Positions 1 through 47,372 of a stretch of 47,372 nt of DNA are shown here, one piece after another. The position numbers and the translations under genes were made by a program. Location: assembly GCA_947630935.1 (NCBI GenBank), contig CANRJL010000001.1, positions 1 through 47,372 of the forward strand, in the 5' to 3' direction. The stretch comes from an uncultured Bacilli bacterium (GTDB lineage: Bacteria > Bacillota_I > Bacilli_A > RF39 > UBA660). The notes beneath the pieces were generated by a model, which saw nothing but the letters and a program-made list of their open reading frames with translations, was not told the origin of the DNA and searched no databases. The stretch's first letter is position 1. The number at the start of each line of letters is the position of its first letter.

Positions 1-2
1 AA

Positions 3-737
3 AATATAGAAAGTAAGTTTAATGAATACTTAAAATATGGTGGTCTTCCAGCAATAACACTAATTAAAGATAATAATGATTTAGTATTATCATATTTAAG
101 CGATATATATAATTCAATTGTAAAAAAAGATATAATAGATAGAAATAATATAAAAGATACTGCATTACTTGATAATATAATAAAGTATTTATCTTATAAT
201 ATTGGCAGCAGTGTTTCTTCAACTAAAATAAGTGATTATCTAAATAGTAATAAGATAATAGAAAAGTCTAACCATCAAACTATAGATAATTATTTAAATA
301 TGTTAGAAAAATCATTTATAATGTATAAAGCAGATAGAACGGATATTAAGAGTAAATCATTACTAAAAACACTTGGTAAATATTATATATCAGATATAGG
401 AATAAGAAATATTATATTAGGTTTTAGAAACATTAATGAGGGACATTTACTTGAAAATGTTGTATATTTAGAGCTTTTAAGAAGAGGATGTAGAGTTAAT
501 ATCGGTAAATCAAATGAATATGAGGTAAATTTTGTAGCCGAAAATCCTAATGACATAAAGTACTATCAGGTAACAAAGTCTATAGCAAGCGATGAAGTAA
601 GAAATAGAGAACTTAGAAGCTTGGAAAGTATAGATGATAATTATGAAAAGATAATATTAACTATGGATAGAACAATAAATAATGATTTTAATGGTATAAA
701 AGTTAAAAATATAATAGATTGGTTATTGGAGGAATAA
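3..737 (+). CDS. AAA-family ATPase, DUF4143-like C-terminal portion (5' end outside window)
   Basis: The frame of the listed 300..737 ORF stays open back to nt 3, so ATG-300 is internal. The C-terminal sequence (KYYISDIGIRN, LLENVVYLEL, KYYQVT) matches my memory of the DUF4143 ATPase family. No search run. Confidence 0.55.
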   Translation, partial: NIESKFNEYLKYGGLPAITLIKDNNDLVLSYLSDIYNSIVKKDIIDRNNIKDTALLDNIIKYLSYNIGSSVSSTKISDYLNSNKIIEKSNHQTIDNYLNMLEKSFIMYKADRTDIKSKSLLKTLGKYYISDIGIRNIILGFRNINEGHLLENVVYLELLRRGCRVNIGKSNEYEVNFVAENPNDIKYYQVTKSIASDEVRNRELRSLESIDDNYEKIILTMDRTINNDFNGIKVKNIIDWLLEE

Positions 738-927
738 GATAATAATTCGCGTTCGATATAGTTTTTTGTTTTTCGGTTTCAAATTTACAATATATAAGAA
801 TATTTTATTTGGCATATCCAAAAAAACTTTTACGTAGAAAAAGTATTAGAAAGTAATCAGTAACTAAAAGAATATTTATATAAATAAATTGACATAAAAT
901 TTTAAAAGCAAGAAAAAATAATAACAG

Positions 928-947
928 GGAAACATATAATCGTTTCC
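928..947 (+). promoter_or_regulatory. Inverted repeat GGAAAC-N8-GTTTCC enclosing a perfect TATAAT (935..940), 56 nt upstream of the uvrB ATG; candidate -10/operator
   Basis: Read directly. There is no convincing -35 at 17-nt spacing (TTGACA at 889..894 is 40 nt away), so the call is weak. Confidence 0.25.
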
Positions 948-1002
948 TTGTTTTGCTTATAAAATAATGATAAAATATATTAATTCAGTGAGGAGGAAAA
1001 TT

Positions 1003-2952
1003 ATGTTCGATTTAGTAACAAAATATAAACCTAATGGTGACCAACCAAAAGCAATTCAAGAACTTGTTTCTGGCATTAAAAGTGGGAAAAAAGAACAGGT
1101 TTTACTAGGGGCAACTGGTACTGGTAAGACTTTTACAATTGCAAATATCATTAAAGAAGTTAATCGCCCTACTCTAGTTTTAGCTCATAATAAAACACTT
1201 GCAGGACAACTTTATGCAGAGTTTAAAGAATTGTTTCCTAATAATCATGTGGAATATTTTGTATCATATTACGATTATTTTCAACCAGAAGCGTATGTGC
1301 CATCAACTGATACTTATATTGAAAAAGACTCTTCTATAAATGATGAAATTGATGAATTAAGACATGCGGCAACATCTTCTTTGATTAATTATCGGGATAC
1401 AATTGTTGTAGCCTCAGTTTCTTGTATATATGGAATTGGGGAAAAGGAAGAATATATTAATGGAACTTTAACTCTAAGTGTTGGGCAAATTGTTAAAAGA
1501 AATGCTATTATAAATAAATTAGTTGAGATGACTTATGAACGAAATGATATTGATTTTCACCGAGGAACTTTTAGAAGTCGCGGTGATACAATTGATATTG
1601 TGCCAGTTAATGAGCATACTAAAGGAATTAAAATTGAACTTTTTGGCGATGAAATTGAACGAATATGTCAATTTGACCCAGTAACTGGTGTTATTTTAAA
1701 AAGTATGAAAAATGTTACAATTTTCCCGGCAAGTCATTTCGTAACTAGTGAGGAAAAATTACATGAAGCAATTAAGAGAATTGAAGAAGAATTAAAAGAA
1801 AGACTTGCAGAATTAAAAGAAGAAAATAAATTAATTGAAGAACAACGATTACGTGAAAGAACTAATTATGATATTGAAATGTTAAAAGAAACTGGCTTTT
1901 GTAGTGGAGTTGAAAATTATTCTAGACATTTAGCTCTTAGGGGACCTGGTGAAACCCCTACTTGTTTGATTGATTTTTTTCCTGATGATTTTTTATTGGT
2001 CGTTGATGAAAGTCATGTTACCCTACCCCAAGTCCGAGGTATGTATAATGGGGATAGGATGCGAAAGCAAACTTTAGTTGATTATGGTTTTAGATTACCA
2101 AGTGCCCTAGATAATCGGCCTTTAAAATTTGAAGAATTTGAAAAGAAAATAAATCAAGCAATTTATGTTTCAGCAACACCTGGTTCTTATGAACTTGCTA
2201 AAACTAATAATACTTTTGTTGAACAAATAATAAGACCTACTGGTTTGTTAGACCCTTTGATTGATGTGCGGAAAACAGAAGGTCAAGTGGATGATATAAT
2301 TGAAGAGATAAGACTTCGTAAAGCTAAAAATGAACGAGTTTTAATAACTACTTTAACTATTCGAATGAGTGAAGAATTAACAAATTATTTAAAAGAAATG
2401 AATATTAAAGTAGCTTATTTACATAATGAAATTAAAACTTTAGAACGATTGAAAATTATTCATGATTTACGAGTTGGAATATATGATGTGGTAGTAGGAA
2501 TAAATCTTTTAAGAGAAGGTATTGATATTCCCGAAGTAAGCTTAATTTGTATTTTAGATGCTGATAAACAAGGCTTTTTAAGAAGTAGTCGCAGTTTAAT
2601 TCAAACTATAGGACGGTGTGCTAGAAATAGTAATGGTAAAGTTATAATGTATGCTGATACTTATAGTGAAGCAATGCAAGAAGCTATTAATGAAACAAAG
2701 CGAAGAAGAGAGATTCAAGAAAAATATAATCAAGAACATCATATTATTCCTCAAACAATTATTAAAGATATTAAAGAAGTAGTTTCTAATGAAATTAAAG
2801 AAAGTAGTCAAAAGAAAAAAATAACTAAAAAAGAAAAAGAAAGAATGATTAGTGAAATTGAAACAGAAATGAAGATAGCAGCGAAGAATTTAGATTTTGA
2901 ACGGGCGATGGAACTAAGAGATATTCTTTTTGAAATGAAAAGTGATTCCTAA
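1003..2952 (+). CDS. uvrB: Excinuclease ABC subunit B
   Basis: Walker [17 protein letters not shown] box, helicase C-terminal motifs and a C-terminal UVR motif ([11 protein letters not shown]). The preferred start is ATG 1003, preceded by AGGAGG at 991..996; the ORF-track start at 967 has no RBS. Confidence 0.97.
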
Positions 2953-2969
2953 CTATTAGGAATTTTTTT
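2946..2969 (+). terminator. Putative intrinsic terminator of uvrB
   Basis: Stem TTCCTAA/TTAGGAA (2946-2952 / 2956-2962), 3-nt loop, then T7 (2963-2969). The stem is short and AT-rich and includes the stop codon. Confidence 0.4.
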
Positions 2970-3018
2970 CATAATGAAAGTTTTTTAACATATATTTTAT
3001 TATGAAAGAGGAAAAAAG

Positions 3019-3648
3019 ATGAAGATTACTGATGAATTAATTCATAAAACTAGTTATTTAAAACATGGTGATTGTTTTTTGAAAAAGATTGATTATAATG
3101 CCTTATATTTCTTTTTAAATTCTGAGCTTTTAGGACACTTTCACCCAAATGATGCTTATGATATGACTATTCATAGTACTTTAAATGGTTTTGAAATTAT
3201 TAATTTAATAACTAACAAAGAATATCTTTTAACTTTAAAAAATTACTTGTTACTACTGCAAGATAAAAATGAAGAAAAAATATATGGGCAAATTACCGCT
3301 TTAGATAATAAATGGCAAAATATAGTAAGAAGTTACTTTATTAAATCTTATGTTGATTGTATTTTTACTATTGAAAATAGAGATTCGCAAGTGTCTTATT
3401 ATTTATATAAGGTAGACGCTAGTAAAATTATTTATGGTGGTAGTTATACACCCCTTTATTTAAAGATTAAAGATAATTTATATTTTGAATATAAAAATAT
3501 GGGAGCTTTAAAAAATAATGCTTCTTCTTTTAAAACAAATAAGGTTTTTATTAACCCAAATGATAATTTTTATGAAAAGTTATTTCAAAGTTTAGAAGAA
3601 CAATTAGTTAAAGATTCTTGGCAAAGAAAAAGAAAGTTAAAATTTTAA
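3019..3648 (+). CDS. Hypothetical cytoplasmic protein
   Basis: 209-aa ORF with AGAGGA upstream of the ATG. No recognisable motif. Its 3' end overlaps the convergent gene by 4 nt. Confidence 0.6.
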   Translation: MKITDELIHKTSYLKHGDCFLKKIDYNALYFFLNSELLGHFHPNDAYDMTIHSTLNGFEIINLITNKEYLLTLKNYLLLLQDKNEEKIYGQITALDNKWQNIVRSYFIKSYVDCIFTIENRDSQVSYYLYKVDASKIIYGGSYTPLYLKIKDNLYFEYKNMGALKNNASSFKTNKVFINPNDNFYEKLFQSLEEQLVKDSWQRKRKLKF

Positions 3649-4145
3649 CTTTCCTTTTCGACAATAAATTTTAATTGATAAGGAACAAAATTTTCACCTT
3701 GTTCATCATTATATAAACGAAATTCATATATTTTTTCAGCAGCAGTTAAACTGTTTGTATCTAATAAATAATAAGTATATTCATTATCGGCATAATTAGT
3801 TTTTTCGGATATGTATTGAACTTCAGCCATTGCAATTTTTAAATGGTCAGTGGCAATTGTTTGGGGTATTCCTATATAAAGTTTATAATTTTCGTGCCGA
3901 TAAGTTGTATTTTGTAAAACTAAATGATATTTAGGTAATTTTTGAGCCATTTCATCAGATATAGCATATAAGATTTTGGAATATACTTTATCTTCAACTA
4001 CTTCAATTAAACTATTTTCAGTATAATAAGCAGCTGTTTGTTTAATATCTGGAAAATCCCATAAATAATAAGTTATGCCAACAAAGAAAAGCCAAAAACA
4101 AATTTCAATTATTTTACGACGTTTTAATTCTTTTAGATAACGCAT
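3645..4145 (-). CDS. Hypothetical membrane-anchored protein, last gene of the SipW block
   Basis: 166 aa with an N-terminal TM (IIEICFWLFFVGITYYLW). AAGGGGGA RBS upstream of the ATG. Confidence 0.6.
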   Translation of the reverse strand: MRYLKELKRRKIIEICFWLFFVGITYYLWDFPDIKQTAAYYTENSLIEVVEDKVYSKILYAISDEMAQKLPKYHLVLQNTTYRHENYKLYIGIPQTIATDHLKIAMAEVQYISEKTNYADNEYTYYLLDTNSLTAAEKIYEFRLYNDEQGENFVPYQLKFIVEKES

Positions 4146-4215
4146 ATATTGTTCCCCCTTTTGCTAGTTGTATTATAACACAGAAGGACGTTTTTGTCAA
4201 ATTAATGTAAAATGG

Positions 4216-5031
4216 TTATTTTTTCTTTTTCTTTTTTGGCTCTTTTAGTTTAGGAATATCTTCTATTTTTTTATTTTTTTTATTTTTACCTACTTCAATA
4301 ATAACTGAAGTTTTCTTTAAAGGGTCTTCTTCATTTTCACTTCTTTTTATGCCATATTTAGAATTTAGTTTTTCTTCTATTTCTTTTTTCTTTTTAGCAT
4401 TTTCTTCTTTTTTCTGTTCTTCTTTTAAAACAATATCAGCAATATCTTTTTGAGCACTTTGTAATCTTATTAATTTTAAGATATCAAAAAGAATGATTAA
4501 AAAGGCTGGGATTACAACAAGAATTAACCAACCCCATCTCGTTGTTAGAATTGATTGAAGTCTTCCTAATTGGGGAATTTTAAAGATTACTTTACCAATA
4601 ATGTTTTCAAATCTTACTGTAGCACTGTCAGGGACTTCATTATTATCCCCTTTTGTTTGGAATTGATAACCATTCTCATCGTTTGTTATGGAGTAAACAC
4701 GATGGGTTATCGTAAACCCTTTGGAAATGGTAGATGTTGAAATAAATGTAATAACATCACCAACTTTAATATCTTCAGGTTTTTTAACTTTGACATTAAC
4801 TATTACATCATAAATGTTTAGATTTGGCTCCATACTTGGTGAAATAATTGTATATAAACCAAAAGATGCTTTATAATCAGGGTTTTTATTTGCATAAACT
4901 TTAGTAGCAATAAAATAGTAAAGAAGAACTATTGCCACTAGAATTAATAAGATAAAAATAGTCCAAGATATAACAGTTGTAACAAAATGGACTTTATGTT
5001 TAATTGAGCTGTATTTTTCTTGTTTCTTCAT
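4216..5031 (-). CDS. sipW: Signal peptidase I, ER/archaeal (SipW) type
   Basis: N-terminal TM, then SPSMEP (catalytic Ser), ITHRV (His) and KGDNN boxes typical of SipW-type S26 peptidases. A second TM (WGWLILVVIPAFLIILF) and a Lys/Glu-rich tail follow. Confidence 0.8.
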   Translation of the reverse strand: MKKQEKYSSIKHKVHFVTTVISWTIFILLILVAIVLLYYFIATKVYANKNPDYKASFGLYTIISPSMEPNLNIYDVIVNVKVKKPEDIKVGDVITFISTSTISKGFTITHRVYSITNDENGYQFQTKGDNNEVPDSATVRFENIIGKVIFKIPQLGRLQSILTTRWGWLILVVIPAFLIILFDILKLIRLQSAQKDIADIVLKEEQKKEENAKKKKEIEEKLNSKYGIKRSENEEDPLKKTSVIIEVGKNKKNKKIEDIPKLKEPKKKKKK

Positions 5032-5134
5032 GTTTATACCCTTTCTATTCTATACTATATTATTATAATAAAATCATTGAAAAAATTCAATAAATAGAAT
5101 TCATAAAATAATGCATTCACTAGTTTTTGACAAT

Positions 5135-7282
5135 TTATTTTAAAGTTGGATAACCTGTTTCTTGGTCAATAACCCAATCACTTAAGGCTAAATTAAAGTA
5201 ATTGCTATTATATTTATGGTTTATTAAGTCATTATTAATATTTGGCAAGTTGATATCTTGGCGGCCTTTTGTTAATTTGTATATTAAACCATTGGTGTTT
5301 GTGGGGTCTGTTATTTTCATATAAGTTTCACTTAAGGCTTGGGCACTTGTATTATTACTTCCCGATGCACCACCACTTTTATAGTAGGTATCTTTAACAT
5401 CACCATTATATAAGTAGCCAATTTGATATCTAGTACTTCCGCCTAGAACATCTCCCGAGTTATAGGTATTATAAATCTGCTTATGAACATCGTTATTCCA
5501 AGTAACGGTATTAGCAATGCCGCCAACATAATTATGCGAAGTATTATCTTTGATAGTACCTGCATTATAACTATTTAAGATATGGCCACCACCTTGCACT
5601 AAACCAATTAAACCAGCTACTGAACCATTGTAAGCGACAGTTCCGGTATAGGTTACGCTTCCTTTATTATAACTATTTACTATAAAGGTTGTTCCATAAT
5701 TAGCAGCAACTAAACCACCTAAAGATATGATGCCTGTATCAGTTCCTTTACCATTAGTTGATATTTCACCAGCATTATACGAATTATTTATATAGCAATT
5801 ACCATTACTTAAAGCAAGAATACCAGCATTAGTAATAATTGAGTTTTGAACAGTACCTTCATTATAACTATCACTAACGAATAAATGCGAATCATTACCA
5901 ATCGCACCAACTATGCCACCACCATGATTGCCGCCTTGTAATGTACCATGATTAGAACAATTTTCTAGTCGAACATTATCACCTTTTAAATTAATGTTGT
6001 CGTTACCAACACTGCCAATAATACCACCAACAGAATAACCACTGCCATAACTAGTTACATTAACATAATTGTGAACATTTGCTAATTCAACATTAGAGGC
6101 ATAGCTAACTAGTCCCCCAATATTGGCAGTTTCATCAGTATAGGTATTACCTGTAATAGTTAAATTTTTAATACTTCCTCCAACTACAAAACCAAATAAG
6201 CTGGCAACTGTTCGTTCTGGTTTGCCATTATTGCTATGAATATGGATATAGAGATTTTCTAAAGTATGGTTATTGCCATTAAGACTCCCCAGAAAATAAT
6301 GTTCAAAATTGCCAATTGGAGGAAAACCGGTACCATTTTGATTAGTTAATTCTGTGATTAGAGGTTCAACATCATTCACGTTGTTAAGATTACCAAAGTC
6401 TAAACGCTCGCTGTTACGGTAACTTTGGGAATCGGTAAAATCTAAATTACTATCTAAAATAAAGGTTTCATTTTGGAAATTTGCCCCACTATTTACTGAA
6501 TTACTTAAGGTTACTAAATCTTCAACTCTTTGAATGTATTTTGATTTTATTTCTAAATCAGCTGTTATATTATCAACTATTAAAGTATCATTTTCATAAC
6601 GATAATTTACTTCTTGACCAGCAATAAATGGTTTAGCGCCAATTGGATATGGTTTTTGGAGCTCCATTGCAAATGAATCATTATCAATTACTTCTTGTGG
6701 GTAAATACTAGTATCACTATCAAAGGCTGTATAAGTTACTTTATGCATTACCCGAAAATCAAAATTTAAGTCAACAAAATAATCTAGCTTATCCTTATTA
6801 TAGCCATTTTCTTTATATTTAATAATGAAATAAATTTCTTTTTGCATGCCTAAATTACATTTTAATTGGTCATCACATAATTTATCTTTTAGGGTATAAT
6901 TTACAATTTCATATTCTAAATTGTCGGCTAAGCCAGTAATATCATAGATTCCCATCGGAAGATTACCAAAGTTAGTAATTTCGATTTTATATTTTATTTG
7001 GGAATTCTCATTTGGTAAATAAACTGATGTCTTAACTTTTTTAACATTATATTCTTCCCAATTAGATATTGCTTCGTTTTGGTTAAAACTACTATCAGTT
7101 GCTACTGAAATATCAGTGACTCTAATGTCAGCTTGTGCTCTTACAGTTAAAGTAACATCATCCACTAAAAGATTTTGACTAAAAGTTGCCCACCCAAGAG
7201 AAAGAAAGAAAACCATTATAGCTAAAATAAAGAAAATAAGAGAAAAAAGAGGTTTTTCATTACCTATTTTACTTTTTTTCAT
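5135..7282 (-). CDS. Secreted/surface protein: SipW-type signal, TasA-like N-terminal region and GLUG-type repeat (beta-helix-like) C-terminal region
   Basis: 715 aa. N-terminus ends ...FFLSLGWATFSQNLLVDD. KYKIEITNFGN motif. Residues ~380-600 carry recurring N-x-G...GG[IL][IV]G/A units (IGGLVSYA, VGGIIGSV, GGGIVGAI, LGGLVAAN, VAGLIGLV, VGGIANTV). The start overlaps the upstream gene by 14 nt. Confidence 0.7.
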   Translation of the reverse strand: MKKSKIGNEKPLFSLIFFILAIMVFFLSLGWATFSQNLLVDDVTLTVRAQADIRVTDISVATDSSFNQNEAISNWEEYNVKKVKTSVYLPNENSQIKYKIEITNFGNLPMGIYDITGLADNLEYEIVNYTLKDKLCDDQLKCNLGMQKEIYFIIKYKENGYNKDKLDYFVDLNFDFRVMHKVTYTAFDSDTSIYPQEVIDNDSFAMELQKPYPIGAKPFIAGQEVNYRYENDTLIVDNITADLEIKSKYIQRVEDLVTLSNSVNSGANFQNETFILDSNLDFTDSQSYRNSERLDFGNLNNVNDVEPLITELTNQNGTGFPPIGNFEHYFLGSLNGNNHTLENLYIHIHSNNGKPERTVASLFGFVVGGSIKNLTITGNTYTDETANIGGLVSYASNVELANVHNYVNVTSYGSGYSVGGIIGSVGNDNINLKGDNVRLENCSNHGTLQGGNHGGGIVGAIGNDSHLFVSDSYNEGTVQNSIITNAGILALSNGNCYINNSYNAGEISTNGKGTDTGIISLGGLVAANYGTTFIVNSYNKGSVTYTGTVAYNGSVAGLIGLVQGGGHILNSYNAGTIKDNTSHNYVGGIANTVTWNNDVHKQIYNTYNSGDVLGGSTRYQIGYLYNGDVKDTYYKSGGASGSNNTSAQALSETYMKITDPTNTNGLIYKLTKGRQDINLPNINNDLINHKYNSNYFNLALSDWVIDQETGYPTLK

Positions 7283-8411
7283 TAATATTTGGCCTTTCTA
7301 TATCACTTGCTTTTAATTGCAACAAATAAATATCATCATTGTTTTTTAAATAAAAATAGCATTTTTGATGTTTGGTAACATTGTAATACATAATAGGTAT
7401 TTTTAAATTATCCCGAACATCTAGTAATTCCGTAAATTCAGTTATTTTAAAGATATGATATTTATTAAAGTCTATTTTAGTCTTTGTTTCAACAATTAAT
7501 CTATCATAAGTTTTTAATATATTATTTAAATATTTATCATAAGCTGTTTTAGGTTTGAAGAAAATAGTTGTTAATTTAAGAAGATTAACTAAAGCCAGAA
7601 TAGCTATAATAAACGTTATAATTTCAAAAGAAAAAGTTAGAGGGTTAAATTGCCATTCTTCGGGAAGCGATAATTCATTACTTTTATTTAATGTTTCATC
7701 ATCAAATTTAATTTGCACAGCACTTTCGGATAAAGGTATAGTTACTCCACTGGTACTTGTATCTTGAAAATTCAAATGATATTTTTGACCATTTTTATTA
7801 ACTTTTAAATATACTTTTAAGTAGCTTTCTTCATTCACACCATAATTGGTTTTAAAATTATTAACTAAACTATTATAGTAATCATAATCAATAGCAATAC
7901 TTTCAGTTATAGTAAAATCTTTTTGATTTTGCATCGATAACAAAGAAGATGTAAAAAGAGGATATTCTTTTTCAAAATAACTAGCTTTTGTTTGGGGATT
8001 GGCGATGATTAATTTACCAATTATTTGATAATCAAAATCAAGAGATAAAGGTTTAGTTATATTAAATTGATAATTAAAATCAAATTTTATTTCATCTATT
8101 AAGTTGGCAACATACATCATATTTTTTTCTAAATATTCTTTTTCGTAGAAATCATTGGGTTTTAAATATACTTTGTAATCAACAGTTTGATTATCAGTAT
8201 ATTTAAGTGGTTCTGTATTTTTTATTGTAAAAGAGTTGATGGCTAAATAAAAGCAAGTTAAAAGAAAGACAATAAAGATTATGAATAAAAATGCTACTCT
8301 AATTGGATAACTAATATAAATAGGTTTTTTATTTTCTTTTTTTAAGGGTGTTGTTTTGTTTATAGTTTGTTTGGTATTCTTACGCCCTGTTGCATTGTGT
8401 TTTTTAACCAT
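7269..8411 (-). CDS. Two-TM membrane protein, possibly DUF5305 family (SipW-associated)
   Basis: Preferred start is ATG 8411 with GGTGG 5 nt upstream (ORF-track start 8444). TM near the N-terminus (VAFLFIIFIVFLLTCFYLAI) and a second TM near residue ~290 (FEIITFIIAILALVNLL). The family assignment is from memory only. Confidence 0.6.
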   Translation of the reverse strand: MVKKHNATGRKNTKQTINKTTPLKKENKKPIYISYPIRVAFLFIIFIVFLLTCFYLAINSFTIKNTEPLKYTDNQTVDYKVYLKPNDFYEKEYLEKNMMYVANLIDEIKFDFNYQFNITKPLSLDFDYQIIGKLIIANPQTKASYFEKEYPLFTSSLLSMQNQKDFTITESIAIDYDYYNSLVNNFKTNYGVNEESYLKVYLKVNKNGQKYHLNFQDTSTSGVTIPLSESAVQIKFDDETLNKSNELSLPEEWQFNPLTFSFEIITFIIAILALVNLLKLTTIFFKPKTAYDKYLNNILKTYDRLIVETKTKIDFNKYHIFKITEFTELLDVRDNLKIPIMYYNVTKHQKCYFYLKNNDDIYLLQLKASDIERPNINEKK

Positions 8412-8433
8412 ATTAACCACCTTTATTTTTCTT

Positions 8434-9558
8434 TTATTTTTCATTTAGCCAAACTGTTGGTAACCCAATATAGGGAATTTTAATATTAACTACACCAATA
8501 AACATATCTTTAGTAACAGGATAGCCATCTAAATCATCATTGGCATCTCCTTTAGTATATAAATAATATTCATTAGCATATTTTAATTTTTCAACTAAAC
8601 GGTGAACTACAATAATATTATTATATTTGAAAGCTATTACTTGACCAATAGCAACTTCATCTAAATTTTGTTTTTTTTCAACAATTACCACATCACCTTT
8701 GTGGATATTAGGACTCATACTAGCACTAGCAATAGCTAGAGCATAGTATTTAAAATAACCAGATGTAATATATACTAAAAATATGGTAATAATTATGGGA
8801 ATTATTAAAGTTCCTATTTTCTTTTTATGATATTCACGTAAGATTTCTTCATCTTTTTCTTTTTGATAAAAAAGATATATTTTACGAAGTAAGAAAAATG
8901 GAACAAACAGCCAAACTATTGAATATATGTATTGATTTGGGTTAGGAATAAATGGCAGTAAATACATAAATAATTCAATTATTAGCCGAATATATATTAC
9001 AGGTTTATAACCTGTTTTATAACTTATATAACTATATGCAATATTAGCACTTATAGTTGGTAAAACAGTTATAGCAATATAGATGAATTTATCATAAATT
9101 GGATAATTCATATTTCTTAAAAGAGATGTTGATAAATCTAAAAATATAAATAAAATGGTTGTGATTATTCTTAATAATTTTTTATCAGCAGTTTTTAAAA
9201 GCATTTGATAACGAATTATTTCTTTTAAGAAAACAATTATAATAAGGGGAATAATAATATTTGTCATACTTTTTAAAGTATAATAATTTTCAACTTTGGC
9301 AAAACCAAAAAAAATCCCCGAAAGATAATATATTAGAAAAAAGATGATTATAAATATTGATTCTTCCATTATTATATCTTTGGTATACCGGTGATTATCT
9401 TTTTCAAGGCCTAAAAACAGATGAAAACTAGCAAGCATGAGCAGAAGAAATATAATCATTTTCGTACTATCTAATATACTTGAAACAAAACTATTTAATA
9501 TTAAGATAATGAAGATGATTATTTCATATATTAATAAATTCCTATAACCTTTTTTCAT
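8434..9558 (-). CDS. Fusion protein: ~8-TM N-terminal domain + SipW-type signal peptidase I domain
   Basis: 374 aa with AGGAGG RBS. About 8 hydrophobic helices in residues 1-230, then a basic loop (QKEKDEEILREYHKKK), a TM, then SASMSPN (Ser), VHRLV (His) and KGDANDD boxes. Confidence 0.75.
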   Translation of the reverse strand: MKKGYRNLLIYEIIIFIILILNSFVSSILDSTKMIIFLLLMLASFHLFLGLEKDNHRYTKDIIMEESIFIIIFFLIYYLSGIFFGFAKVENYYTLKSMTNIIIPLIIIVFLKEIIRYQMLLKTADKKLLRIITTILFIFLDLSTSLLRNMNYPIYDKFIYIAITVLPTISANIAYSYISYKTGYKPVIYIRLIIELFMYLLPFIPNPNQYIYSIVWLFVPFFLLRKIYLFYQKEKDEEILREYHKKKIGTLIIPIIITIFLVYITSGYFKYYALAIASASMSPNIHKGDVVIVEKKQNLDEVAIGQVIAFKYNNIIVVHRLVEKLKYANEYYLYTKGDANDDLDGYPVTKDMFIGVVNIKIPYIGLPTVWLNEK

Positions 9559-9583
9559 TCTTCCTCCTAAATAGTTTTGTGAA

Positions 9584-9613
9584 AATATATTAAAGAATAC
9601 GCTTTAATATATT
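9584..9613 (-). other. Perfect 12-bp AT-rich stem-loop between the 217-aa subunit gene and the downstream peptidase-fusion gene
   Basis: AATATATTAAAG (9584-9595) / CTTTAATATATT (9602-9613) with a 6-nt loop. No T-run follows on the minus strand, so it is not a canonical terminator. Confidence 0.3.
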
Positions 9614-9620
9614 ATGGTTT

Positions 9621-10274
9621 TTAATTGGCATCTGATGAACTATATGTTAATGTTATGTCGCCAAAGGTAACATCGAAATCACCGTCGATTGGTGATGAAT
9701 CGGAATATTCTAAAATTACTTTAACTTCTTTGCTTGTTTTAGTTGAAATTGATTTAGTAGTAATATTTTCTTTATTTTGAGTATATTCATCTTGGTCCAC
9801 TATTACTTTTATTGAAACATCAGAACAAGCTGTGTTAGCTAATTCGGCATCGGCTGGACTATCACCAGCTGTTGGAGTACATTGAGGTTTTTCTTGCGCA
9901 AATGATACTTTTTTTAAGTAAGCATCAAGTTCGCCATTATTATATACATAAAAACTATAGGTTGCAGTTTGTTTGCCTTTGCCTTTAGTGAAAGTAGCAT
10001 TTAAGTTACTAATTGTTGTTGACATTAAATTAGCATCTGTAGCTGAAAATCCATCTTCTTCTGGTGGAACAAGTGTTGGTTTGACAGAGCCAGTACTGGC
10101 TTCTTCAGATTCGGTCGAAAATTTGACATCAAATTTACTTCTGTCTCCTTTAACATTGGCACTGGAAGAAATTGTTAAGTTTTGAGAATATGAAGCGAAA
10201 CCTAGTGATACACCAAGAACTGCAATAATTAAAGCAATAATAGCAATTATTTTGGAACTACGGTCTTTTTCCAT
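9621..10274 (-). CDS. Secreted TasA/camelysin-like protein with SipW-type signal
   Basis: 217 aa with AGGAGGTG RBS. N-terminus KIIAIIALIIAVLGVSLGFASYSQNLTISS. YSFYVYNNG motif. The C-terminal beta-strand-like end is DFDVTFGDITLTYSS. Confidence 0.6.
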   Translation of the reverse strand: MEKDRSSKIIAIIALIIAVLGVSLGFASYSQNLTISSSANVKGDRSKFDVKFSTESEEASTGSVKPTLVPPEEDGFSATDANLMSTTISNLNATFTKGKGKQTATYSFYVYNNGELDAYLKKVSFAQEKPQCTPTAGDSPADAELANTACSDVSIKVIVDQDEYTQNKENITTKSISTKTSKEVKVILEYSDSSPIDGDFDVTFGDITLTYSSSDAN

Positions 10275-10485
10275 TTTTTCACCTCCTATTCTTTACATTC
10301 TCATTATAAATAGTTTTTTTACTATTCATAAATGGCGGTGAATATCTTGTAAAGTATCATTAGTTGTGATATATCTTTTGCTATCTTACAATTTATTCTT
10401 ATATAAATTATATATATTTATTAATAATTTAGCAAGATATTTTTAATGCTTTATGTTCAAAATGTTAACCAAAATGGCAATTAAA

Positions 10486-10520
10486 AAACCTATAAAATAT
10501 TTTTTTTATTTTATAGGTTT
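10486..10520 (-). terminator. Putative terminator after the giant repeat gene
   Basis: 13-bp stem AAACCTATAAAAT / ATTTTATAGGTTT with a 9-nt loop and flanking A/T runs, 15 nt below the TAG stop at 10535-10537. Confidence 0.5.
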
Positions 10521-10534
10521 ATTACATTAGCCAA

Positions 10535-13500
10535 CTAATCTTTTAGTGATTTATCTTCACCAATAGCAATTGCTGCACTGTATTTTTTACCTTGTTGTTT
10601 GTTTTGGTCTTGTAAAGTATCTTTGAAAGTGTATATAACATCATAACTATAAACGGTATGAGCTGGTATCATAATCTCTGGGAATAAGACGCCATCTTCG
10701 ATTGGCGATGGACTTTCGCCTTTATCCAGAGCTCTATCTTTTTTGATAACGTATACTAAATCGGACGGTGGGTCAAATTCATTAGTTACACTTTCAAAAT
10801 TGATACTATAGAATATCGCTCGGTCAGTTGAATTGTTTATAGTGAAGGTTTGAGTTCCTGTCCAATTCGGCATGATTCCGGTTTCATTAATGCCTTTAAC
10901 GTAATTTATTAAAAAGACGCCATCATCACCACAATTAAAGTCACAGTTACCATCATGGTCATTATCAACAAATTTATCTGGTTTACCATCACCATTGGTA
11001 TCACAGTTTAAATCACAATGGTCATCGTTATCGATATCACAGTTTAAATCGCAGTGGGAATCACCATCTAAGAAGCAATTCCAATCACATTTACCATCTT
11101 TATCTTTATCGACATTTTTATCTGGTTTACTATCACCATCGGTATCACAGTTTAAGTCACACTGGTCATCCCAATCGGTATCACAATCAATATCACATAA
11201 ACCATCTTTATCTTTGTCTAAGTTTTTATCTGGGATATCATCATCATCAGTGTCACAGTTGGTATCGCAACGACCATCGCCATTATTATCACAGTTTAGG
11301 TCACATTTACCATCTTTGTCAGTATCACAATTGGTATCACATTTACCATCATTGTTATTATCACAGTTTAGGTCGCATTTGCCGTCACCATCTTTATCGA
11401 CATTGGTATCAGGTTTATCATCATTATCAGTATCACAGTTAGTGTTACATTTATCGCTACCCTCATTATAGCAATTTAAGTCACACTTACCATCGCCATC
11501 TTTATCAACGTTTTTATCTGGCTTATCATCGCCGTTGGTATCACAGTTAGTGTTACATTTATCGCTACCCTCATTGTAACAATTTAAGTCACACTTACCA
11601 TCACCATTTTTATCGACATTTTTATCTGGCTTGTCATCATCGTTGGTATCACAGTTTAAATCACATTTGCCATCATTGTTGGTGTCACAATTTAAATCGC
11701 ATTTGCCGTCACCGTTTTTATCGACATTGGTATCAGGTTTGTCATCATTATTGGTATCGCAGTTTAATTCGCACTTACCATCATTGTTGGTATCACAATT
11801 TAAGTCACATTTACCATCGTTGTTATTATCACAATTTAGGTCACATTTATCGTCGTTATTGGTATCACAATTTAAGTCACACTTGCCGTCGCCGTTTTTA
11901 TCAACATTGGTATCAGGTATTTTATTGTTGTCAGTATCACAGTTAAGGTCACATTTGCCATCATTGTTGGTGTCACAGTTTAAGTCACACTTACCATCAT
12001 CATTTTTATCAACATTAGTATCTGGTTCTCCATCGCCATTATTATCACAATTTTTATCGCAAGTGCCATCATTATTGATATCGCAATTTAAGTCACACTT
12101 ACCATCTTTATTGGTGTCACAGTTTAAATCACACTTACCATCGCCATTCGTATCGCAATTTAAGTCACATTTACCGTCATTGTTGGTATCGCAATTAGTA
12201 TCGCATTTACCATCGTTATCGGTATCACAGTTTAAATCACAAATACCATCACCGTTTTTATCAACATTAGTATCTGGTTCTCCATCAGCATTGGAGTCAC
12301 AGTTGGTATCACATTTGCCGTCACCATCAATATCACAGTTGTAGTTACATGTTTTATCATCACAATTATAATCGCATTTACCATCGCCATTACTATCACA
12401 ATATTTGTTACATAAACCATCACCAGTGGTATCACAATTTAAATCACAGAAGCCATCTTTATTATTATCTAAATTTTTATCAGGAATATTATCATTATTG
12501 GTGTCACAATTTAATTCGCATTTGCCATCATTGTTGGTATCACAGTTTAAATCACAAACACCATCATTATCTTTGTCAACATTTAAATCAGGAATACCAT
12601 CGTTATTCGTGTCACAATTTTTATCACATTTATCATCATTATTGATATCACAGTTTAAATCGCAAGTACCATCATTATTGGTATCACAATTATAATCACA
12701 TTTACCATCATTATTGGTATCGCAGTTTACATCGCATTTGCCGTCGCCAGTAATGTCAACATTAGTATCTGGTAGGCCATCACCATTGGTGTCACAGTTT
12801 AGGTCACACTTACCATCGTTGTTGGTATCGCAATTTAAGTCACATTTACCGTCACCATTGGTATCGCAATTTAAGTCACACTTATCATCATTATCTTTGT
12901 CAATGTTTAAATCAGGAGTGCCATCATTATTCGTGTCACAATTTAGGTCACATTTACCATCACCGTCTTTATCAATGTTTAAATCAGGTTCATCATCACC
13001 ATTGGTGTCACAATTTAATTCACATTTGCCATCACCATTGGTATCGCAGTTTAAATCGCAAATGCCATCATCATTTTTATCGACGTTTTTATCTGGCTTA
13101 TCATCATTGTTGGTATCACAGTTAGTATCGCAGGTACCATCACCGTTGATGTCACAGTTTAAGTCACAAGTACCATCGCCATCAGTATCAACATTAGTAT
13201 CTGGTTTATCATCATTATTGGTATCGATATTTTTATCAGGAATATCATCATTATTAGTATCACAATTTAATTCACATTTGCCGTCATTGTTGGTATCACA
13301 GTTTAAATCACACTTACCATCGCCGTTTTTATCAACGTTTTTATCTGGCTTGTCATCATTGTTGGTATCACAATTTAATTCACATTTGCCATCACCATTG
13401 GTATCACAATTTAGGTCACACTTACCATCACCATCTTTATCGATGTTACTATCAGGAATATTATCACCATTGGTATCGCAGTTTAAATCGCAATAATAAT

Positions 13501-14374
13501 CACCATTGGTATCACAGTTTAGGTCACACTTACCATCGCCATCAAGGTCAACATTTAAATCAGGTTTTTGGTCATTGTTTTTATCGATATTTTGGTCAGC
13601 TAAACCATCGTTATTAGTATCACAGTTTATATCACATTTGCCGTCACCATCAGTATCAATATTTAGGTCTGGTTTGCCATCACCATCGACATCGATGTTG
13701 ATATCTGGAAAACCATCGTTATTAGTATCACAGTTTAAGTCACATTTACCATCACCGTTTTTATCTTGATTCATTAAATTTTCATTTGGTTTGCCATCAC
13801 CAGTAGTATCAATATTAATATCTGGTTTACCATCTCTGTCAATATCAATATTAATATCTGGTTTGCCATCACCATCGACATCAATGTTTAAGTCTGCTTG
13901 GCCATCACCATCAATATCAATATTAATATCTGGGCGATTATCTTTATCAATATCACAGTTTAAATCACACTTACCATCATTATCAGTATCTTGATTAATC
14001 ATATTTTTGTCAGCGATGCCATCGCCATTAGAATCAACATTAAATACTGCAGAATGAATTTGACCATAACTTATATTAACATCTGGCAATTTATCATCAT
14101 TAGTGTCAATATCATAGTCAGCTTTACCATCATTATTATAATCACAGTTTAAATCACAGATGCCGTCACCATTTAAATCTTGATTTAAGGTATTACGACT
14201 GGAATGAAAAATCTTAATATAGCTATAAGTAGAACCTACTATTCCTAAAAACATAATTAAAAATAACAGAATAATAATTATTATAGTTCTTCTTCTTTCT
14301 TTTTCTTTTTCATTATCTAGTAAATCAGCATATTTTTTTTCTAAACCGTAGTCATTTAAACTATTTTTATCCAT
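10535..14374 (-). CDS. Giant secreted Asp/Asn/Cys-rich repeat protein (thrombospondin type-3-like Ca-binding repeats) with SipW-type signal and TasA-like C-terminal domain
   Basis: 1279-aa uninterrupted ORF with AGGAG RBS. N-terminus RRRTIIIIILLFLIMFLGIVGSTYSYIKIF. Residues ~66-1152 are 12-aa units such as CDLNCDTNNDGK and PDTNVDKNGDGK. The last 127 aa are non-repetitive (IMPNWTGTQTFTINNS ... QGKKYSAAIAIG). Confidence 0.85.
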   Translation of the reverse strand: MDKNSLNDYGLEKKYADLLDNEKEKERRRTIIIIILLFLIMFLGIVGSTYSYIKIFHSSRNTLNQDLNGDGICDLNCDYNNDGKADYDIDTNDDKLPDVNISYGQIHSAVFNVDSNGDGIADKNMINQDTDNDGKCDLNCDIDKDNRPDINIDIDGDGQADLNIDVDGDGKPDINIDIDRDGKPDINIDTTGDGKPNENLMNQDKNGDGKCDLNCDTNNDGFPDINIDVDGDGKPDLNIDTDGDGKCDINCDTNNDGLADQNIDKNNDQKPDLNVDLDGDGKCDLNCDTNGDYYCDLNCDTNGDNIPDSNIDKDGDGKCDLNCDTNGDGKCELNCDTNNDDKPDKNVDKNGDGKCDLNCDTNNDGKCELNCDTNNDDIPDKNIDTNNDDKPDTNVDTDGDGTCDLNCDINGDGTCDTNCDTNNDDKPDKNVDKNDDGICDLNCDTNGDGKCELNCDTNGDDEPDLNIDKDGDGKCDLNCDTNNDGTPDLNIDKDNDDKCDLNCDTNGDGKCDLNCDTNNDGKCDLNCDTNGDGLPDTNVDITGDGKCDVNCDTNNDGKCDYNCDTNNDGTCDLNCDINNDDKCDKNCDTNNDGIPDLNVDKDNDGVCDLNCDTNNDGKCELNCDTNNDNIPDKNLDNNKDGFCDLNCDTTGDGLCNKYCDSNGDGKCDYNCDDKTCNYNCDIDGDGKCDTNCDSNADGEPDTNVDKNGDGICDLNCDTDNDGKCDTNCDTNNDGKCDLNCDTNGDGKCDLNCDTNKDGKCDLNCDINNDGTCDKNCDNNGDGEPDTNVDKNDDGKCDLNCDTNNDGKCDLNCDTDNNKIPDTNVDKNGDGKCDLNCDTNNDDKCDLNCDNNNDGKCDLNCDTNNDGKCELNCDTNNDDKPDTNVDKNGDGKCDLNCDTNNDGKCDLNCDTNDDDKPDKNVDKNGDGKCDLNCYNEGSDKCNTNCDTNGDDKPDKNVDKDGDGKCDLNCYNEGSDKCNTNCDTDNDDKPDTNVDKDGDGKCDLNCDNNNDGKCDTNCDTDKDGKCDLNCDNNGDGRCDTNCDTDDDDIPDKNLDKDKDGLCDIDCDTDWDDQCDLNCDTDGDSKPDKNVDKDKDGKCDWNCFLDGDSHCDLNCDIDNDDHCDLNCDTNGDGKPDKFVDNDHDGNCDFNCGDDGVFLINYVKGINETGIMPNWTGTQTFTINNSTDRAIFYSINFESVTNEFDPPSDLVYVIKKDRALDKGESPSPIEDGVLFPEIMIPAHTVYSYDVIYTFKDTLQDQNKQQGKKYSAAIAIGEDKSLKD
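10919..14179 (-). repeat. In-frame tandem coding repeat, 36-nt period (108-nt higher order), ~90 units
   Basis: The periodicity is visible in both the DNA and the translation. The opposite strand is stop-free over long stretches as a side effect. Confidence 0.9.
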
Positions 14375-14405
14375 ATTTACTCTCTCCTAGCATACTATTG
14401 CAATT

Positions 14406-14434
14406 ATTATAACATAAATAAATTTTGAACACAA
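14406..14434 (-). promoter_or_regulatory. Candidate sigma-A promoter of the giant repeat gene (extended -10)
   Basis: On the minus strand: TTGTGT (14434-14429), 17-nt spacer, TGTTATAAT (14414-14406). It lies ~30 nt upstream of the RBS. Confidence 0.4.
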
Positions 14435-14481
14435 TATTGAAAAGATATTCTAAGTTAAAATTTTTAGAAATGTTTTATAAG

Positions 14482-14503
14482 AAAAAAAAAGACCAACGGT
14501 CTT
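14482..14503 (-). terminator. Intrinsic terminator of the 221-aa TasA-like gene
   Basis: On the minus strand: AAGACC-GTT-GGTCTT followed by T9, starting 2 nt after the stop codon. Confidence 0.6.
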
Positions 14504-14504
14504 C

Positions 14505-15170
14505 TTATGCAGCATCGTTTACTTCAAAACCAATATCTAAACTAAATGTTTTGCCTTGTTCAGCATTTTGGTCTTGACCAGCGTCATTAACATATTCTAG
14601 ATATAAATAATACATACTATCAGTAGAAGTATCAACAGTAATATCTTCAGTAATAGGAGTATCAGATGCAATTATTTGAGCATTATGACCAGCAACTTCT
14701 TTACCTTCTAATGAAGTTAAAGTACAAGTCATTTTATCATAATGTTTATGGTCATCAGTTTCAGGGTCTGATGGTTGAGATGAAGTACATAATTCTTCTG
14801 CTGTAATATCAGAATAATCAGGACTATCAACTTTGTAAAGAGTATATTTCATATGACTTGGAAATAATGTTGAACCTGTTGGAGTCAATTTAATAGTTGC
14901 TTTAGTTGACTCAGCTCCAGCTTCTCCTCCTCCTTTAACTTTTAAAGTTTTTATTCCTTTCCAGCCTGGTAAAGCATCTGTTACTTCGATTTTATCTCCT
15001 AATGTCATAGTAGCTGATGCTAATGCTTTAGTTTTAATTTGAGTAGTATTATTAGCTGGGTTATCAATTTTTACATTTGCAGTGAAATATGCGAATGTTG
15101 CCCCAACAACTGCTACTAATAAAGTGGCAACAGCTATTACTGTTAATAAAACCATATTTTTCCTTTCCAT
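14505..15170 (-). CDS. Secreted TasA/CalY/camelysin-like matrix-fibre protein with canonical SipW-type signal
   Basis: 221 aa with GAGAGGAG RBS. N-terminus VLLTVIAVATLLVAVVGATFAYFTANV is close to the G-T-F/Y-A-F/Y-F-S/T signature of SipW-cognate signals. LPGWKGIKTLKVKGG motif. C-terminal DQNAEQGKTFSLDIGFEV resembles the camelysin-family C-terminus. The gene has its own promoter-like and terminator elements. Confidence 0.7.
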   Translation of the reverse strand: MERKNMVLLTVIAVATLLVAVVGATFAYFTANVKIDNPANNTTQIKTKALASATMTLGDKIEVTDALPGWKGIKTLKVKGGGEAGAESTKATIKLTPTGSTLFPSHMKYTLYKVDSPDYSDITAEELCTSSQPSDPETDDHKHYDKMTCTLTSLEGKEVAGHNAQIIASDTPITEDITVDTSTDSMYYLYLEYVNDAGQDQNAEQGKTFSLDIGFEVNDAA

Positions 15171-15197
15171 ATTTTTTTATCTCCTCTCTATGATAAA

Positions 15198-15226
15198 AAT
15201 ATATCAAATAATTTTTTATTTTTCAA
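15198..15226 (-). promoter_or_regulatory. Candidate sigma-A promoter of the 221-aa TasA-like gene
   Basis: On the minus strand: TTGAAA (15226-15221), 17 nt, TATATT (15203-15198). Chance matches are common in DNA this AT-rich. Confidence 0.3.
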
Positions 15227-15410
15227 TACTTTTTTTGTTAATTGTGTCAAAAGATGACAGAAAATTTTGAAAAGCTTGTAATGTCTTTTTTTTAAGCCTT
15301 TTTTAATAAAAATTTAAATAATTAAAAAAAGAAGAACTTACTAGGAAAAAGAAAATAATAATTTTTAAACTTTTATTAGGTTCTTTTTACTCTTCTTCTT
15401 TTTATTTGGT

Positions 15411-17768
15411 TTAATTAATTGTTGGGTCAAATTTATGAAATATTTTTTGACAAAAATCGTACAATTTTTTAAAGACATATAAGGAATCTAAAATTAAGAC
15501 AAAACTTATTAGAATTGTTTCAGGACTAAATTTAGTTAAGTTAAAAAATTCGTTTTGAAATGTGATACAATAGATGAAGCCAATTAACATAATGCTAAAC
15601 AAAATTCTTCTTAGCCAACTAAAGGGAATACTTATTTTGTAAAGGAATATTAAACCTGTAATACCTGTTAGATATACAGCTAAGGTGTTGATAAGGGTAT
15701 AATCAAGATGAAAAATATTAGCAAAAGCGGTTATTAAGATTATGTTAAAAAATACCGTTAAAGCAGTAGGCAGGCTTTTACTAATTATTCGTAAAAGAAA
15801 TTTCCCTCTTACTAAATCATTGTTGGGCTCTAAAGCTAAAATAAATGAGGGAATACCAATAGTAAAACTGGTAATTAGGGTTAATTGAATAGGTACAAAA
15901 AAGTATTTAGAACCAACGATGATGCTAAAGATGATTAAAAGCATGGTATAAATAGTTTTAACTAAAAGTAAAGAACTAGACCGTTCAATGTTATTAATGG
16001 TACGTCTTCCTTCGGCTACTATTTTAGGTAAAGAATCAAAATTATCATTTAATAAGACTAATTGCGCAACATTACGAGCTGAATCAGTGGCACTAGCAAG
16101 AGAAATGGCACAGTCACTTTTTTTCAATGCTAAGACATCATTTACACCATCGCCAGTCATAGCTACACATTTACCATTATTTTGTAATGTTTCAATAATT
16201 ACTTTTTTTTGATTAGGCGTTACTCTACCAAAAATAGCATATTCGGATACCGCATTTTTTAATTCTTCTTCACTTAGATTAGCCGTATCAAGGGCTTTGG
16301 CGGTAGTTAAGCCAACTTTGTTAGCAATTTTTAAAACTGTTTGGTAACTATCACCGGAAATTATTTTGACATCTACTCCTTGTTTTTTAAAGTAAGCTAA
16401 GGTATCTTTAGCTTCTTGTCTTATTACATCTTCCAAAGTTATGAAAGCTAAAGGTTCCAAATTTTTAGGGTTTTTAGAGATATCTGTTTTACTTTTAGCA
16501 ACTAATAAAACCCGATATTCTTTTTGATAAGAATTTAATTTAGGATATTGGTTTTGGCGTTTTTCTTCTAATAAATATTCTGGGGCTCCTAAATAAATTG
16601 TCTCGTCTTTAAAAGCAATAGCCGAAAATTTGCGTTCACTAGAAAATGGTAACTTATCTAAGACTTCAAGTTTTTTTTCTTCTTTAAAGTATTCTTTTAA
16701 AGCACGCATGGTGGCATTATTATCTGAAGATGCTGAGGCAAAAGCATTTATAATTTCAGTAACTTCTTCTTGAGAAGAATTAAGAGGTATTATTTCTTTT
16801 ACTAACATATTGCCTTTAGTTAAGGTGCCAGTTTTATCTAAGCAAATAGTATCAACTCTTGCTAGAGTTTCTATGCAATATAATTGCTGAACTAAAACTT
16901 TATATTTTGCTAATCTAATAACACTTACAGCCATGACAGAACTGGTTAGTAAAACTAAACCTTCAGGAATCATTCCTATTAAGGAAGCAACTGTTGTAAA
17001 AATAGCTTCGGAAACATTGCCATTGGTACTGTTATATTGACTGAAAAACATAACAATTCCAATTGGAATAATTAAATAAGAAATTAGTTTTAAGATATCT
17101 TCAAAAGATTTCATTATAATGGAATTGATTGGTTTTTGATATTTAGCTTCTTTAGATATTTTAGAGGTATAATTGTCAGCTCCAATATGTTCTATTTTGG
17201 CTAGACAACTACCACTGACAATAAAAGAACCTGATAAAAGCATATCTTTTTTTCTTTTAATAATTGTATCAGATTCACCAGTGATAAATGATTCATTTAC
17301 TTCTACTTCATCTTCCATAATAATGGCATCAGCAGTGATTTGGTCGCCAGCACTTACTTTAATAATATCATCTAAGACTAATTCTTCTAAATTACATTTT
17401 TTTTCGGTACCATCTCTAATAACAGTTATTGCAGATTCACTAATAATAGAAAGTCTATCTATTATTTTTTTGGAAATTATTTCTTCAATAATACTAATAA
17501 TTGAATTGATAATAATAACACCCATGAAAAGACAATTTTTTAAACCATTTAAAAAATTATTATTTAATAAACCAGCAATGAAAACGGCGATGCCTAAAGC
17601 AATATTTAAAAAATTAAAGTAAGTAAAAAAATTATCTTTAATTATTTGGGCAATTGTTTTGGTTTTAGGTTGGTCATTATAATTTGTTAAACCATCTTTT
17701 ATTCGTTGTTCTACTTCTTCGGTTGTTAGACCTTTGGTAAGAGGTGGTGAATATCGTTGAACTTTCAT
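15411..17768 (-). CDS. Cation-translocating P-type ATPase (P2-like, substrate unknown)
   Basis: 785 aa with TGES (ITGESD), PEGL (MIPEGLVLL), DKTGTLT and MTGDGVNDVLALKK motifs and multiple C-terminal TMs. Confidence 0.9.
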   Translation of the reverse strand: MKVQRYSPPLTKGLTTEEVEQRIKDGLTNYNDQPKTKTIAQIIKDNFFTYFNFLNIALGIAVFIAGLLNNNFLNGLKNCLFMGVIIINSIISIIEEIISKKIIDRLSIISESAITVIRDGTEKKCNLEELVLDDIIKVSAGDQITADAIIMEDEVEVNESFITGESDTIIKRKKDMLLSGSFIVSGSCLAKIEHIGADNYTSKISKEAKYQKPINSIIMKSFEDILKLISYLIIPIGIVMFFSQYNSTNGNVSEAIFTTVASLIGMIPEGLVLLTSSVMAVSVIRLAKYKVLVQQLYCIETLARVDTICLDKTGTLTKGNMLVKEIIPLNSSQEEVTEIINAFASASSDNNATMRALKEYFKEEKKLEVLDKLPFSSERKFSAIAFKDETIYLGAPEYLLEEKRQNQYPKLNSYQKEYRVLLVAKSKTDISKNPKNLEPLAFITLEDVIRQEAKDTLAYFKKQGVDVKIISGDSYQTVLKIANKVGLTTAKALDTANLSEEELKNAVSEYAIFGRVTPNQKKVIIETLQNNGKCVAMTGDGVNDVLALKKSDCAISLASATDSARNVAQLVLLNDNFDSLPKIVAEGRRTINNIERSSSLLLVKTIYTMLLIIFSIIVGSKYFFVPIQLTLITSFTIGIPSFILALEPNNDLVRGKFLLRIISKSLPTALTVFFNIILITAFANIFHLDYTLINTLAVYLTGITGLIFLYKISIPFSWLRRILFSIMLIGFIYCITFQNEFFNLTKFSPETILISFVLILDSLYVFKKLYDFCQKIFHKFDPTIN

Positions 17769-17858
17769 AATATCTTTCCTTTCGCTTTTTATTATAACAT
17801 GTATTTTAATATCTCGTAAATAATAGCAAAAGAAAGTTAGTATAAAAAAAGAAAGAAA

Positions 17859-20450
17859 TTAAACACCTCTTTTAATACCTTTCTTTTTAAGAATTATTTT
17901 GCGGATAAAATCAATGGGAATGACAGTGAGACTTAAAATGATGACTAACATTAATTCAAAAGGAGTTAAACCAAAGGTGCGAAAAAGACTACCTCCTTTA
18001 TATATTAGAAAAATTTGAACACTGGCAATGAAAATGATTGTTATGATAAAAACAATATTTTTTCTTAAATGAGCAAATAAATTTAAACGATAGGTTCGAG
18101 CATTAAAAGCATTTGCTATACCAATAAATATAAATAAAGCAAAGTAAGCAGTCATTAAATATTTTAATTCTTGGTCTGTTCTAATTAAGGTTTTTATCCA
18201 AGAAGATTTGAGAAAAAAAATACAGAGCATGGCTGAATATAAACCTGTCCAAATTACTTCGGAAATCATATATTTGTTTAAGATTGGTTCATTTTTCTTT
18301 TTGGGAGGTTCTTTCATAGTTTCTGGTAAAGCTGGTTCAAAGGAAAAAGCTAAGCCGGCAAAAGTATCCATAATCATATTTATCCAAAGCATTTGAATTA
18401 TGGTTATTGGCGTATTTACACCAATAAAAGGGCCAATTATTGATAAGAATAAAGCACAGAAATTACAGGTTAGTTGATATATAAGAAATTTACGAATACT
18501 TTTAAAGATAGTTCGACCATATAAAATAGCTTTACTAATTGACATTATGTTATCATCTAAAATGACAATATCACTAGCTTGTTTGGCAACTTCGGTGCCA
18601 CTGCCCATGGCAAACCCAACATTAGCTTTTTTGAGGGCTGGAGCATCATTTACCCCATCGCCAGTCATTCCCACAATTAATTCTTTATTTTCGGCAATTT
18701 TGATTAATTTACTTTTATCTTTTGGTAAAGCCCTGGCAATTACGCGAAGATTGGGCAGCATTTTTTCAAGTTCATATTCTGAATAGGAATTTAATTGGTC
18801 ACTTGTTAAGACAAGGTCAGTAGGTTTAGTAATTATCCCTACTTCTTTGGCAATGGCTGTAGCTGTTTCTTTAGCATCACCAGTAATCATGACAACTTGA
18901 ATTTGAGCGTCTTTAATTAATTTAACTCCTTCTTTAGCTTCTTTTCTTAAATCATCTTTTAAAGTAACAAACCCAATAAAAGTTAAATCATCTAAAGACT
19001 TTCCATAGGCTAAAGAAATAACTCGACAGCCTTGTTTGGTCAAATTATTAATTTCAGTTTCTATTTTTTGCTTGTCTAATAAATATTTTTCGGTGCCATT
19101 TTTTAATAACATTTTATGACATTTAGGTAAAATTTTTTCACTAGCTCCTTTGATATAAAAGTATTGTTCATGGTTGTCGATGATGGTTGCAGTTGAATAT
19201 TTATTAGCACTATCAAAAGGAGTTTTAGCAATAATTTGCACATTGGCAGTTTTTTCATGAGCTAAAAAGGAAAGTAATGCTTGGTCAGTGGAATTACCGC
19301 CAATAATTTTATTTTGAGAAAAAACACTGCTGTTGTTATAATATAAGTTATTTTCAATATGTTTTGCTAATTGTTCATATTTCCAAAAGTCATTTTTAGT
19401 TTTGAAATTAAGTAATTCACCAGTAGTTATGCCTATTACTTCTAATTTTCCTTTGGTTAGAGTACCTGTTTTATCAGTAAATAAAATGTTTAAAGAACCT
19501 GTTGTTTCGATTCCGACTAATTTACGAACTAAAACATTATTTTTTAACATTCTTTTCATATTGCTAGATAACACTAAAGTAATCATCATCGGCAGTCCTT
19601 CAGGTACTGCTACTACTATGATGGTGACAGATAAGGTTAAGGCATAAATTAAGTAATCTGCCATTTGCTGAAAATCTGTCAAGGTATTTATAATTTCTGG
19701 CATAGAAAAATGATTATTGATTACTATGACAGAAAATAAATAAGAAAATGTAACCAACACCGCCCCGATATAACCAATTTTACTAATTGTTTTAGCTAAG
19801 CCACGCAAGCGAAGTTTTAAGGGACTCATAGGTTCTTTTTCTTGAATTTCTTGAGCAAGTGCTCCATAAACAGTATTTTCGCCAACTTTAGTTACTAACA
19901 TTTTAGCTTGTCCCGAATAAACAACTGAGCCTCGTAAAACTTGCGATTTAAGATTGTCTTTAGCGATAGCTTCTTTCTTAATTTCTTTGCTTTCACCATT
20001 TAATTTAGATTCATCAACTGATATACTTCCTTCTATTAGATAACCATCTGCAGGAATGGCATCACCAGAAGTAAGAATAATGACGTCATCAACTACTACT
20101 TGTTCTAAAGGTATTTCTTTTAAAAGATTATTTCTAAATACTTTCACAAAAGTTTTAGCACTTTCTTCTTGTAATCTTTTAAAGGCTTCTTCACTACCAT
20201 ATTCACTGATGGTTGAGATAAATGAGGACAAAAAAATAGCAATTAAAATTCCTAAGGTTTCAAACCAGTCAAAATCGCGAAACAAAAAAACTATTTTAAT
20301 AGCTAAGGCTATTAAAAGAATTTTGATAATAGGATCGCCTAAAGACTCTAAAAGGAGTCTTAAAAAGCCTTTTTGTTTGACTTTGATAATTGTATTTGTT
20401 CCATATTCTTTTCTTCGTTTTTCGACTTCTTTGTCTGTTAGTCCTATCAT
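17859..20450 (-). CDS. P-type ATPase, Ca2+-ATPase-like (PMCA/SERCA-type P2)
   Basis: 863 aa. N-terminal GLTDKEVEKRRKEYGTN, VPEGLPMMITL (PEGLP), TDKTGTLT, MTGDGVNDAPALKKANVGFAMG and 10-TM-like hydrophobic segments. Confidence 0.85.
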   Translation of the reverse strand: MIGLTDKEVEKRRKEYGTNTIIKVKQKGFLRLLLESLGDPIIKILLIALAIKIVFLFRDFDWFETLGILIAIFLSSFISTISEYGSEEAFKRLQEESAKTFVKVFRNNLLKEIPLEQVVVDDVIILTSGDAIPADGYLIEGSISVDESKLNGESKEIKKEAIAKDNLKSQVLRGSVVYSGQAKMLVTKVGENTVYGALAQEIQEKEPMSPLKLRLRGLAKTISKIGYIGAVLVTFSYLFSVIVINNHFSMPEIINTLTDFQQMADYLIYALTLSVTIIVVAVPEGLPMMITLVLSSNMKRMLKNNVLVRKLVGIETTGSLNILFTDKTGTLTKGKLEVIGITTGELLNFKTKNDFWKYEQLAKHIENNLYYNNSSVFSQNKIIGGNSTDQALLSFLAHEKTANVQIIAKTPFDSANKYSTATIIDNHEQYFYIKGASEKILPKCHKMLLKNGTEKYLLDKQKIETEINNLTKQGCRVISLAYGKSLDDLTFIGFVTLKDDLRKEAKEGVKLIKDAQIQVVMITGDAKETATAIAKEVGIITKPTDLVLTSDQLNSYSEYELEKMLPNLRVIARALPKDKSKLIKIAENKELIVGMTGDGVNDAPALKKANVGFAMGSGTEVAKQASDIVILDDNIMSISKAILYGRTIFKSIRKFLIYQLTCNFCALFLSIIGPFIGVNTPITIIQMLWINMIMDTFAGLAFSFEPALPETMKEPPKKKNEPILNKYMISEVIWTGLYSAMLCIFFLKSSWIKTLIRTDQELKYLMTAYFALFIFIGIANAFNARTYRLNLFAHLRKNIVFIITIIFIASVQIFLIYKGGSLFRTFGLTPFELMLVIILSLTVIPIDFIRKIILKKKGIKRGV

Positions 20451-20509
20451 TTTTTGGATGTCCTCCTAGAAAAGAATATTCTATTTTAAAAAAATTAGAA
20501 CTAGATAAT

Positions 20510-20548
20510 AAAAAAATTGTCTTAGAAATTAAATTAATTTCAAGACAA
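20510..20548 (-). terminator. Intrinsic terminator after the NPKTG surface-protein gene
   Basis: ~14-bp stem (20517-20531 / 20535-20548, one bulged A) followed by T6 on the minus strand (complement of 20511-20516). Confidence 0.65.
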
Positions 20549-20561
20549 CTTTTATAATTTT

Positions 20562-21710
20562 TTATAATTTATAAATTTTTTTATGTTTAGTGTAGTAGTA
20601 GATTGCTCCACCACCAATACCACCTATTCCTAATATTACAATTGGTAAAACTATACCAGTTTTAGGGTTTTCTACTTCGGTACAACGAGCATCCCATTCT
20701 TCTTTCGTAACTTCTTTTCCTTTGTCGTCATAATACTTATTGTTTTCAATTCGACATTTAGGGTTACATTCTTTTTCGTAAGTTGCTTTATCTATTTCTT
20801 GGCCATTTTGATTATAATATTTGTTGTTTTCAAATTTACATTTAGGATTACATTCCTTTTCGAAAGTTGTTTTATCTACTTCTTGACCACTTTGATTGTA
20901 ATATTTATTATCTTTAAATTCACATTTAGGGTTACATTCTTTTTCGTAAGTTTCTTTATCTATTTCTTGGCCACTTTGATTATAATATTTATTATTTTTA
21001 AATTCACATTTAGGGTTACATTCTTTTTCGAAAGTTGTTTTATCTACTTCTTGGCCATTTTGATTGTAATATTTATTATCTTTAAATTCACATTTAGGGT
21101 TACATTCTTTTTCGTAAGTTGCTTTATCTATTTTATCACCATCATTATTATAATAATTACCTTCATATAGTTCACAAGTTGGATATCTTTGTTCTATTTC
21201 AGCTTGAAAATTAGCTTTACAATCTTCACCTGCAATATCGACTTTTAAAACAACTTGAGCAACTTCAGGTCTTTCACCTTTTTTCAAAGTGTATTTGCCA
21301 TTTGGAGGGGTGATGGTAAAACCTGTTACATTATTACCAGTGATTGTCCAATTGTTCAAACCACTAATACTATCAAATTCTGTATCAACAAATTGATTGA
21401 CAAAAGCATTTTGTAAATTTGTTATTTCAACGAAATCGGCCACTGGTTCACTAGTTGCTTGCTCATCTTCTAAGTATAAAAAGACAATACAATTTTCATA
21501 TACTTCTAATGGTTTACCATCTTTAGTATAAGTTGGTGAACAATGGTCTAAAACAGCAATTGCATCACCATTGGTTCCTTTTTCTTGATTGGCTTTATAA
21601 CCACCAAAAGCAACTCGAGCAAGGTCTTTTTTAGCACTTACAGTGACAGGTGATAATATAATTAAAAGTAATAGTACACTAATAAATGGAAATGCAACAT
21701 TTTTCTTCAT
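20562..21710 (-). CDS. Cell-wall-anchored surface protein with six Cys-bracketed 28-aa repeats and an NPKTG sorting signal
   Basis: Preferred start is ATG 21710 with AGGAG 9 nt upstream (ORF-track start 21719 is TTG). Signal peptide ends ...SPVTVSA. Repeats are CNPKCEFKDNKYYNQNGQEVDKTTFEKE. The C-terminus is NPKTG + hydrophobic helix + KHKK. Confidence 0.85.
   Translation of the reverse strand: MKKNVAFPFISVLLLLIILSPVTVSAKKDLARVAFGGYKANQEKGTNGDAIAVLDHCSPTYTKDGKPLEVYENCIVFLYLEDEQATSEPVADFVEITNLQNAFVNQFVDTEFDSISGLNNWTITGNNVTGFTITPPNGKYTLKKGERPEVAQVVLKVDIAGEDCKANFQAEIEQRYPTCELYEGNYYNNDGDKIDKATYEKECNPKCEFKDNKYYNQNGQEVDKTTFEKECNPKCEFKNNKYYNQSGQEIDKETYEKECNPKCEFKDNKYYNQSGQEVDKTTFEKECNPKCKFENNKYYNQNGQEIDKATYEKECNPKCRIENNKYYDDKGKEVTKEEWDARCTEVENPKTGIVLPIVILGIGGIGGGAIYYYTKHKKIYKL
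20685..21176 (-). repeat. In-frame tandem repeat, 84-nt period, ~6 units (four near-identical)
   Basis: Derived from the protein repeats at residues 182-345 (ORF-track numbering). The DNA copies are visibly near-identical. Confidence 0.85.
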
Positions 21711-21773
21711 TTTTTTCAACTCCTTAATATTTAGCTATTATATGCTTTTTTGTGAATAAGTCAAGTTTTATTT

Positions 21774-21795
21774 AAAAAAGGTAGTTTGCACTACC
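21774..21795 (-). terminator. Intrinsic terminator after the NPQTG surface-protein gene
   Basis: GGTAGT-GCAA-ACTACC on the minus strand followed by T6; it starts 6 nt after the stop. Confidence 0.55.
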
Positions 21796-21800
21796 TATTT

Positions 21801-22496
21801 TTATACATGATATATTTTATTATTTTTCTTAGCTACAAAATATAGGCCACCTGCTACGGCAATTCCAGCAATTACAATTGTAAATGGTAAGAAACTTCCT
21901 GTTTGAGGGTTTTCTTTAACATTACAAGATTTTTCATATTGTTCTTTGCTTACTTCATTACCATTCGCGTCATAATATTTATTGTTAGATACTGTACATT
22001 TTGGAGTTGTTGGAGTAGGCTCTGGTTTTTCTTCGTCTTCAATAGCAGTTATTGTAATTTTACATGTTTCGGTAGATAAGATTGAATCACTAACTTCTAG
22101 GTTAATTCTAGCAACAAGCTCTTTAGTGCTAGTTGCTTTTATACCAGCATTGGTAAGTCTGACATCAATTTCAGTGCCATCATCGTTAGCTGTAAAAGCG
22201 CCAGAACCACCTTTCCATTGTTTTAATTGTTGACCTGATTTAAAACGGAAATTAGAATTTTCTAATTTAATATGAACATTGTATTCAGTTAATGTTCCTT
22301 CAGTAACATCTACTCCTAAATAGAATGTAGTATTGTCACCACTATTTTCTAACTCAAATGAATTTCCTGCTAAAGTAGTTTGAGTTAAAGCTGTGTCTTT
22401 AGCAGCATAAACTGTAGCTTTTAAGGCTTTGGCATTTATTGGCATTAAAACACTAGCCACTACAGCCATAATACATAAAACTATTCCCTTTTTCAT
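21801..22496 (-). CDS. Cell-wall-anchored surface protein with an NPQTG sorting signal
   Basis: 231 aa. Signal peptide MKKGIVLCIMAVVASVLMPINAKA. One copy of the C..NNKYYDANGNEVSKEQYEKSC module. NPQTG (nt 21897-21911) + hydrophobic helix + KKNNK. Confidence 0.85.
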   Translation of the reverse strand: MKKGIVLCIMAVVASVLMPINAKALKATVYAAKDTALTQTTLAGNSFELENSGDNTTFYLGVDVTEGTLTEYNVHIKLENSNFRFKSGQQLKQWKGGSGAFTANDDGTEIDVRLTNAGIKATSTKELVARINLEVSDSILSTETCKITITAIEDEEKPEPTPTTPKCTVSNNKYYDANGNEVSKEQYEKSCNVKENPQTGSFLPFTIVIAGIAVAGGLYFVAKKNNKIYHV

Positions 22497-22683
22497 TTTC
22501 TAACCTCTTTCTTCTATTTATATTATGAACTTATTATATCATAAAAATACCTTTTTTCTACTTTTTTTTCAAAATTTTTTGCTTTTTTGTAAATAAATGA
22601 CAATTCCAAAAAAATGCGAATAATTCGTGCAAATTTTAATAAAATATGTTAATATATATAAAGAATAGAAATGTGGTGAAAAA

Positions 22684-24261
22684 ATGAAGAAAATCTTAAT
22701 TCGATTGCAGGCTAATTCTTTATTTTTTTCCTACAAAAAAAATAAACTTGTTCGAGAAGACTTAATGAATACTAATATAATTAGTGATAGTGAACTTATT
22801 TTTTCAGATGATTATATTATTGATAATGCCAATATTGTATTACCTTTTTTTAAAGAATTATGTGAAATGAATCAAATTCAGGTATTAACATTTCAAAATA
22901 AAGAACTTGCTTGTTTTTTATTAAAATATTTTAAAGGTATTAAACAAATTCAAAAAGTACGAATTAAAAAAGAAGAAAATGTTAGTTATGAACTTTGTGA
23001 AGTCTTAGTTGCTCAAAAAACAATTCATGAATTAGAATGTTATTCTATTCCTAGTTATATGTTGGAATATTTAGATAAACATCATATTCATGTAACTACT
23101 TTAAGTGAAGTTTTTTATATTTCACCTTTTATGCAAAGAAATTTTTTAACAGATTATTCACGAATATACTATAAAAAAGAAATTGAAATATTTAGTCCAA
23201 TGAGTGATGAAGATAAGCAAGATTTTCAATCTTTTTTAAGAATTAATCGTTATTTAATTGTTGTAAAATTTCAAATGCTTGACCGAAGTGATTTAGAATT
23301 TGTAATTGAAGAGTTAAAAAGTAATCGTTATCGCGATATTTATATTGAATTATATGAAGATATTCTTGATATGGGAGATATTTTGTATTTAAAAGAATTA
23401 AATAAAAAAAATAAAAAGAAAAAAATTGTTATTGAATTAAATTATTCAAAAGAATATTTACGAAATAATTTAATTAAACAGATTAGTCTAAATACTTTAA
23501 AAGTTTGTGGTTTAATTCTTATTGGTATTGTTGGGGGTTCTTTTGGATATGTTTTGGTGCGCAATTATGTGTCAATGCAAGAAGTTTCCCAAATTCAAGA
23601 AGTGGTCAAAGATAAAATTAAAGATTCCGAAAATTTAGTGATGCCTGATGAAGAAACTGAAGAAGAAGTTGATAATTCTTCAGAGATTAAGAATAAGTAT
23701 ATCTTTGCTTTATCAACTATTAATCCCGATGTTGTTGGCTATTTAAAAGTTAATAATACAAGTGTAGATTATCCAGTAGTTATTTCAAATGATAATGTTT
23801 ATTATTTAAATCATAATTTATATCAACAGTATGACCAAAATGGCTGGATTTATATGGATTTTCGAAATTCAGCTACTTCCTTAAATGATAATACAATTAT
23901 TTATGGTCATAATATGTATTATAGTGGGGTTATGTTTGGAACTTTACATAAAGTCTTAAATGCTAGTTGGCTTAATGACCCGAATAATTTAATTATTTCT
24001 TTTAATACAATGTATGAAACAATGAATTGGCAGATTTTTTCAATTTATACTATTCCTAAAACAAGTGATTATTTAAGAGTTTCTTTTGATACAAAAGAAG
24101 ATAAGTTAAGCTATATTGATATGGTTAAAAAAAGAAGTAAAAAAGATTTTCAAATAGATGTTAATGAAAATGATAAAATGCTTACCCTATCAACTTGTAC
24201 TGGAGATAATTCAAGATTAGTTATTCATGCGAAGCTTTTAGAGACTCAGACATCAGTTTAA
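22684..24261 (+). CDS. srtB: Class B sortase with a ~270-aa N-terminal cytoplasmic extension
   Basis: 525 aa. TM at ~residues 275-295. The C-terminal domain has VDYPVV, TIIYGHNM (His), LTLSTCT (Cys) and RLVIHAKL (Arg), as in SrtB enzymes. Adjacent substrates carry NPKTG/NPQTG. Confidence 0.85.
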   Translation: MKKILIRLQANSLFFSYKKNKLVREDLMNTNIISDSELIFSDDYIIDNANIVLPFFKELCEMNQIQVLTFQNKELACFLLKYFKGIKQIQKVRIKKEENVSYELCEVLVAQKTIHELECYSIPSYMLEYLDKHHIHVTTLSEVFYISPFMQRNFLTDYSRIYYKKEIEIFSPMSDEDKQDFQSFLRINRYLIVVKFQMLDRSDLEFVIEELKSNRYRDIYIELYEDILDMGDILYLKELNKKNKKKKIVIELNYSKEYLRNNLIKQISLNTLKVCGLILIGIVGGSFGYVLVRNYVSMQEVSQIQEVVKDKIKDSENLVMPDEETEEEVDNSSEIKNKYIFALSTINPDVVGYLKVNNTSVDYPVVISNDNVYYLNHNLYQQYDQNGWIYMDFRNSATSLNDNTIIYGHNMYYSGVMFGTLHKVLNASWLNDPNNLIISFNTMYETMNWQIFSIYTIPKTSDYLRVSFDTKEDKLSYIDMVKKRSKKDFQIDVNENDKMLTLSTCTGDNSRLVIHAKLLETQTSV

Positions 24262-25312
24262 GATTACTTTGATATCTTGGAACATTGGGGTTTATTTTAA
24301 GAGCTTTTTTTAAATATTTAATTGCTTCTTTAGGATGACCATTATAAAAATAAATAATACTTACTAAATCATAAAATGAATCATTCCAAGCAAATTCTTC
24401 GTTAATGTAAGATTTGCTTTTTTCTTTTATTTTTAAAGCTTCTTTGATATATTTTAAGGCTTTTGGATAATCTTTTGTTTGATAATAAAAATAGGCTATT
24501 TCAACATAAGGCTCTTTTAAGTATGGAGCTTCATAGATGGCTTTTTGATACCATAATTCAGTCTCAGGTAAATAATTTTTCTTAAAGTAACTTCTTGCTA
24601 TAAAACGCATTGAAGCGCATCGTTCGTCTGGCCAAGTGGCATTGGGACAAGCTAAATGTTTATGTAAAGTAGCAATGCATAAATCATTTTGATTATAAAA
24701 CATGTATTCTCTTCCTAAATAGTGTAAATTTCGGTCATCATTGGGGTCTTCTTTGACACTTAATTCTAAAAGTGGTAAATAATTAGCACGAGATTTGTGG
24801 GTATCTGGATAGTGTTTAATGACAATATCAGTTTCAATATATGTTTCTGGTTCAGAGGTTGTTAAGATTTCATGAACTGGATGAAGCCAAGTATAATTTT
24901 TTAAAGAATGAATTTTATCCTGTCTAAATGTGACTAAAGGAACATCAAATTCATTTAATTTCCAGTGATAAGTATAACGGTATCTGGTGTTATCTTGATG
25001 ATTCCATGCTTTTTCTAATTTTTCGCGCCAACCACTGACAATTACTTCATCTAAATCAAGACTACAACAAATATCTGCATCAGCCGGAAGCATTTTTAAG
25101 GCAAGATTGCGAGCTTCATCAAACCGCCAAGGAGTGATTATTTTTTCTTGGACAATAACTCCCCTTTCTTTTAAAAGTTTGACTGTATTATCAGTTGAAC
25201 CAGTATCTAATACATAAATTTCATCGGCTTCTTTGATTGAATCAAGCCAACGATTTACAAATTGTTCTTCATTTTTACTAATAGCATAGACAATTATTTT
25301 ACATTTTTTCAT
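24221..25312 (-). CDS. Glycosyltransferase family 2-like domain fused to TPR repeats
   Basis: 363 aa with GAGGGAGA RBS. The N-terminus (IIVYAISKNEEQFVNRWLDSI...YVLDTGSTDNT) is GT2-like. The C-terminal ~130 aa have TPR-like A/Y/K periodicity (AIYEAPYLKEPYVEIAYFYYQTKDYPKALKYIKEALKI). Confidence 0.7.
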   Translation of the reverse strand: MKKCKIIVYAISKNEEQFVNRWLDSIKEADEIYVLDTGSTDNTVKLLKERGVIVQEKIITPWRFDEARNLALKMLPADADICCSLDLDEVIVSGWREKLEKAWNHQDNTRYRYTYHWKLNEFDVPLVTFRQDKIHSLKNYTWLHPVHEILTTSEPETYIETDIVIKHYPDTHKSRANYLPLLELSVKEDPNDDRNLHYLGREYMFYNQNDLCIATLHKHLACPNATWPDERCASMRFIARSYFKKNYLPETELWYQKAIYEAPYLKEPYVEIAYFYYQTKDYPKALKYIKEALKIKEKSKSYINEEFAWNDSFYDLVSIIYFYNGHPKEAIKYLKKALKINPNVPRYQSNLKLMSESLKASHE

Positions 25313-25343
25313 ATGTTATTTCTCCCTCTTTGTATTCTATGCC

Positions 25344-25370
25344 AAAAAAAAAGTTTGTCTTATGACAAAC
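25344..25370 (-). terminator. Intrinsic terminator of the Pro-rich membrane protein gene
   Basis: GTTTGTC-ATAA-GACAAAC on the minus strand, overlapping the stop codon, followed by T9. Confidence 0.65.
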
Positions 25371-26847
25371 TACACTTATCACCTAAATTTTCATGGAATG
25401 TAGATATTTCTTGGAATGTTTGAGGCGCTTGTTCTAAGTTAAATTCGGCTTTTAAATCTTCAAGCTTCATTTCGGTTTTTAAAGATAATTTATTATCACT
25501 ATCTTTAAAAGTCGCTACTCCTTTATTGTTATCAATTGTGGAATTTTGATTATATTCTTCTTTGGCTTTTAAGTAGTCTTCAGACCCTTTAAATTGATAA
25601 TCTAATATTTTGTTAATTGAAACAATTTCGTTATTAGCAGATATGCCATATTTATAGCTACTTGTTACTGTAGCAGAGGTTGTTGTTTCTTCTTCAGCAT
25701 TGCTTACGCAATCTAGAACCATTACTGGAGCATTTTCAGTAACAATTAATGAAGCATTTACTTTAGTTTCATGATTTAAATCATCACGAATAGTTAATGG
25801 AATTGTATATTCGCCTTCTTTTTTAACTAATTCTTCTAAAGAAATTGTTTCATCCGCTATTATTATTTCACATTTATCTTCTAAAGATGGGTCTTCACAA
25901 CTAAGAACAAAATCTTCTAAAGATACATTAGTATTTGGAGTTGTGAATACTTCTTTTAATTCTACTTCTGGTCCTAGAGTATCATGAACAGTAATATCTT
26001 TGGTTATTGGTTGTTTTAATGATGGGCAAGTTATTGTATATGAATAATTGCCAGTCTCATTGATATTTATATTCGAAACATCTAAGGTACATGAATTAGC
26101 ATCTATTCCAGTAAAATCAGCAAAATCAGTTATTTTTGAGGAAAGTGTTTTTCCTAATTCCCATTCACTTATTTTAGGAGTTACGATTGTTTGAGGAGTT
26201 TTAGTATTAGCTATATTTAAAAAATAATATACACCCATGCCAATGGATAAGATTAAGATAACAACTAAAATAATGATTATAATCTTTTTAGTATTATCTT
26301 TCTTGTGTGGCTCTTGGACAGGCAAAGGGTTAGAATTTTCTGTAGGTGTGGCAATTCCCCCAAAAGTCGGTGGGTTTGTTTCAATTACATTAATATTATT
26401 ATTTACATTTGGTTGTTCAGATGCAATAGGTTGAGTCTTTTCTTCTGGTTTCTTTATTAATGGTGTATCAGCAGTTAAGGTACTTCCGACTAATGGCTCT
26501 GGAGTTGGGGTTGTTACTTCATTTACGACAACTCCCTCTGGTGCAAGATTTAATTCTTCTACTTGTTCATTAACTGGTTGAAGGTTTTCTAAAACACTTG
26601 GCTGGGAAGTTGGTTGTTCAGGTAAAATAGCAGCTTGCGGTGCTGGTTGGGGTGCCATAGGTGGTATAGGAGGCGTGATAGGTGTTGGTGGAATAGGGTT
26701 AATATTTTCGGATAAAGCTTCTACTTGTGGCGCTGGTTCGTTATTAGGTACAGGTGGTGTTTGGGTTGGTTGTAATGGTTCAACTGGTGGAGTTGAACCT
26801 GCATTTGAATTAGTTTCATTATTTAAATTTAAGTCATCAATATTCAT
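25360..26847 (-). CDS. Bitopic membrane protein: Pro-rich N-terminal region, TM, Ig-like extracellular domains
   Basis: Preferred start is ATG 26847 with GAGGGG 8 nt upstream (ORF-track start 26889 is TTG). About 200 aa rich in P/Q/T/N (PPTPITPPIPPMAPQPAPQ), TM KKIIIIILVVILILSIGMGVYYFL, then beta-rich sequence. Confidence 0.65.
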   Translation of the reverse strand: MNIDDLNLNNETNSNAGSTPPVEPLQPTQTPPVPNNEPAPQVEALSENINPIPPTPITPPIPPMAPQPAPQAAILPEQPTSQPSVLENLQPVNEQVEELNLAPEGVVVNEVTTPTPEPLVGSTLTADTPLIKKPEEKTQPIASEQPNVNNNINVIETNPPTFGGIATPTENSNPLPVQEPHKKDNTKKIIIIILVVILILSIGMGVYYFLNIANTKTPQTIVTPKISEWELGKTLSSKITDFADFTGIDANSCTLDVSNININETGNYSYTITCPSLKQPITKDITVHDTLGPEVELKEVFTTPNTNVSLEDFVLSCEDPSLEDKCEIIIADETISLEELVKKEGEYTIPLTIRDDLNHETKVNASLIVTENAPVMVLDCVSNAEEETTTSATVTSSYKYGISANNEIVSINKILDYQFKGSEDYLKAKEEYNQNSTIDNNKGVATFKDSDNKLSLKTEMKLEDLKAEFNLEQAPQTFQEISTFHENLGDKCSLS

Positions 26848-26939
26848 ACTGATTACCCCTCTTCTATTTTCATAATTAATATTATACAATTATTTTTTTA
26901 AAATAGCAACTATCTTTCTTTATGTGTTAAAGCTTAATT

Positions 26940-26962
26940 AAAAAAACATTGAATATTCAATG
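26940..26962 (-). terminator. Intrinsic terminator at the end of the Tad-like operon
   Basis: 16-nt perfect palindrome CATTGAATATTCAATG directly after the TAG stop, followed by T7 on the minus strand. Confidence 0.55.
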
Positions 26963-28000
26963 CTATTTAAAAATATTAAATAATTTACCATTTTTACTTT
27001 CAATATTTTGAGAGTCAAATCTATCAAAACCCATTTTTATTAAGAGTTCATCAATTTGTGGATAATTATCTAACTTATCATCTAAATATGGTAAATTAAA
27101 ATAAACCTTGCTACTTGATTCATATTCAAAATCAGTAACATCATTTTTATTTAAAACACTTCGATTTAAAATAATTTTTTTACCTTTTAATTTTTCAAAA
27201 ATTTTTTGGTCTCTTCTAATTAATTTATTTAATTTAATTAAACCTGGTTCAATTAAATAAAGAACGTCATTGCAATAATCTTCTTTGCCTTCTTCGTTTA
27301 AATCAATTAATAAAACATCAGCATTATAATTAGATGATATAAATTTTTGGAGTTCAAAATGATTGGTATTTTTTAAGGTACGGTCATTTAAGTAAATAAA
27401 ATCATTTTTATCTACTTCAACAGCAATTACTTTATATTTTTTTTCTAATTCTTTTTTTAACAAGTAAGTAAGAGTTGTACTTCCAGCATGGTCAGTAACA
27501 TTTTTAAGGCCAATAATACGAAGATGTTTTATTGGTTCTTCTTCTCTTTTTTCTTTATCTTTATTTTTCTTAGAATTAGAATGAGAAGCATGTTCTTCTT
27601 CATCATCAGTTATAAAACCACCTAATTGATGATATTGAGCAACATCTTTATAACTATTAGGGTTATCTATTAAAAAGTTAATAGAATCGATATTTCTGGT
27701 AAAATTATAAATTCCCATTGAAACTAATGCTGATAAATATTTGGGACTATTTACAACTTCAGAATCATCTAAAAGAATAATTACTTTACTCATGTCTAAA
27801 TTAACAGATAATTGTTGCATAGTTGTAATATTTTGATAATCTTTAATTGCTGTAATATCTAATATCATTTTGTTATAAAAGAAATTACTAAATTGAGCAA
27901 TTAATTCTTCGGGTGTAAATTCTCCAGATATACTTTTGATAATATCAATATCAAGATTATTTAGTAATGTTTCATATTTATTTACTACTTTTACATTCAT
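26963..28000 (-). CDS. TadZ/CpaE-like protein: receiver-like N-domain + ParA/MinD-like domain with degenerate Walker A
   Basis: 345 aa with AGGAGG RBS. Acidic/basic linker (DDEEEHASHSNSKKNKDKEKREEE). RIIGLKNVTDHAGSTTLTYLL...KVIAVEVD...DVLLIDL...IILNR follows the MinD/ParA strand pattern but lacks the GKT lysine. Confidence 0.5.
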   Translation of the reverse strand: MNVKVVNKYETLLNNLDIDIIKSISGEFTPEELIAQFSNFFYNKMILDITAIKDYQNITTMQQLSVNLDMSKVIILLDDSEVVNSPKYLSALVSMGIYNFTRNIDSINFLIDNPNSYKDVAQYHQLGGFITDDEEEHASHSNSKKNKDKEKREEEPIKHLRIIGLKNVTDHAGSTTLTYLLKKELEKKYKVIAVEVDKNDFIYLNDRTLKNTNHFELQKFISSNYNADVLLIDLNEEGKEDYCNDVLYLIEPGLIKLNKLIRRDQKIFEKLKGKKIILNRSVLNKNDVTDFEYESSSKVYFNLPYLDDKLDNYPQIDELLIKMGFDRFDSQNIESKNGKLFNIFK

Positions 28001-28012
28001 TTTAGTCCTCCT

Positions 28013-28492
28013 TTATTGCCAAGTTAAATCATCTATTGGATTGGTCATTTCTAATGTTGAGCCTTTAATATCAAAGGTAAGTAAATCACCAATTACAGGC
28101 AATTTGAAATTAAAAAATAGTTTTACTTCATATTTAAATTGATTGGCATTAGCACTACTGGATTGTGATTTTTGCTTTTTAATGCAATATAAATATCTTG
28201 TTTTATCATTAGATTCTACATATTTTAATTCTGGACTATTGAGACTTGATACACCATATTCTCCAGTTTTACAAGTATGAACTGTATTATAACTATTATA
28301 TGTTAGATAATTGTTAATGATATTGATACTTGTTTCTTGCACACCTTCATATTTTTCAATTATAGATAGTATTTCATTTTTTAATTTAAATGATTTACTA
28401 TAATTTAAAGATAATGATAAAAATGATGCAAAAATAAGAATAAAAGCTACAACTAAACCTAATAACCATGTAGACCCGATTGATTCTCTCAT
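28013..28492 (-). CDS. Pseudopilin-like (TadE/TadF-like?) protein
   Basis: 159 aa. N-terminus MRESIGSTWLLGLVVAFILIFASFLSL. The start overlaps the upstream stop (ATGA). Confidence 0.55.
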   Translation of the reverse strand: MRESIGSTWLLGLVVAFILIFASFLSLSLNYSKSFKLKNEILSIIEKYEGVQETSINIINNYLTYNSYNTVHTCKTGEYGVSSLNSPELKYVESNDKTRYLYCIKKQKSQSSSANANQFKYEVKLFFNFKLPVIGDLLTFDIKGSTLEMTNPIDDLTWQ

Positions 28493-29031
28493 GAAACTAC
28501 ATCACCTACCATTGTTTTCGTATCTCCTTTAATTTTAAAGTTAAAAATATTATGAAATATTGGCAAATCTAATTGATAAAAGACAATTACTCGATAGTAT
28601 AATACATTAGGAAGTTCATTCATTACACAATTTCCGCCATTACCACAAATTCTATTTTGAATATTTTTATCACTTTCGATTTTAGCAATGCAAAAAGCAG
28701 GATTTTTATCATCTGATTTGCCATTTCTTGAAAAGCCATGATAAGTAACTTTTTCATCATTAATATATTCATCGGTTGGGCATTCTCCTGTAACACGGTA
28801 TGCACTTTCATTTAAATAATTAGCAATTTCACAAATTTCAGTATTATCGTTTGAATTAACACATGATGTTGCCATCTCAATACCATTATAACTTTGAATA
28901 GTTTGAATTATTTTATCTTTTACATTAAATGCTTTGGACTGATTTATTGTAAGGCACATAAAGCCCGCGAAAAGCAAGACAAAAAATATAACTATTTGAA
29001 ATAGAAAACTGCCACCTATTGCTTCTCTCAT
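28489..29031 (-). CDS. Pseudopilin-like (TadE/TadF-like?) protein, Cys-containing
   Basis: 180 aa. N-terminus MREAIGGSFLFQIVIFFVLLFAGFMCL. Contains 8 Cys. Confidence 0.55.
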   Translation of the reverse strand: MREAIGGSFLFQIVIFFVLLFAGFMCLTINQSKAFNVKDKIIQTIQSYNGIEMATSCVNSNDNTEICEIANYLNESAYRVTGECPTDEYINDEKVTYHGFSRNGKSDDKNPAFCIAKIESDKNIQNRICGNGGNCVMNELPNVLYYRVIVFYQLDLPIFHNIFNFKIKGDTKTMVGDVVS

Positions 29032-29049
29032 CAGGCTACTCCTTTCTTT

Positions 29050-29313
29050 TTATCCTTTCCAAGGGCATTCAAATGTATTTTGGGTACTAGAGCAACTTTT
29101 TTGCTCACCATTTTGCTCAGTAGGCATACAACATTTTACGGTAATACAATTTCCAGAACTACATTTTTCACATACAGCTTGAGAGCATTTAGTATTTTCA
29201 TCCATATTTTGACGAATTAAAGGCCAAATAGTAAAATAGAAAAAGGCTGACAAAGCCCCTATTCCAATAACTATTGCTACTGTAATATTTAATTCGCCTG
29301 TTGCCTCTTTCAT
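29050..29313 (-). CDS. Pilin-like protein 2 (Flp-sized hydrophobic N-terminus + Cys-rich tail)
   Basis: 87 aa with perfect AGGAGG RBS. MKEATGELNITVAIVIGIGALSAFFYFTIWPLIRQ is followed by a 45-aa tail with 8 Cys. Confidence 0.65.
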   Translation of the reverse strand: MKEATGELNITVAIVIGIGALSAFFYFTIWPLIRQNMDENTKCSQAVCEKCSSGNCITVKCCMPTEQNGEQKSCSSTQNTFECPWKG

Positions 29314-29331
29314 TTATTCCTCCTAATATTA

Positions 29332-29598
29332 TTATGGATTTGGGTTTTCTGGTGAGCTTTCATCTTTGTATGTGCAAGAAAAAGTCTCAGATTCTCCAGG
29401 TATTGAACAGCCTGTACAAGTTCTCGTACCTCCTACGCCTTCATCACAATTCGTACATTGAGCAGCAGCACATTTTGTATTGTTTGTAATAGAATTTCTT
29501 ACAGTTGGCCAGACAAATGCATAGAAGAATGCAGCTACAGCAGCTATTGCTACTACAGTGATAACAGTCATATTTAATTCACCTGTTGCTTCTTTCAT
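29332..29598 (-). CDS. Pilin-like protein 1 (paralogue of 29050..29313)
   Basis: 88 aa with perfect AGGAGG RBS. MKEATGELNMTVITVVAIAAVAAFFYAFVWPTVRN is followed by a tail with 6 Cys. Confidence 0.65.
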   Translation of the reverse strand: MKEATGELNMTVITVVAIAAVAAFFYAFVWPTVRNSITNNTKCAAAQCTNCDEGVGGTRTCTGCSIPGESETFSCTYKDESSPENPNP

Positions 29599-29675
29599 AA
29601 TATTCCTCCTAACTCTATATATAATTTTATTATATCTTTTTTTGCTTTTTTTATCAATAAATTTTTATTTGTTTA

Positions 29676-30464
29676 CTATACATTTAACATCATTAATAAG
29701 GCAAAGACTAGAAGAACCATTACTCCTACTCCTGTAGCTACAAGCATTTGCATTGTTTTCTTTTCCATTTTTTCTAATCGCTCTTTATATTTTAATTCCC
29801 GAGCCTTTTGTTGAAGATTAGAAATTGTTCTAGAAAACGCTAATAATTGTTCTTGCTTATGTTCTTGTCTTCCCAAAGATAAACGATATAAAAGACGCAT
29901 CATTCGCATTGAATCACGAACTGGGTAGGTTTTAGCAAAATTTATGTAAGGGTTTATAGTATTATCGCCGGAATTAATTTCGTTAATTAATTCTTGTAAA
30001 CCTTCTTTAAAAATTGGGGGAGCATCTTCAATAGACTTTCCTAAAGCTACAGGAACTGTATAATGTTGAATTAAGATTTCTAAGCTTTTTAAATAGTAAG
30101 GTAACATTGAATCAATATCATGTAAATGACGACGATAGTATTTTTTTAAATTACTATAGTCCATTTTAAAAACTAAATAACCAATTATTATTGAGAATAA
30201 AACGGTGATGTAAGAAATGTTTGAGATAAAGAAACATAATAGAACAACGATAATAATTAAGCCTCTTTTGACTCTTTTATTAAATAGAAAATCTGGGTTT
30301 ACTGAGTCACCATATCTTGCTCTTACATAAAAGTCCCAATCACTTTCTTTTAACTTTTGAAAATAAACTTCATTATCTGATACAAAACGATTGACACTGA
30401 TACGTCCGGTATAATTTAAAGCAAAGAATAAAATCAAGGCTAAAGCTATTATTTCAAAATACAT
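29676..30464 (-). CDS. TadC-like (T2SS F-family) membrane protein
   Basis: 262 aa. N-terminal TM, paired central TMs, a helical cytoplasmic domain and a C-terminal TM. The start overlaps the upstream stop (TAATG). Sits directly after the TadB-like gene. Confidence 0.6.
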   Translation of the reverse strand: MYFEIIALALILFFALNYTGRISVNRFVSDNEVYFQKLKESDWDFYVRARYGDSVNPDFLFNKRVKRGLIIIVVLLCFFISNISYITVLFSIIIGYLVFKMDYSNLKKYYRRHLHDIDSMLPYYLKSLEILIQHYTVPVALGKSIEDAPPIFKEGLQELINEINSGDNTINPYINFAKTYPVRDSMRMMRLLYRLSLGRQEHKQEQLLAFSRTISNLQQKARELKYKERLEKMEKKTMQMLVATGVGVMVLLVFALLMMLNV

Positions 30465-31360
30465 TATTCCACCCCCACATCTTCATAATAAAACCTTTCT
30501 CCTTTATATAAGAAGAAACAGTTTATCCAAATAATGGCATGGAGAATAAATTGAACATACCACATATCTAATAGTTTTAAATATGAAGCAGTGCCCAATA
30601 AAAATTGCATAGCCATAACTAATAAGAATAATGCTAGACCAAAAGTAACAAATCTTTTATGAAAATCAGCTCGGTCTATTTGGTCCCGATAAACTCCTTC
30701 AACTAGTGAGTCGATGTCCATTGATAAATTTTCTAATGCTTCACCAGAGTCTTTAGCGCCTTCTTTAGTTATTTGTAAAAATAATTGATTCATATTTTTA
30801 ACCATATAATAAGGATATTTTTTATTAAAGAAATCAATTGATTCATCGATAGTACCATTTTGATAAGACATATTTATCATGGTTTTAACATCTTCTAAAA
30901 CAGGGTTTTCTAAAATGCCAGAATCTCTTACTCCTTCAAGAGATTTAACAAAACTTTGCGTTGTTGTAAATTCCATAATGACATTGGTTGTATATGTCTG
31001 AATTTGTTCAAAAATAAATTCGGAATAAGCTTTTTGGCAGCGAAGATAAGCTAAAAAAGGAATAAATAAAACTGCTATAACTGCATATATAATAGCAACA
31101 ATTATATTGTAAAAATATAAATAAGATATAACTCCGGCAAAACCTGCAAATAAAATAACTTGGGTTATATATTGCCGAGGAGTATATTCTTGACCTAATT
31201 CTTTTACTTTTTCTCTTACTTTGACAAAACTATAATTGGAATATTTATTATAAGCATTGTTAATGCTTGTTGCAAAAAACTTATAAACATTTTCCCCATT
31301 ATTCAGATAATAGGATACAGCAAAAATGGCCAAAGCTAATAATAATATAAGTTCAATCAT
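30464..31360 (-). CDS. TadB-like (T2SS F-family) membrane protein
   Basis: 298 aa. The topology (N-terminal TM, two central TMs, soluble helical domain, two C-terminal TMs) and the position after the ATPase fit TadB/TadC. Confidence 0.6.
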   Translation of the reverse strand: MIELILLLALAIFAVSYYLNNGENVYKFFATSINNAYNKYSNYSFVKVREKVKELGQEYTPRQYITQVILFAGFAGVISYLYFYNIIVAIIYAVIAVLFIPFLAYLRCQKAYSEFIFEQIQTYTTNVIMEFTTTQSFVKSLEGVRDSGILENPVLEDVKTMINMSYQNGTIDESIDFFNKKYPYYMVKNMNQLFLQITKEGAKDSGEALENLSMDIDSLVEGVYRDQIDRADFHKRFVTFGLALFLLVMAMQFLLGTASYLKLLDMWYVQFILHAIIWINCFFLYKGERFYYEDVGVE

Positions 31361-31375
31361 TTTTATTCCTTCTTT

Positions 31376-32479
31376 CTATAGAGTTTCTATAGCGCTTTTT
31401 TGAGGTGATTCATTTACTTTATCTTCACCTTGATAAATATCATCTGGCAAAGTTATACCCGAAATGGCTAAATAATCTTTTAAATGTTTAGTTGGGTTGT
31501 TCATGGTTATTTCGCCTGTAAGAGTTTTTTGAAAGATGGTATTAACTTGGGCTTTATTATTTTCATCAACATAAAATTCACATATTTCCATAATTTCTCT
31601 TTGAAATCTGCCTAATTCTTTACTCATGTATCCTTTAACATATATTCCTATTTGAACATAACGATGGATAGTTGATAGAAACTGGTCAACATCAATATTA
31701 CTTTCTATAAGGGCAAACATTCGCAATGGAATTAAACTGGCTTTGTCAGAGTGAATAGTTGATAAAATATGATGCCCTGATGATATACTATTTCTAACAG
31801 CCATGACAGCTTCAGCGCTTCGCACTTCGGAAAGTAAAATCCAGATTGGGTTTTGCCGCATACAGGTTACTAAAACATCGGTATAACTGGCAATATTATT
31901 TGTTTTCATAGCAATTATATCACGATGAGGAAAAATGCGGTCTAGATGAAGCTCTAAGGTATCTTCAATGGTAATTATTTTTTCGTTTTCTTTAGTATGT
32001 GCGGCTAAATATTTGACAAGCTCAGTTTTTCCTGAACCTGTTTCCCCACTTACGATAATATTAGCATGACCTTCGACACATTTTAATAAAAAATCAAGTA
32101 GACTTGCCGAAACATATTTTTCGTTTAATAATTTTTCACGATTTAATCTTATTTTGGATGGTGTTTTACGAATTTGGCACGCAATACCATTCGTAGCAAT
32201 TGAATCGTGGATAAAGTTTAAACGAAGTTCTGCACTTTCAGCATCCAAAAAAGGATGAGCCATATTAAATGTTTTTCCCATAACATTAGCACATTGAAAT
32301 GCTAATTTTTCTAAAAGTGCATTATTTATTTCTGGCCTTTCTACTTGATAAACTCCTTTTGTAAGGGATTTTAACCAAACCTGTCCATTATTGTCATATG
32401 AGATATCAGTAATATCTTCGTCTCTTAGAAATTCTTCAATAGGTCCAAAATCTAATTGTGAAAATATTGCATCATTCAT
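31376..32479 (-). CDS. tadA: TadA/CpaF-family secretion ATPase (T2SSE/VirB11 superfamily)
   Basis: 367 aa. ITDISYDNNGQVWL, RLNFIH...IRK, Walker A SGETGSGKTE, ITIEDTLEL, Walker B-like IWILLSEVRSAEA and His box SGHHILSTIHS. Confidence 0.85.
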   Translation of the reverse strand: MNDAIFSQLDFGPIEEFLRDEDITDISYDNNGQVWLKSLTKGVYQVERPEINNALLEKLAFQCANVMGKTFNMAHPFLDAESAELRLNFIHDSIATNGIACQIRKTPSKIRLNREKLLNEKYVSASLLDFLLKCVEGHANIIVSGETGSGKTELVKYLAAHTKENEKIITIEDTLELHLDRIFPHRDIIAMKTNNIASYTDVLVTCMRQNPIWILLSEVRSAEAVMAVRNSISSGHHILSTIHSDKASLIPLRMFALIESNIDVDQFLSTIHRYVQIGIYVKGYMSKELGRFQREIMEICEFYVDENNKAQVNTIFQKTLTGEITMNNPTKHLKDYLAISGITLPDDIYQGEDKVNESPQKSAIETL

Positions 32480-32511
32480 TATGGCTCATCCCTTTCTATT
32501 CTTTTTATTCT

Positions 32512-33366
32512 TTAATTATTTGAATTGTTATTATTATTGTTGTTATTATTGTTATTGTTATTTGTATTACTATTTGTTCCTGTTGAAATTTGTTCATCAG
32601 GGATAACAGCAGCTTTAGATAGAATAAATTCTCTTACATAAGCACTGGCAACTTCTGTTTCGCCAGGATTTGCCGTATAATTTTTATTTCTTGGAACAGG
32701 AATTATATCTATTCCCGTATATTGAGCTTTACGTAATAAAGAATACATATCATCTGGTACAGCAAATAGTAATGATGCTGGGGTTCTACTTTCAGTTGAT
32801 GTTTCAAATACTGATTGTCCAGAACCATCACGAACATCTAAAACCCGAATACTCCGGATTAAATTAGTGTATATTAATTTATTATAATTGTCATTACCTT
32901 TAACCCATAAATCAATATAGTTTCCTGGGAAAATAGAATTTCCGTAAGTTGTATGAATATCTACTCCTAATTCAAATAGTGTATAACCATCTGGAATATC
33001 AGCAATTACATTATCAGGTTGACTTTCAGGAGAAACAATTGCTGATGTATAGAAAAAACTATTTTGAGGAATGGTTGTTCCATACATTACTTCTTTACCT
33101 ATTAATTGATTAGCATTTCTTATCATATTATTACTTTTACTTAATACAGCATTAGATACTTCCATATATCCTATATCATCAGCCGTAATAACGTGTCTTG
33201 ATGATAAAGCGTTTTTAGCATAAGGAATAGTTGTAGGATTGGTTGCTGTATTAACTCGCCAAGTATATCCTATATATAATACTAAGATTCCAGCTATGAC
33301 ACATATAATGGTTACAGTATTTTTGTTACTCAAAAATTTTTTAATTCTTGTTATTAAATTTCCCAT
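32512..33366 (-). CDS. CpaB/RcpC-like (SAF-domain) pilus assembly protein with a poly-Asn tail
   Basis: 284 aa. N-terminal TM (VTIICVIAGILVLYIGY), then a SAF-like segment (RHVITADDIGYMEVS...LIGKEVMYGTTIPQNSFF). The C-terminus is NSNTNNNNNNNNNNNNNSNN. Confidence 0.55.
   Translation of the reverse strand: MGNLITRIKKFLSNKNTVTIICVIAGILVLYIGYTWRVNTATNPTTIPYAKNALSSRHVITADDIGYMEVSNAVLSKSNNMIRNANQLIGKEVMYGTTIPQNSFFYTSAIVSPESQPDNVIADIPDGYTLFELGVDIHTTYGNSIFPGNYIDLWVKGNDNYNKLIYTNLIRSIRVLDVRDGSGQSVFETSTESRTPASLLFAVPDDMYSLLRKAQYTGIDIIPVPRNKNYTANPGETEVASAYVREFILSKAAVIPDEQISTGTNSNTNNNNNNNNNNNNNSNN
32515..32574 (-). repeat. (AAT/AAC)n low-complexity tract encoding poly-Asn
   Basis: Read directly: ATT/GTT triplets on the plus strand immediately above the stop codon. 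Confidence 0.9.
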
Positions 33367-33384
33367 TTTTATTCCTCCTTAATT

Positions 33385-33786
33385 CTAATTTCCTAATTCT
33401 AAAATAGAATCTACACGATTAACTATATCAAAAGATTCGGAATTAGAACTTATTTGATAAGTGTTGCTTTTAGTAGTAACTTGGACACCAGCTTTTGGTG
33501 GTGATTCATATATTTCGTAAAAGTCAATTTGATAAGTATTTAGATTAGCACTTTCAGCAAATCTTCTTAAAAAATTTTCAACATATTTTTCACGATTAAT
33601 ACGTAATTCACCACTTTCTCTGTAGTAGCCATAGTCGACAGCATCGACCATAGCTGCTTCAGATACTTCTTTAATTAAATAATAATCTTGGGTACTGGTT
33701 GTAGATACATTGGAAACTAACATCATGATAACTATGATAAATACGCCTAATGCAATTAACCAATATCCCCAATAGCTTTCTTTCAT
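33385..33786 (-). CDS. Pseudopilin-like small protein
   Basis: 133 aa. N-terminus MKESYWGYWLIALGVFIIVIMMLVS shares the M[KR]E[AS] start and single N-terminal helix with the four other subunit-like genes. Confidence 0.5.
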   Translation of the reverse strand: MKESYWGYWLIALGVFIIVIMMLVSNVSTTSTQDYYLIKEVSEAAMVDAVDYGYYRESGELRINREKYVENFLRRFAESANLNTYQIDFYEIYESPPKAGVQVTTKSNTYQISSNSESFDIVNRVDSILELGN

Positions 33787-33796
33787 CTATGCCTCC

Positions 33797-36700
33797 CTAT
33801 TTCCATGAAGGACCGACGCCAGTAACTCTATCTAAGCAAACGCCGCCTTGACAGTAATTTGTATTAGTCCATAAAACAAAATCTTCATTACGTTTATTTT
33901 CGGTGAAATAGTCATTTTCTTCACCAATATCTAAGAATCTTGATTTACAATTAACGCTGTAATCAACACCATTAATTGTATGATTTTCACAATAGATAGC
34001 ATCTTCACCACTTGCACTTAAACTACTAATAGTTGGAATTGCTGTGTTAGAATAACTGCCTGCTGCTTTGTTATATTTTCGCAAATTTATCATATTTTGT
34101 CTAGTTAAAGTATATGAATATTCAGATTGTGTATAAGCATATTCACCAGTTTCTTCAATTTCATTTCTGGTAACTTCAGCCTTTTTACTTGCATCAGTCG
34201 TATTTCCACTCGCTTGAGTTTGACCACTATTTTGACCTTCTGTTGAAGTTTGGCCTCCTGATTGACTAGTTGTTTTACCGCCATTTGATAAATTCCAGTT
34301 ATATCCAGTTTGGCGACAATTTTCAGTATTGCCATCTTTGCATTCATTTGGGAATAAATTGCCAGTTGTAACAGAACGGAAGACAGCTTTTGACGTTAAT
34401 TCATCATTATCTTCAATTTCATCTGATCCATCAACTATACATGTAGGACAATCTTTTTTAGAATCATTTGTAATATCACAAGAACCACCTTCACATGTTA
34501 CATGGCATGTTGGACAGTTGTTAATGTAATGACAAACATAACCACCATCAATACTTGTTGGAGTTGTAGTACCACATTTATTTTCTTCTGGTAAATTACT
34601 ATATGCTTCGATAACGCTTTTTACCTCTTCTGATTTGCCATCTTCGGCAGCATCATTAATTAATCTTCCTAACTCGCCATTGGTATTATTTTGACCAATA
34701 TTTTTAAAGTAGAATTTAAATTGGAACACTCCTTTATGTTGTCTTAATGATACTGGAAGTGAACTATCAGGAAGTCTTGTCCATAAGCAATCTTTATAGA
34801 CACCATTAGAATCTTGAATACATTGTTCAGCATTTACTTTAATTGCTCCATATTGAGTATAAGTAGAAAATTGGCCTCGTGGTACATAAACACCGGTGTT
34901 AGTTACTGTTTTTTGAACTCTTTGAACTGTATATCTTGTTTTATTTTCTAACTTACAAGTAGCATCATTACAACTTACTATTTGTTCAGTTGTTGTTAAA
35001 TTTTCTTTCATCTGTTCATCATTATAACTTTGACCAGTACATTTATATTCATCATTTACGTCCGTTCCACAATAAACATTTTTGGAATCAGTAGTTTTAC
35101 TTTTTTCGCTAAATGCTGGTAAATTGTCTTCTTTTTTAGTAACTATATCATTGTAGGCATTATCAACAGTTTTTTCATCATTATTATCTTCACCATAAGT
35201 ATATTTAATTATAGGATCAAATTTCATATCATTTGTCCATTCTGTACATTGCTTGTAGCTATTTTGAACATTTTCTAAAGCTTGTTTAGCATTATTATAT
35301 GTCTTTTCAGCATCATCTTTTTTAGCTGTAAATGTTGATTTTACACCATTAAATGTTGATGTTACTTTAGCTTCAGTCAATTTATTCTCTTCATCTGGTT
35401 TATAAATATACCATACATATTGAGCTTGGAATTCATCGCTAGCTCCTTCAGCAACAGTTTCTGGAGCACTTTCTTCGGCTTTTTTATATTTAATATATTC
35501 ATTGAAAGCATTTATTAAATTTTGTTGAGCAGTTTTAACATCTTTCAAATATTTAGTTTCATCAATACCTTTAGATGGATCAGTTGCTCCACTAATATAG
35601 CAATTTCGGGTGCCTTTTATAGTAGTTTCTAATTCGAAGTAACCACCACTTTGCGAATATTTAGCTGTTGGAACTGTAAAATTATATTCTTCATCACACC
35701 AAACTTTGCAATAAGGATTACCTTTAAAAATGCTTGTTGCTTCAAATGAATTATTCATTTGATCTGTATGGTCAATTACACATTTTTTTACTTGATTTGC
35801 ACTAGAATTACATTCTGTTGGTGTTCGATTTATGTCGCTTATTGTTCCCGAAACAGTAGATTCTGCATCAAAATCATTACATGTCGATGGAAGAGTTACA
35901 TTGGCAAAACAGTTAGTACAATATGTCTTGTAATCTTCACATGAAGAGCTATCGCCCTCTTTACATTCTTTTTCATATTTGCCACATTCACATTCTGTTT
36001 TATATTGTTCTTCACTAGCACATTCTTCACCATTAGAGCAAATATAATGTTTAACATCATCAATTTCTTCAATACTGCATTCTTTTGTACATTCTGCTAA
36101 ATATGTTGCTTCATTATCGTCTTCTTCACTTTCAGGATCTGGTCCATAGAATGTTGTTACACCATTTTTAGTAACTTTTTGGCAAGTTTTTTTACATTGA
36201 TTTAAATATGTTTTTTTAGTTGTAACTTTACCTTCTTTATCATAATATGTGCCATTATCTTCCCGACAGCCACATTGTTTAGTAAATTCTTCAGCATTTG
36301 CTAATTTGCTACCATCATTGCCATAATAAACACCATCAACAATTTCGCATTTATGATTTTCATCTTCTTGGCAAAGATCTGGAGAACAATGATAATTTTT
36401 TTCAAAAGTAGAAGCATTTTTATCATCTAAATACATTTTTTCAGTTGTTGTTTTGCCTGTAGGTTCATCATTTACTTTTTCTACTCTAGTTACTTCGTAA
36501 TAGTATTTACCTTGATTGTCTTTTTTACATTCACATGTGTCATTATCCCATACTAAATCTAAATCTGATAAATAGATATCATCTGAACCATAATTACGAA
36601 GAAGTAATTGATTTTGTAAGCTATAATTACGGTCACCATTGGAATTTATAGGGCCATAATAGGCAACGTTTGCCTGAGCTGAATGCTTATCACTCCAAGC

Positions 36701-37645
36701 TGTTTTTAAAGTTATTCCATATGCTTTGTTGTTTTTTTGAGCTTCTTTAAACTTGCCATCTTCCGTATTAACATGAATTATAAATTCAGCTTTTTTGCCA
36801 TTTTCACTTACTGTTATTAGTTTTTTATCATTTTCTTTTCTGATATTACATTTATAACCATATTCACAACTTACTGTAAAATCATCCCAATATACTTTTT
36901 CAATATTGCTAGCATTTTTAATTTCAATTGTAAGGATTTCACTATGGTCATTTTCATGTTCTACTTTTTTGATTTTTGTTTCCCATTTAGCATCCCAAAT
37001 GATTCCACTATCAACTAATGAATTATAGATTTCTTTAGCACTTTTACCTTTATTAGCATCACTATTTACAGAATTTCCAGCCTCAATAGCTTTTTGATAT
37101 ATTTCTTTTAAAAATTTAGTATCATTTTGCCAACTAGGCCAATAATTTGAATTTGTAAATAAGGTATCTTTTCGATAAGGTGCAACAGCATTTTGATCAC
37201 CACCAGTATCAAGTTTACCATAATATCCTTCAATTAATCTAAATAATGCTGTGCCTAATTTAACGCTTGTATTTGAACCTTTGCCTGCGCCAATTCCGGC
37301 GTCAATTAATTCTTGATAGCCAACCGTTAAAGCGACATCTAAGTCCTGTTTATTAGATTCCTGTGGATGAAGCGTTCTAATACATTTACTATTACTACCA
37401 GAATTATGACTTTTTCCAGGAGCCATGCAAAATAATTTACCGACTATGCCACCATTTACATAAGCATTATAATTATGAATTTCATGTTTACCTGCTGCAT
37501 AAAAGGCACCACCAGTAAGTGATACTCTAACTAACTCATATGGGCAAGTATAAACATTTAAATCAATTGTTGTTGCTTTGACTGGCAAAACTTGAAAAAA
37601 TGTTAAGATGCATACAAATGCAATTGTTTCTAATATCTTTTTCAT
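33797..37645 (-). CDS. Very large secreted Cys-rich protein (candidate adhesin or filament-associated protein)
   Basis: 1282 aa with AGGGGGA RBS. Sec signal MKKILETIAFVCILTFFQVLPVKA. Many Cys throughout (count not tallied), in C-x-C, CxxC and CPTC contexts. Residues ~371-556 carry YY-x-x-x-G modules like those in the sortase substrates. No cell-wall sorting signal or C-terminal TM. Confidence 0.8.
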   Translation of the reverse strand: MKKILETIAFVCILTFFQVLPVKATTIDLNVYTCPYELVRVSLTGGAFYAAGKHEIHNYNAYVNGGIVGKLFCMAPGKSHNSGSNSKCIRTLHPQESNKQDLDVALTVGYQELIDAGIGAGKGSNTSVKLGTALFRLIEGYYGKLDTGGDQNAVAPYRKDTLFTNSNYWPSWQNDTKFLKEIYQKAIEAGNSVNSDANKGKSAKEIYNSLVDSGIIWDAKWETKIKKVEHENDHSEILTIEIKNASNIEKVYWDDFTVSCEYGYKCNIRKENDKKLITVSENGKKAEFIIHVNTEDGKFKEAQKNNKAYGITLKTAWSDKHSAQANVAYYGPINSNGDRNYSLQNQLLLRNYGSDDIYLSDLDLVWDNDTCECKKDNQGKYYYEVTRVEKVNDEPTGKTTTEKMYLDDKNASTFEKNYHCSPDLCQEDENHKCEIVDGVYYGNDGSKLANAEEFTKQCGCREDNGTYYDKEGKVTTKKTYLNQCKKTCQKVTKNGVTTFYGPDPESEEDDNEATYLAECTKECSIEEIDDVKHYICSNGEECASEEQYKTECECGKYEKECKEGDSSSCEDYKTYCTNCFANVTLPSTCNDFDAESTVSGTISDINRTPTECNSSANQVKKCVIDHTDQMNNSFEATSIFKGNPYCKVWCDEEYNFTVPTAKYSQSGGYFELETTIKGTRNCYISGATDPSKGIDETKYLKDVKTAQQNLINAFNEYIKYKKAEESAPETVAEGASDEFQAQYVWYIYKPDEENKLTEAKVTSTFNGVKSTFTAKKDDAEKTYNNAKQALENVQNSYKQCTEWTNDMKFDPIIKYTYGEDNNDEKTVDNAYNDIVTKKEDNLPAFSEKSKTTDSKNVYCGTDVNDEYKCTGQSYNDEQMKENLTTTEQIVSCNDATCKLENKTRYTVQRVQKTVTNTGVYVPRGQFSTYTQYGAIKVNAEQCIQDSNGVYKDCLWTRLPDSSLPVSLRQHKGVFQFKFYFKNIGQNNTNGELGRLINDAAEDGKSEEVKSVIEAYSNLPEENKCGTTTPTSIDGGYVCHYINNCPTCHVTCEGGSCDITNDSKKDCPTCIVDGSDEIEDNDELTSKAVFRSVTTGNLFPNECKDGNTENCRQTGYNWNLSNGGKTTSQSGGQTSTEGQNSGQTQASGNTTDASKKAEVTRNEIEETGEYAYTQSEYSYTLTRQNMINLRKYNKAAGSYSNTAIPTISSLSASGEDAIYCENHTINGVDYSVNCKSRFLDIGEENDYFTENKRNEDFVLWTNTNYCQGGVCLDRVTGVGPSWK

Positions 37646-37661
37646 TTCTTATTCCCCCTTA

Positions 37662-38378
37662 CTAAATCTTCCTCTTTTTATTTCTTTTTATTTGAACAAT
37701 GATAGCAATCATCATTATTACTATAAGAACGGTGCCACCGATATACCAGTAAATTCTATTTTTAGATGCTAATTCTTCAGCTCCTTTAAAATAATTGTTA
37801 TTGCTATTTACATATTCATTTTGAATTTTTTCTTCATCTACTTCAATGTTTGTTGTAACATATTTTTCACAATAATATGCATCTTTATTTTCGCAAAGGG
37901 CTTGGTCAGCTAATTCATTATACATTGGAGTCAATACTTTTATTTCTCTTAATTCTTCATTAGAACATCCGGAAACATCGGAAAAAATTTTGATAGTATA
38001 AGTTCTTATCTTTTGAGTATCAGGAACTCTTAAAGAAAAACTACCATTAACTAAATCTCTAGCGTGATACTCTTCATCAATATGTTCTTCTTCATTTGTA
38101 ATTCGAAAATAAATTTGATCAGTTATATTGTATATTTTAACATTAAAATGTTCAGCAAAGTAATAACCACTATTCAAGGTATTAGCTATTTCATCAGATA
38201 CTTCTGGATGGGGATTACCTTCATAATCTTCTTTTACTCGTTCCATTTCATAAGTGCCTACGACATTAGCCGCAGCTGTACTGATTTCATTTTGTGTTTT
38301 ATAATCACATTCAGCATGTACTGTTTGGCTTAACAACGCACACATAGCAATTAAAAAAATTAACCCTTTTTTTCGCAT
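37662..38378 (-). CDS. Type I membrane protein, first gene of the Tad-like block
   Basis: Preferred start is ATG 38378 (MRKKGLIFLIAMCALLSQTVHA signal); ORF-track start 38438 is TTG. C-terminal TM YWYIGGTVLIVIMMIAIIV plus a KRNKKRK tail. Confidence 0.65.
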   Translation of the reverse strand: MRKKGLIFLIAMCALLSQTVHAECDYKTQNEISTAAANVVGTYEMERVKEDYEGNPHPEVSDEIANTLNSGYYFAEHFNVKIYNITDQIYFRITNEEEHIDEEYHARDLVNGSFSLRVPDTQKIRTYTIKIFSDVSGCSNEELREIKVLTPMYNELADQALCENKDAYYCEKYVTTNIEVDEEKIQNEYVNSNNNYFKGAEELASKNRIYWYIGGTVLIVIMMIAIIVQIKRNKKRKI

Positions 38379-38532
38379 AATTATTCCATCCAATCTAAAA
38401 TATATAAGTATTGTATCAAAATATCTTTTGTTTTTCAATCATTTTATACTTTTTCTATTTTATTAATTTCTACTATTCAAAAATGCTTCTTTATGATATA
38501 TTTTTAATTAGAAAAATAGATTGGAGTTATAT

Positions 38533-39249
38533 ATGAAAAGTATACATTTTAAAGAATTATTAAAGGCTTTTGGAATTATTTTATTGTATTTAGTTTTGGT
38601 TCCAACTTTTGTAACAATTATTTTTAAAATTTTTATTAAAGATATTAATAATCTTTCTATGGCTATTTTAGTAAATCTGATATCTTATTTTATAGATATT
38701 GTTATTATTTATCTTATTTATCATAAAAGTTTGAAAGAAGAATGGAAACGATTCATTAAAAATTTTAAAGCTTATGCCAAAATTGCTTTGCAAAATTGGG
38801 CTAAAGGTTTTCTAGCTATGTTTTTATTTAATTTTTTAATTATTTTAGTTTATCATAATATGGCGGCTAATGAAGAATCTAATCGTCAATTACTAGAACA
38901 ATTACCTATTTTTTCACTTATTTCTATGATCTTTTTAGGTCCTTTCTTTGAAGAAATTACTTTTCGAAAAGGTTTTAAAAAAGCTTTTGATAATCCCAAG
39001 ACATTTTTAATTGTTACTTCATTATTATTTGGTGGCGCTCATTTAATTACTAGTTTTGATTTGCATTCTTTTGATGCTTTTGTAAAAAGTCTTCCTCAAT
39101 TATTATACATTTTTTCATATGGCTCTTTAGGTTATTTTTTTGGAAAAGCTTATTATGAAACAGATTGTATTTTTACAAGTATTTTAGCTCACGTTTTGCA
39201 TAATGGTTTGACAGTTTTTATTTTATTATTAAGTGCTAGTCTTTTATAG
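38533..39249 (+). CDS. CPBP-family intramembrane glutamic protease (CAAX/Abi type)
   Basis: Preferred start is ATG 38533 (ORF-track start 38521 is TTG). Motifs EEITFRKG, FGGAHL and HVLHN lie in a polytopic membrane protein. Confidence 0.8.
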   Translation: MKSIHFKELLKAFGIILLYLVLVPTFVTIIFKIFIKDINNLSMAILVNLISYFIDIVIIYLIYHKSLKEEWKRFIKNFKAYAKIALQNWAKGFLAMFLFNFLIILVYHNMAANEESNRQLLEQLPIFSLISMIFLGPFFEEITFRKGFKKAFDNPKTFLIVTSLLFGGAHLITSFDLHSFDAFVKSLPQLLYIFSYGSLGYFFGKAYYETDCIFTSILAHVLHNGLTVFILLLSASLL

Positions 39250-39259
39250 GTGAAAGTTT

Positions 39260-40111
39260 ATGGAAAATATAGTTAGTGATAAAAAAAAATTAGGGCTTTT
39301 ACCTAAAATTCTTATTATTCTTTTTTTATTAATTCTTCTTATTTACTGTTGGATGCATTTTGGTGAGCCAAAAATTATAACGGTGAAAGATTTTATTATT
39401 CAAGATGAAAAAATTCCTTTATCTTTTGATGGGTTTACAATTGTTCATTTTTCAGATATCCATTTTGGAAGAACTACTAATGAAAAAGAATTAAATAAAG
39501 TTGTCGATAAAATTAATGAAATTGATGCAGATATTGTTTTGTTTTCAGGTGATTTATTTGATCCTTATATTACTTTGTCTGATGAAAATATTTCTTATTT
39601 ACAAGATACTTTTAAAAAGATAAATGCCAAAATGAAAAAATATGCTGTAGTTGGCGATTATGATACGGACCATTTAGATGTTTATGAACAAATTTTAAAA
39701 TCTAGTAATTTTGAATTATTAAATGGTCATAATCAAAGTATTTATTATAAAGGAAATGTTCCAATTTATATAAGTGGTATTGCTTCTATTTCAAAAATTA
39801 CACCTGATTATAGCAACGCTTTTAGTAAAGATGGTGATTATTTACAATTATTTTTAAGTCATGAACCAGGAGTTATTAATGATATCAAAAATAAAGCAGA
39901 TTATGTTTTTAGTGGTCATACCCTAGGTGGTCAAATACGAATTCCTTTTGTGGGCGGAATTAAAAAAATGCCTAACTCTTCTATTTATGAAATTGGAAAA
40001 TATAATGTGGATAAGGCAACTTTATTTGTAAATAATGGGATTGGTACCCAAGATATTTCATTACGGCTGTTTAATTTGCCAACTATTTATTGTTATCGTT
40101 TTGTTAAGTAA
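39260..40111 (+). CDS. Membrane-anchored metallophosphoesterase (calcineurin-like)
   Basis: 283 aa with AGGTGA RBS. N-terminal TM, then HFSDIHFG, SGDLFD, GDYD and SGHTLGGQIRIP motifs. Confidence 0.85.
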   Translation: MENIVSDKKKLGLLPKILIILFLLILLIYCWMHFGEPKIITVKDFIIQDEKIPLSFDGFTIVHFSDIHFGRTTNEKELNKVVDKINEIDADIVLFSGDLFDPYITLSDENISYLQDTFKKINAKMKKYAVVGDYDTDHLDVYEQILKSSNFELLNGHNQSIYYKGNVPIYISGIASISKITPDYSNAFSKDGDYLQLFLSHEPGVINDIKNKADYVFSGHTLGGQIRIPFVGGIKKMPNSSIYEIGKYNVDKATLFVNNGIGTQDISLRLFNLPTIYCYRFVK

Positions 40112-40164
40112 TATTTGAAGTTTTAGTATCTCATAAAAAAAACCGCTGATTGGCAGTTTTTTTA

Positions 40165-40587
40165 TTAGACACATTCTACATATGTATCTGATAAACAGCG
40201 AAGTGCGCATACACAACTTAAATCAATTGTAAAAAATGAATTTGTTGCAACGTATGGATTTAAACTTGTCGTATCTGGATTATCTTCAAGAACTCTACAA
40301 GTACAGCAGTTATTATCTACTTTTTCTACTCGAAAGATAGTAGATGTTGTTTGTGGTGTGACGGGATCTTTGGTAGTTGGCATAGATAATGGTGTTCCAT
40401 TAGCACAGCAAGTGAAAAGTTGAATTGGTCTAGTATTACATACTAAGCAGTTTGGGCCGCCTCCTAATACAGGTCGGTCACATGAATCTAAGCAAGAATC
40501 TGGACATGCATTTTGTTGTAAAACTAAGATGACATTTAGTATTTCTGAGATGCAGTTAGAATTATTATCGTTGTTACACATAAACAT
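40165..40587 (-). CDS. CotY/CotZ/ExsY-family Cys-rich spore coat/crust protein
   Basis: 140 aa. CISEILNVILVLQQNA, IFRVEKVDNNCCTCRVL and FFTIDLSCVCALRCL parallel B. subtilis CotZ segments as I recall them (FFRVERV..., IEVDLDCFCAINCL). Contains 19 Cys. Confidence 0.7.
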   Translation of the reverse strand: MFMCNNDNNSNCISEILNVILVLQQNACPDSCLDSCDRPVLGGGPNCLVCNTRPIQLFTCCANGTPLSMPTTKDPVTPQTTSTIFRVEKVDNNCCTCRVLEDNPDTTSLNPYVATNSFFTIDLSCVCALRCLSDTYVECV

Positions 40588-40691
40588 TTTCCCCTTTCCT
40601 ATATTCTCACTAATAATTTATGTTAATTTTTAAAAATCGTGCATTTTTCCAAAAAGTATAGTATAATTCTTTTAAAGTGAGGTTGATAGAA

Positions 40692-41009
40692 ATGGATCAA
40701 TGGTTAATTTATACCATTATTATATGTAGTTTGTTATTTATTTCGCTAATTGTTGCTAAGTTAATGCGAAAAGATTTTAATATTGAAGCTAATAAATTAA
40801 TTACTTATTTAGGTGGAAAAGACAATATTGTTAATGCAGAATGTAATATGTCGCGTTTTAAAGTTATTTTAAAAGATGTTAGCATTGTGGACAAAGATGC
40901 AATTACGAAACTTGGCGCGAAAGGAATTGTGGAAATTGATAATCAGTTAAAAATTATTTTTGGTAAGGATGCCAAAGAATTAAAACGCTATATTGATCAA
41001 TTAATATAG
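40692..41009 (+). CDS. Membrane-anchored PTS EIIB-like domain protein (orphan)
   Basis: Preferred start is ATG 40692 (ORF-track start 40677 is GTG). N-terminal TM, then LITYLGGKDNIVNAECNMSRFKVILKD, which resembles the glucose-family EIIB Cys loop (canonical C-[AI]-T-R-L-R). Confidence 0.55.
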   Translation: MDQWLIYTIIICSLLFISLIVAKLMRKDFNIEANKLITYLGGKDNIVNAECNMSRFKVILKDVSIVDKDAITKLGAKGIVEIDNQLKIIFGKDAKELKRYIDQLI

Positions 41010-41021
41010 CGTTTTTTTTTT
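40982..41021 (+). terminator. Strong intrinsic terminator of the EIIB-like gene
   Basis: 13-bp stem AAAACGCTATATT / AATATAGCGTTTT with an 8-nt loop, running into a T10 tract. It overlaps the stop codon. Confidence 0.7.
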
Positions 41022-41023
41022 AT

Positions 41024-41065
41024 AATAAAAAGGCCTGTGAGTGAACCCCCTTAGACACCCACAGG
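41024..41065 (-). terminator. Putative terminator of the glucosaminidase gene
   Basis: Stem CCTGTGAGTG / CACCCACAGG (one mismatch) with a 12-nt loop. On the minus strand it is followed by CCTTTTTATTAT. A T6 on the plus side makes it potentially bidirectional. Confidence 0.5.
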
Positions 41066-41069
41066 TTTT

Positions 41070-41750
41070 TTAACTATTTTGTATTTTTTCCATATAATCT
41101 CTAATTTTAGTTGCCCATGTATTACTCATTGCATAACGAGGTCCAATAGTTTCTGGAGTCGTTAAGCCTTTTGAAACATAATTATTTGCTAAATTGCTAA
41201 TCATGGCTTTTATTCCTGAATCTAAGGAATCAAAACTTCCGTATGCGCCACAACCACTGCCTTTCATACCCCCAACATTATTACAAGTTTTGACTAAATA
41301 ACTACATTCCCAAGTACATCCTGTTTCATGAAGAGTAACTGCGACAGCTAAAAATGGGTCGACACCATATTCAAGAGAATAATTAGCAAAAGCATAGCCA
41401 TATCCGGTTAAATCGCTTTTAAAGGAACGGTCTAACTTAGCTGTTAATTCATCTAAAGTCATTCCTTCATAAACAATTACAGGAGATGAGGTTGCAAATT
41501 TAGCAACTTCAATTTCTTGTTTTAATGAGCTTAAATCATTTAAAGCTAAGACATCAATATTTTGTTTTTCAATATTATTTTTGACAACAATTGATTCTAA
41601 AACCGTGTTGCCTAATGTGGTAAATGCTGCTGTAGGTTGTAATACAGTAATTTCTTTAATTTTATTTGCTGTAAACTCAATACAACTAATTGCGATAACG
41701 GCTAATAAAATGGCCTTTATCGACGGTAATTTTTTCATTTTAATTCCCAT
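41070..41750 (-). CDS. Glucosaminidase-domain cell-wall hydrolase (LytD/FlgJ-type fold)
   Basis: 226 aa. Signal/anchor KKLPSIKAILLAVIAISC. FLAVAVTLHETG...NNVGGMKG...FDSLDSGIKAMISNL fits the mannosyl-glycoprotein endo-beta-N-acetylglucosaminidase pattern. The start could instead be ATG 41738. Confidence 0.65.
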   Translation of the reverse strand: MGIKMKKLPSIKAILLAVIAISCIEFTANKIKEITVLQPTAAFTTLGNTVLESIVVKNNIEKQNIDVLALNDLSSLKQEIEVAKFATSSPVIVYEGMTLDELTAKLDRSFKSDLTGYGYAFANYSLEYGVDPFLAVAVTLHETGCTWECSYLVKTCNNVGGMKGSGCGAYGSFDSLDSGIKAMISNLANNYVSKGLTTPETIGPRYAMSNTWATKIRDYMEKIQNS

Positions 41751-41902
41751 CCTTCTTTTTTTCCGGAAGTGATTACATTGTACTACAGTTTATTTATTTT
41801 GTCAAATTTTCAGAGCCGGTTTTAGCGAACTATTGTTTTCTTTAAATGCTAGTTTAGCTTTTGGTTAAGCTATATAAATATTAGTAATATTTTTTTTAAT
41901 AT

Positions 41903-42424
41903 TTAGCCAAAAAAGAGAAATGTTATAAAAAAGGCAGCCAAAATACCAACGGCATCGGCAAATAAACCAGCACTTAAAGCATGCCTAGTTTTGGTCACTT
42001 TAATTGAGCCAAAATACAAAGCAAGAACGTAAATAGTTGTATCAGTACAGCCTTGTAAGGTCGAAGCTAAACGACCAACTAAAGAATCAGGACCATAAAC
42101 ATTAAAAATATTATTCATTATAGCAAGCGTAGCTGTTCCAGAAATTGGTCTTATAAAAGCCATTGGCAAGATACTAATGGGAATTTGGAAATGGTTAAAA
42201 ATGGGGTTTAGAAAAGAAAAAACAAATTCTAAAAAATGAGAATTTAAAAATAAATTAGTGGCAAAAACCATGGCAATAACAGCAGGCGCAATATGAAATG
42301 TAGTTATAATACCATCTTTAGCCCCTACTAAAAAAGAATCATAAATTTTAGTTTTATGTTTTAAGGCATAAAGTAAAATAAACAAAACAAATATAGGAAC
42401 GATATAATTTGATATTTGATTCAT
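41903..42424 (-). CDS. spmB: Spore maturation protein B
   Basis: 173-aa polytopic nucleoside-recognition-type membrane protein. It overlaps spmA by 4 nt, in the dacB-spmA-spmB order known from B. subtilis. Confidence 0.8.
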   Translation of the reverse strand: MNQISNYIVPIFVLFILLYALKHKTKIYDSFLVGAKDGIITTFHIAPAVIAMVFATNLFLNSHFLEFVFSFLNPIFNHFQIPISILPMAFIRPISGTATLAIMNNIFNVYGPDSLVGRLASTLQGCTDTTIYVLALYFGSIKVTKTRHALSAGLFADAVGILAAFFITFLFFG

Positions 42425-42996
42425 CTTTTCCTCCTTTTTCGATAATCATAATACAATCCCGCGAGTGAAGAACAAGTGGTCGCTAATAAACTTGTAATAA
42501 TGATTTCAGAAGGATTGGCACTTTGATTCATCATTCGAAGGGCAATGACAGTTGTGGGGATAATTGTTACTCCGCCAGTATTTAAAATTAAAAAGGTTAC
42601 CATTGCTTCTGTAGCAGTATCTTTTTGCTGATTATCTTTTTGCATTGCTTCCATGGCTTTTAAACCAAAGGGAGTTGCTGCACTTCCTAAGCCTAAGGCG
42701 TTGGCAGCAATATTAGAGGCAATATAACCTAAAGCAGGATGATTAGGTTTTAAAGAAGGAAAAAGTTTAGTTAATAAAGGTCTAACAATATTCGAAAATT
42801 TTTGTAATAAACCCGAATCTTCAGCAATTTGCATAATTCCTGACCATAACACTAATAAGGGCAACATATCCCATAATAATTGTAAACCATCAATTCCTCC
42901 TTTTAAAATTTCATTATTTAAGAGTGAGATATTGCCAGTAATTATCATATAAAATGCTGATATGATAATAAATGATACCCATATTATATTTACCAT
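42421..42996 (-). CDS. spmA: Spore maturation protein A
   Basis: 191-aa polytopic membrane protein. It overlaps the dacB stop by 7 nt, in the conserved operon position. Confidence 0.8.
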   Translation of the reverse strand: MVNIIWVSFIIISAFYMIITGNISLLNNEILKGGIDGLQLLWDMLPLLVLWSGIMQIAEDSGLLQKFSNIVRPLLTKLFPSLKPNHPALGYIASNIAANALGLGSAATPFGLKAMEAMQKDNQQKDTATEAMVTFLILNTGGVTIIPTTVIALRMMNQSANPSEIIITSLLATTCSSLAGLYYDYRKRRKR

Positions 42997-44051
42997 TTAA
43001 ATAACCACCGAAAGAACCTGTTAAAAAATCCTTCTTTCTTATTATTTATCTGTTGTTCTTCTTTTTTATATATCTTTACAGTTCCTAATAATTGATTTTC
43101 TAAATAAATATTGGCTACTCCTACTTCAGGTTCATTTTGATTATTAATTTGAAAATCAATTTTTATTTTTTCTTGTTCTTCAGTTGTTAGTAAAGCATAA
43201 AAAGGTTCTTTTAAATAATACTTGTCTTCATTTTCAGGGTCTATTACTGTTTTCTCGTCTAAAAGTTTTACGCGATTATATTTTTGCAAATTTCGTTCAT
43301 GAAGATTTTTATGGTCTGCAAAATCATTGCCATCATTTAAAGTTACAACAATTGTTGTCTTAGAATTTTCTTGGGCAGAGGTAACTAAAGTTCGCTTAGC
43401 TTTTTTGGTAAAACCAGTTTTACCACCAATTAATTTATTATAAGAAAATAAAAGTTTATTTTTATTTTGCCATACATAAGTTTTGCCATCTGTTTTAGCT
43501 GTATAAGATTTTGTCTTAATAATTTCTTTAAATACAGCATTATTTAGAGCATAACGCATTAATAAGGCCATATCATAGGCAGTTGATGTGTTACCTTCGC
43601 CATCTTTTTCTTCTAAGCCATGGTTATTTAAAAATTTAGTATGACTCATTCCTAATTCATAAGCTTTTTCATTCATTTTTTTGACAAAATTTTCCATATT
43701 ACCACTTACGGCATAAGCTATTTCAATCGCAGCATCATTCCCACTTCTTAGCATTAAACCATAGAGCAAATCTTTTAAGGTTATTTGTTCATTCATAGTT
43801 ATATAAATAGCACTTCCATAAGCATTTAAAACTTCTTTACCAACTTTGACAATAGTATCTAATTTCTTATTTTCTAAGGCTATAATACAAGTCATTATTT
43901 TAGTTGTACTAGCAATTAATTTTTCTTTATCAATATTTTTTCCTTCTAATACTCTTTTAGAATCGGCATCCATAACAATATATGCTTCGGCAGATATAGC
44001 ACTTATTTTTAAGGGTATTAGTAATAAAAAAATTGCAATTATCCCTTTCAT
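42990..44051 (-). CDS. dacB: D-alanyl-D-alanine carboxypeptidase (sporulation-type PBP5*)
   Basis: SxxK (ASTTKIMT), SGN (RSGNDAA) and KTG (GKTGFT) boxes. Preferred start is ATG 44051 (MKGIIAIFLLLIPLKISA signal) with an AGGTGA RBS; ORF-track start is 44114. Confidence 0.85.
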   Translation of the reverse strand: MKGIIAIFLLLIPLKISAISAEAYIVMDADSKRVLEGKNIDKEKLIASTTKIMTCIIALENKKLDTIVKVGKEVLNAYGSAIYITMNEQITLKDLLYGLMLRSGNDAAIEIAYAVSGNMENFVKKMNEKAYELGMSHTKFLNNHGLEEKDGEGNTSTAYDMALLMRYALNNAVFKEIIKTKSYTAKTDGKTYVWQNKNKLLFSYNKLIGGKTGFTKKAKRTLVTSAQENSKTTIVVTLNDGNDFADHKNLHERNLQKYNRVKLLDEKTVIDPENEDKYYLKEPFYALLTTEEQEKIKIDFQINNQNEPEVGVANIYLENQLLGTVKIYKKEEQQINNKKEGFFNRFFRWLFKW

Positions 44052-44071
44052 ATTTTCACCTAAAAAAGTAT

Positions 44072-44100
44072 ATGAAAAAATAGACTTTTTTAGTCTATTT
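44072..44100 (-). terminator. Hairpin/terminator between the 101-aa gene and dacB
   Basis: AAATAGACT-AAAAA-AGTCTATTT on the minus strand directly after the TGA stop, running into a T-rich stretch. Confidence 0.45.
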
Positions 44101-44406
44101 TCACAGTAATTCAATTTTTTTTATACTAGCAATGGGAATTTGTTTATTATCTAAGGTTAACAAATTATTATTATTTTTGCCTACTAATACAATCTCTTTT
44201 ATTCCTGCATCAGTAATAATTCGAACTTTTTTTTTATAGACAAAATCTTTTCGAGCAAAGATGGAATTAATTTCTTCAGTAATTTCATAATTACTCTGCT
44301 CTTTTGGTTCTTTTAATGTGCCATAAAAGTAATCTTCATTATTTCTGATTTCTTTTTCAATGGGGTTTTTAAATACTTTTGGTAAATCTTTTTTCACTTT
44401 TTTCAC
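44101..44406 (-). CDS. Hypothetical small protein
   Basis: 101-aa ORF, Lys/Glu-rich, with no recognisable motif. Confidence 0.5.
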   Translation of the reverse strand: MKKVKKDLPKVFKNPIEKEIRNNEDYFYGTLKEPKEQSNYEITEEINSIFARKDFVYKKKVRIITDAGIKEIVLVGKNNNNLLTLDNKQIPIASIKKIELL

Positions 44407-44458
44407 CTTCTTTAGTATTTTATGTTTAAATTTTTATTTTTTGACTCATATTAGTAAT

Positions 44459-45583
44459 ATGACTAAAACAGATAAATGGACAATCTTTTTTTTCTTATTA
44501 TTTTTTACAATTCTTTTAGGAATTAGTCTTTTGTTAATGTATCACGCTAAGTTTATTACAAATATGTTTGCTTATCATTTTGAAAAACAATGTTTATGGA
44601 TTCTTATTGGGATTATTTTAGGTATTATATTTTATTTTATTCCAGCAAAGTTCCTTTTTCGCTTTAGTTTTCTTTTTTATCTTTTAAATCTTTTATTATT
44701 ATTGTTAGTTTTAATCGTTGGAAAAAATGTTAATGGTGCGAAAGCATGGATTCAGGTTGGTAATTGGCAATTTCAACCAAGTGAATTGATGAAAATATCT
44801 TATTCTCTTTTCTTAGCCCAATTTTGTTCTAATCGTTCTTTTTATACCCTAAAAGATGAATTTAAATTTATTTTTAAAGTTCTTCTTATCTTTTTCTTTC
44901 CGGCAATTTTAGTTTTTTTGGAGCCAGATACAGGAGCGATTATTTTCTTTTTATTGATTACAATTGTATTACTGTGGAATACTAAAATTTCCAAAAAATG
45001 GTTTTTTATTTTCTTATTTATTATAGGACTTATTTTAGGTTTATTTTTCTATTGTTATTTTTTCCAAAGAGATTTATTAGTCAAAATGTTAGGAACTAGT
45101 TTTTTTTATCGAGTTGAACGGGTATTGTCTTTAGGTAGTGGTTTGCAAATTGAAAATGCTACCACAGCTTTAGGAAGTGCTCCTCTTTATCGCTTTAATT
45201 TATTAGAAACAGGCATTTATATTCCTGAAGCTCCGACTGATTTTATTTTTGCTCTTTCTAGTAATGTATTTGGGTTATGCGGTCCTTTAGCTATTTTAAT
45301 ATGTTATTTTGGTCTTGATTTAGTTTTTTTACATTTTTATAAATTAGAAAAAAGAAAAACCCAAAAACTTTTCTTTTTAGCTTTTTTAACAATTTTTTTC
45401 TTTAGTCAATTTGAAAATATCGGGATGAATTTAGGACTATTACCTATTATTGGAATTCCGTTACCTTATCTAAGTTATGGTGGTTCTTTTATGATTATTT
45501 TATTTATTTTTTTAGGAATTTTATTTCAACAAAAGAAAAGTTTCACTAAAAAAAGCAAAACTTTTCATATTGATTACCGATAA
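44459..45583 (+). CDS. SEDS-family peptidoglycan glycosyltransferase (FtsW/RodA/SpoVE)
   Basis: QPSELMKISYSLFLA, PEAPTDFIFA and GIPLPYLSYGGS motifs with ~10 TMs. Start is placed at ATG 44459 (MTKTDKW...) to avoid the antisense overlap of ORF-track start 44360; the RBS is weak, so the start is uncertain. Confidence 0.85.
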   Translation: MTKTDKWTIFFFLLFFTILLGISLLLMYHAKFITNMFAYHFEKQCLWILIGIILGIIFYFIPAKFLFRFSFLFYLLNLLLLLLVLIVGKNVNGAKAWIQVGNWQFQPSELMKISYSLFLAQFCSNRSFYTLKDEFKFIFKVLLIFFFPAILVFLEPDTGAIIFFLLITIVLLWNTKISKKWFFIFLFIIGLILGLFFYCYFFQRDLLVKMLGTSFFYRVERVLSLGSGLQIENATTALGSAPLYRFNLLETGIYIPEAPTDFIFALSSNVFGLCGPLAILICYFGLDLVFLHFYKLEKRKTQKLFFLAFLTIFFFSQFENIGMNLGLLPIIGIPLPYLSYGGSFMIILFIFLGILFQQKKSFTKKSKTFHIDYR

Positions 45584-45807
45584 GGATAGTAATAATTATA
45601 AGAATAGTTTCCATATGGGCCATATGGTGGGTTATAAGGTTGATAAGGTGCTACATTATATATTGGCCTGGGTCTTGTTAAACCTACCGCAGCTCCCCCT
45701 GTAACGGCGCCTACTAAAAAAGGAAATATGAAGCGTTCACCATTATAATTTGGTCCATAAAAATTTCTATCTCTTAGGTATGGCATATTATTAATATATG
45801 GGTTCAT
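45574..45807 (-). CDS. Small Tyr/Pro/Asn-rich protein with a central Gly-rich hydrophobic segment
   Basis: 77 aa. Y/P/N-rich flanks surround FIFPFLVGAVTGGAAVGL. Its 3' end overlaps the SEDS gene by 10 nt (convergent). Confidence 0.5.
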   Translation of the reverse strand: MNPYINNMPYLRDRNFYGPNYNGERFIFPFLVGAVTGGAAVGLTRPRPIYNVAPYQPYNPPYGPYGNYSYNYYYPYR

Positions 45808-45864
45808 AAACTTCTCCTCTCGTGATAGTTTATGTTTATTTTTTAATTTCGTTTATGTTGCAAT

Positions 45865-46263
45865 TTAACATAGGTCAATTAATTTATTTTTGTCTTTGCC
45901 AATTAATATATCTTTACCACTATATTTAGAATCTATTTTATTACATTCAATTAAGTAATATGTTTCATTAACTACTTGATAAGAATAGATTTTAGTACCT
46001 CCATCGTCTAACATATCGATAGGTTCAGAATATTTATGGATACAATCGTAAGTGCAATTGGTTTTTGGTAATTCTTCTTTAATTGATACTTTTTGATTGT
46101 TAAGTATAAATAAAGGGTCTTTTTCATCTGAATAAATTTTGCGATTATTATTTTCTAATAAATAATATAATTGGCGATTATCTTGTGAAAAATTTCGATT
46201 TTGACAGCCAGTAGTTATGAATAATGCAAAAGATAAAATTATAAAAATAACTATTTTTTTCAT
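45865..46263 (-). CDS. Lipoprotein, unknown function
   Basis: Preferred start is ATG 46263 with AGGAGA 6 nt upstream. The lipobox-like sequence is LFITTGC. Confidence 0.65.
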   Translation of the reverse strand: MKKIVIFIILSFALFITTGCQNRNFSQDNRQLYYLLENNNRKIYSDEKDPLFILNNQKVSIKEELPKTNCTYDCIHKYSEPIDMLDDGGTKIYSYQVVNETYYLIECNKIDSKYSGKDILIGKDKNKLIDLC

Positions 46264-46273
46264 AAGCATTCTC

Positions 46274-47209
46274 CTAAAACAACTTTCTTTTTTTTAGCCA
46301 AATGGCAATTATAATAGAAATAACAATAGATAAAATAAAGATTAAAAGGAAAGAAGCTTTATTAGTTGCTAAAATACCAAGAGGAACATTCATTCCTAAA
46401 AATGAAGCAACCATAGTTGGAATAGAAAAAACTATAGTTATACTTGCTAGAAAACGCATTGCTTCATTTAAATTATTAGAAATAATCGTGCCATAAGTGG
46501 CAATTGTTGATGATAAAATTTCACGGTAAATAGTACTCATCTCAATACATTGTTTATTATCAATAATAGTATCTTCTAAAAATTCTTTATCTTCTTCATA
46601 GATATCTATTACATATTCTTTACTTATTTTTTCTAAAACAGTATTATTATATTTTAATGATGTAATAAAATAGACTAATGATTTCTCAATTGTTAATAAC
46701 CCCATTAGTTGTTTATTACTAGTAGAATTTAATAATTGTTGTTCTTTTGGCTCAATTTTTGTTTCAATTTTATTTAAAGCTCTTAAATATTCTTTAGATG
46801 TTTCTTCAAATATTTGAAGACAAAATCTACTTTTTTTAGCTGTATAGAAATTAGGTATTTCATTTTTAATAAAATGTTGCAAAATTGAATTTTCTTTTAA
46901 AGAAACTGTAATAATATGAAAATCATTGCAAATAATTATTCCCATTGAATATGTATTATATTCTTTTGACTCAGTTTGGTAAGGAATATCAATGACCATT
47001 AAAGTGCCAAATTTTGTTTTTTTAATTCGTGGCAAATCTTTTTCAACTAATACTTCAGTTATTGTTTTTTTATCAATATTGACATTTGCAAGAACTTTGG
47101 CAATTTCATCTTTTGTAGGATTTAATAAATCTATCCAGCAGTCTTTTTCAATATTAGATATTTCTTTTAATGTTTCTTTAGTTTCTTCATTCTTATATAT
47201 CTTTATCAT
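46274..47209 (-). CDS. corA: CorA-family Mg2+/Co2+ transporter
   Basis: Soluble N-domain plus two C-terminal TMs, with a GMN motif (FLGMNVP) between them. Preferred start is ATG 47209 with an AGGTGA RBS (ORF-track start 47218 is GTG). Confidence 0.8.
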   Translation of the reverse strand: MIKIYKNEETKETLKEISNIEKDCWIDLLNPTKDEIAKVLANVNIDKKTITEVLVEKDLPRIKKTKFGTLMVIDIPYQTESKEYNTYSMGIIICNDFHIITVSLKENSILQHFIKNEIPNFYTAKKSRFCLQIFEETSKEYLRALNKIETKIEPKEQQLLNSTSNKQLMGLLTIEKSLVYFITSLKYNNTVLEKISKEYVIDIYEEDKEFLEDTIIDNKQCIEMSTIYREILSSTIATYGTIISNNLNEAMRFLASITIVFSIPTMVASFLGMNVPLGILATNKASFLLIFILSIVISIIIAIWLKKRKLF

Positions 47210-47290
47210 TTTACTCACCTTCAGTTTTATTATAACGCATTTTTAAAATTTATAAAGATAATTCACTTATACGTAGATAGTCTTTCATTT

Positions 47291-47320
47291 AAAAGAAAAG
47301 GATAACTTTATATCGTTATC
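47291..47320 (-). terminator. Intrinsic terminator of a gene entering from the right edge
   Basis: GATAAC-GATATAAA-GTTATC on the minus strand followed by CTTTTCTTTT. It overlaps the TAA at 47316-47318. Confidence 0.45.
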
Positions 47321-47372
47321 TCTTTTGTTTCTCAAAATTGATTAAATGACCTTTTCCTGCTAAAATAAATTT
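47316..47372 (-). CDS. 3' end (18 codons) of an unidentified gene truncated by the window edge
   Basis: This is the only open minus-strand frame at the edge (KFILAGKGHLINFEKQKR-stop), and it ends inside the terminator hairpin. It is too short to identify. Confidence 0.3.
   Translation of the reverse strand, partial: KFILAGKGHLINFEKQKR

Follow-up and report, generated by a model that had tools for sequence, protein, structure and literature searches.

The tandem genes pil1 and pil2 probably encode the structural subunits from which the machine of a 12-gene locus would build a divergent type IV filament (Tad/archaeal-like), and their products are best read as non-Flp type IV filament pilins with putative disulfide-stapled heads. 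Both genes lie in a stretch of 47,372 nucleotides from an uncultured Bacilli bacterium, which was analyzed as a whole and is referred to below as the window. They extend the range of type IV filament pilins to a different leader logic, a locus without a peptidase and a putative multi-disulfide head in strict anaerobes, and they represent a large and as yet nameless family found in hundreds of species of uncultured gut Bacilli.

Two tandem genes of a widespread family

The pair and the promoter in front of it are located as follows:

29332..29598, reverse strand: pil1, 88-aa pilin-like protein with 6 Cys, candidate major subunit
29050..29313, reverse strand: pil2, 87-aa paralogue of pil1 with 8 Cys, candidate second (minor or co-major) subunit
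29629..29657, reverse strand: sigma-70-type promoter TTGATA-17 nt-TATAAT, in the 77-nt gap upstream of pil1

A preliminary description of this DNA had reported tandem paralogous open reading frames with shared motifs and 6 and 8 Cys, respectively; the coordinates proved exact, the motifs are present and the counts are correct, although the 8-Cys pattern of pil2 is atypical and shared with one relative only, the usual numbers being 6 or 4. Both products (46 % identity to each other) start with the leader MKEATGELN, continue with a hydrophobic helix of 22 residues and terminate in a Cys-rich tail, and they have the motifs MKEATGELN[MI]TV, FFY, WP, and NTKC in common. In pil1, the leader MKEATG precedes a hydrophobic helix at residues 10–31 with an invariant W30-P31, and the Cys residues occupy positions 43, 48, 51, 61, 64, and 75, while pil2 has the same leader and helix and ends in CPWKG. 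Against the 6 and 8 Cys of these two short proteins, most other proteins of the window contain 0.5–1.5 % Cys. Each gene is preceded by a perfect AGGAGG ribosome-binding site, and the intergenic spacing is 18 nt.

The promoter of pil1 is the top promoter-like site within positions 26700–30000, with 11 of 12 consensus matches, and a score of at least 11/12 is likewise reached in 45 of 61 related loci. In the printed promoter rows, hexamers and spacing are mostly identical, and the −10 element ends 25–44 nt before the ATG. The second gene, on the other hand, is marked by its C-terminus: of 58 two-gene loci, 54 show the ending [WYF]KG in the second gene, and none of the first genes has it. The earlier division into a major and a minor subunit is thus plausible, given the conserved strong promoter before the first gene and the distinct [WYF]KG orthologue group formed by the second: pil1, with a strong conserved promoter of its own, is likely the major subunit, and pil2 is proposed to be the conserved second one, whose C-terminus is fixed.

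The search for homologues that had been suggested at the outset revealed a large family, comprising 2,145 clusters at 90 % identity (matches at E≤0.01) and 649 clusters at 50 % identity (matches at E≤0.001). Its hosts are uncultured gut Bacilli, of at least 388 species. Two tandem pil genes occur in 67 of 84 related loci. Because so many clusters match and the tandem recurs in this way, the likeness of pil1 and pil2 goes beyond chance; the tandem pair is old. The family has neither a Pfam nor an NCBIfam model, and a description of it was not found in the literature searched. Since it is present in hundreds of gut Bacilli species, it is probably one of the principal surface structures in a section of the gut microbiota that is still poorly understood. 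The locus also occurs in a metagenome-assembled genome named [Clostridium] spiroforme, a cultured species; together with the genetically tractable pLS20 (see below), this makes experiments feasible.

Leader sequence and proposed assembly locus

The combination of an M[KR]E[AS]x(1-3)G start and a subsequent hydrophobic helix characterizes five proteins of the locus and occurs in no other open reading frame of the window. In pil1 and pil2, this corresponds to a class III signal pattern, that is, the six-residue leader MKEATG and then 22 hydrophobic residues, in which the invariant Glu7 stands at +1 of the putative cleavage site and not at +5, a position taken by Thr. The initial view that these are not Flp pilins is borne out on several counts. 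Neither protein matches Flp_Fap (PF04964) at E≤0.1, and this family was not among the 25 most frequent ones in searches with 121 homologues at E≤1. The G/xxxxEY motif is not found either, the sequence being MKEATG/ELNMTV with Glu at +1 and no Tyr at +6, which is nearly invariant in the family. Finally, Flp pilins have little or no globular domain after the helix, whereas a tail of about 45 residues, predicted to be three-stranded, follows it here. A weak likeness was instead detected to archaeal Pilin_N (PF07790), which is matched by 66 of the 121 members (best E 0.0068, all below the gathering cut-off of 25.2 bits) in alignments that place the sequence from Gly6 onwards on the cleavage-site and helix region of the model.

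The pil genes sit in a conserved locus of 12 genes, the order of which is kept across species. The other ten members are:

26963..28000, reverse strand: g345, conserved 345-aa cytoplasmic protein
28013..28492, reverse strand: pp159, 159-aa minor-pilin-like protein with leader MRESIG, hydrophobic helix and 2 Cys
28489..29031, reverse strand: pp180, 180-aa minor-pilin-like protein with leader MREAIGG, hydrophobic helix and 6 ectodomain Cys
29676..30464, reverse strand: mem262, polytopic membrane protein, candidate platform subunit, homologue of pLS20 gene 39
30464..31360, reverse strand: mem298, polytopic membrane protein, candidate platform subunit
31376..32479, reverse strand: assembly ATPase of the CpaF/FlaI/VirB11 clade (Pfam T2SSE, 1.2e-24)
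32512..33366, reverse strand: CpaB/RcpC-like protein with N-terminal anchor and poly-Asn tail
33385..33786, reverse strand: DUF5411 protein, third minor-pilin-like protein, with leader MKESYWG and hydrophobic helix (Pfam DUF5411, 4.7e-56)
33797..37645, reverse strand: g1282, secreted 1,282-aa Cys-rich protein with 52 Cys and a signal peptide
37662..38438, reverse strand: g258, first gene of the conserved block, with signal peptide and C-terminal membrane anchor

This synteny, which is conserved across loci, supports the original proposal of pilin-like genes that belong with the ATPase machinery. All 71 loci with more than 3 kb of downstream sequence carry pp180, pp159, and g345 behind the pilin genes. 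Of 60 evaluable loci, 48 have the ATPase in the same operon block as the pilins, as does the window; in the other 12, the pilin operon is separate from the ATPase genes. When compared with PDB sequences, the ATPase matches CpaF (2e-17), FlaI (5e-17), and VirB11 (2e-16). The CpaB-like protein is hit by Pfam RcpC (7e-6) and TIGR03177 (7e-8), both below the curated cut-offs. The two polytopic proteins have the right size and position for platform proteins, and neither shows a likeness to GspF/TadB/TadC (T2SSF) by Pfam or PDB sequence. More generally, mem262 has no Pfam or PDB sequence match, and mem298 has 7,216 homologues and no Pfam domain, returned nothing significant in a PDB profile search and yielded an all-helical AF2 model of low confidence (pLDDT 62) for which Foldseek found no PDB match at E≤0.001. 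The hhalign comparison of mem298 with mem262 remained at noise level, the same as that of the cross-controls. For g345, a weak CbiA/ParA match (E 0.0045) was obtained in only 3 of 24 orthologues, and its profile found no significant match among PDB sequences; it is possibly a degenerate ParA/TadZ-like partner. Orthologues of pp180 contain 2, 4, or 6 ectodomain Cys. The large protein g1282 has no Pfam or NCBIfam match, and it is a candidate adhesin because its position matches that of plasmid adhesins (Tie, SpaA-like adhesin); an adhesive function is likely.

A search for the GxGD motif revealed no A24-type/TadV prepilin peptidase in the window or within 10 kb of the 84 related loci. A gene for another type of membrane protease is located next to the locus:

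38521..39249, forward strand: Rce1-like CPBP intramembrane protease, divergently oriented (Pfam Rce1-like, 1.6e-13)

This CPBP gene adjoins the locus in 11 of 19 evaluable loci, and also in L003. In L057, L059, and L069, it stands directly beside a pilin operon that there lacks machinery genes, and an 841-aa open reading frame separates the two in L081. Furthermore, a CPBP gene lies upstream of the corresponding module of plasmid pZB18 but is missing from the pLS20-type and Paraclostridium modules, for which reason the link stays weak. A functional connection between CPBP protease and locus is speculative.

The Cys-rich head

In sharp contrast to residues 1–31, which are 92 % identical across homologues, the tail (about 45 residues with 4–8 conserved Cys) shows 27 % identity outside the Cys columns. 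The number of Cys is even (4, 6, or 8) in 370 of 378 family members, with Cys being lost in pairs, and the first Cys occupies position 43 in nearly all listed spacing patterns. Two different 4-Cys patterns exist in the family, and the pairing suggested by co-loss of Cys columns is ambiguous. The ectodomain Cys counts of the larger leader-bearing proteins are also even. An AF2 model of pil1 (pLDDT 81.7) predicts a helix at residues 10–45 and strands at 50–53, 58–65, and 73–78, that is, the 'lollipop' of a pilin with a long helix and a three-stranded sheet. No match to this model, pilin or other, was found by Foldseek in the PDB at E≤0.001, and a PDB sequence search with the pilin profile gave nothing significant, RING-finger matches occurring at chance level only. 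The reading of the tails as a small, Cys-stabilized knob is supported by the even Cys numbers, by the three strands predicted for the sheet and by a surface that is hypervariable except for its fixed Cys. The preliminary description had left a choice between disulfide-knotted and metal-binding knobs; the Cys-stabilized knob stands, and metal binding is less likely than disulfides because Cys changes by twos, some members carry Cx1C...Cx1C and His is almost absent. The phylum usually avoids exported cysteines. The hosts are gut anaerobes and the window encodes no disulfide-forming enzyme, which counts against the disulfide model.

The orientation of the tail also bears on its chemistry. Because basic residues follow the helix and the leader has no net positive charge, an external tail is not favored by the positive-inside rule; the charge pattern of B. 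subtilis ComGC is similar. Taken at face value, the acidic N-flank and basic C-flank would favor small, uncleaved membrane proteins in an N-out/C-in orientation, whose cytoplasmic Cys tails bind zinc or iron and which are accessory or regulatory to the ATPase complex. The common spacing Cx4-CxxC-x8-CxxC indeed resembles a zinc ribbon, and weak matches to RING, Fer2 and FeoB-associated Cys-rich models point in the same direction. We nevertheless regard this scenario as very unlikely, since the Cys numbers 4, 6, and 8 step by two and many members have no CxxC or carry Cx1C, His makes up 0.2 % of the residues of a hypervariable, Thr/Ser/Asn-rich tail, the larger leader-bearing paralogues have only 2 Cys in many species, and a Sec-secreted neighbor is equally rich in Cys.

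A different use of external Cys residues would be their intermolecular pairing, by which subunits are cross-linked as in Bacillus Ena spore fibres, resulting in an unusually robust fibre. This variant of the best explanation accords with the even Cys number, which also fits head-to-tail cross-links with two Cys per subunit, and with the host being a spore former that has other very Cys-rich envelope proteins (CotZ-like, 114-Cys protein). It is nonetheless improbable in view of the predicted compact β-hairpin, which could pair Cys across strands within one subunit, of the symmetric spacings (including Cx1C...Cx1C) that fit an intramolecular ladder, and of Cys numbers that shift by twos while the domain is kept. 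Nor is there a sequence or predicted-fold relation to Ena: no Pfam match of that kind occurs among the pil homologues, the model shows a helix with a three-stranded sheet, and in place of an N-terminal Cys connector there is a membrane helix free of Cys.

In having tandem paralogues whose conserved N-terminus is followed by a variable, Cys-rich C-terminus, the family is furthermore reminiscent of precursors of Cys-rich ribosomal peptides (bacteriocin/RiPP) with a conserved leader and variable core, and a weak C39-like peptidase is encoded downstream in one related locus. The conserved part, however, is a 22-residue membrane helix, the locus has no conserved modification enzyme, immunity gene or dedicated exporter, and linkage of the family to the pilin-like operon pp180-pp159-g345 is strict, so that this possibility is extremely unlikely and was rejected on architecture and context. 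A VirB2-like reading of pil1 and pil2 was rejected on the same grounds.

Returning to the type IV filament as the preferred reading, the pil proteins would be inserted into the membrane with the short MKEATG N-terminus in the cytoplasm and the Cys-rich tail outside, and the leader would probably be removed after Gly6 by a peptidase encoded outside the locus. The CpaF-like ATPase and the two polytopic membrane proteins, all of which are encoded here, would then pull subunits from the membrane, and the near-invariant hydrophobic helices would stack them into a thin filament. Its surface would be covered by the predicted three-stranded β head of about 35 residues, which is free to vary and, judging from Cys parity, may be held by two to four intramolecular disulfides. 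The leader-sharing proteins pp180, pp159, and DUF5411 protein are likely priming or tip subunits, and the role in the genome of the window is likely adhesion or cell-cell contact. Several findings weigh against this reading: no A24-type peptidase gene was detected in the window or within 10 kb of the related loci, Glu stands at +1, the charge distribution does not favor an external tail, the two membrane proteins show no likeness to GspF/TadB/TadC, Foldseek gave no pilin match for pil1, and 12 of 60 loci have the pilin operon away from the ATPase.

Relation to conjugative plasmids and known filaments

The module of the window is homologous to genes 36–39 of pLS20/pZB18-type conjugative plasmids, whose conjugation operons encode homologues of mem262, the ATPase, and the DUF5411 protein arranged in matching order. 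In the case of the ATPase, the identity to CpaF/VirB11 proteins of pZB18, pLS20-type, and Paraclostridium plasmids is 31–34 % (31 % over 91–94 % of the length for the plasmid counterpart), and mem262 aligns with the p39 family with an hhalign probability of 93.5 % (E 2.4e-7), whereas the comparison of mem298 with the p38 family is at noise level. Weak matches connect DUF5411 to pLS20 gene 36 and its pZB18 counterpart (1.4e-5 and 0.006), and the top weak plasmid match of pp159 is its positional counterpart, a 120-aa protein of pZB18 (E 0.063). The plasmid modules (pLS20 genes 34–41) also resemble the locus in their order of adhesin, small anchored protein, ATPase, two membrane proteins, 120-aa anchored protein and tandem tiny hydrophobic proteins. 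These tiny, pilin-like proteins, however, are 47–50 aa long, begin with MLDQN[AT]DR... and, unlike pil1 and pil2, have no Cys-rich head, and no likeness was found between pil1/pil2 and p41. In addition, the plasmids lack the CpaB and g345 genes present in the window, and their module is embedded in a conjugation operon, unlike that of the window. The plasmid pZB18 is an Enterococcus plasmid. Genes 36 and 38–41 of pLS20 are listed as unknown (PMC8557374), and the shared ancestry with genes 36–39 thus provides a concrete and testable hypothesis for their role.

Among 45 related loci with enough downstream sequence, about 21 carry a VirB4/VirB6/VirB3/VirB2-like module directly downstream, and VirD4 is found downstream in others. 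Since the module stands beside type IV secretion in relatives and plasmids, it may serve mating-pair contact there. The same neighborhood suggests that the machine might build only a short pseudopilus (type II secretion/Com-like), with pil1 and pil2 as pseudopilins and g1282, DNA, or a type IV secretion channel as the cargo moved through the thick wall, all the more as pili are unreported for the plasmid systems that harbor the homologous module inside their conjugation operons. This alternative appears unlikely, although it carries the most weight among those considered here: the window keeps the whole module without any trace of VirB4, VirB6, or VirD4, and a strong dedicated promoter together with a hypervariable head is typical of an abundant, exposed filament subunit. 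According to the literature, Gram-positive conjugation has no pilus. A far-reaching and doubtful proposal is that the type IV-like filament, assembled without an A24 peptidase and with a leader either cut by the CPBP protease or kept, represents this missing pilus (pLS20, pZB18, Mycoplasma-ICE-like T4SS), which would have been domesticated on the chromosomes of gut Bacilli and equipped with disulfide-laddered heads. Even more remote is the idea of an extracellular filament whose Cys clusters bind metal.

Among characterized filaments, Tad/Flp systems (type IVc; Caulobacter CpaF-PilA, Aggregatibacter Flp1) share with the type IV filament proposed here for the window a single CpaF-type ATPase, a CpaB/RcpC-like protein, small pilins, two separate membrane proteins of about 260–300 aa in the position of TadB/TadC, a possible ParA-like partner and several larger pseudopilin-like proteins whose leader is that of the pilins. 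The differences concern the pilins, which in the window carry a putative disulfide-type β head that Flp pilins do not have and lack a Flp_Fap match, as well as the missing TadV and the membrane proteins, which are not recognizable as T2SSF. The ComGC protein of B. subtilis is a short monoderm pilin with a short, approximately neutral leader and a head containing an intramolecular disulfide that requires BdbDC. Size, monoderm origin, and leader charge are thus shared with pil1 and pil2, but these match neither N_methyl nor ComGC models, bear Glu at +1 instead of +5 and 4–8 Cys instead of 2, and are encoded with an ATPase of the CpaF/FlaI clade and not with ComGA. For archaeal type IV pilins (PF07790), the resemblance lies in the sole pilin model that matches recurrently and in an ATPase that scores as well against FlaI as against CpaF, whereas the host of the window is bacterial and the head domain is unrelated. 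Two clusters from gut commensals complete the comparison, a DUF5411-containing Tad-like operon of Roseburia, Ruminococcus, and Eubacterium (PMC9523054) and the TANB77 pilus cluster with a fused TadBC and pilin-like proteins of 143–621 aa (PMC11680825). Small Cys-rich pilins are not described in either report, yet both clusters resemble the locus of the window as divergent, CpaF-centered operons with unannotated pilin-like genes, and DUF5411 is common to this locus and the operon of PMC9523054.

Tandem pilin-like genes and their neighbourhood

The tandem Cys-rich paralogues announced in the preliminary description, the small pilin-like genes pil1 and pil2, were both recovered as minus-strand ORFs exactly where it had placed them. 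They lie within a conserved, tightly packed block, reaching from g258 to g345, in which every gene is on the minus strand (neighbours are named by their length in amino acids).

Genes of the conserved block
37662-38438, minus: g258, signal peptide and C-terminal anchor
33797-37645, minus: g1282, secreted, 52 Cys
33385-33786, minus: DUF5411 protein, leader and hydrophobic helix
32512-33366, minus: CpaB/RcpC-like protein, N-terminal anchor, poly-Asn tail
31376-32479, minus: ATPase, T2SSE family
30464-31360, minus: mem298, polytopic membrane protein
29676-30464, minus: mem262, polytopic membrane protein
29332-29598, minus: pil1, 88 aa, 6 Cys
29050-29313, minus: pil2, 87 aa, 8 Cys
28489-29031, minus: pp180, leader and hydrophobic helix
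28013-28492, minus: pp159, leader and hydrophobic helix
26963-28000, minus: g345, cytoplasmic protein

A perfect AGGAGG ribosome-binding site stands in front of each of the two pilin-like genes, which lie 18 nt apart. Their products are 46% identical and have MKEATGELN[MI]TV, a hydrophobic stretch of 22 residues, FFY, WP, and NTKC in common. Cys accounts for 6.8% (pil1) and 9.2% (pil2) of residues, as compared to 0.5-1.5% in most other proteins of the window. Five proteins (pil1, pil2, the larger minor-pilin-like proteins pp180 and pp159, and the DUF5411 protein) open with M[KR]E[AS]x(1-3)G and continue into a hydrophobic helix, a start found in no other ORF of the window; the leaders of all five are kept across species. 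Cleavage would presumably occur at Gly6; as the pilin leader carries no net positive charge, the sequence by itself does not fix the orientation in the membrane. Adjoining the locus (38521-39249, plus strand) is a gene for an Rce1-like intramembrane protease of the CPBP type, whose product might process the leaders; a CPBP gene also lies upstream of the module on plasmid pZB18 (L085:5641-6087). The CpaB-like protein (32512-33366, minus) terminates with about 15 consecutive Asn (NSNTNNNNNNNNNNNNSNN).

Inside the 77-nt gap upstream of pil1 sits TTGATA-17-TATAAT, which among promoter-like sites is the best of the region. Sites scoring at least 11 of 12 matches recur in 45 of 61 related loci, those printed mostly having identical hexamers and spacing and ending 25-44 nt before the ATG, despite pilins that are only 50-60% identical across these loci. 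Such a dedicated strong promoter would be expected of a major subunit gene.

Judged from database searches, the pilin-like family is real and large. For pil1, 2,145 cluster-level homologues were obtained at E<=0.01, none of them informatively named or assigned to a Pfam domain. Profile searching against 1.84 billion representative proteins returned 649 clusters at 50% identity (E<=0.001), the best 150 of which measure 43-142 aa. Scanning one genome per species placed relatives in at least 388 species, almost all of them uncultured gut MAGs ('Bacilli bacterium', 'Tenericutes', 'Mycoplasma sp. CAG:776', 'Clostridium sp. CAG:628', Erysipelotrichaceae); the two named Candidatus genera among the carriers are Bacilli incertae sedis. 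Two pilin genes are present in 67 of 84 loci, one in 15, and three in 2. A C-terminal [WYF]KG marks the second gene in 54 of 58 two-gene loci and never the first. The second gene constitutes a separate orthologue group with its own C-terminus, and the duplication is therefore old and maintained.

The Cys-rich tail

An even number of Cys was counted in 370 of 378 unique family members (binomial p against 50:50 of about 1e-98), with four in 122, six in 239, and eight in 2; the 8-Cys version of the window is an outlier common to one relative. The few odd counts inspected mostly resemble frameshifted tails, Cys columns are lost in pairs, and ectodomain counts are likewise even in the larger leader-bearing proteins. 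In almost every spacing pattern listed, the first Cys is residue 43; the spacing is variable, with Cx1C...Cx1C in some members. His makes up 0.2% of tail residues. AlphaFold2 (121 homologues, pLDDT 81.7) predicts a helix at 10-45 and strands at 50-53, 58-65, and 73-78; mean pairwise identity is 92% over residues 1-31 vs. 27% at non-Cys tail positions. The tail Cys could possibly bind metal or form intermolecular bonds; parity, paired loss, spacing, low His content, predicted fold, and tail variability, taken together, speak more for a small head that is exposed at the surface and stapled by intramolecular disulfides.

In L011 (1381-1839, minus) and in four further loci, the neighbours include a thioredoxin-fold protein that is anchored in the membrane and carries a CANC motif. 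Its matches to thioredoxin and to the PedC/BrcD disulfide isomerase family stay below threshold, and it may serve the Cys-rich proteins as an extracytoplasmic oxidoreductase; the window holds no equivalent.

Related loci and the host chromosome

The gene order of the block recurs in related loci: all 71 evaluable loci have pp180, pp159, and g345 after the pilin genes, and 48 of the 60 with more than 7 kb of upstream sequence have the ATPase block there. In the other 12 (L013, L014, L023, L024, L043, L051, L057, L059, L060, L069, L077, and L081), the pilin operon (pil1 through g345) occurs without a preceding ATPase block, and the two transcription units are therefore separable. The Rce1-like protease gene directly adjoins the pilin operon in L057, L059, and L069, where machinery genes are absent from the site; in L081, an 841-aa ORF lies between them. 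L003 and L004 have a sortase after the locus.

The window is ordinary chromosome of a low-GC spore former with several Cys-rich envelope proteins. It also encodes UvrB, CorA, and an FtsW/SpoVE-family protein, and a D-Ala-D-Ala carboxypeptidase gene adjoining two Gate-domain membrane protein genes (41903-44114, minus) is read as dacB-spmA-spmB. Beside these lies a CotZ-like spore coat protein (40165-40587, minus) with 16 Cys in 140 aa. A second surface-structure cluster (4216-15170, minus) comprises a protein of 1,279 aa that contains 114 Cys (8.9%) and a filamin-type repeat, a 374-aa S26/S24 signal-peptidase-like protein, a DUF5305 protein, and two proteins of about 220 aa, one with a weak camelysin (M73) match, and resembles a SipW/TasA-type fibre system. 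At 20562-24261, a 525-aa sortase (plus strand) is accompanied by two proteins, one of 231 aa that weakly matches an LPXTG anchor and a secreted one of 385 aa containing 15 Cys. The stretch just downstream of the conserved block (24221-26889, minus) encodes a protein of 509 aa, whose weak match is CD1107-like (mobile element), and a GT2 glycosyltransferase that has TPR repeats, neither of which is kept in related loci; that the latter could act on the Thr/Ser-rich pilin tails is purely speculative.

Comparison with pilin and conjugation systems

The best-supported reading of the locus is a divergent type IV filament system, in which pil1 would be the major and pil2 a second subunit, the three further leader-sharing proteins may act as priming or tip subunits, and the Cys-rich secreted protein of the block is a candidate adhesin. 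Unlike Flp pilins, the family lacks the G/xxxxEY motif, and the Flp_Fap model is matched neither by pil1 and pil2 (E<=0.1) nor among the 25 families most often hit by 121 homologues (E<=1); the only recurrent pilin-model signal is archaeal Pilin_N (66 of 121 members, all below threshold). PDB sequence and fold searches returned no match for the pilin, and TadB/TadC likeness was not demonstrable for mem298 and mem262. An A24-type peptidase is absent from the window and from within 10 kb in 84 loci. Compared with structures of CpaF, FlaI, and VirB11, the ATPase obtains similar scores for all three. Divergent Tad-like operons of gut Firmicutes were predicted in two earlier computational studies, neither describing pilins of the pil1/pil2 type (PMC9523054, PMC11680825).

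Of 45 related chromosomal loci that extend far enough, about 21 carry a type IV secretion module after g345 (L011:12636-18664 and 20 others), the window having none. The module encodes a pair of small VirB2-like proteins, an 866-aa protein resembling VirB6, a VirB3-like protein, and VirB4, and is nearest to Mycoplasma ICE families (VirB4_plasma, 3e-103); VirD4 occurs in L001 and L045.

Among ATPases encoded on plasmids, the closest (31-34% identity) come from conjugative plasmids of Gram-positive bacteria, namely E. faecium pZB18 (NC_016967.1), the B. subtilis pLS20 family (pLS20-type pNARUSE), and a Paraclostridium plasmid. Their operons are collinear with the locus in layout: a large adhesin, an anchored (DUF5411-like) protein of about 125 aa, the ATPase, and two membrane proteins precede a 120-aa anchored protein, tiny hydrophobic proteins (47-50 aa, MLDQN[AT]DR...; genes in tandem in two of the three plasmids, pLS20-type and Paraclostridium), and VirD4, VirB6-like, VirB3-like, and VirB4 genes. 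Mem262 is homologous to pLS20 p39 (hhalign 93.5%, E 2.4e-7), and DUF5411 is weakly matched by p36 and its pZB18 counterpart; a relationship was not demonstrable between mem298 and p38 or between the pilins and p41. Gram-positive conjugative elements are said to form no pili (PMC8557374; PMC11730352), and pLS20 genes 36 and 38-41 are listed as unknown (PMC8557374). The locus has a credible link to the question of what the VirB11-associated genes do in pLS20-type plasmids.

Follow-up and report, generated by a model that had tools for sequence, protein, structure and literature searches.

A giant cysteine-rich exported protein as a candidate filament-displayed thioester adhesin in uncultured gut Bacilli

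A gene in the window (the whole 47,372-nucleotide stretch analysed, from an uncultured Bacilli bacterium) raises the question of how a 1282-residue exported protein that carries no recognisable surface anchor could be held by its cell, and what it would do beside genes resembling a filament machine. We favour the reading, at a probability of roughly 55%, that this protein, here called the giant, is a covalent adhesin displayed by a filament, with its C-terminal region docked to the DUF5411 protein encoded by the next gene. From the features computed here, namely the ORF, the family, synteny and duplication, conserved residues, the predicted TED fold and colinearity with pLS20, we infer thioester formation, the existence of a filament, the giant's location at its tip and the docking mode.

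The ORF occupies 33797..37645 on the minus strand, starts with ATG and encodes 1282 aa, the stop codon lying within these coordinates (ORF list and translation). The strong RBS and short intergenic gap described in a sequence-only reading were both recovered, with AAGGGGG 8 nt 5' of the ATG and a measured 10 nt between the stop and the DUF5411 gene. That reading also placed the gene at the head of its operon, which was wrong: a co-directional partner ORF ends 16 nt upstream, and because it precedes the giant the latter is operon gene 2. At the N-terminus, MKKILETIAFVCILTFFQVLPVKA|TT shows the n/h/c arrangement of a Sec signal, its hydrophobic stretch supplies the top hydropathy windows of the entire protein, Ala24 is invariant in the giant family and a V-x-A consensus is kept across it. 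The hydropathy scan found no hydrophobic window beyond the signal peptide and no C-terminal TM, and a motif scan of the whole protein found no LPxTG, NPxTG or related motif, in agreement with the earlier description of a Cys-rich secreted protein without anchor. Its 52 Cys (4.06%, against ~0.3–1.5% in most other window proteins, which are apparently cytoplasmic or membrane) are mostly conserved family-wide and 15 are invariant, which is more than chance.

The giant belongs to an unnamed protein family and is not an orphan. An exhaustive search gave 295 cluster representatives, syntenic L001 proteins are 30–32% identical to the giant end to end, and the family had no Pfam, NCBIfam or PDB sequence match. 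The protein was divided as follows.

37574..37645, minus strand: signal peptide, residues 1–24 (MKK...VKA|TT; hydropathy, family conservation)
36416..37573, minus strand: predicted class II TED-like head, residues 25–410 (AF2 and Foldseek)
37427..37429, minus strand: codon of Cys73, candidate thioester Cys (conservation, hhalign, model)
36614..36616, minus strand: codon of Gln344, candidate thioester Gln (conservation, motif)
35876..36415, minus strand: Cys-bracketed "YY-G" hairpin-helix modules and helices, residues 411–590 (AF2, motif positions)
34463..35875, minus strand: conserved family core, residues 591–1061 (family alignment, AF2)
34439..34534, minus strand: Cys cluster, residues 1038–1069, C-x5-C-x2-C-x3-C-x4-C...C-x2-C, holding the CPTC example (alignment)
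34199..34270, minus strand: Ser/Gly/Thr/Gln linker, residues 1126–1149 (string location)
33800..34195, minus strand: C-terminal alpha/beta domain, residues 1151–1282 (family alignment)

Residues 25–410 are probably a class II thioester domain as modelled, within which we infer the thioester bond itself. The domain was predicted from two invariant residues, a Cys and a Gln, before the fold search. The AF2 model of residues 1–415 (pLDDT 84.7, pTM 0.77) has the class II order of three strands, helical subdomain, beta-sandwich and Gln-bearing strand, with Cys73 closing the third beta-strand. The sole Foldseek PDB match below 1e-3 was Bacillus anthracis BaTIE (6fwv_B, E 6.5e-8, probability 1.00), with a weak superposition (TM-scores 0.31 and 0.26; rmsd 9.2 Å over 351 columns); it was the only TED structure among the top 50. 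Cys73 is conserved in 42/42 giants from genome loci and Gln344 in 41 of the 42, the exception being a gap. Their motifs (FCMAPG in the target, YC[ILM]DPG as family consensus; x-Q-[KRN]-[MF]-[LI] for the family Gln) fit the thioester motifs [YFL]C-phi-zeta and phi-Q-zeta-phi-phi (PMC6194298), although the target has Ala after C-phi where a hydrophilic residue is expected. No Cys that could pair with Cys73 is conserved in the head (C34 44%, C88 54%). Using hhalign, it falls on the essential Cys (Cys68) of TIEpLS20, whose Gln motif SYQRLM (around Gln256) matches the family YQ[KR]ML (PMC8092201). Pfam TED models did not match the target, and one family member gave a weak TED_2 match (E 0.017).

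Compared with the class II adhesins BaTIE (PDB 6FWV), SaTIE and EfmTIE86, the modelled giant has the same fold order, with the Cys on the third strand and the Gln past an inserted beta-sandwich (PMC6194298), a Cys in the range of ~70–90 residues from the N-terminus, and a head placed distally on a long secreted protein. Those adhesins differ in their LPXTG sortase anchoring and isopeptide or ester stalk domains, while the giant has no sorting signal, no CnaB, a larger helical subdomain, no TQxx-phi-W motif and a Cys-Gln spacing of 271 residues, against 171–204 in solved class II TEDs. A thioester head at a pilus end, as proposed here, is also ascribed to Cpa of the Streptococcus pyogenes sortase pili in work cited by PMC6194298 and PMC8092201, but the TED of Cpa is of class I, and sortase links the protein covalently to a pilus of another kind.

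Behind the head, the block of YY-G modules noted earlier resolved into three clear [DN]G-x-YY modules at residues 437–520. AF2 secondary structure gives strand-strand-helix repeated four times over residues 411–590, that is, four hairpin-plus-helix units; alignment occupancy there is only 0.46–0.52 and copy number varies among family members, and the modules are likely a spacer or stalk. The core at 591–1061 is the best-conserved part of the family, reaching 63% identity with the target over residues 641–680 (motifs NPYCKVWC.E.Y.F.LPTA..SGGYF, FSTYTQYG and NIGQSN..LGRL), and is modelled mostly at pLDDT >85. No homologue of it was found by Foldseek, Pfam or PDB. The CPTC example lies in CPTCHVTCEGGSCDITNDSKKDCPTCIVDG, which begins at residue 1044. 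C1038, C1044, C1047, C1051, C1056 and C1066 are 100% conserved and C1069 97%, pLDDT is moderate and drops below 50 only from residue 1062 on, and the cluster is a candidate for either a disulfide knot or a metal site. The Ser/Gly/Thr/Gln linker was likewise located, TSQSGGQTSTEGQNSGQTQASGNT beginning at residue 1126; it is an insertion peculiar to the target (family occupancy 0.29, absent in L001 homologues; pLDDT <50). In the C-terminal domain, family members are 36–49% identical to the target, and 38 of the 39 aligned members carry a terminal peptide G[IVM]GP[SA]W[KR] (also given as G[IV]GPSWK; codons 33800–33820), which is the exact C-terminus in most of them, the rest having 5–7 more residues.

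The neighbouring genes were annotated as follows.

37662..38378, minus strand: upstream partner (translation; ATG 38378 is the probable start, the mechanical ORF starting at TTG 38438)
33385..33786, minus strand: DUF5411, 133 aa (Pfam PF17424, E 4.7e-56)
32512..33366, minus strand: CpaB/RcpC-like, sub-threshold (PF16976 26.4 bits, cut-off 28.8; TIGR03177 E 7.3e-8)
31376..32479, minus strand: secretion ATPase, T2SSE / VirB11 / TadA / FlaI superfamily (PF00437 E 1.2e-24)
29676..31360, minus strand: two polytopic membrane proteins, 298 and 262 aa, platform-like (synteny, pLS20 profiles)
29050..29598, minus strand: two small Cys-rich pilin-like proteins, 88 and 87 aa, MKEATGELN plus TM (N-terminal comparison)
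28013..29031, minus strand: two larger pilin-like proteins, 180 and 159 aa, MREAIGG.. / MRESIGS.. plus TM (translation, N-terminal comparison)
25360..28000, minus strand: last operon genes, encoding a 345-aa conserved protein and a 509-aa Pro-rich TM protein (synteny, profile search)

The label "Tad-like" given earlier to this operon proved loose: the CpaB match is sub-threshold, and profile searches of the locus recognised neither a prepilin peptidase nor a member of the Flp or TadE families. NCBIfam matches of the ATPase are all sub-threshold, the best being VirB11, conjugal TadA, TrbB and FlaI. The platform-like pair varies little in length, measuring 298 and 262 aa in most loci, and the small pilin-like pair (6.8% and 9.2% Cys) combines almost invariant N-termini with Cys-rich C-terminal halves that vary across species. 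By N-terminal comparison DUF5411 resembles the pilin-like proteins in having a short leader (M[KR]ES.WG in DUF5411) and one TM, and it is a candidate minor pilin or adaptor. The partner (238–258 aa across loci) has a signal peptide, a ~190-aa outside domain with 4–5 Cys, a C-terminal TM and a KRNKKRKI tail.

One fixed gene order recurs in 37 MAG species of gut "Bacilli/Tenericutes" (partner, giant, DUF5411, CpaB-like, ATPase, two platform-like, two Cys-rich pilins, two pilin-like), the partner preceding the giant in nearly all of these loci that reach far enough upstream, and in more than 20 species the locus lies at the same chromosomal place, beside metallophosphoesterase and CPBP protease genes. 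Several species carry tandem copies of the partner/giant/DUF5411 triplet. Giants paralogous within a genome share 24–36% identity at the N-terminus vs 55–67% at the C-terminus, and DUF5411 paralogues are 76–92% identical while their giants are 36–43% identical. The partner co-duplicates and co-diverges with the giant (36–40% identity between paralogues).

The closest studied relative is the block of genes 34–39 in the conjugation operon of the Bacillus subtilis plasmid pLS20. Its gene 34 product, TIEpLS20, is a sortase-independent TED adhesin with no sorting signal and with unexplained attachment (PMC8092201). Like the giant, it has a Sec signal, an N-terminal class II-type head with YC[IM]DP and YQ[KR][LM] motifs, and neither LPXTG nor another known anchor (PMC8092201, PMC8557374). 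It differs in its length (767–778 aa), its CnaB-type stalk and in not being Cys-rich, and the two proteins are detectably similar at the Cys motif only. In both loci the genes after the adhesin (genes 36–39 in pLS20) come in one order: first a small DUF5411-like protein with a TM, then an ATPase of VirB11/TadA type, then two polytopic membrane proteins. The window ATPase is homologous to the pLS20 "VirB11" gene (9e-47) and the platform-like profiles match, in order, the two genes after it (1.3e-5, 1.7e-6), with membrane-protein and DUF5411-like profile matches of only 15–18 bits, scored against 14 proteins. The pLS20 block has no upstream partner or CpaB-like gene and sits inside a plasmid T4SS operon, whereas the window locus is chromosomal and stand-alone, with clear pilin-like genes. 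Synteny across the 37 species, co-duplication of DUF5411 and this colinearity together support a functional link between giant and machine.

Under the favoured reading, Sec would export the giant, the signal peptide would be cut after Ala24, and the adjacent type-IV-filament-like machine would present the protein beyond the cell wall. Starting at the tip, its parts would be, in order, the TED head, a Cys-bracketed hairpin-helix spacer of variable module number, the family-only body and, at the base, the C-terminal domain. An internal thioester formed by Cys73 and Gln344 would enable covalent attachment to an amine on a target, be it host, mucus, food particle or another cell. The giant, which has no anchor of its own, would dock through its conserved C-terminal part on DUF5411. 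Its final residues might be supplied as a beta-strand, in the manner of PilC/PilY1/MshQ with PilK-type minor pilins. The Cys-rich pilins would form a filament that, driven by the ATPase, takes the giant across the wall; before loading, the membrane-anchored partner would hold or chaperone it. In favour of docking we count the higher identity of paralogous giants at the C-terminus, the near-constancy of their DUF5411 copies, the conserved terminal peptide, the leader and TM that liken DUF5411 to the pilin-like proteins, and the extra C-terminal modules that DUF5411 has in six species. These fusion proteins do not end in GPSWK, however, and therefore lend no "in cis" support to strand donation. 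If true, the reading could explain how such thioester adhesins are retained at the cell surface when the customary wall anchor is lacking.

That a C-terminal strand can be donated to a minor pilin has a precedent in PilC/PilY1 and MshQ, the tip proteins of type IVa/MSHA pili, which resemble the giant as Sec-exported non-pilins of ~1000–1200 aa encoded beside minor pilins, with a variable adhesive N-terminal part and a conserved C-terminal part and extreme C-terminus (PMC13533445). Pfam and Foldseek showed no sequence or fold similarity and no PilY1 beta-propeller in the giant, and the window machine is unlike those systems in being monoderm and VirB11/TadA-type, strand donation being here a proposal by analogy. 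In Tad (type IVc) pili TadG/CpaL, and in the Myxococcus Kil pilus the "Tip" complexes, similarly place variable exposed modules on Tad-type filaments via minor-pilin-like parts (PMC13533445, PMC12075869), but CpaL/TadG unites pilin-like domain and terminal strand in one chain, where the window has DUF5411 and giant as separate genes and shows no Flp or TadE family signature.

We think it unlikely, though worth weighing first, that the giant is a surface adhesin independent of any filament, held by the partner or by binding of its own body to wall polymers, with the machine genes merely co-regulated. The partner's signal peptide and C-terminal TM anchor would suit this, and partner-giant co-divergence suggests direct binding, but the ~190-aa tether would barely span a Gram-positive wall, and the place of DUF5411 in the duplicated cassette, its near-constancy, the family-wide terminal peptide and the recurrence of adhesin-DUF5411-ATPase order in the very distant pLS20 would all go unexplained. 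At lower odds, the giant could be a structural machine part whose body makes up a collar spanning the wall, a cap or an initiator of filament assembly, functionally in place of the diderm Tad secretin/Rcp, the head being a non-reactive scaffold. PilY1/PilC and CpaL are required for filament initiation besides adhesion (PMC13533445), and a core with up to 63% identity and no known fold relatives is in keeping with such a role. Strict conservation of the thioester Cys and Gln in a fast-evolving head is not required by it, however, and it does not favour tandem paralogues with divergent heads or the family member (P0156) that has a different N-terminal domain.

The sequence-only reading had offered tip adhesin, cargo and matrix protein as options; the adhesin gains real support, with its tip position a proposal. 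Release as cargo or matrix protein, expelled across the wall, into the medium or a biofilm matrix, by a machine acting in the manner of a type II secretion pseudopilus, is improbable. The related filament machine T2SS does expel folded periplasmic proteins, and a Sec signal without anchor is what such a substrate would show, but T2SS is normally unneeded for Sec substrates in monoderms, and the terminal peptide and the co-duplicated pilin-like gene, for which cargo and matrix readings account less well, point to stable attachment. The known occurrences of TED heads are moreover in surface-tethered adhesins (PMC6194298, PMC4450167). That the giant serves an integrated conjugative element as its mating-pair adhesin, the role that TIEpLS20 has for pLS20, is highly improbable despite the colinearity with genes 34–39 and a weak CD1107-like "mobile element" match of the last operon gene, since VirB4, VirD4, relaxase and integrase were not found in the 47-kb window and one chromosomal site in more than 20 species is as expected of a core gene cluster.

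Overall, the observations of the sequence-only reading were partly confirmed and its interpretation partly supported. At the distal end of the operon, the 345-aa protein had no family match, the CD1107-like match belongs to the 509-aa protein, and a terminator-like hairpin lies at 25371–25352.

The giant, a 1282-residue secreted protein, is encoded on the minus strand by an ATG-initiated ORF (33797..37645), according to the ORF list and its translation. Its N-terminus reads MKKILETIAFVCILTFFQVLPVKA|TT, the top hydropathy windows of the protein fall in the hydrophobic stretch of this segment, and Ala24 is invariant across the family, which bears out the Sec-type signal peptide proposed in the sequence-only reading. 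The proposed lack of an anchor was likewise upheld, since a motif scan of the giant found no LPxTG, NPxTG or related motif and a hydropathy scan no C-terminal hydrophobic or transmembrane (TM) segment. With 52 Cys (4.06%, vs. ~0.3–1.5% in most of the remaining window proteins, which seem to be cytoplasmic or membrane-bound), the protein is as Cys-rich as claimed, and an AAGGGGG element 8 nt upstream of the ATG and the 10 nt between its stop and the start of the next gene agree with the strong ribosome-binding site and short spacing described. The YY-G modules were located at residues 437–520 (as [DN]G-x-YY), and the two strings quoted in that reading begin at residues 1044 and 1126, the second of these being the Ser/Gly/Thr/Gln linker. 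These observations were largely right, apart from the placement of the giant at the head of the operon: 16 nt upstream lies the end of a co-directional ORF on the same strand (37662..38378, or 38438 if the mechanical TTG is taken as its start). This partner has a signal peptide, a ~190-aa outside domain and a C-terminal TM anchor, and at almost all related loci whose sequence reaches that far it lies upstream of the giant.

We surveyed one genome per species and recovered 37 loci, nearly all of them in MAGs of uncultured gut bacteria with a Bacilli or Tenericutes label (three were labelled otherwise), the hosts being rabbit, chicken, mouse, Hadza humans and roe deer, and Candidatus Ventrenecus among the bacteria. 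Gene order was constant across them.

Gene order at the 37 loci
1, a metallophosphoesterase and a CPBP/Rce1-like protease, divergently transcribed
2, the ~250-aa partner, then the giant, then the pilin-like protein DUF5411
3, one or two CpaB-like proteins, then the ATPase
4, a 298-aa membrane protein, then a 262-aa membrane protein
5, two or three small pilins, then two pilin-like proteins of ~160–180 aa
6, a ~345-aa protein

The triplet of partner, giant and DUF5411 is tandemly duplicated in three loci (L001, which equals L016, L007 and L002), and a further locus (L010) holds three partner genes and two giants. The window has a G+C content of 28.7% and carries uvrB and sporulation-type genes, namely a CotZ-like coat protein, two Gate-domain proteins, a class S11 carboxypeptidase and an FtsW/RodA/SpoVE-family protein; its source is the chromosome of a low-GC, wall-bearing and probably spore-forming bacterium. 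The CotZ-like protein (40165–40587, minus strand) is 11.4% Cys, and the Gate-domain, S11 and FtsW/RodA/SpoVE-family genes lie at 41903–45583; judged by gene content, this set suggests that this lineage, labelled "Bacilli/Tenericutes", sporulates.

Relatives of the giant were collected by exhaustive HMMER search with residues 83–1282 as query, which returned 295 cluster representatives at E<=1e-3 (60 of them at E<=1e-30), mostly 900–1500 aa long and at best 44% identical. The giant itself had no match in Pfam, NCBIfam, PHROGs or PDB sequences, as single sequence or with profiles, nor by tblastn against plasmids. No Pfam family names the group across a 39-sequence alignment, in which the sole match was a weak YxiG in one member, and the family profile matched no PDB sequence. 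All 39 aligned giants have a signal peptide, Cys content ranges from 3.6 to 5.4%, and 38 share the C-terminal motif G[IVM]GP[SA]W[KR], which forms the very last residues in most and is followed by 5–7 further residues in the rest. Identity to the target within this alignment was 10–25% over residues 1–560, 33–63% over 561–720, 31–48% over 921–1120 and 36–49% over 1161–1282, and the Ser/Gly/Thr/Gln linker is a stretch inserted in this giant alone (alignment occupancy 0.29). In one family member (P0156) an unrelated N-terminal domain replaces the thioester head, which indicates that heads are swapped on the conserved body. A phage origin of the giant was rejected, as neither PHROGs nor BFVD gave a match. 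The results define a large unannotated protein family in abundant animal-gut bacteria, with a conserved body lacking a detected homologue.

The anatomy of the protein was derived from two AF2 models, one of residues 83–1282 (62 sequences, pLDDT 79.4) and one of residues 1–415 (26 sequences, pLDDT 84.7, pTM 0.77).

Predicted regions of the giant in the AF2 models
Residues 25–410, head: three strands, a lobe of five helices, a beta-sandwich and one returning strand
Residues 411–590, likely spacer: four small Cys-bracketed strand-strand-helix units, then helices
Residues 591–1061, body: beta-rich, with two long helices
Residues 1038–1069, conserved Cys cluster, at moderate to low model confidence
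From residue 1126, Ser/Gly/Thr/Gln linker, disordered
Residues 1151–1282, C-terminal domain: alpha/beta

The number of strand-strand-helix units in the spacer differs among homologues. Residues C73, P94, R136 and Q344 are invariant in the N-terminal alignment, where C73 falls in [YF]C[ILM].P, and among giants from genome loci C73 occurs in 42/42 and Q344 in 41/42, the exception being a gap. In thioester domains (TEDs) the only universally conserved residues are a Cys in the motif [YFL]C-phi-zeta on strand C and a Gln in phi-Q-zeta-phi-phi on strand Q (phi, hydrophobic; zeta, hydrophilic), and class II TEDs insert a beta-sandwich ahead of the Gln strand (PMC6194298). C73 lies in the class II [YFL]C-phi-zeta setting at the end of the third model strand, within a family consensus YC[ILMV][DSAN]P, although the target itself reads FCMA, with Ala rather than a hydrophilic fourth residue. 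Q344 sits in x-Q-[KRNQ]-[MF]-[LIV] (YQ[KR]ML), a TED-type Gln motif equal to the SYQRLM around Gln256 of TIEpLS20, the thioester adhesin of Bacillus subtilis plasmid pLS20, and follows the sandwich (221–333) of the 1–415 model. The order of elements in this model is exactly that of class II TEDs, and the modelled fold is that of a TED, in which a barrel is joined to a helical lobe and a beta-sandwich is inserted.

The two motifs were recognised as possible thioester motifs before any fold search. In the subsequent Foldseek search of the PDB with the 1–415 model, the single match below 1e-3 was 6fwv_B, the B. anthracis TIE protein BaTIE (E 6.5e-8, probability 1.00, 351 columns), with low TM-scores (0.31/0.26) and no other TED structure in the top 50. 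The 83–1282 model, which is without residues 1–82 and hence without C73, gave nothing significant in PDB or BFVD; MHC-like matches of the longer model (E ~1e-2) were taken as chance resemblance of a sheet with two helices. The family alignment holds no conserved partner Cys for C73 within the head. The TQxx-phi-W motif of helix alpha-2 is absent, its place being taken by D[VL]A.T.AYQ.[LM] and VFRW[IL], and bond formation does not depend on the motif (PMC6194298). The Cys–Gln spacing is 271 residues vs. 171–204 in solved class II TEDs. The target was unmatched by Pfam TED (PF08341) and TED_2 (PF20610) even at E up to 10, TED_2 matched 1/26 family members (E 0.017), and in an hhalign comparison of the family with TIEpLS20 the alignment covered the Cys motif alone (probability 10%) and placed C73 on the essential Cys. 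Even known TEDs are hard to detect by sequence, and because phmmer with the TED of TIEpLS20 finds no TED in the PDB, sequence methods cannot settle membership either way. On the models and motifs combined, we consider it likely that the head is a thioester domain, with C73–Q344 as the candidate bond. Sortase-anchored TIE proteins combine such heads with isopeptide or ester stalk domains and LPXTG, whereas in the giant Pfam found no CnaB or other stalk family and an LPXTG-like motif and C-terminal TM are lacking. Sortase display exists in the organism, as the window encodes a sortase whose N-terminus is extended by ~350 aa (22684–24261, plus strand) and an LPXTG-type protein (21801–22496, minus strand), and the giant does not use it; a 385-aa protein with 15 Cys (20562–21719, minus strand) adjoins these genes.

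The neighbouring machine had been called Tad-like, a label that proved loose. Its ATPase has a T2SSE domain (E 1.2e-24), with NCBIfam matches that are all far below cut-off (VirB11 first, also conjugal TadA, TrbB and FlaI), the CpaB match of a locus protein is sub-threshold, and the two membrane proteins (298 and 262 aa) match no family. Neither Flp pilin nor TadE/TadF was matched among the small proteins of the locus in Pfam or NCBIfam, and the window contains no TadV/CpaA-type prepilin peptidase (peptidase A24). The small pilins all start MKEATGELN followed by a TM segment and have variable, Cys-rich C-terminal halves, and the larger pilin-like proteins start MREAIGG and MRQAIG. DUF5411 starts M[KR]ES[YF]WGYW, then a TM segment, and because this leader and TM start resemble those of the other pilin-like proteins it looks like one more such subunit. 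In six species (L015, L018, L021, L025, L027 and L034) it carries extra C-terminal modules, resembling modular type IV pilins. The extracellular apparatus as a whole is unusually Cys-rich. In the two small pilins of the window (29050–29598, minus strand) and their counterparts (L004–L043, 37 species) the N-terminus MKEATGELN.TV...FFY..WP is almost invariant, and the hypervariable C-terminal halves have 6–8 Cys; the bacteria are presumably anaerobic, and these Cys may form disulfides or bind metal. The six-species extension of DUF5411 consists of a low-complexity linker and the extra module, which in the 546-aa protein at L015:4557-6197 looks like SH3 plus an M15 (VanY-type) cell-wall peptidase with the motif EWWHFQD. 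The CPBP/Rce1-like intramembrane protease and metallophosphoesterase (window 38521–40111, plus strand) are conserved divergent neighbours in ~20 related loci; as the window lacks an A24 prepilin peptidase, the protease is a candidate processor of the short M[KR]E..G leaders, a role that is speculation.

We compared paralogous giants within single genomes and found them 24–36% identical in their N-terminal tenths and 55–67% in their C-terminal tenths, while the accompanying DUF5411 copies are 76–92% and the partners 36–40% identical. Heads and partners therefore diverge together, while little changes in the C-terminal region and DUF5411, the pattern expected if alternative heads shared one dock. 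The most likely alternative, an adhesin tethered by the upstream partner independently of any filament, draws on the TM anchor of the partner and its joint divergence with the head; the constancy of the C-terminal region and DUF5411 points instead to the machine, and display that depends on it seems to us somewhat the better supported. A role as structural component or initiator of the machine ranks second, with the high conservation of the body for it and the strictly conserved Cys and Gln of the head against. Export as released cargo ranks third, consistent with the signal peptide and the lack of an anchor and a less good fit to the near-universal terminal motif.

In our preferred reading, the giant would be a thioester-headed adhesin whose display depends on the adjacent filament-like machine, and we place the probability of this whole chain at roughly 0.55. 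It would belong with two known kinds of protein, the TED adhesins and those at the tips of type IV filaments. Among the latter, PilC/PilY1 contributes a beta-strand to a PilK-type minor pilin with its last ~10 residues, the same holds by modelling for the ~1200-aa MshQ, and in Tad pili CpaL adds the terminal strand in cis (PMC13533445). The conserved terminal peptide of the giant, encoded beside a pilin-like gene, fits a PilC/PilY1-like scheme. A PilY1-type beta-propeller was found neither by Pfam in the giant nor among the Foldseek matches of the 83–1282 model, and no "in cis" GPSWK was present at the end of the DUF5411 fusion proteins. By analogy, the C-terminal peptide might donate a strand to DUF5411 as minor pilin, a detail we hold to be doubtful.

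On pLS20 (NC_015148), TIEpLS20 is annotated "thioester domain-containing protein" (6477–8780) and reads VYCIDPDK at the Cys and SYQRLM at the Gln site; Cys68 is experimentally essential and Gln256 its modelled partner (PMC8092201). The protein has no sorting signal and needs no sortases, and its attachment mode is unknown (PMC8092201, PMC8557374). The following gene encodes a 126-aa TM protein that matches Pfam DUF5411 sub-threshold (1.4e-5) and the locus-derived profile at 2.4e-6, the ATPase, called VirB11 in the pLS20 papers (PMC8092201, PMC8557374), matches the locus ATPase profile (9e-47), and the next two genes encode membrane proteins that correspond, in the same order, to those of 298 aa (1.3e-5) and 262 aa (1.7e-6). 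The E-values were computed against 14 proteins, with scores of 15–18 bits for the membrane and DUF5411-like proteins, and the matches are convincing because of colinearity. By tblastn, the window DUF5411 had no match in plasmids. The pLS20 block (Tie plus genes 36–39) and the window locus thus show the same succession, in which an anchorless TED adhesin, predicted as such in the case of the giant, comes before a DUF5411-like gene, an ATPase gene and the genes for two membrane proteins. The former sits in a conjugative T4SS operon, whereas the latter is a chromosomal, stand-alone version that lacks T4SS genes and has explicit pilin-like genes, which suggests that the pLS20-type block is an autonomous display machine. 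The least likely alternative, an adhesin of a conjugative element, has this shared block in its favour and is opposed by the absence of VirB4, VirD4 and relaxase from the window. A related CpaF/PilC/DUF5411 operon with a different, internalin-like protein has been noted, though not analysed more closely, in Roseburia, Ruminococcus and Eubacterium (PMC9523054). The 76-aa pLS20 protein at 14035–14265 matches Pfam T4SS_pilin (PF18895; E 1.3e-7, above the family cut-off), despite the statement in the pLS20 family paper that no pilus components are encoded.

Across dozens of uncultured gut species, the family links a predicted thioester head that has no anchor to the genes of an ATPase/platform/pilin machine, and it gives DUF5411 a function-level hypothesis. 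To our knowledge, thioester adhesins are otherwise known only as sortase-anchored wall proteins or sortase-pilus tips, with TIEpLS20 the one exception. A wider and rather unlikely reading is that Firmicutes have unrecognised type-IV-filament-like pili with a covalent thioester tip adhesin, which would be a separate Sec-exported protein held through a strand by the DUF5411 minor pilin, and that pLS20 genes 34–41 form a conjugative pilus. If true, the same module on pLS20-family plasmids would supply the "conjugative pilus" that Gram-positive conjugation has long lacked, and the display of anchorless TIEpLS20 would be explained. The order shared with pLS20 makes it possible to test in a tractable system how such adhesins are displayed and whether Gram-positive mating relies on a filament. 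According to the pLS20 literature, Gram-positive conjugation systems do not produce pili (PMC8092201, PMC8557374).

Elsewhere in the window, a 1279-aa ORF (10535–14374, minus strand) has 114 Cys (8.9%) and only a weak filamin-repeat match; the giant as its paralogue was rejected, the ORF lying at a different locus and being absent from the family search. Its neighbours within 5135–15170 include an S26/S24 signal-peptidase-like gene (8434–9558), a DUF5305 gene (7269–8444) and a weak camelysin/TasA-like protein (14505–15170). A promoter/terminator scan of this AT-rich DNA did no better than chance (95 sites vs. 94.3 expected). The best sigma-70-like match of the region (TTGATA-17-TATAAT, 11/12; 29657–29629, minus strand) directly precedes the first pilin gene, which hints at an internal promoter for high pilin expression.
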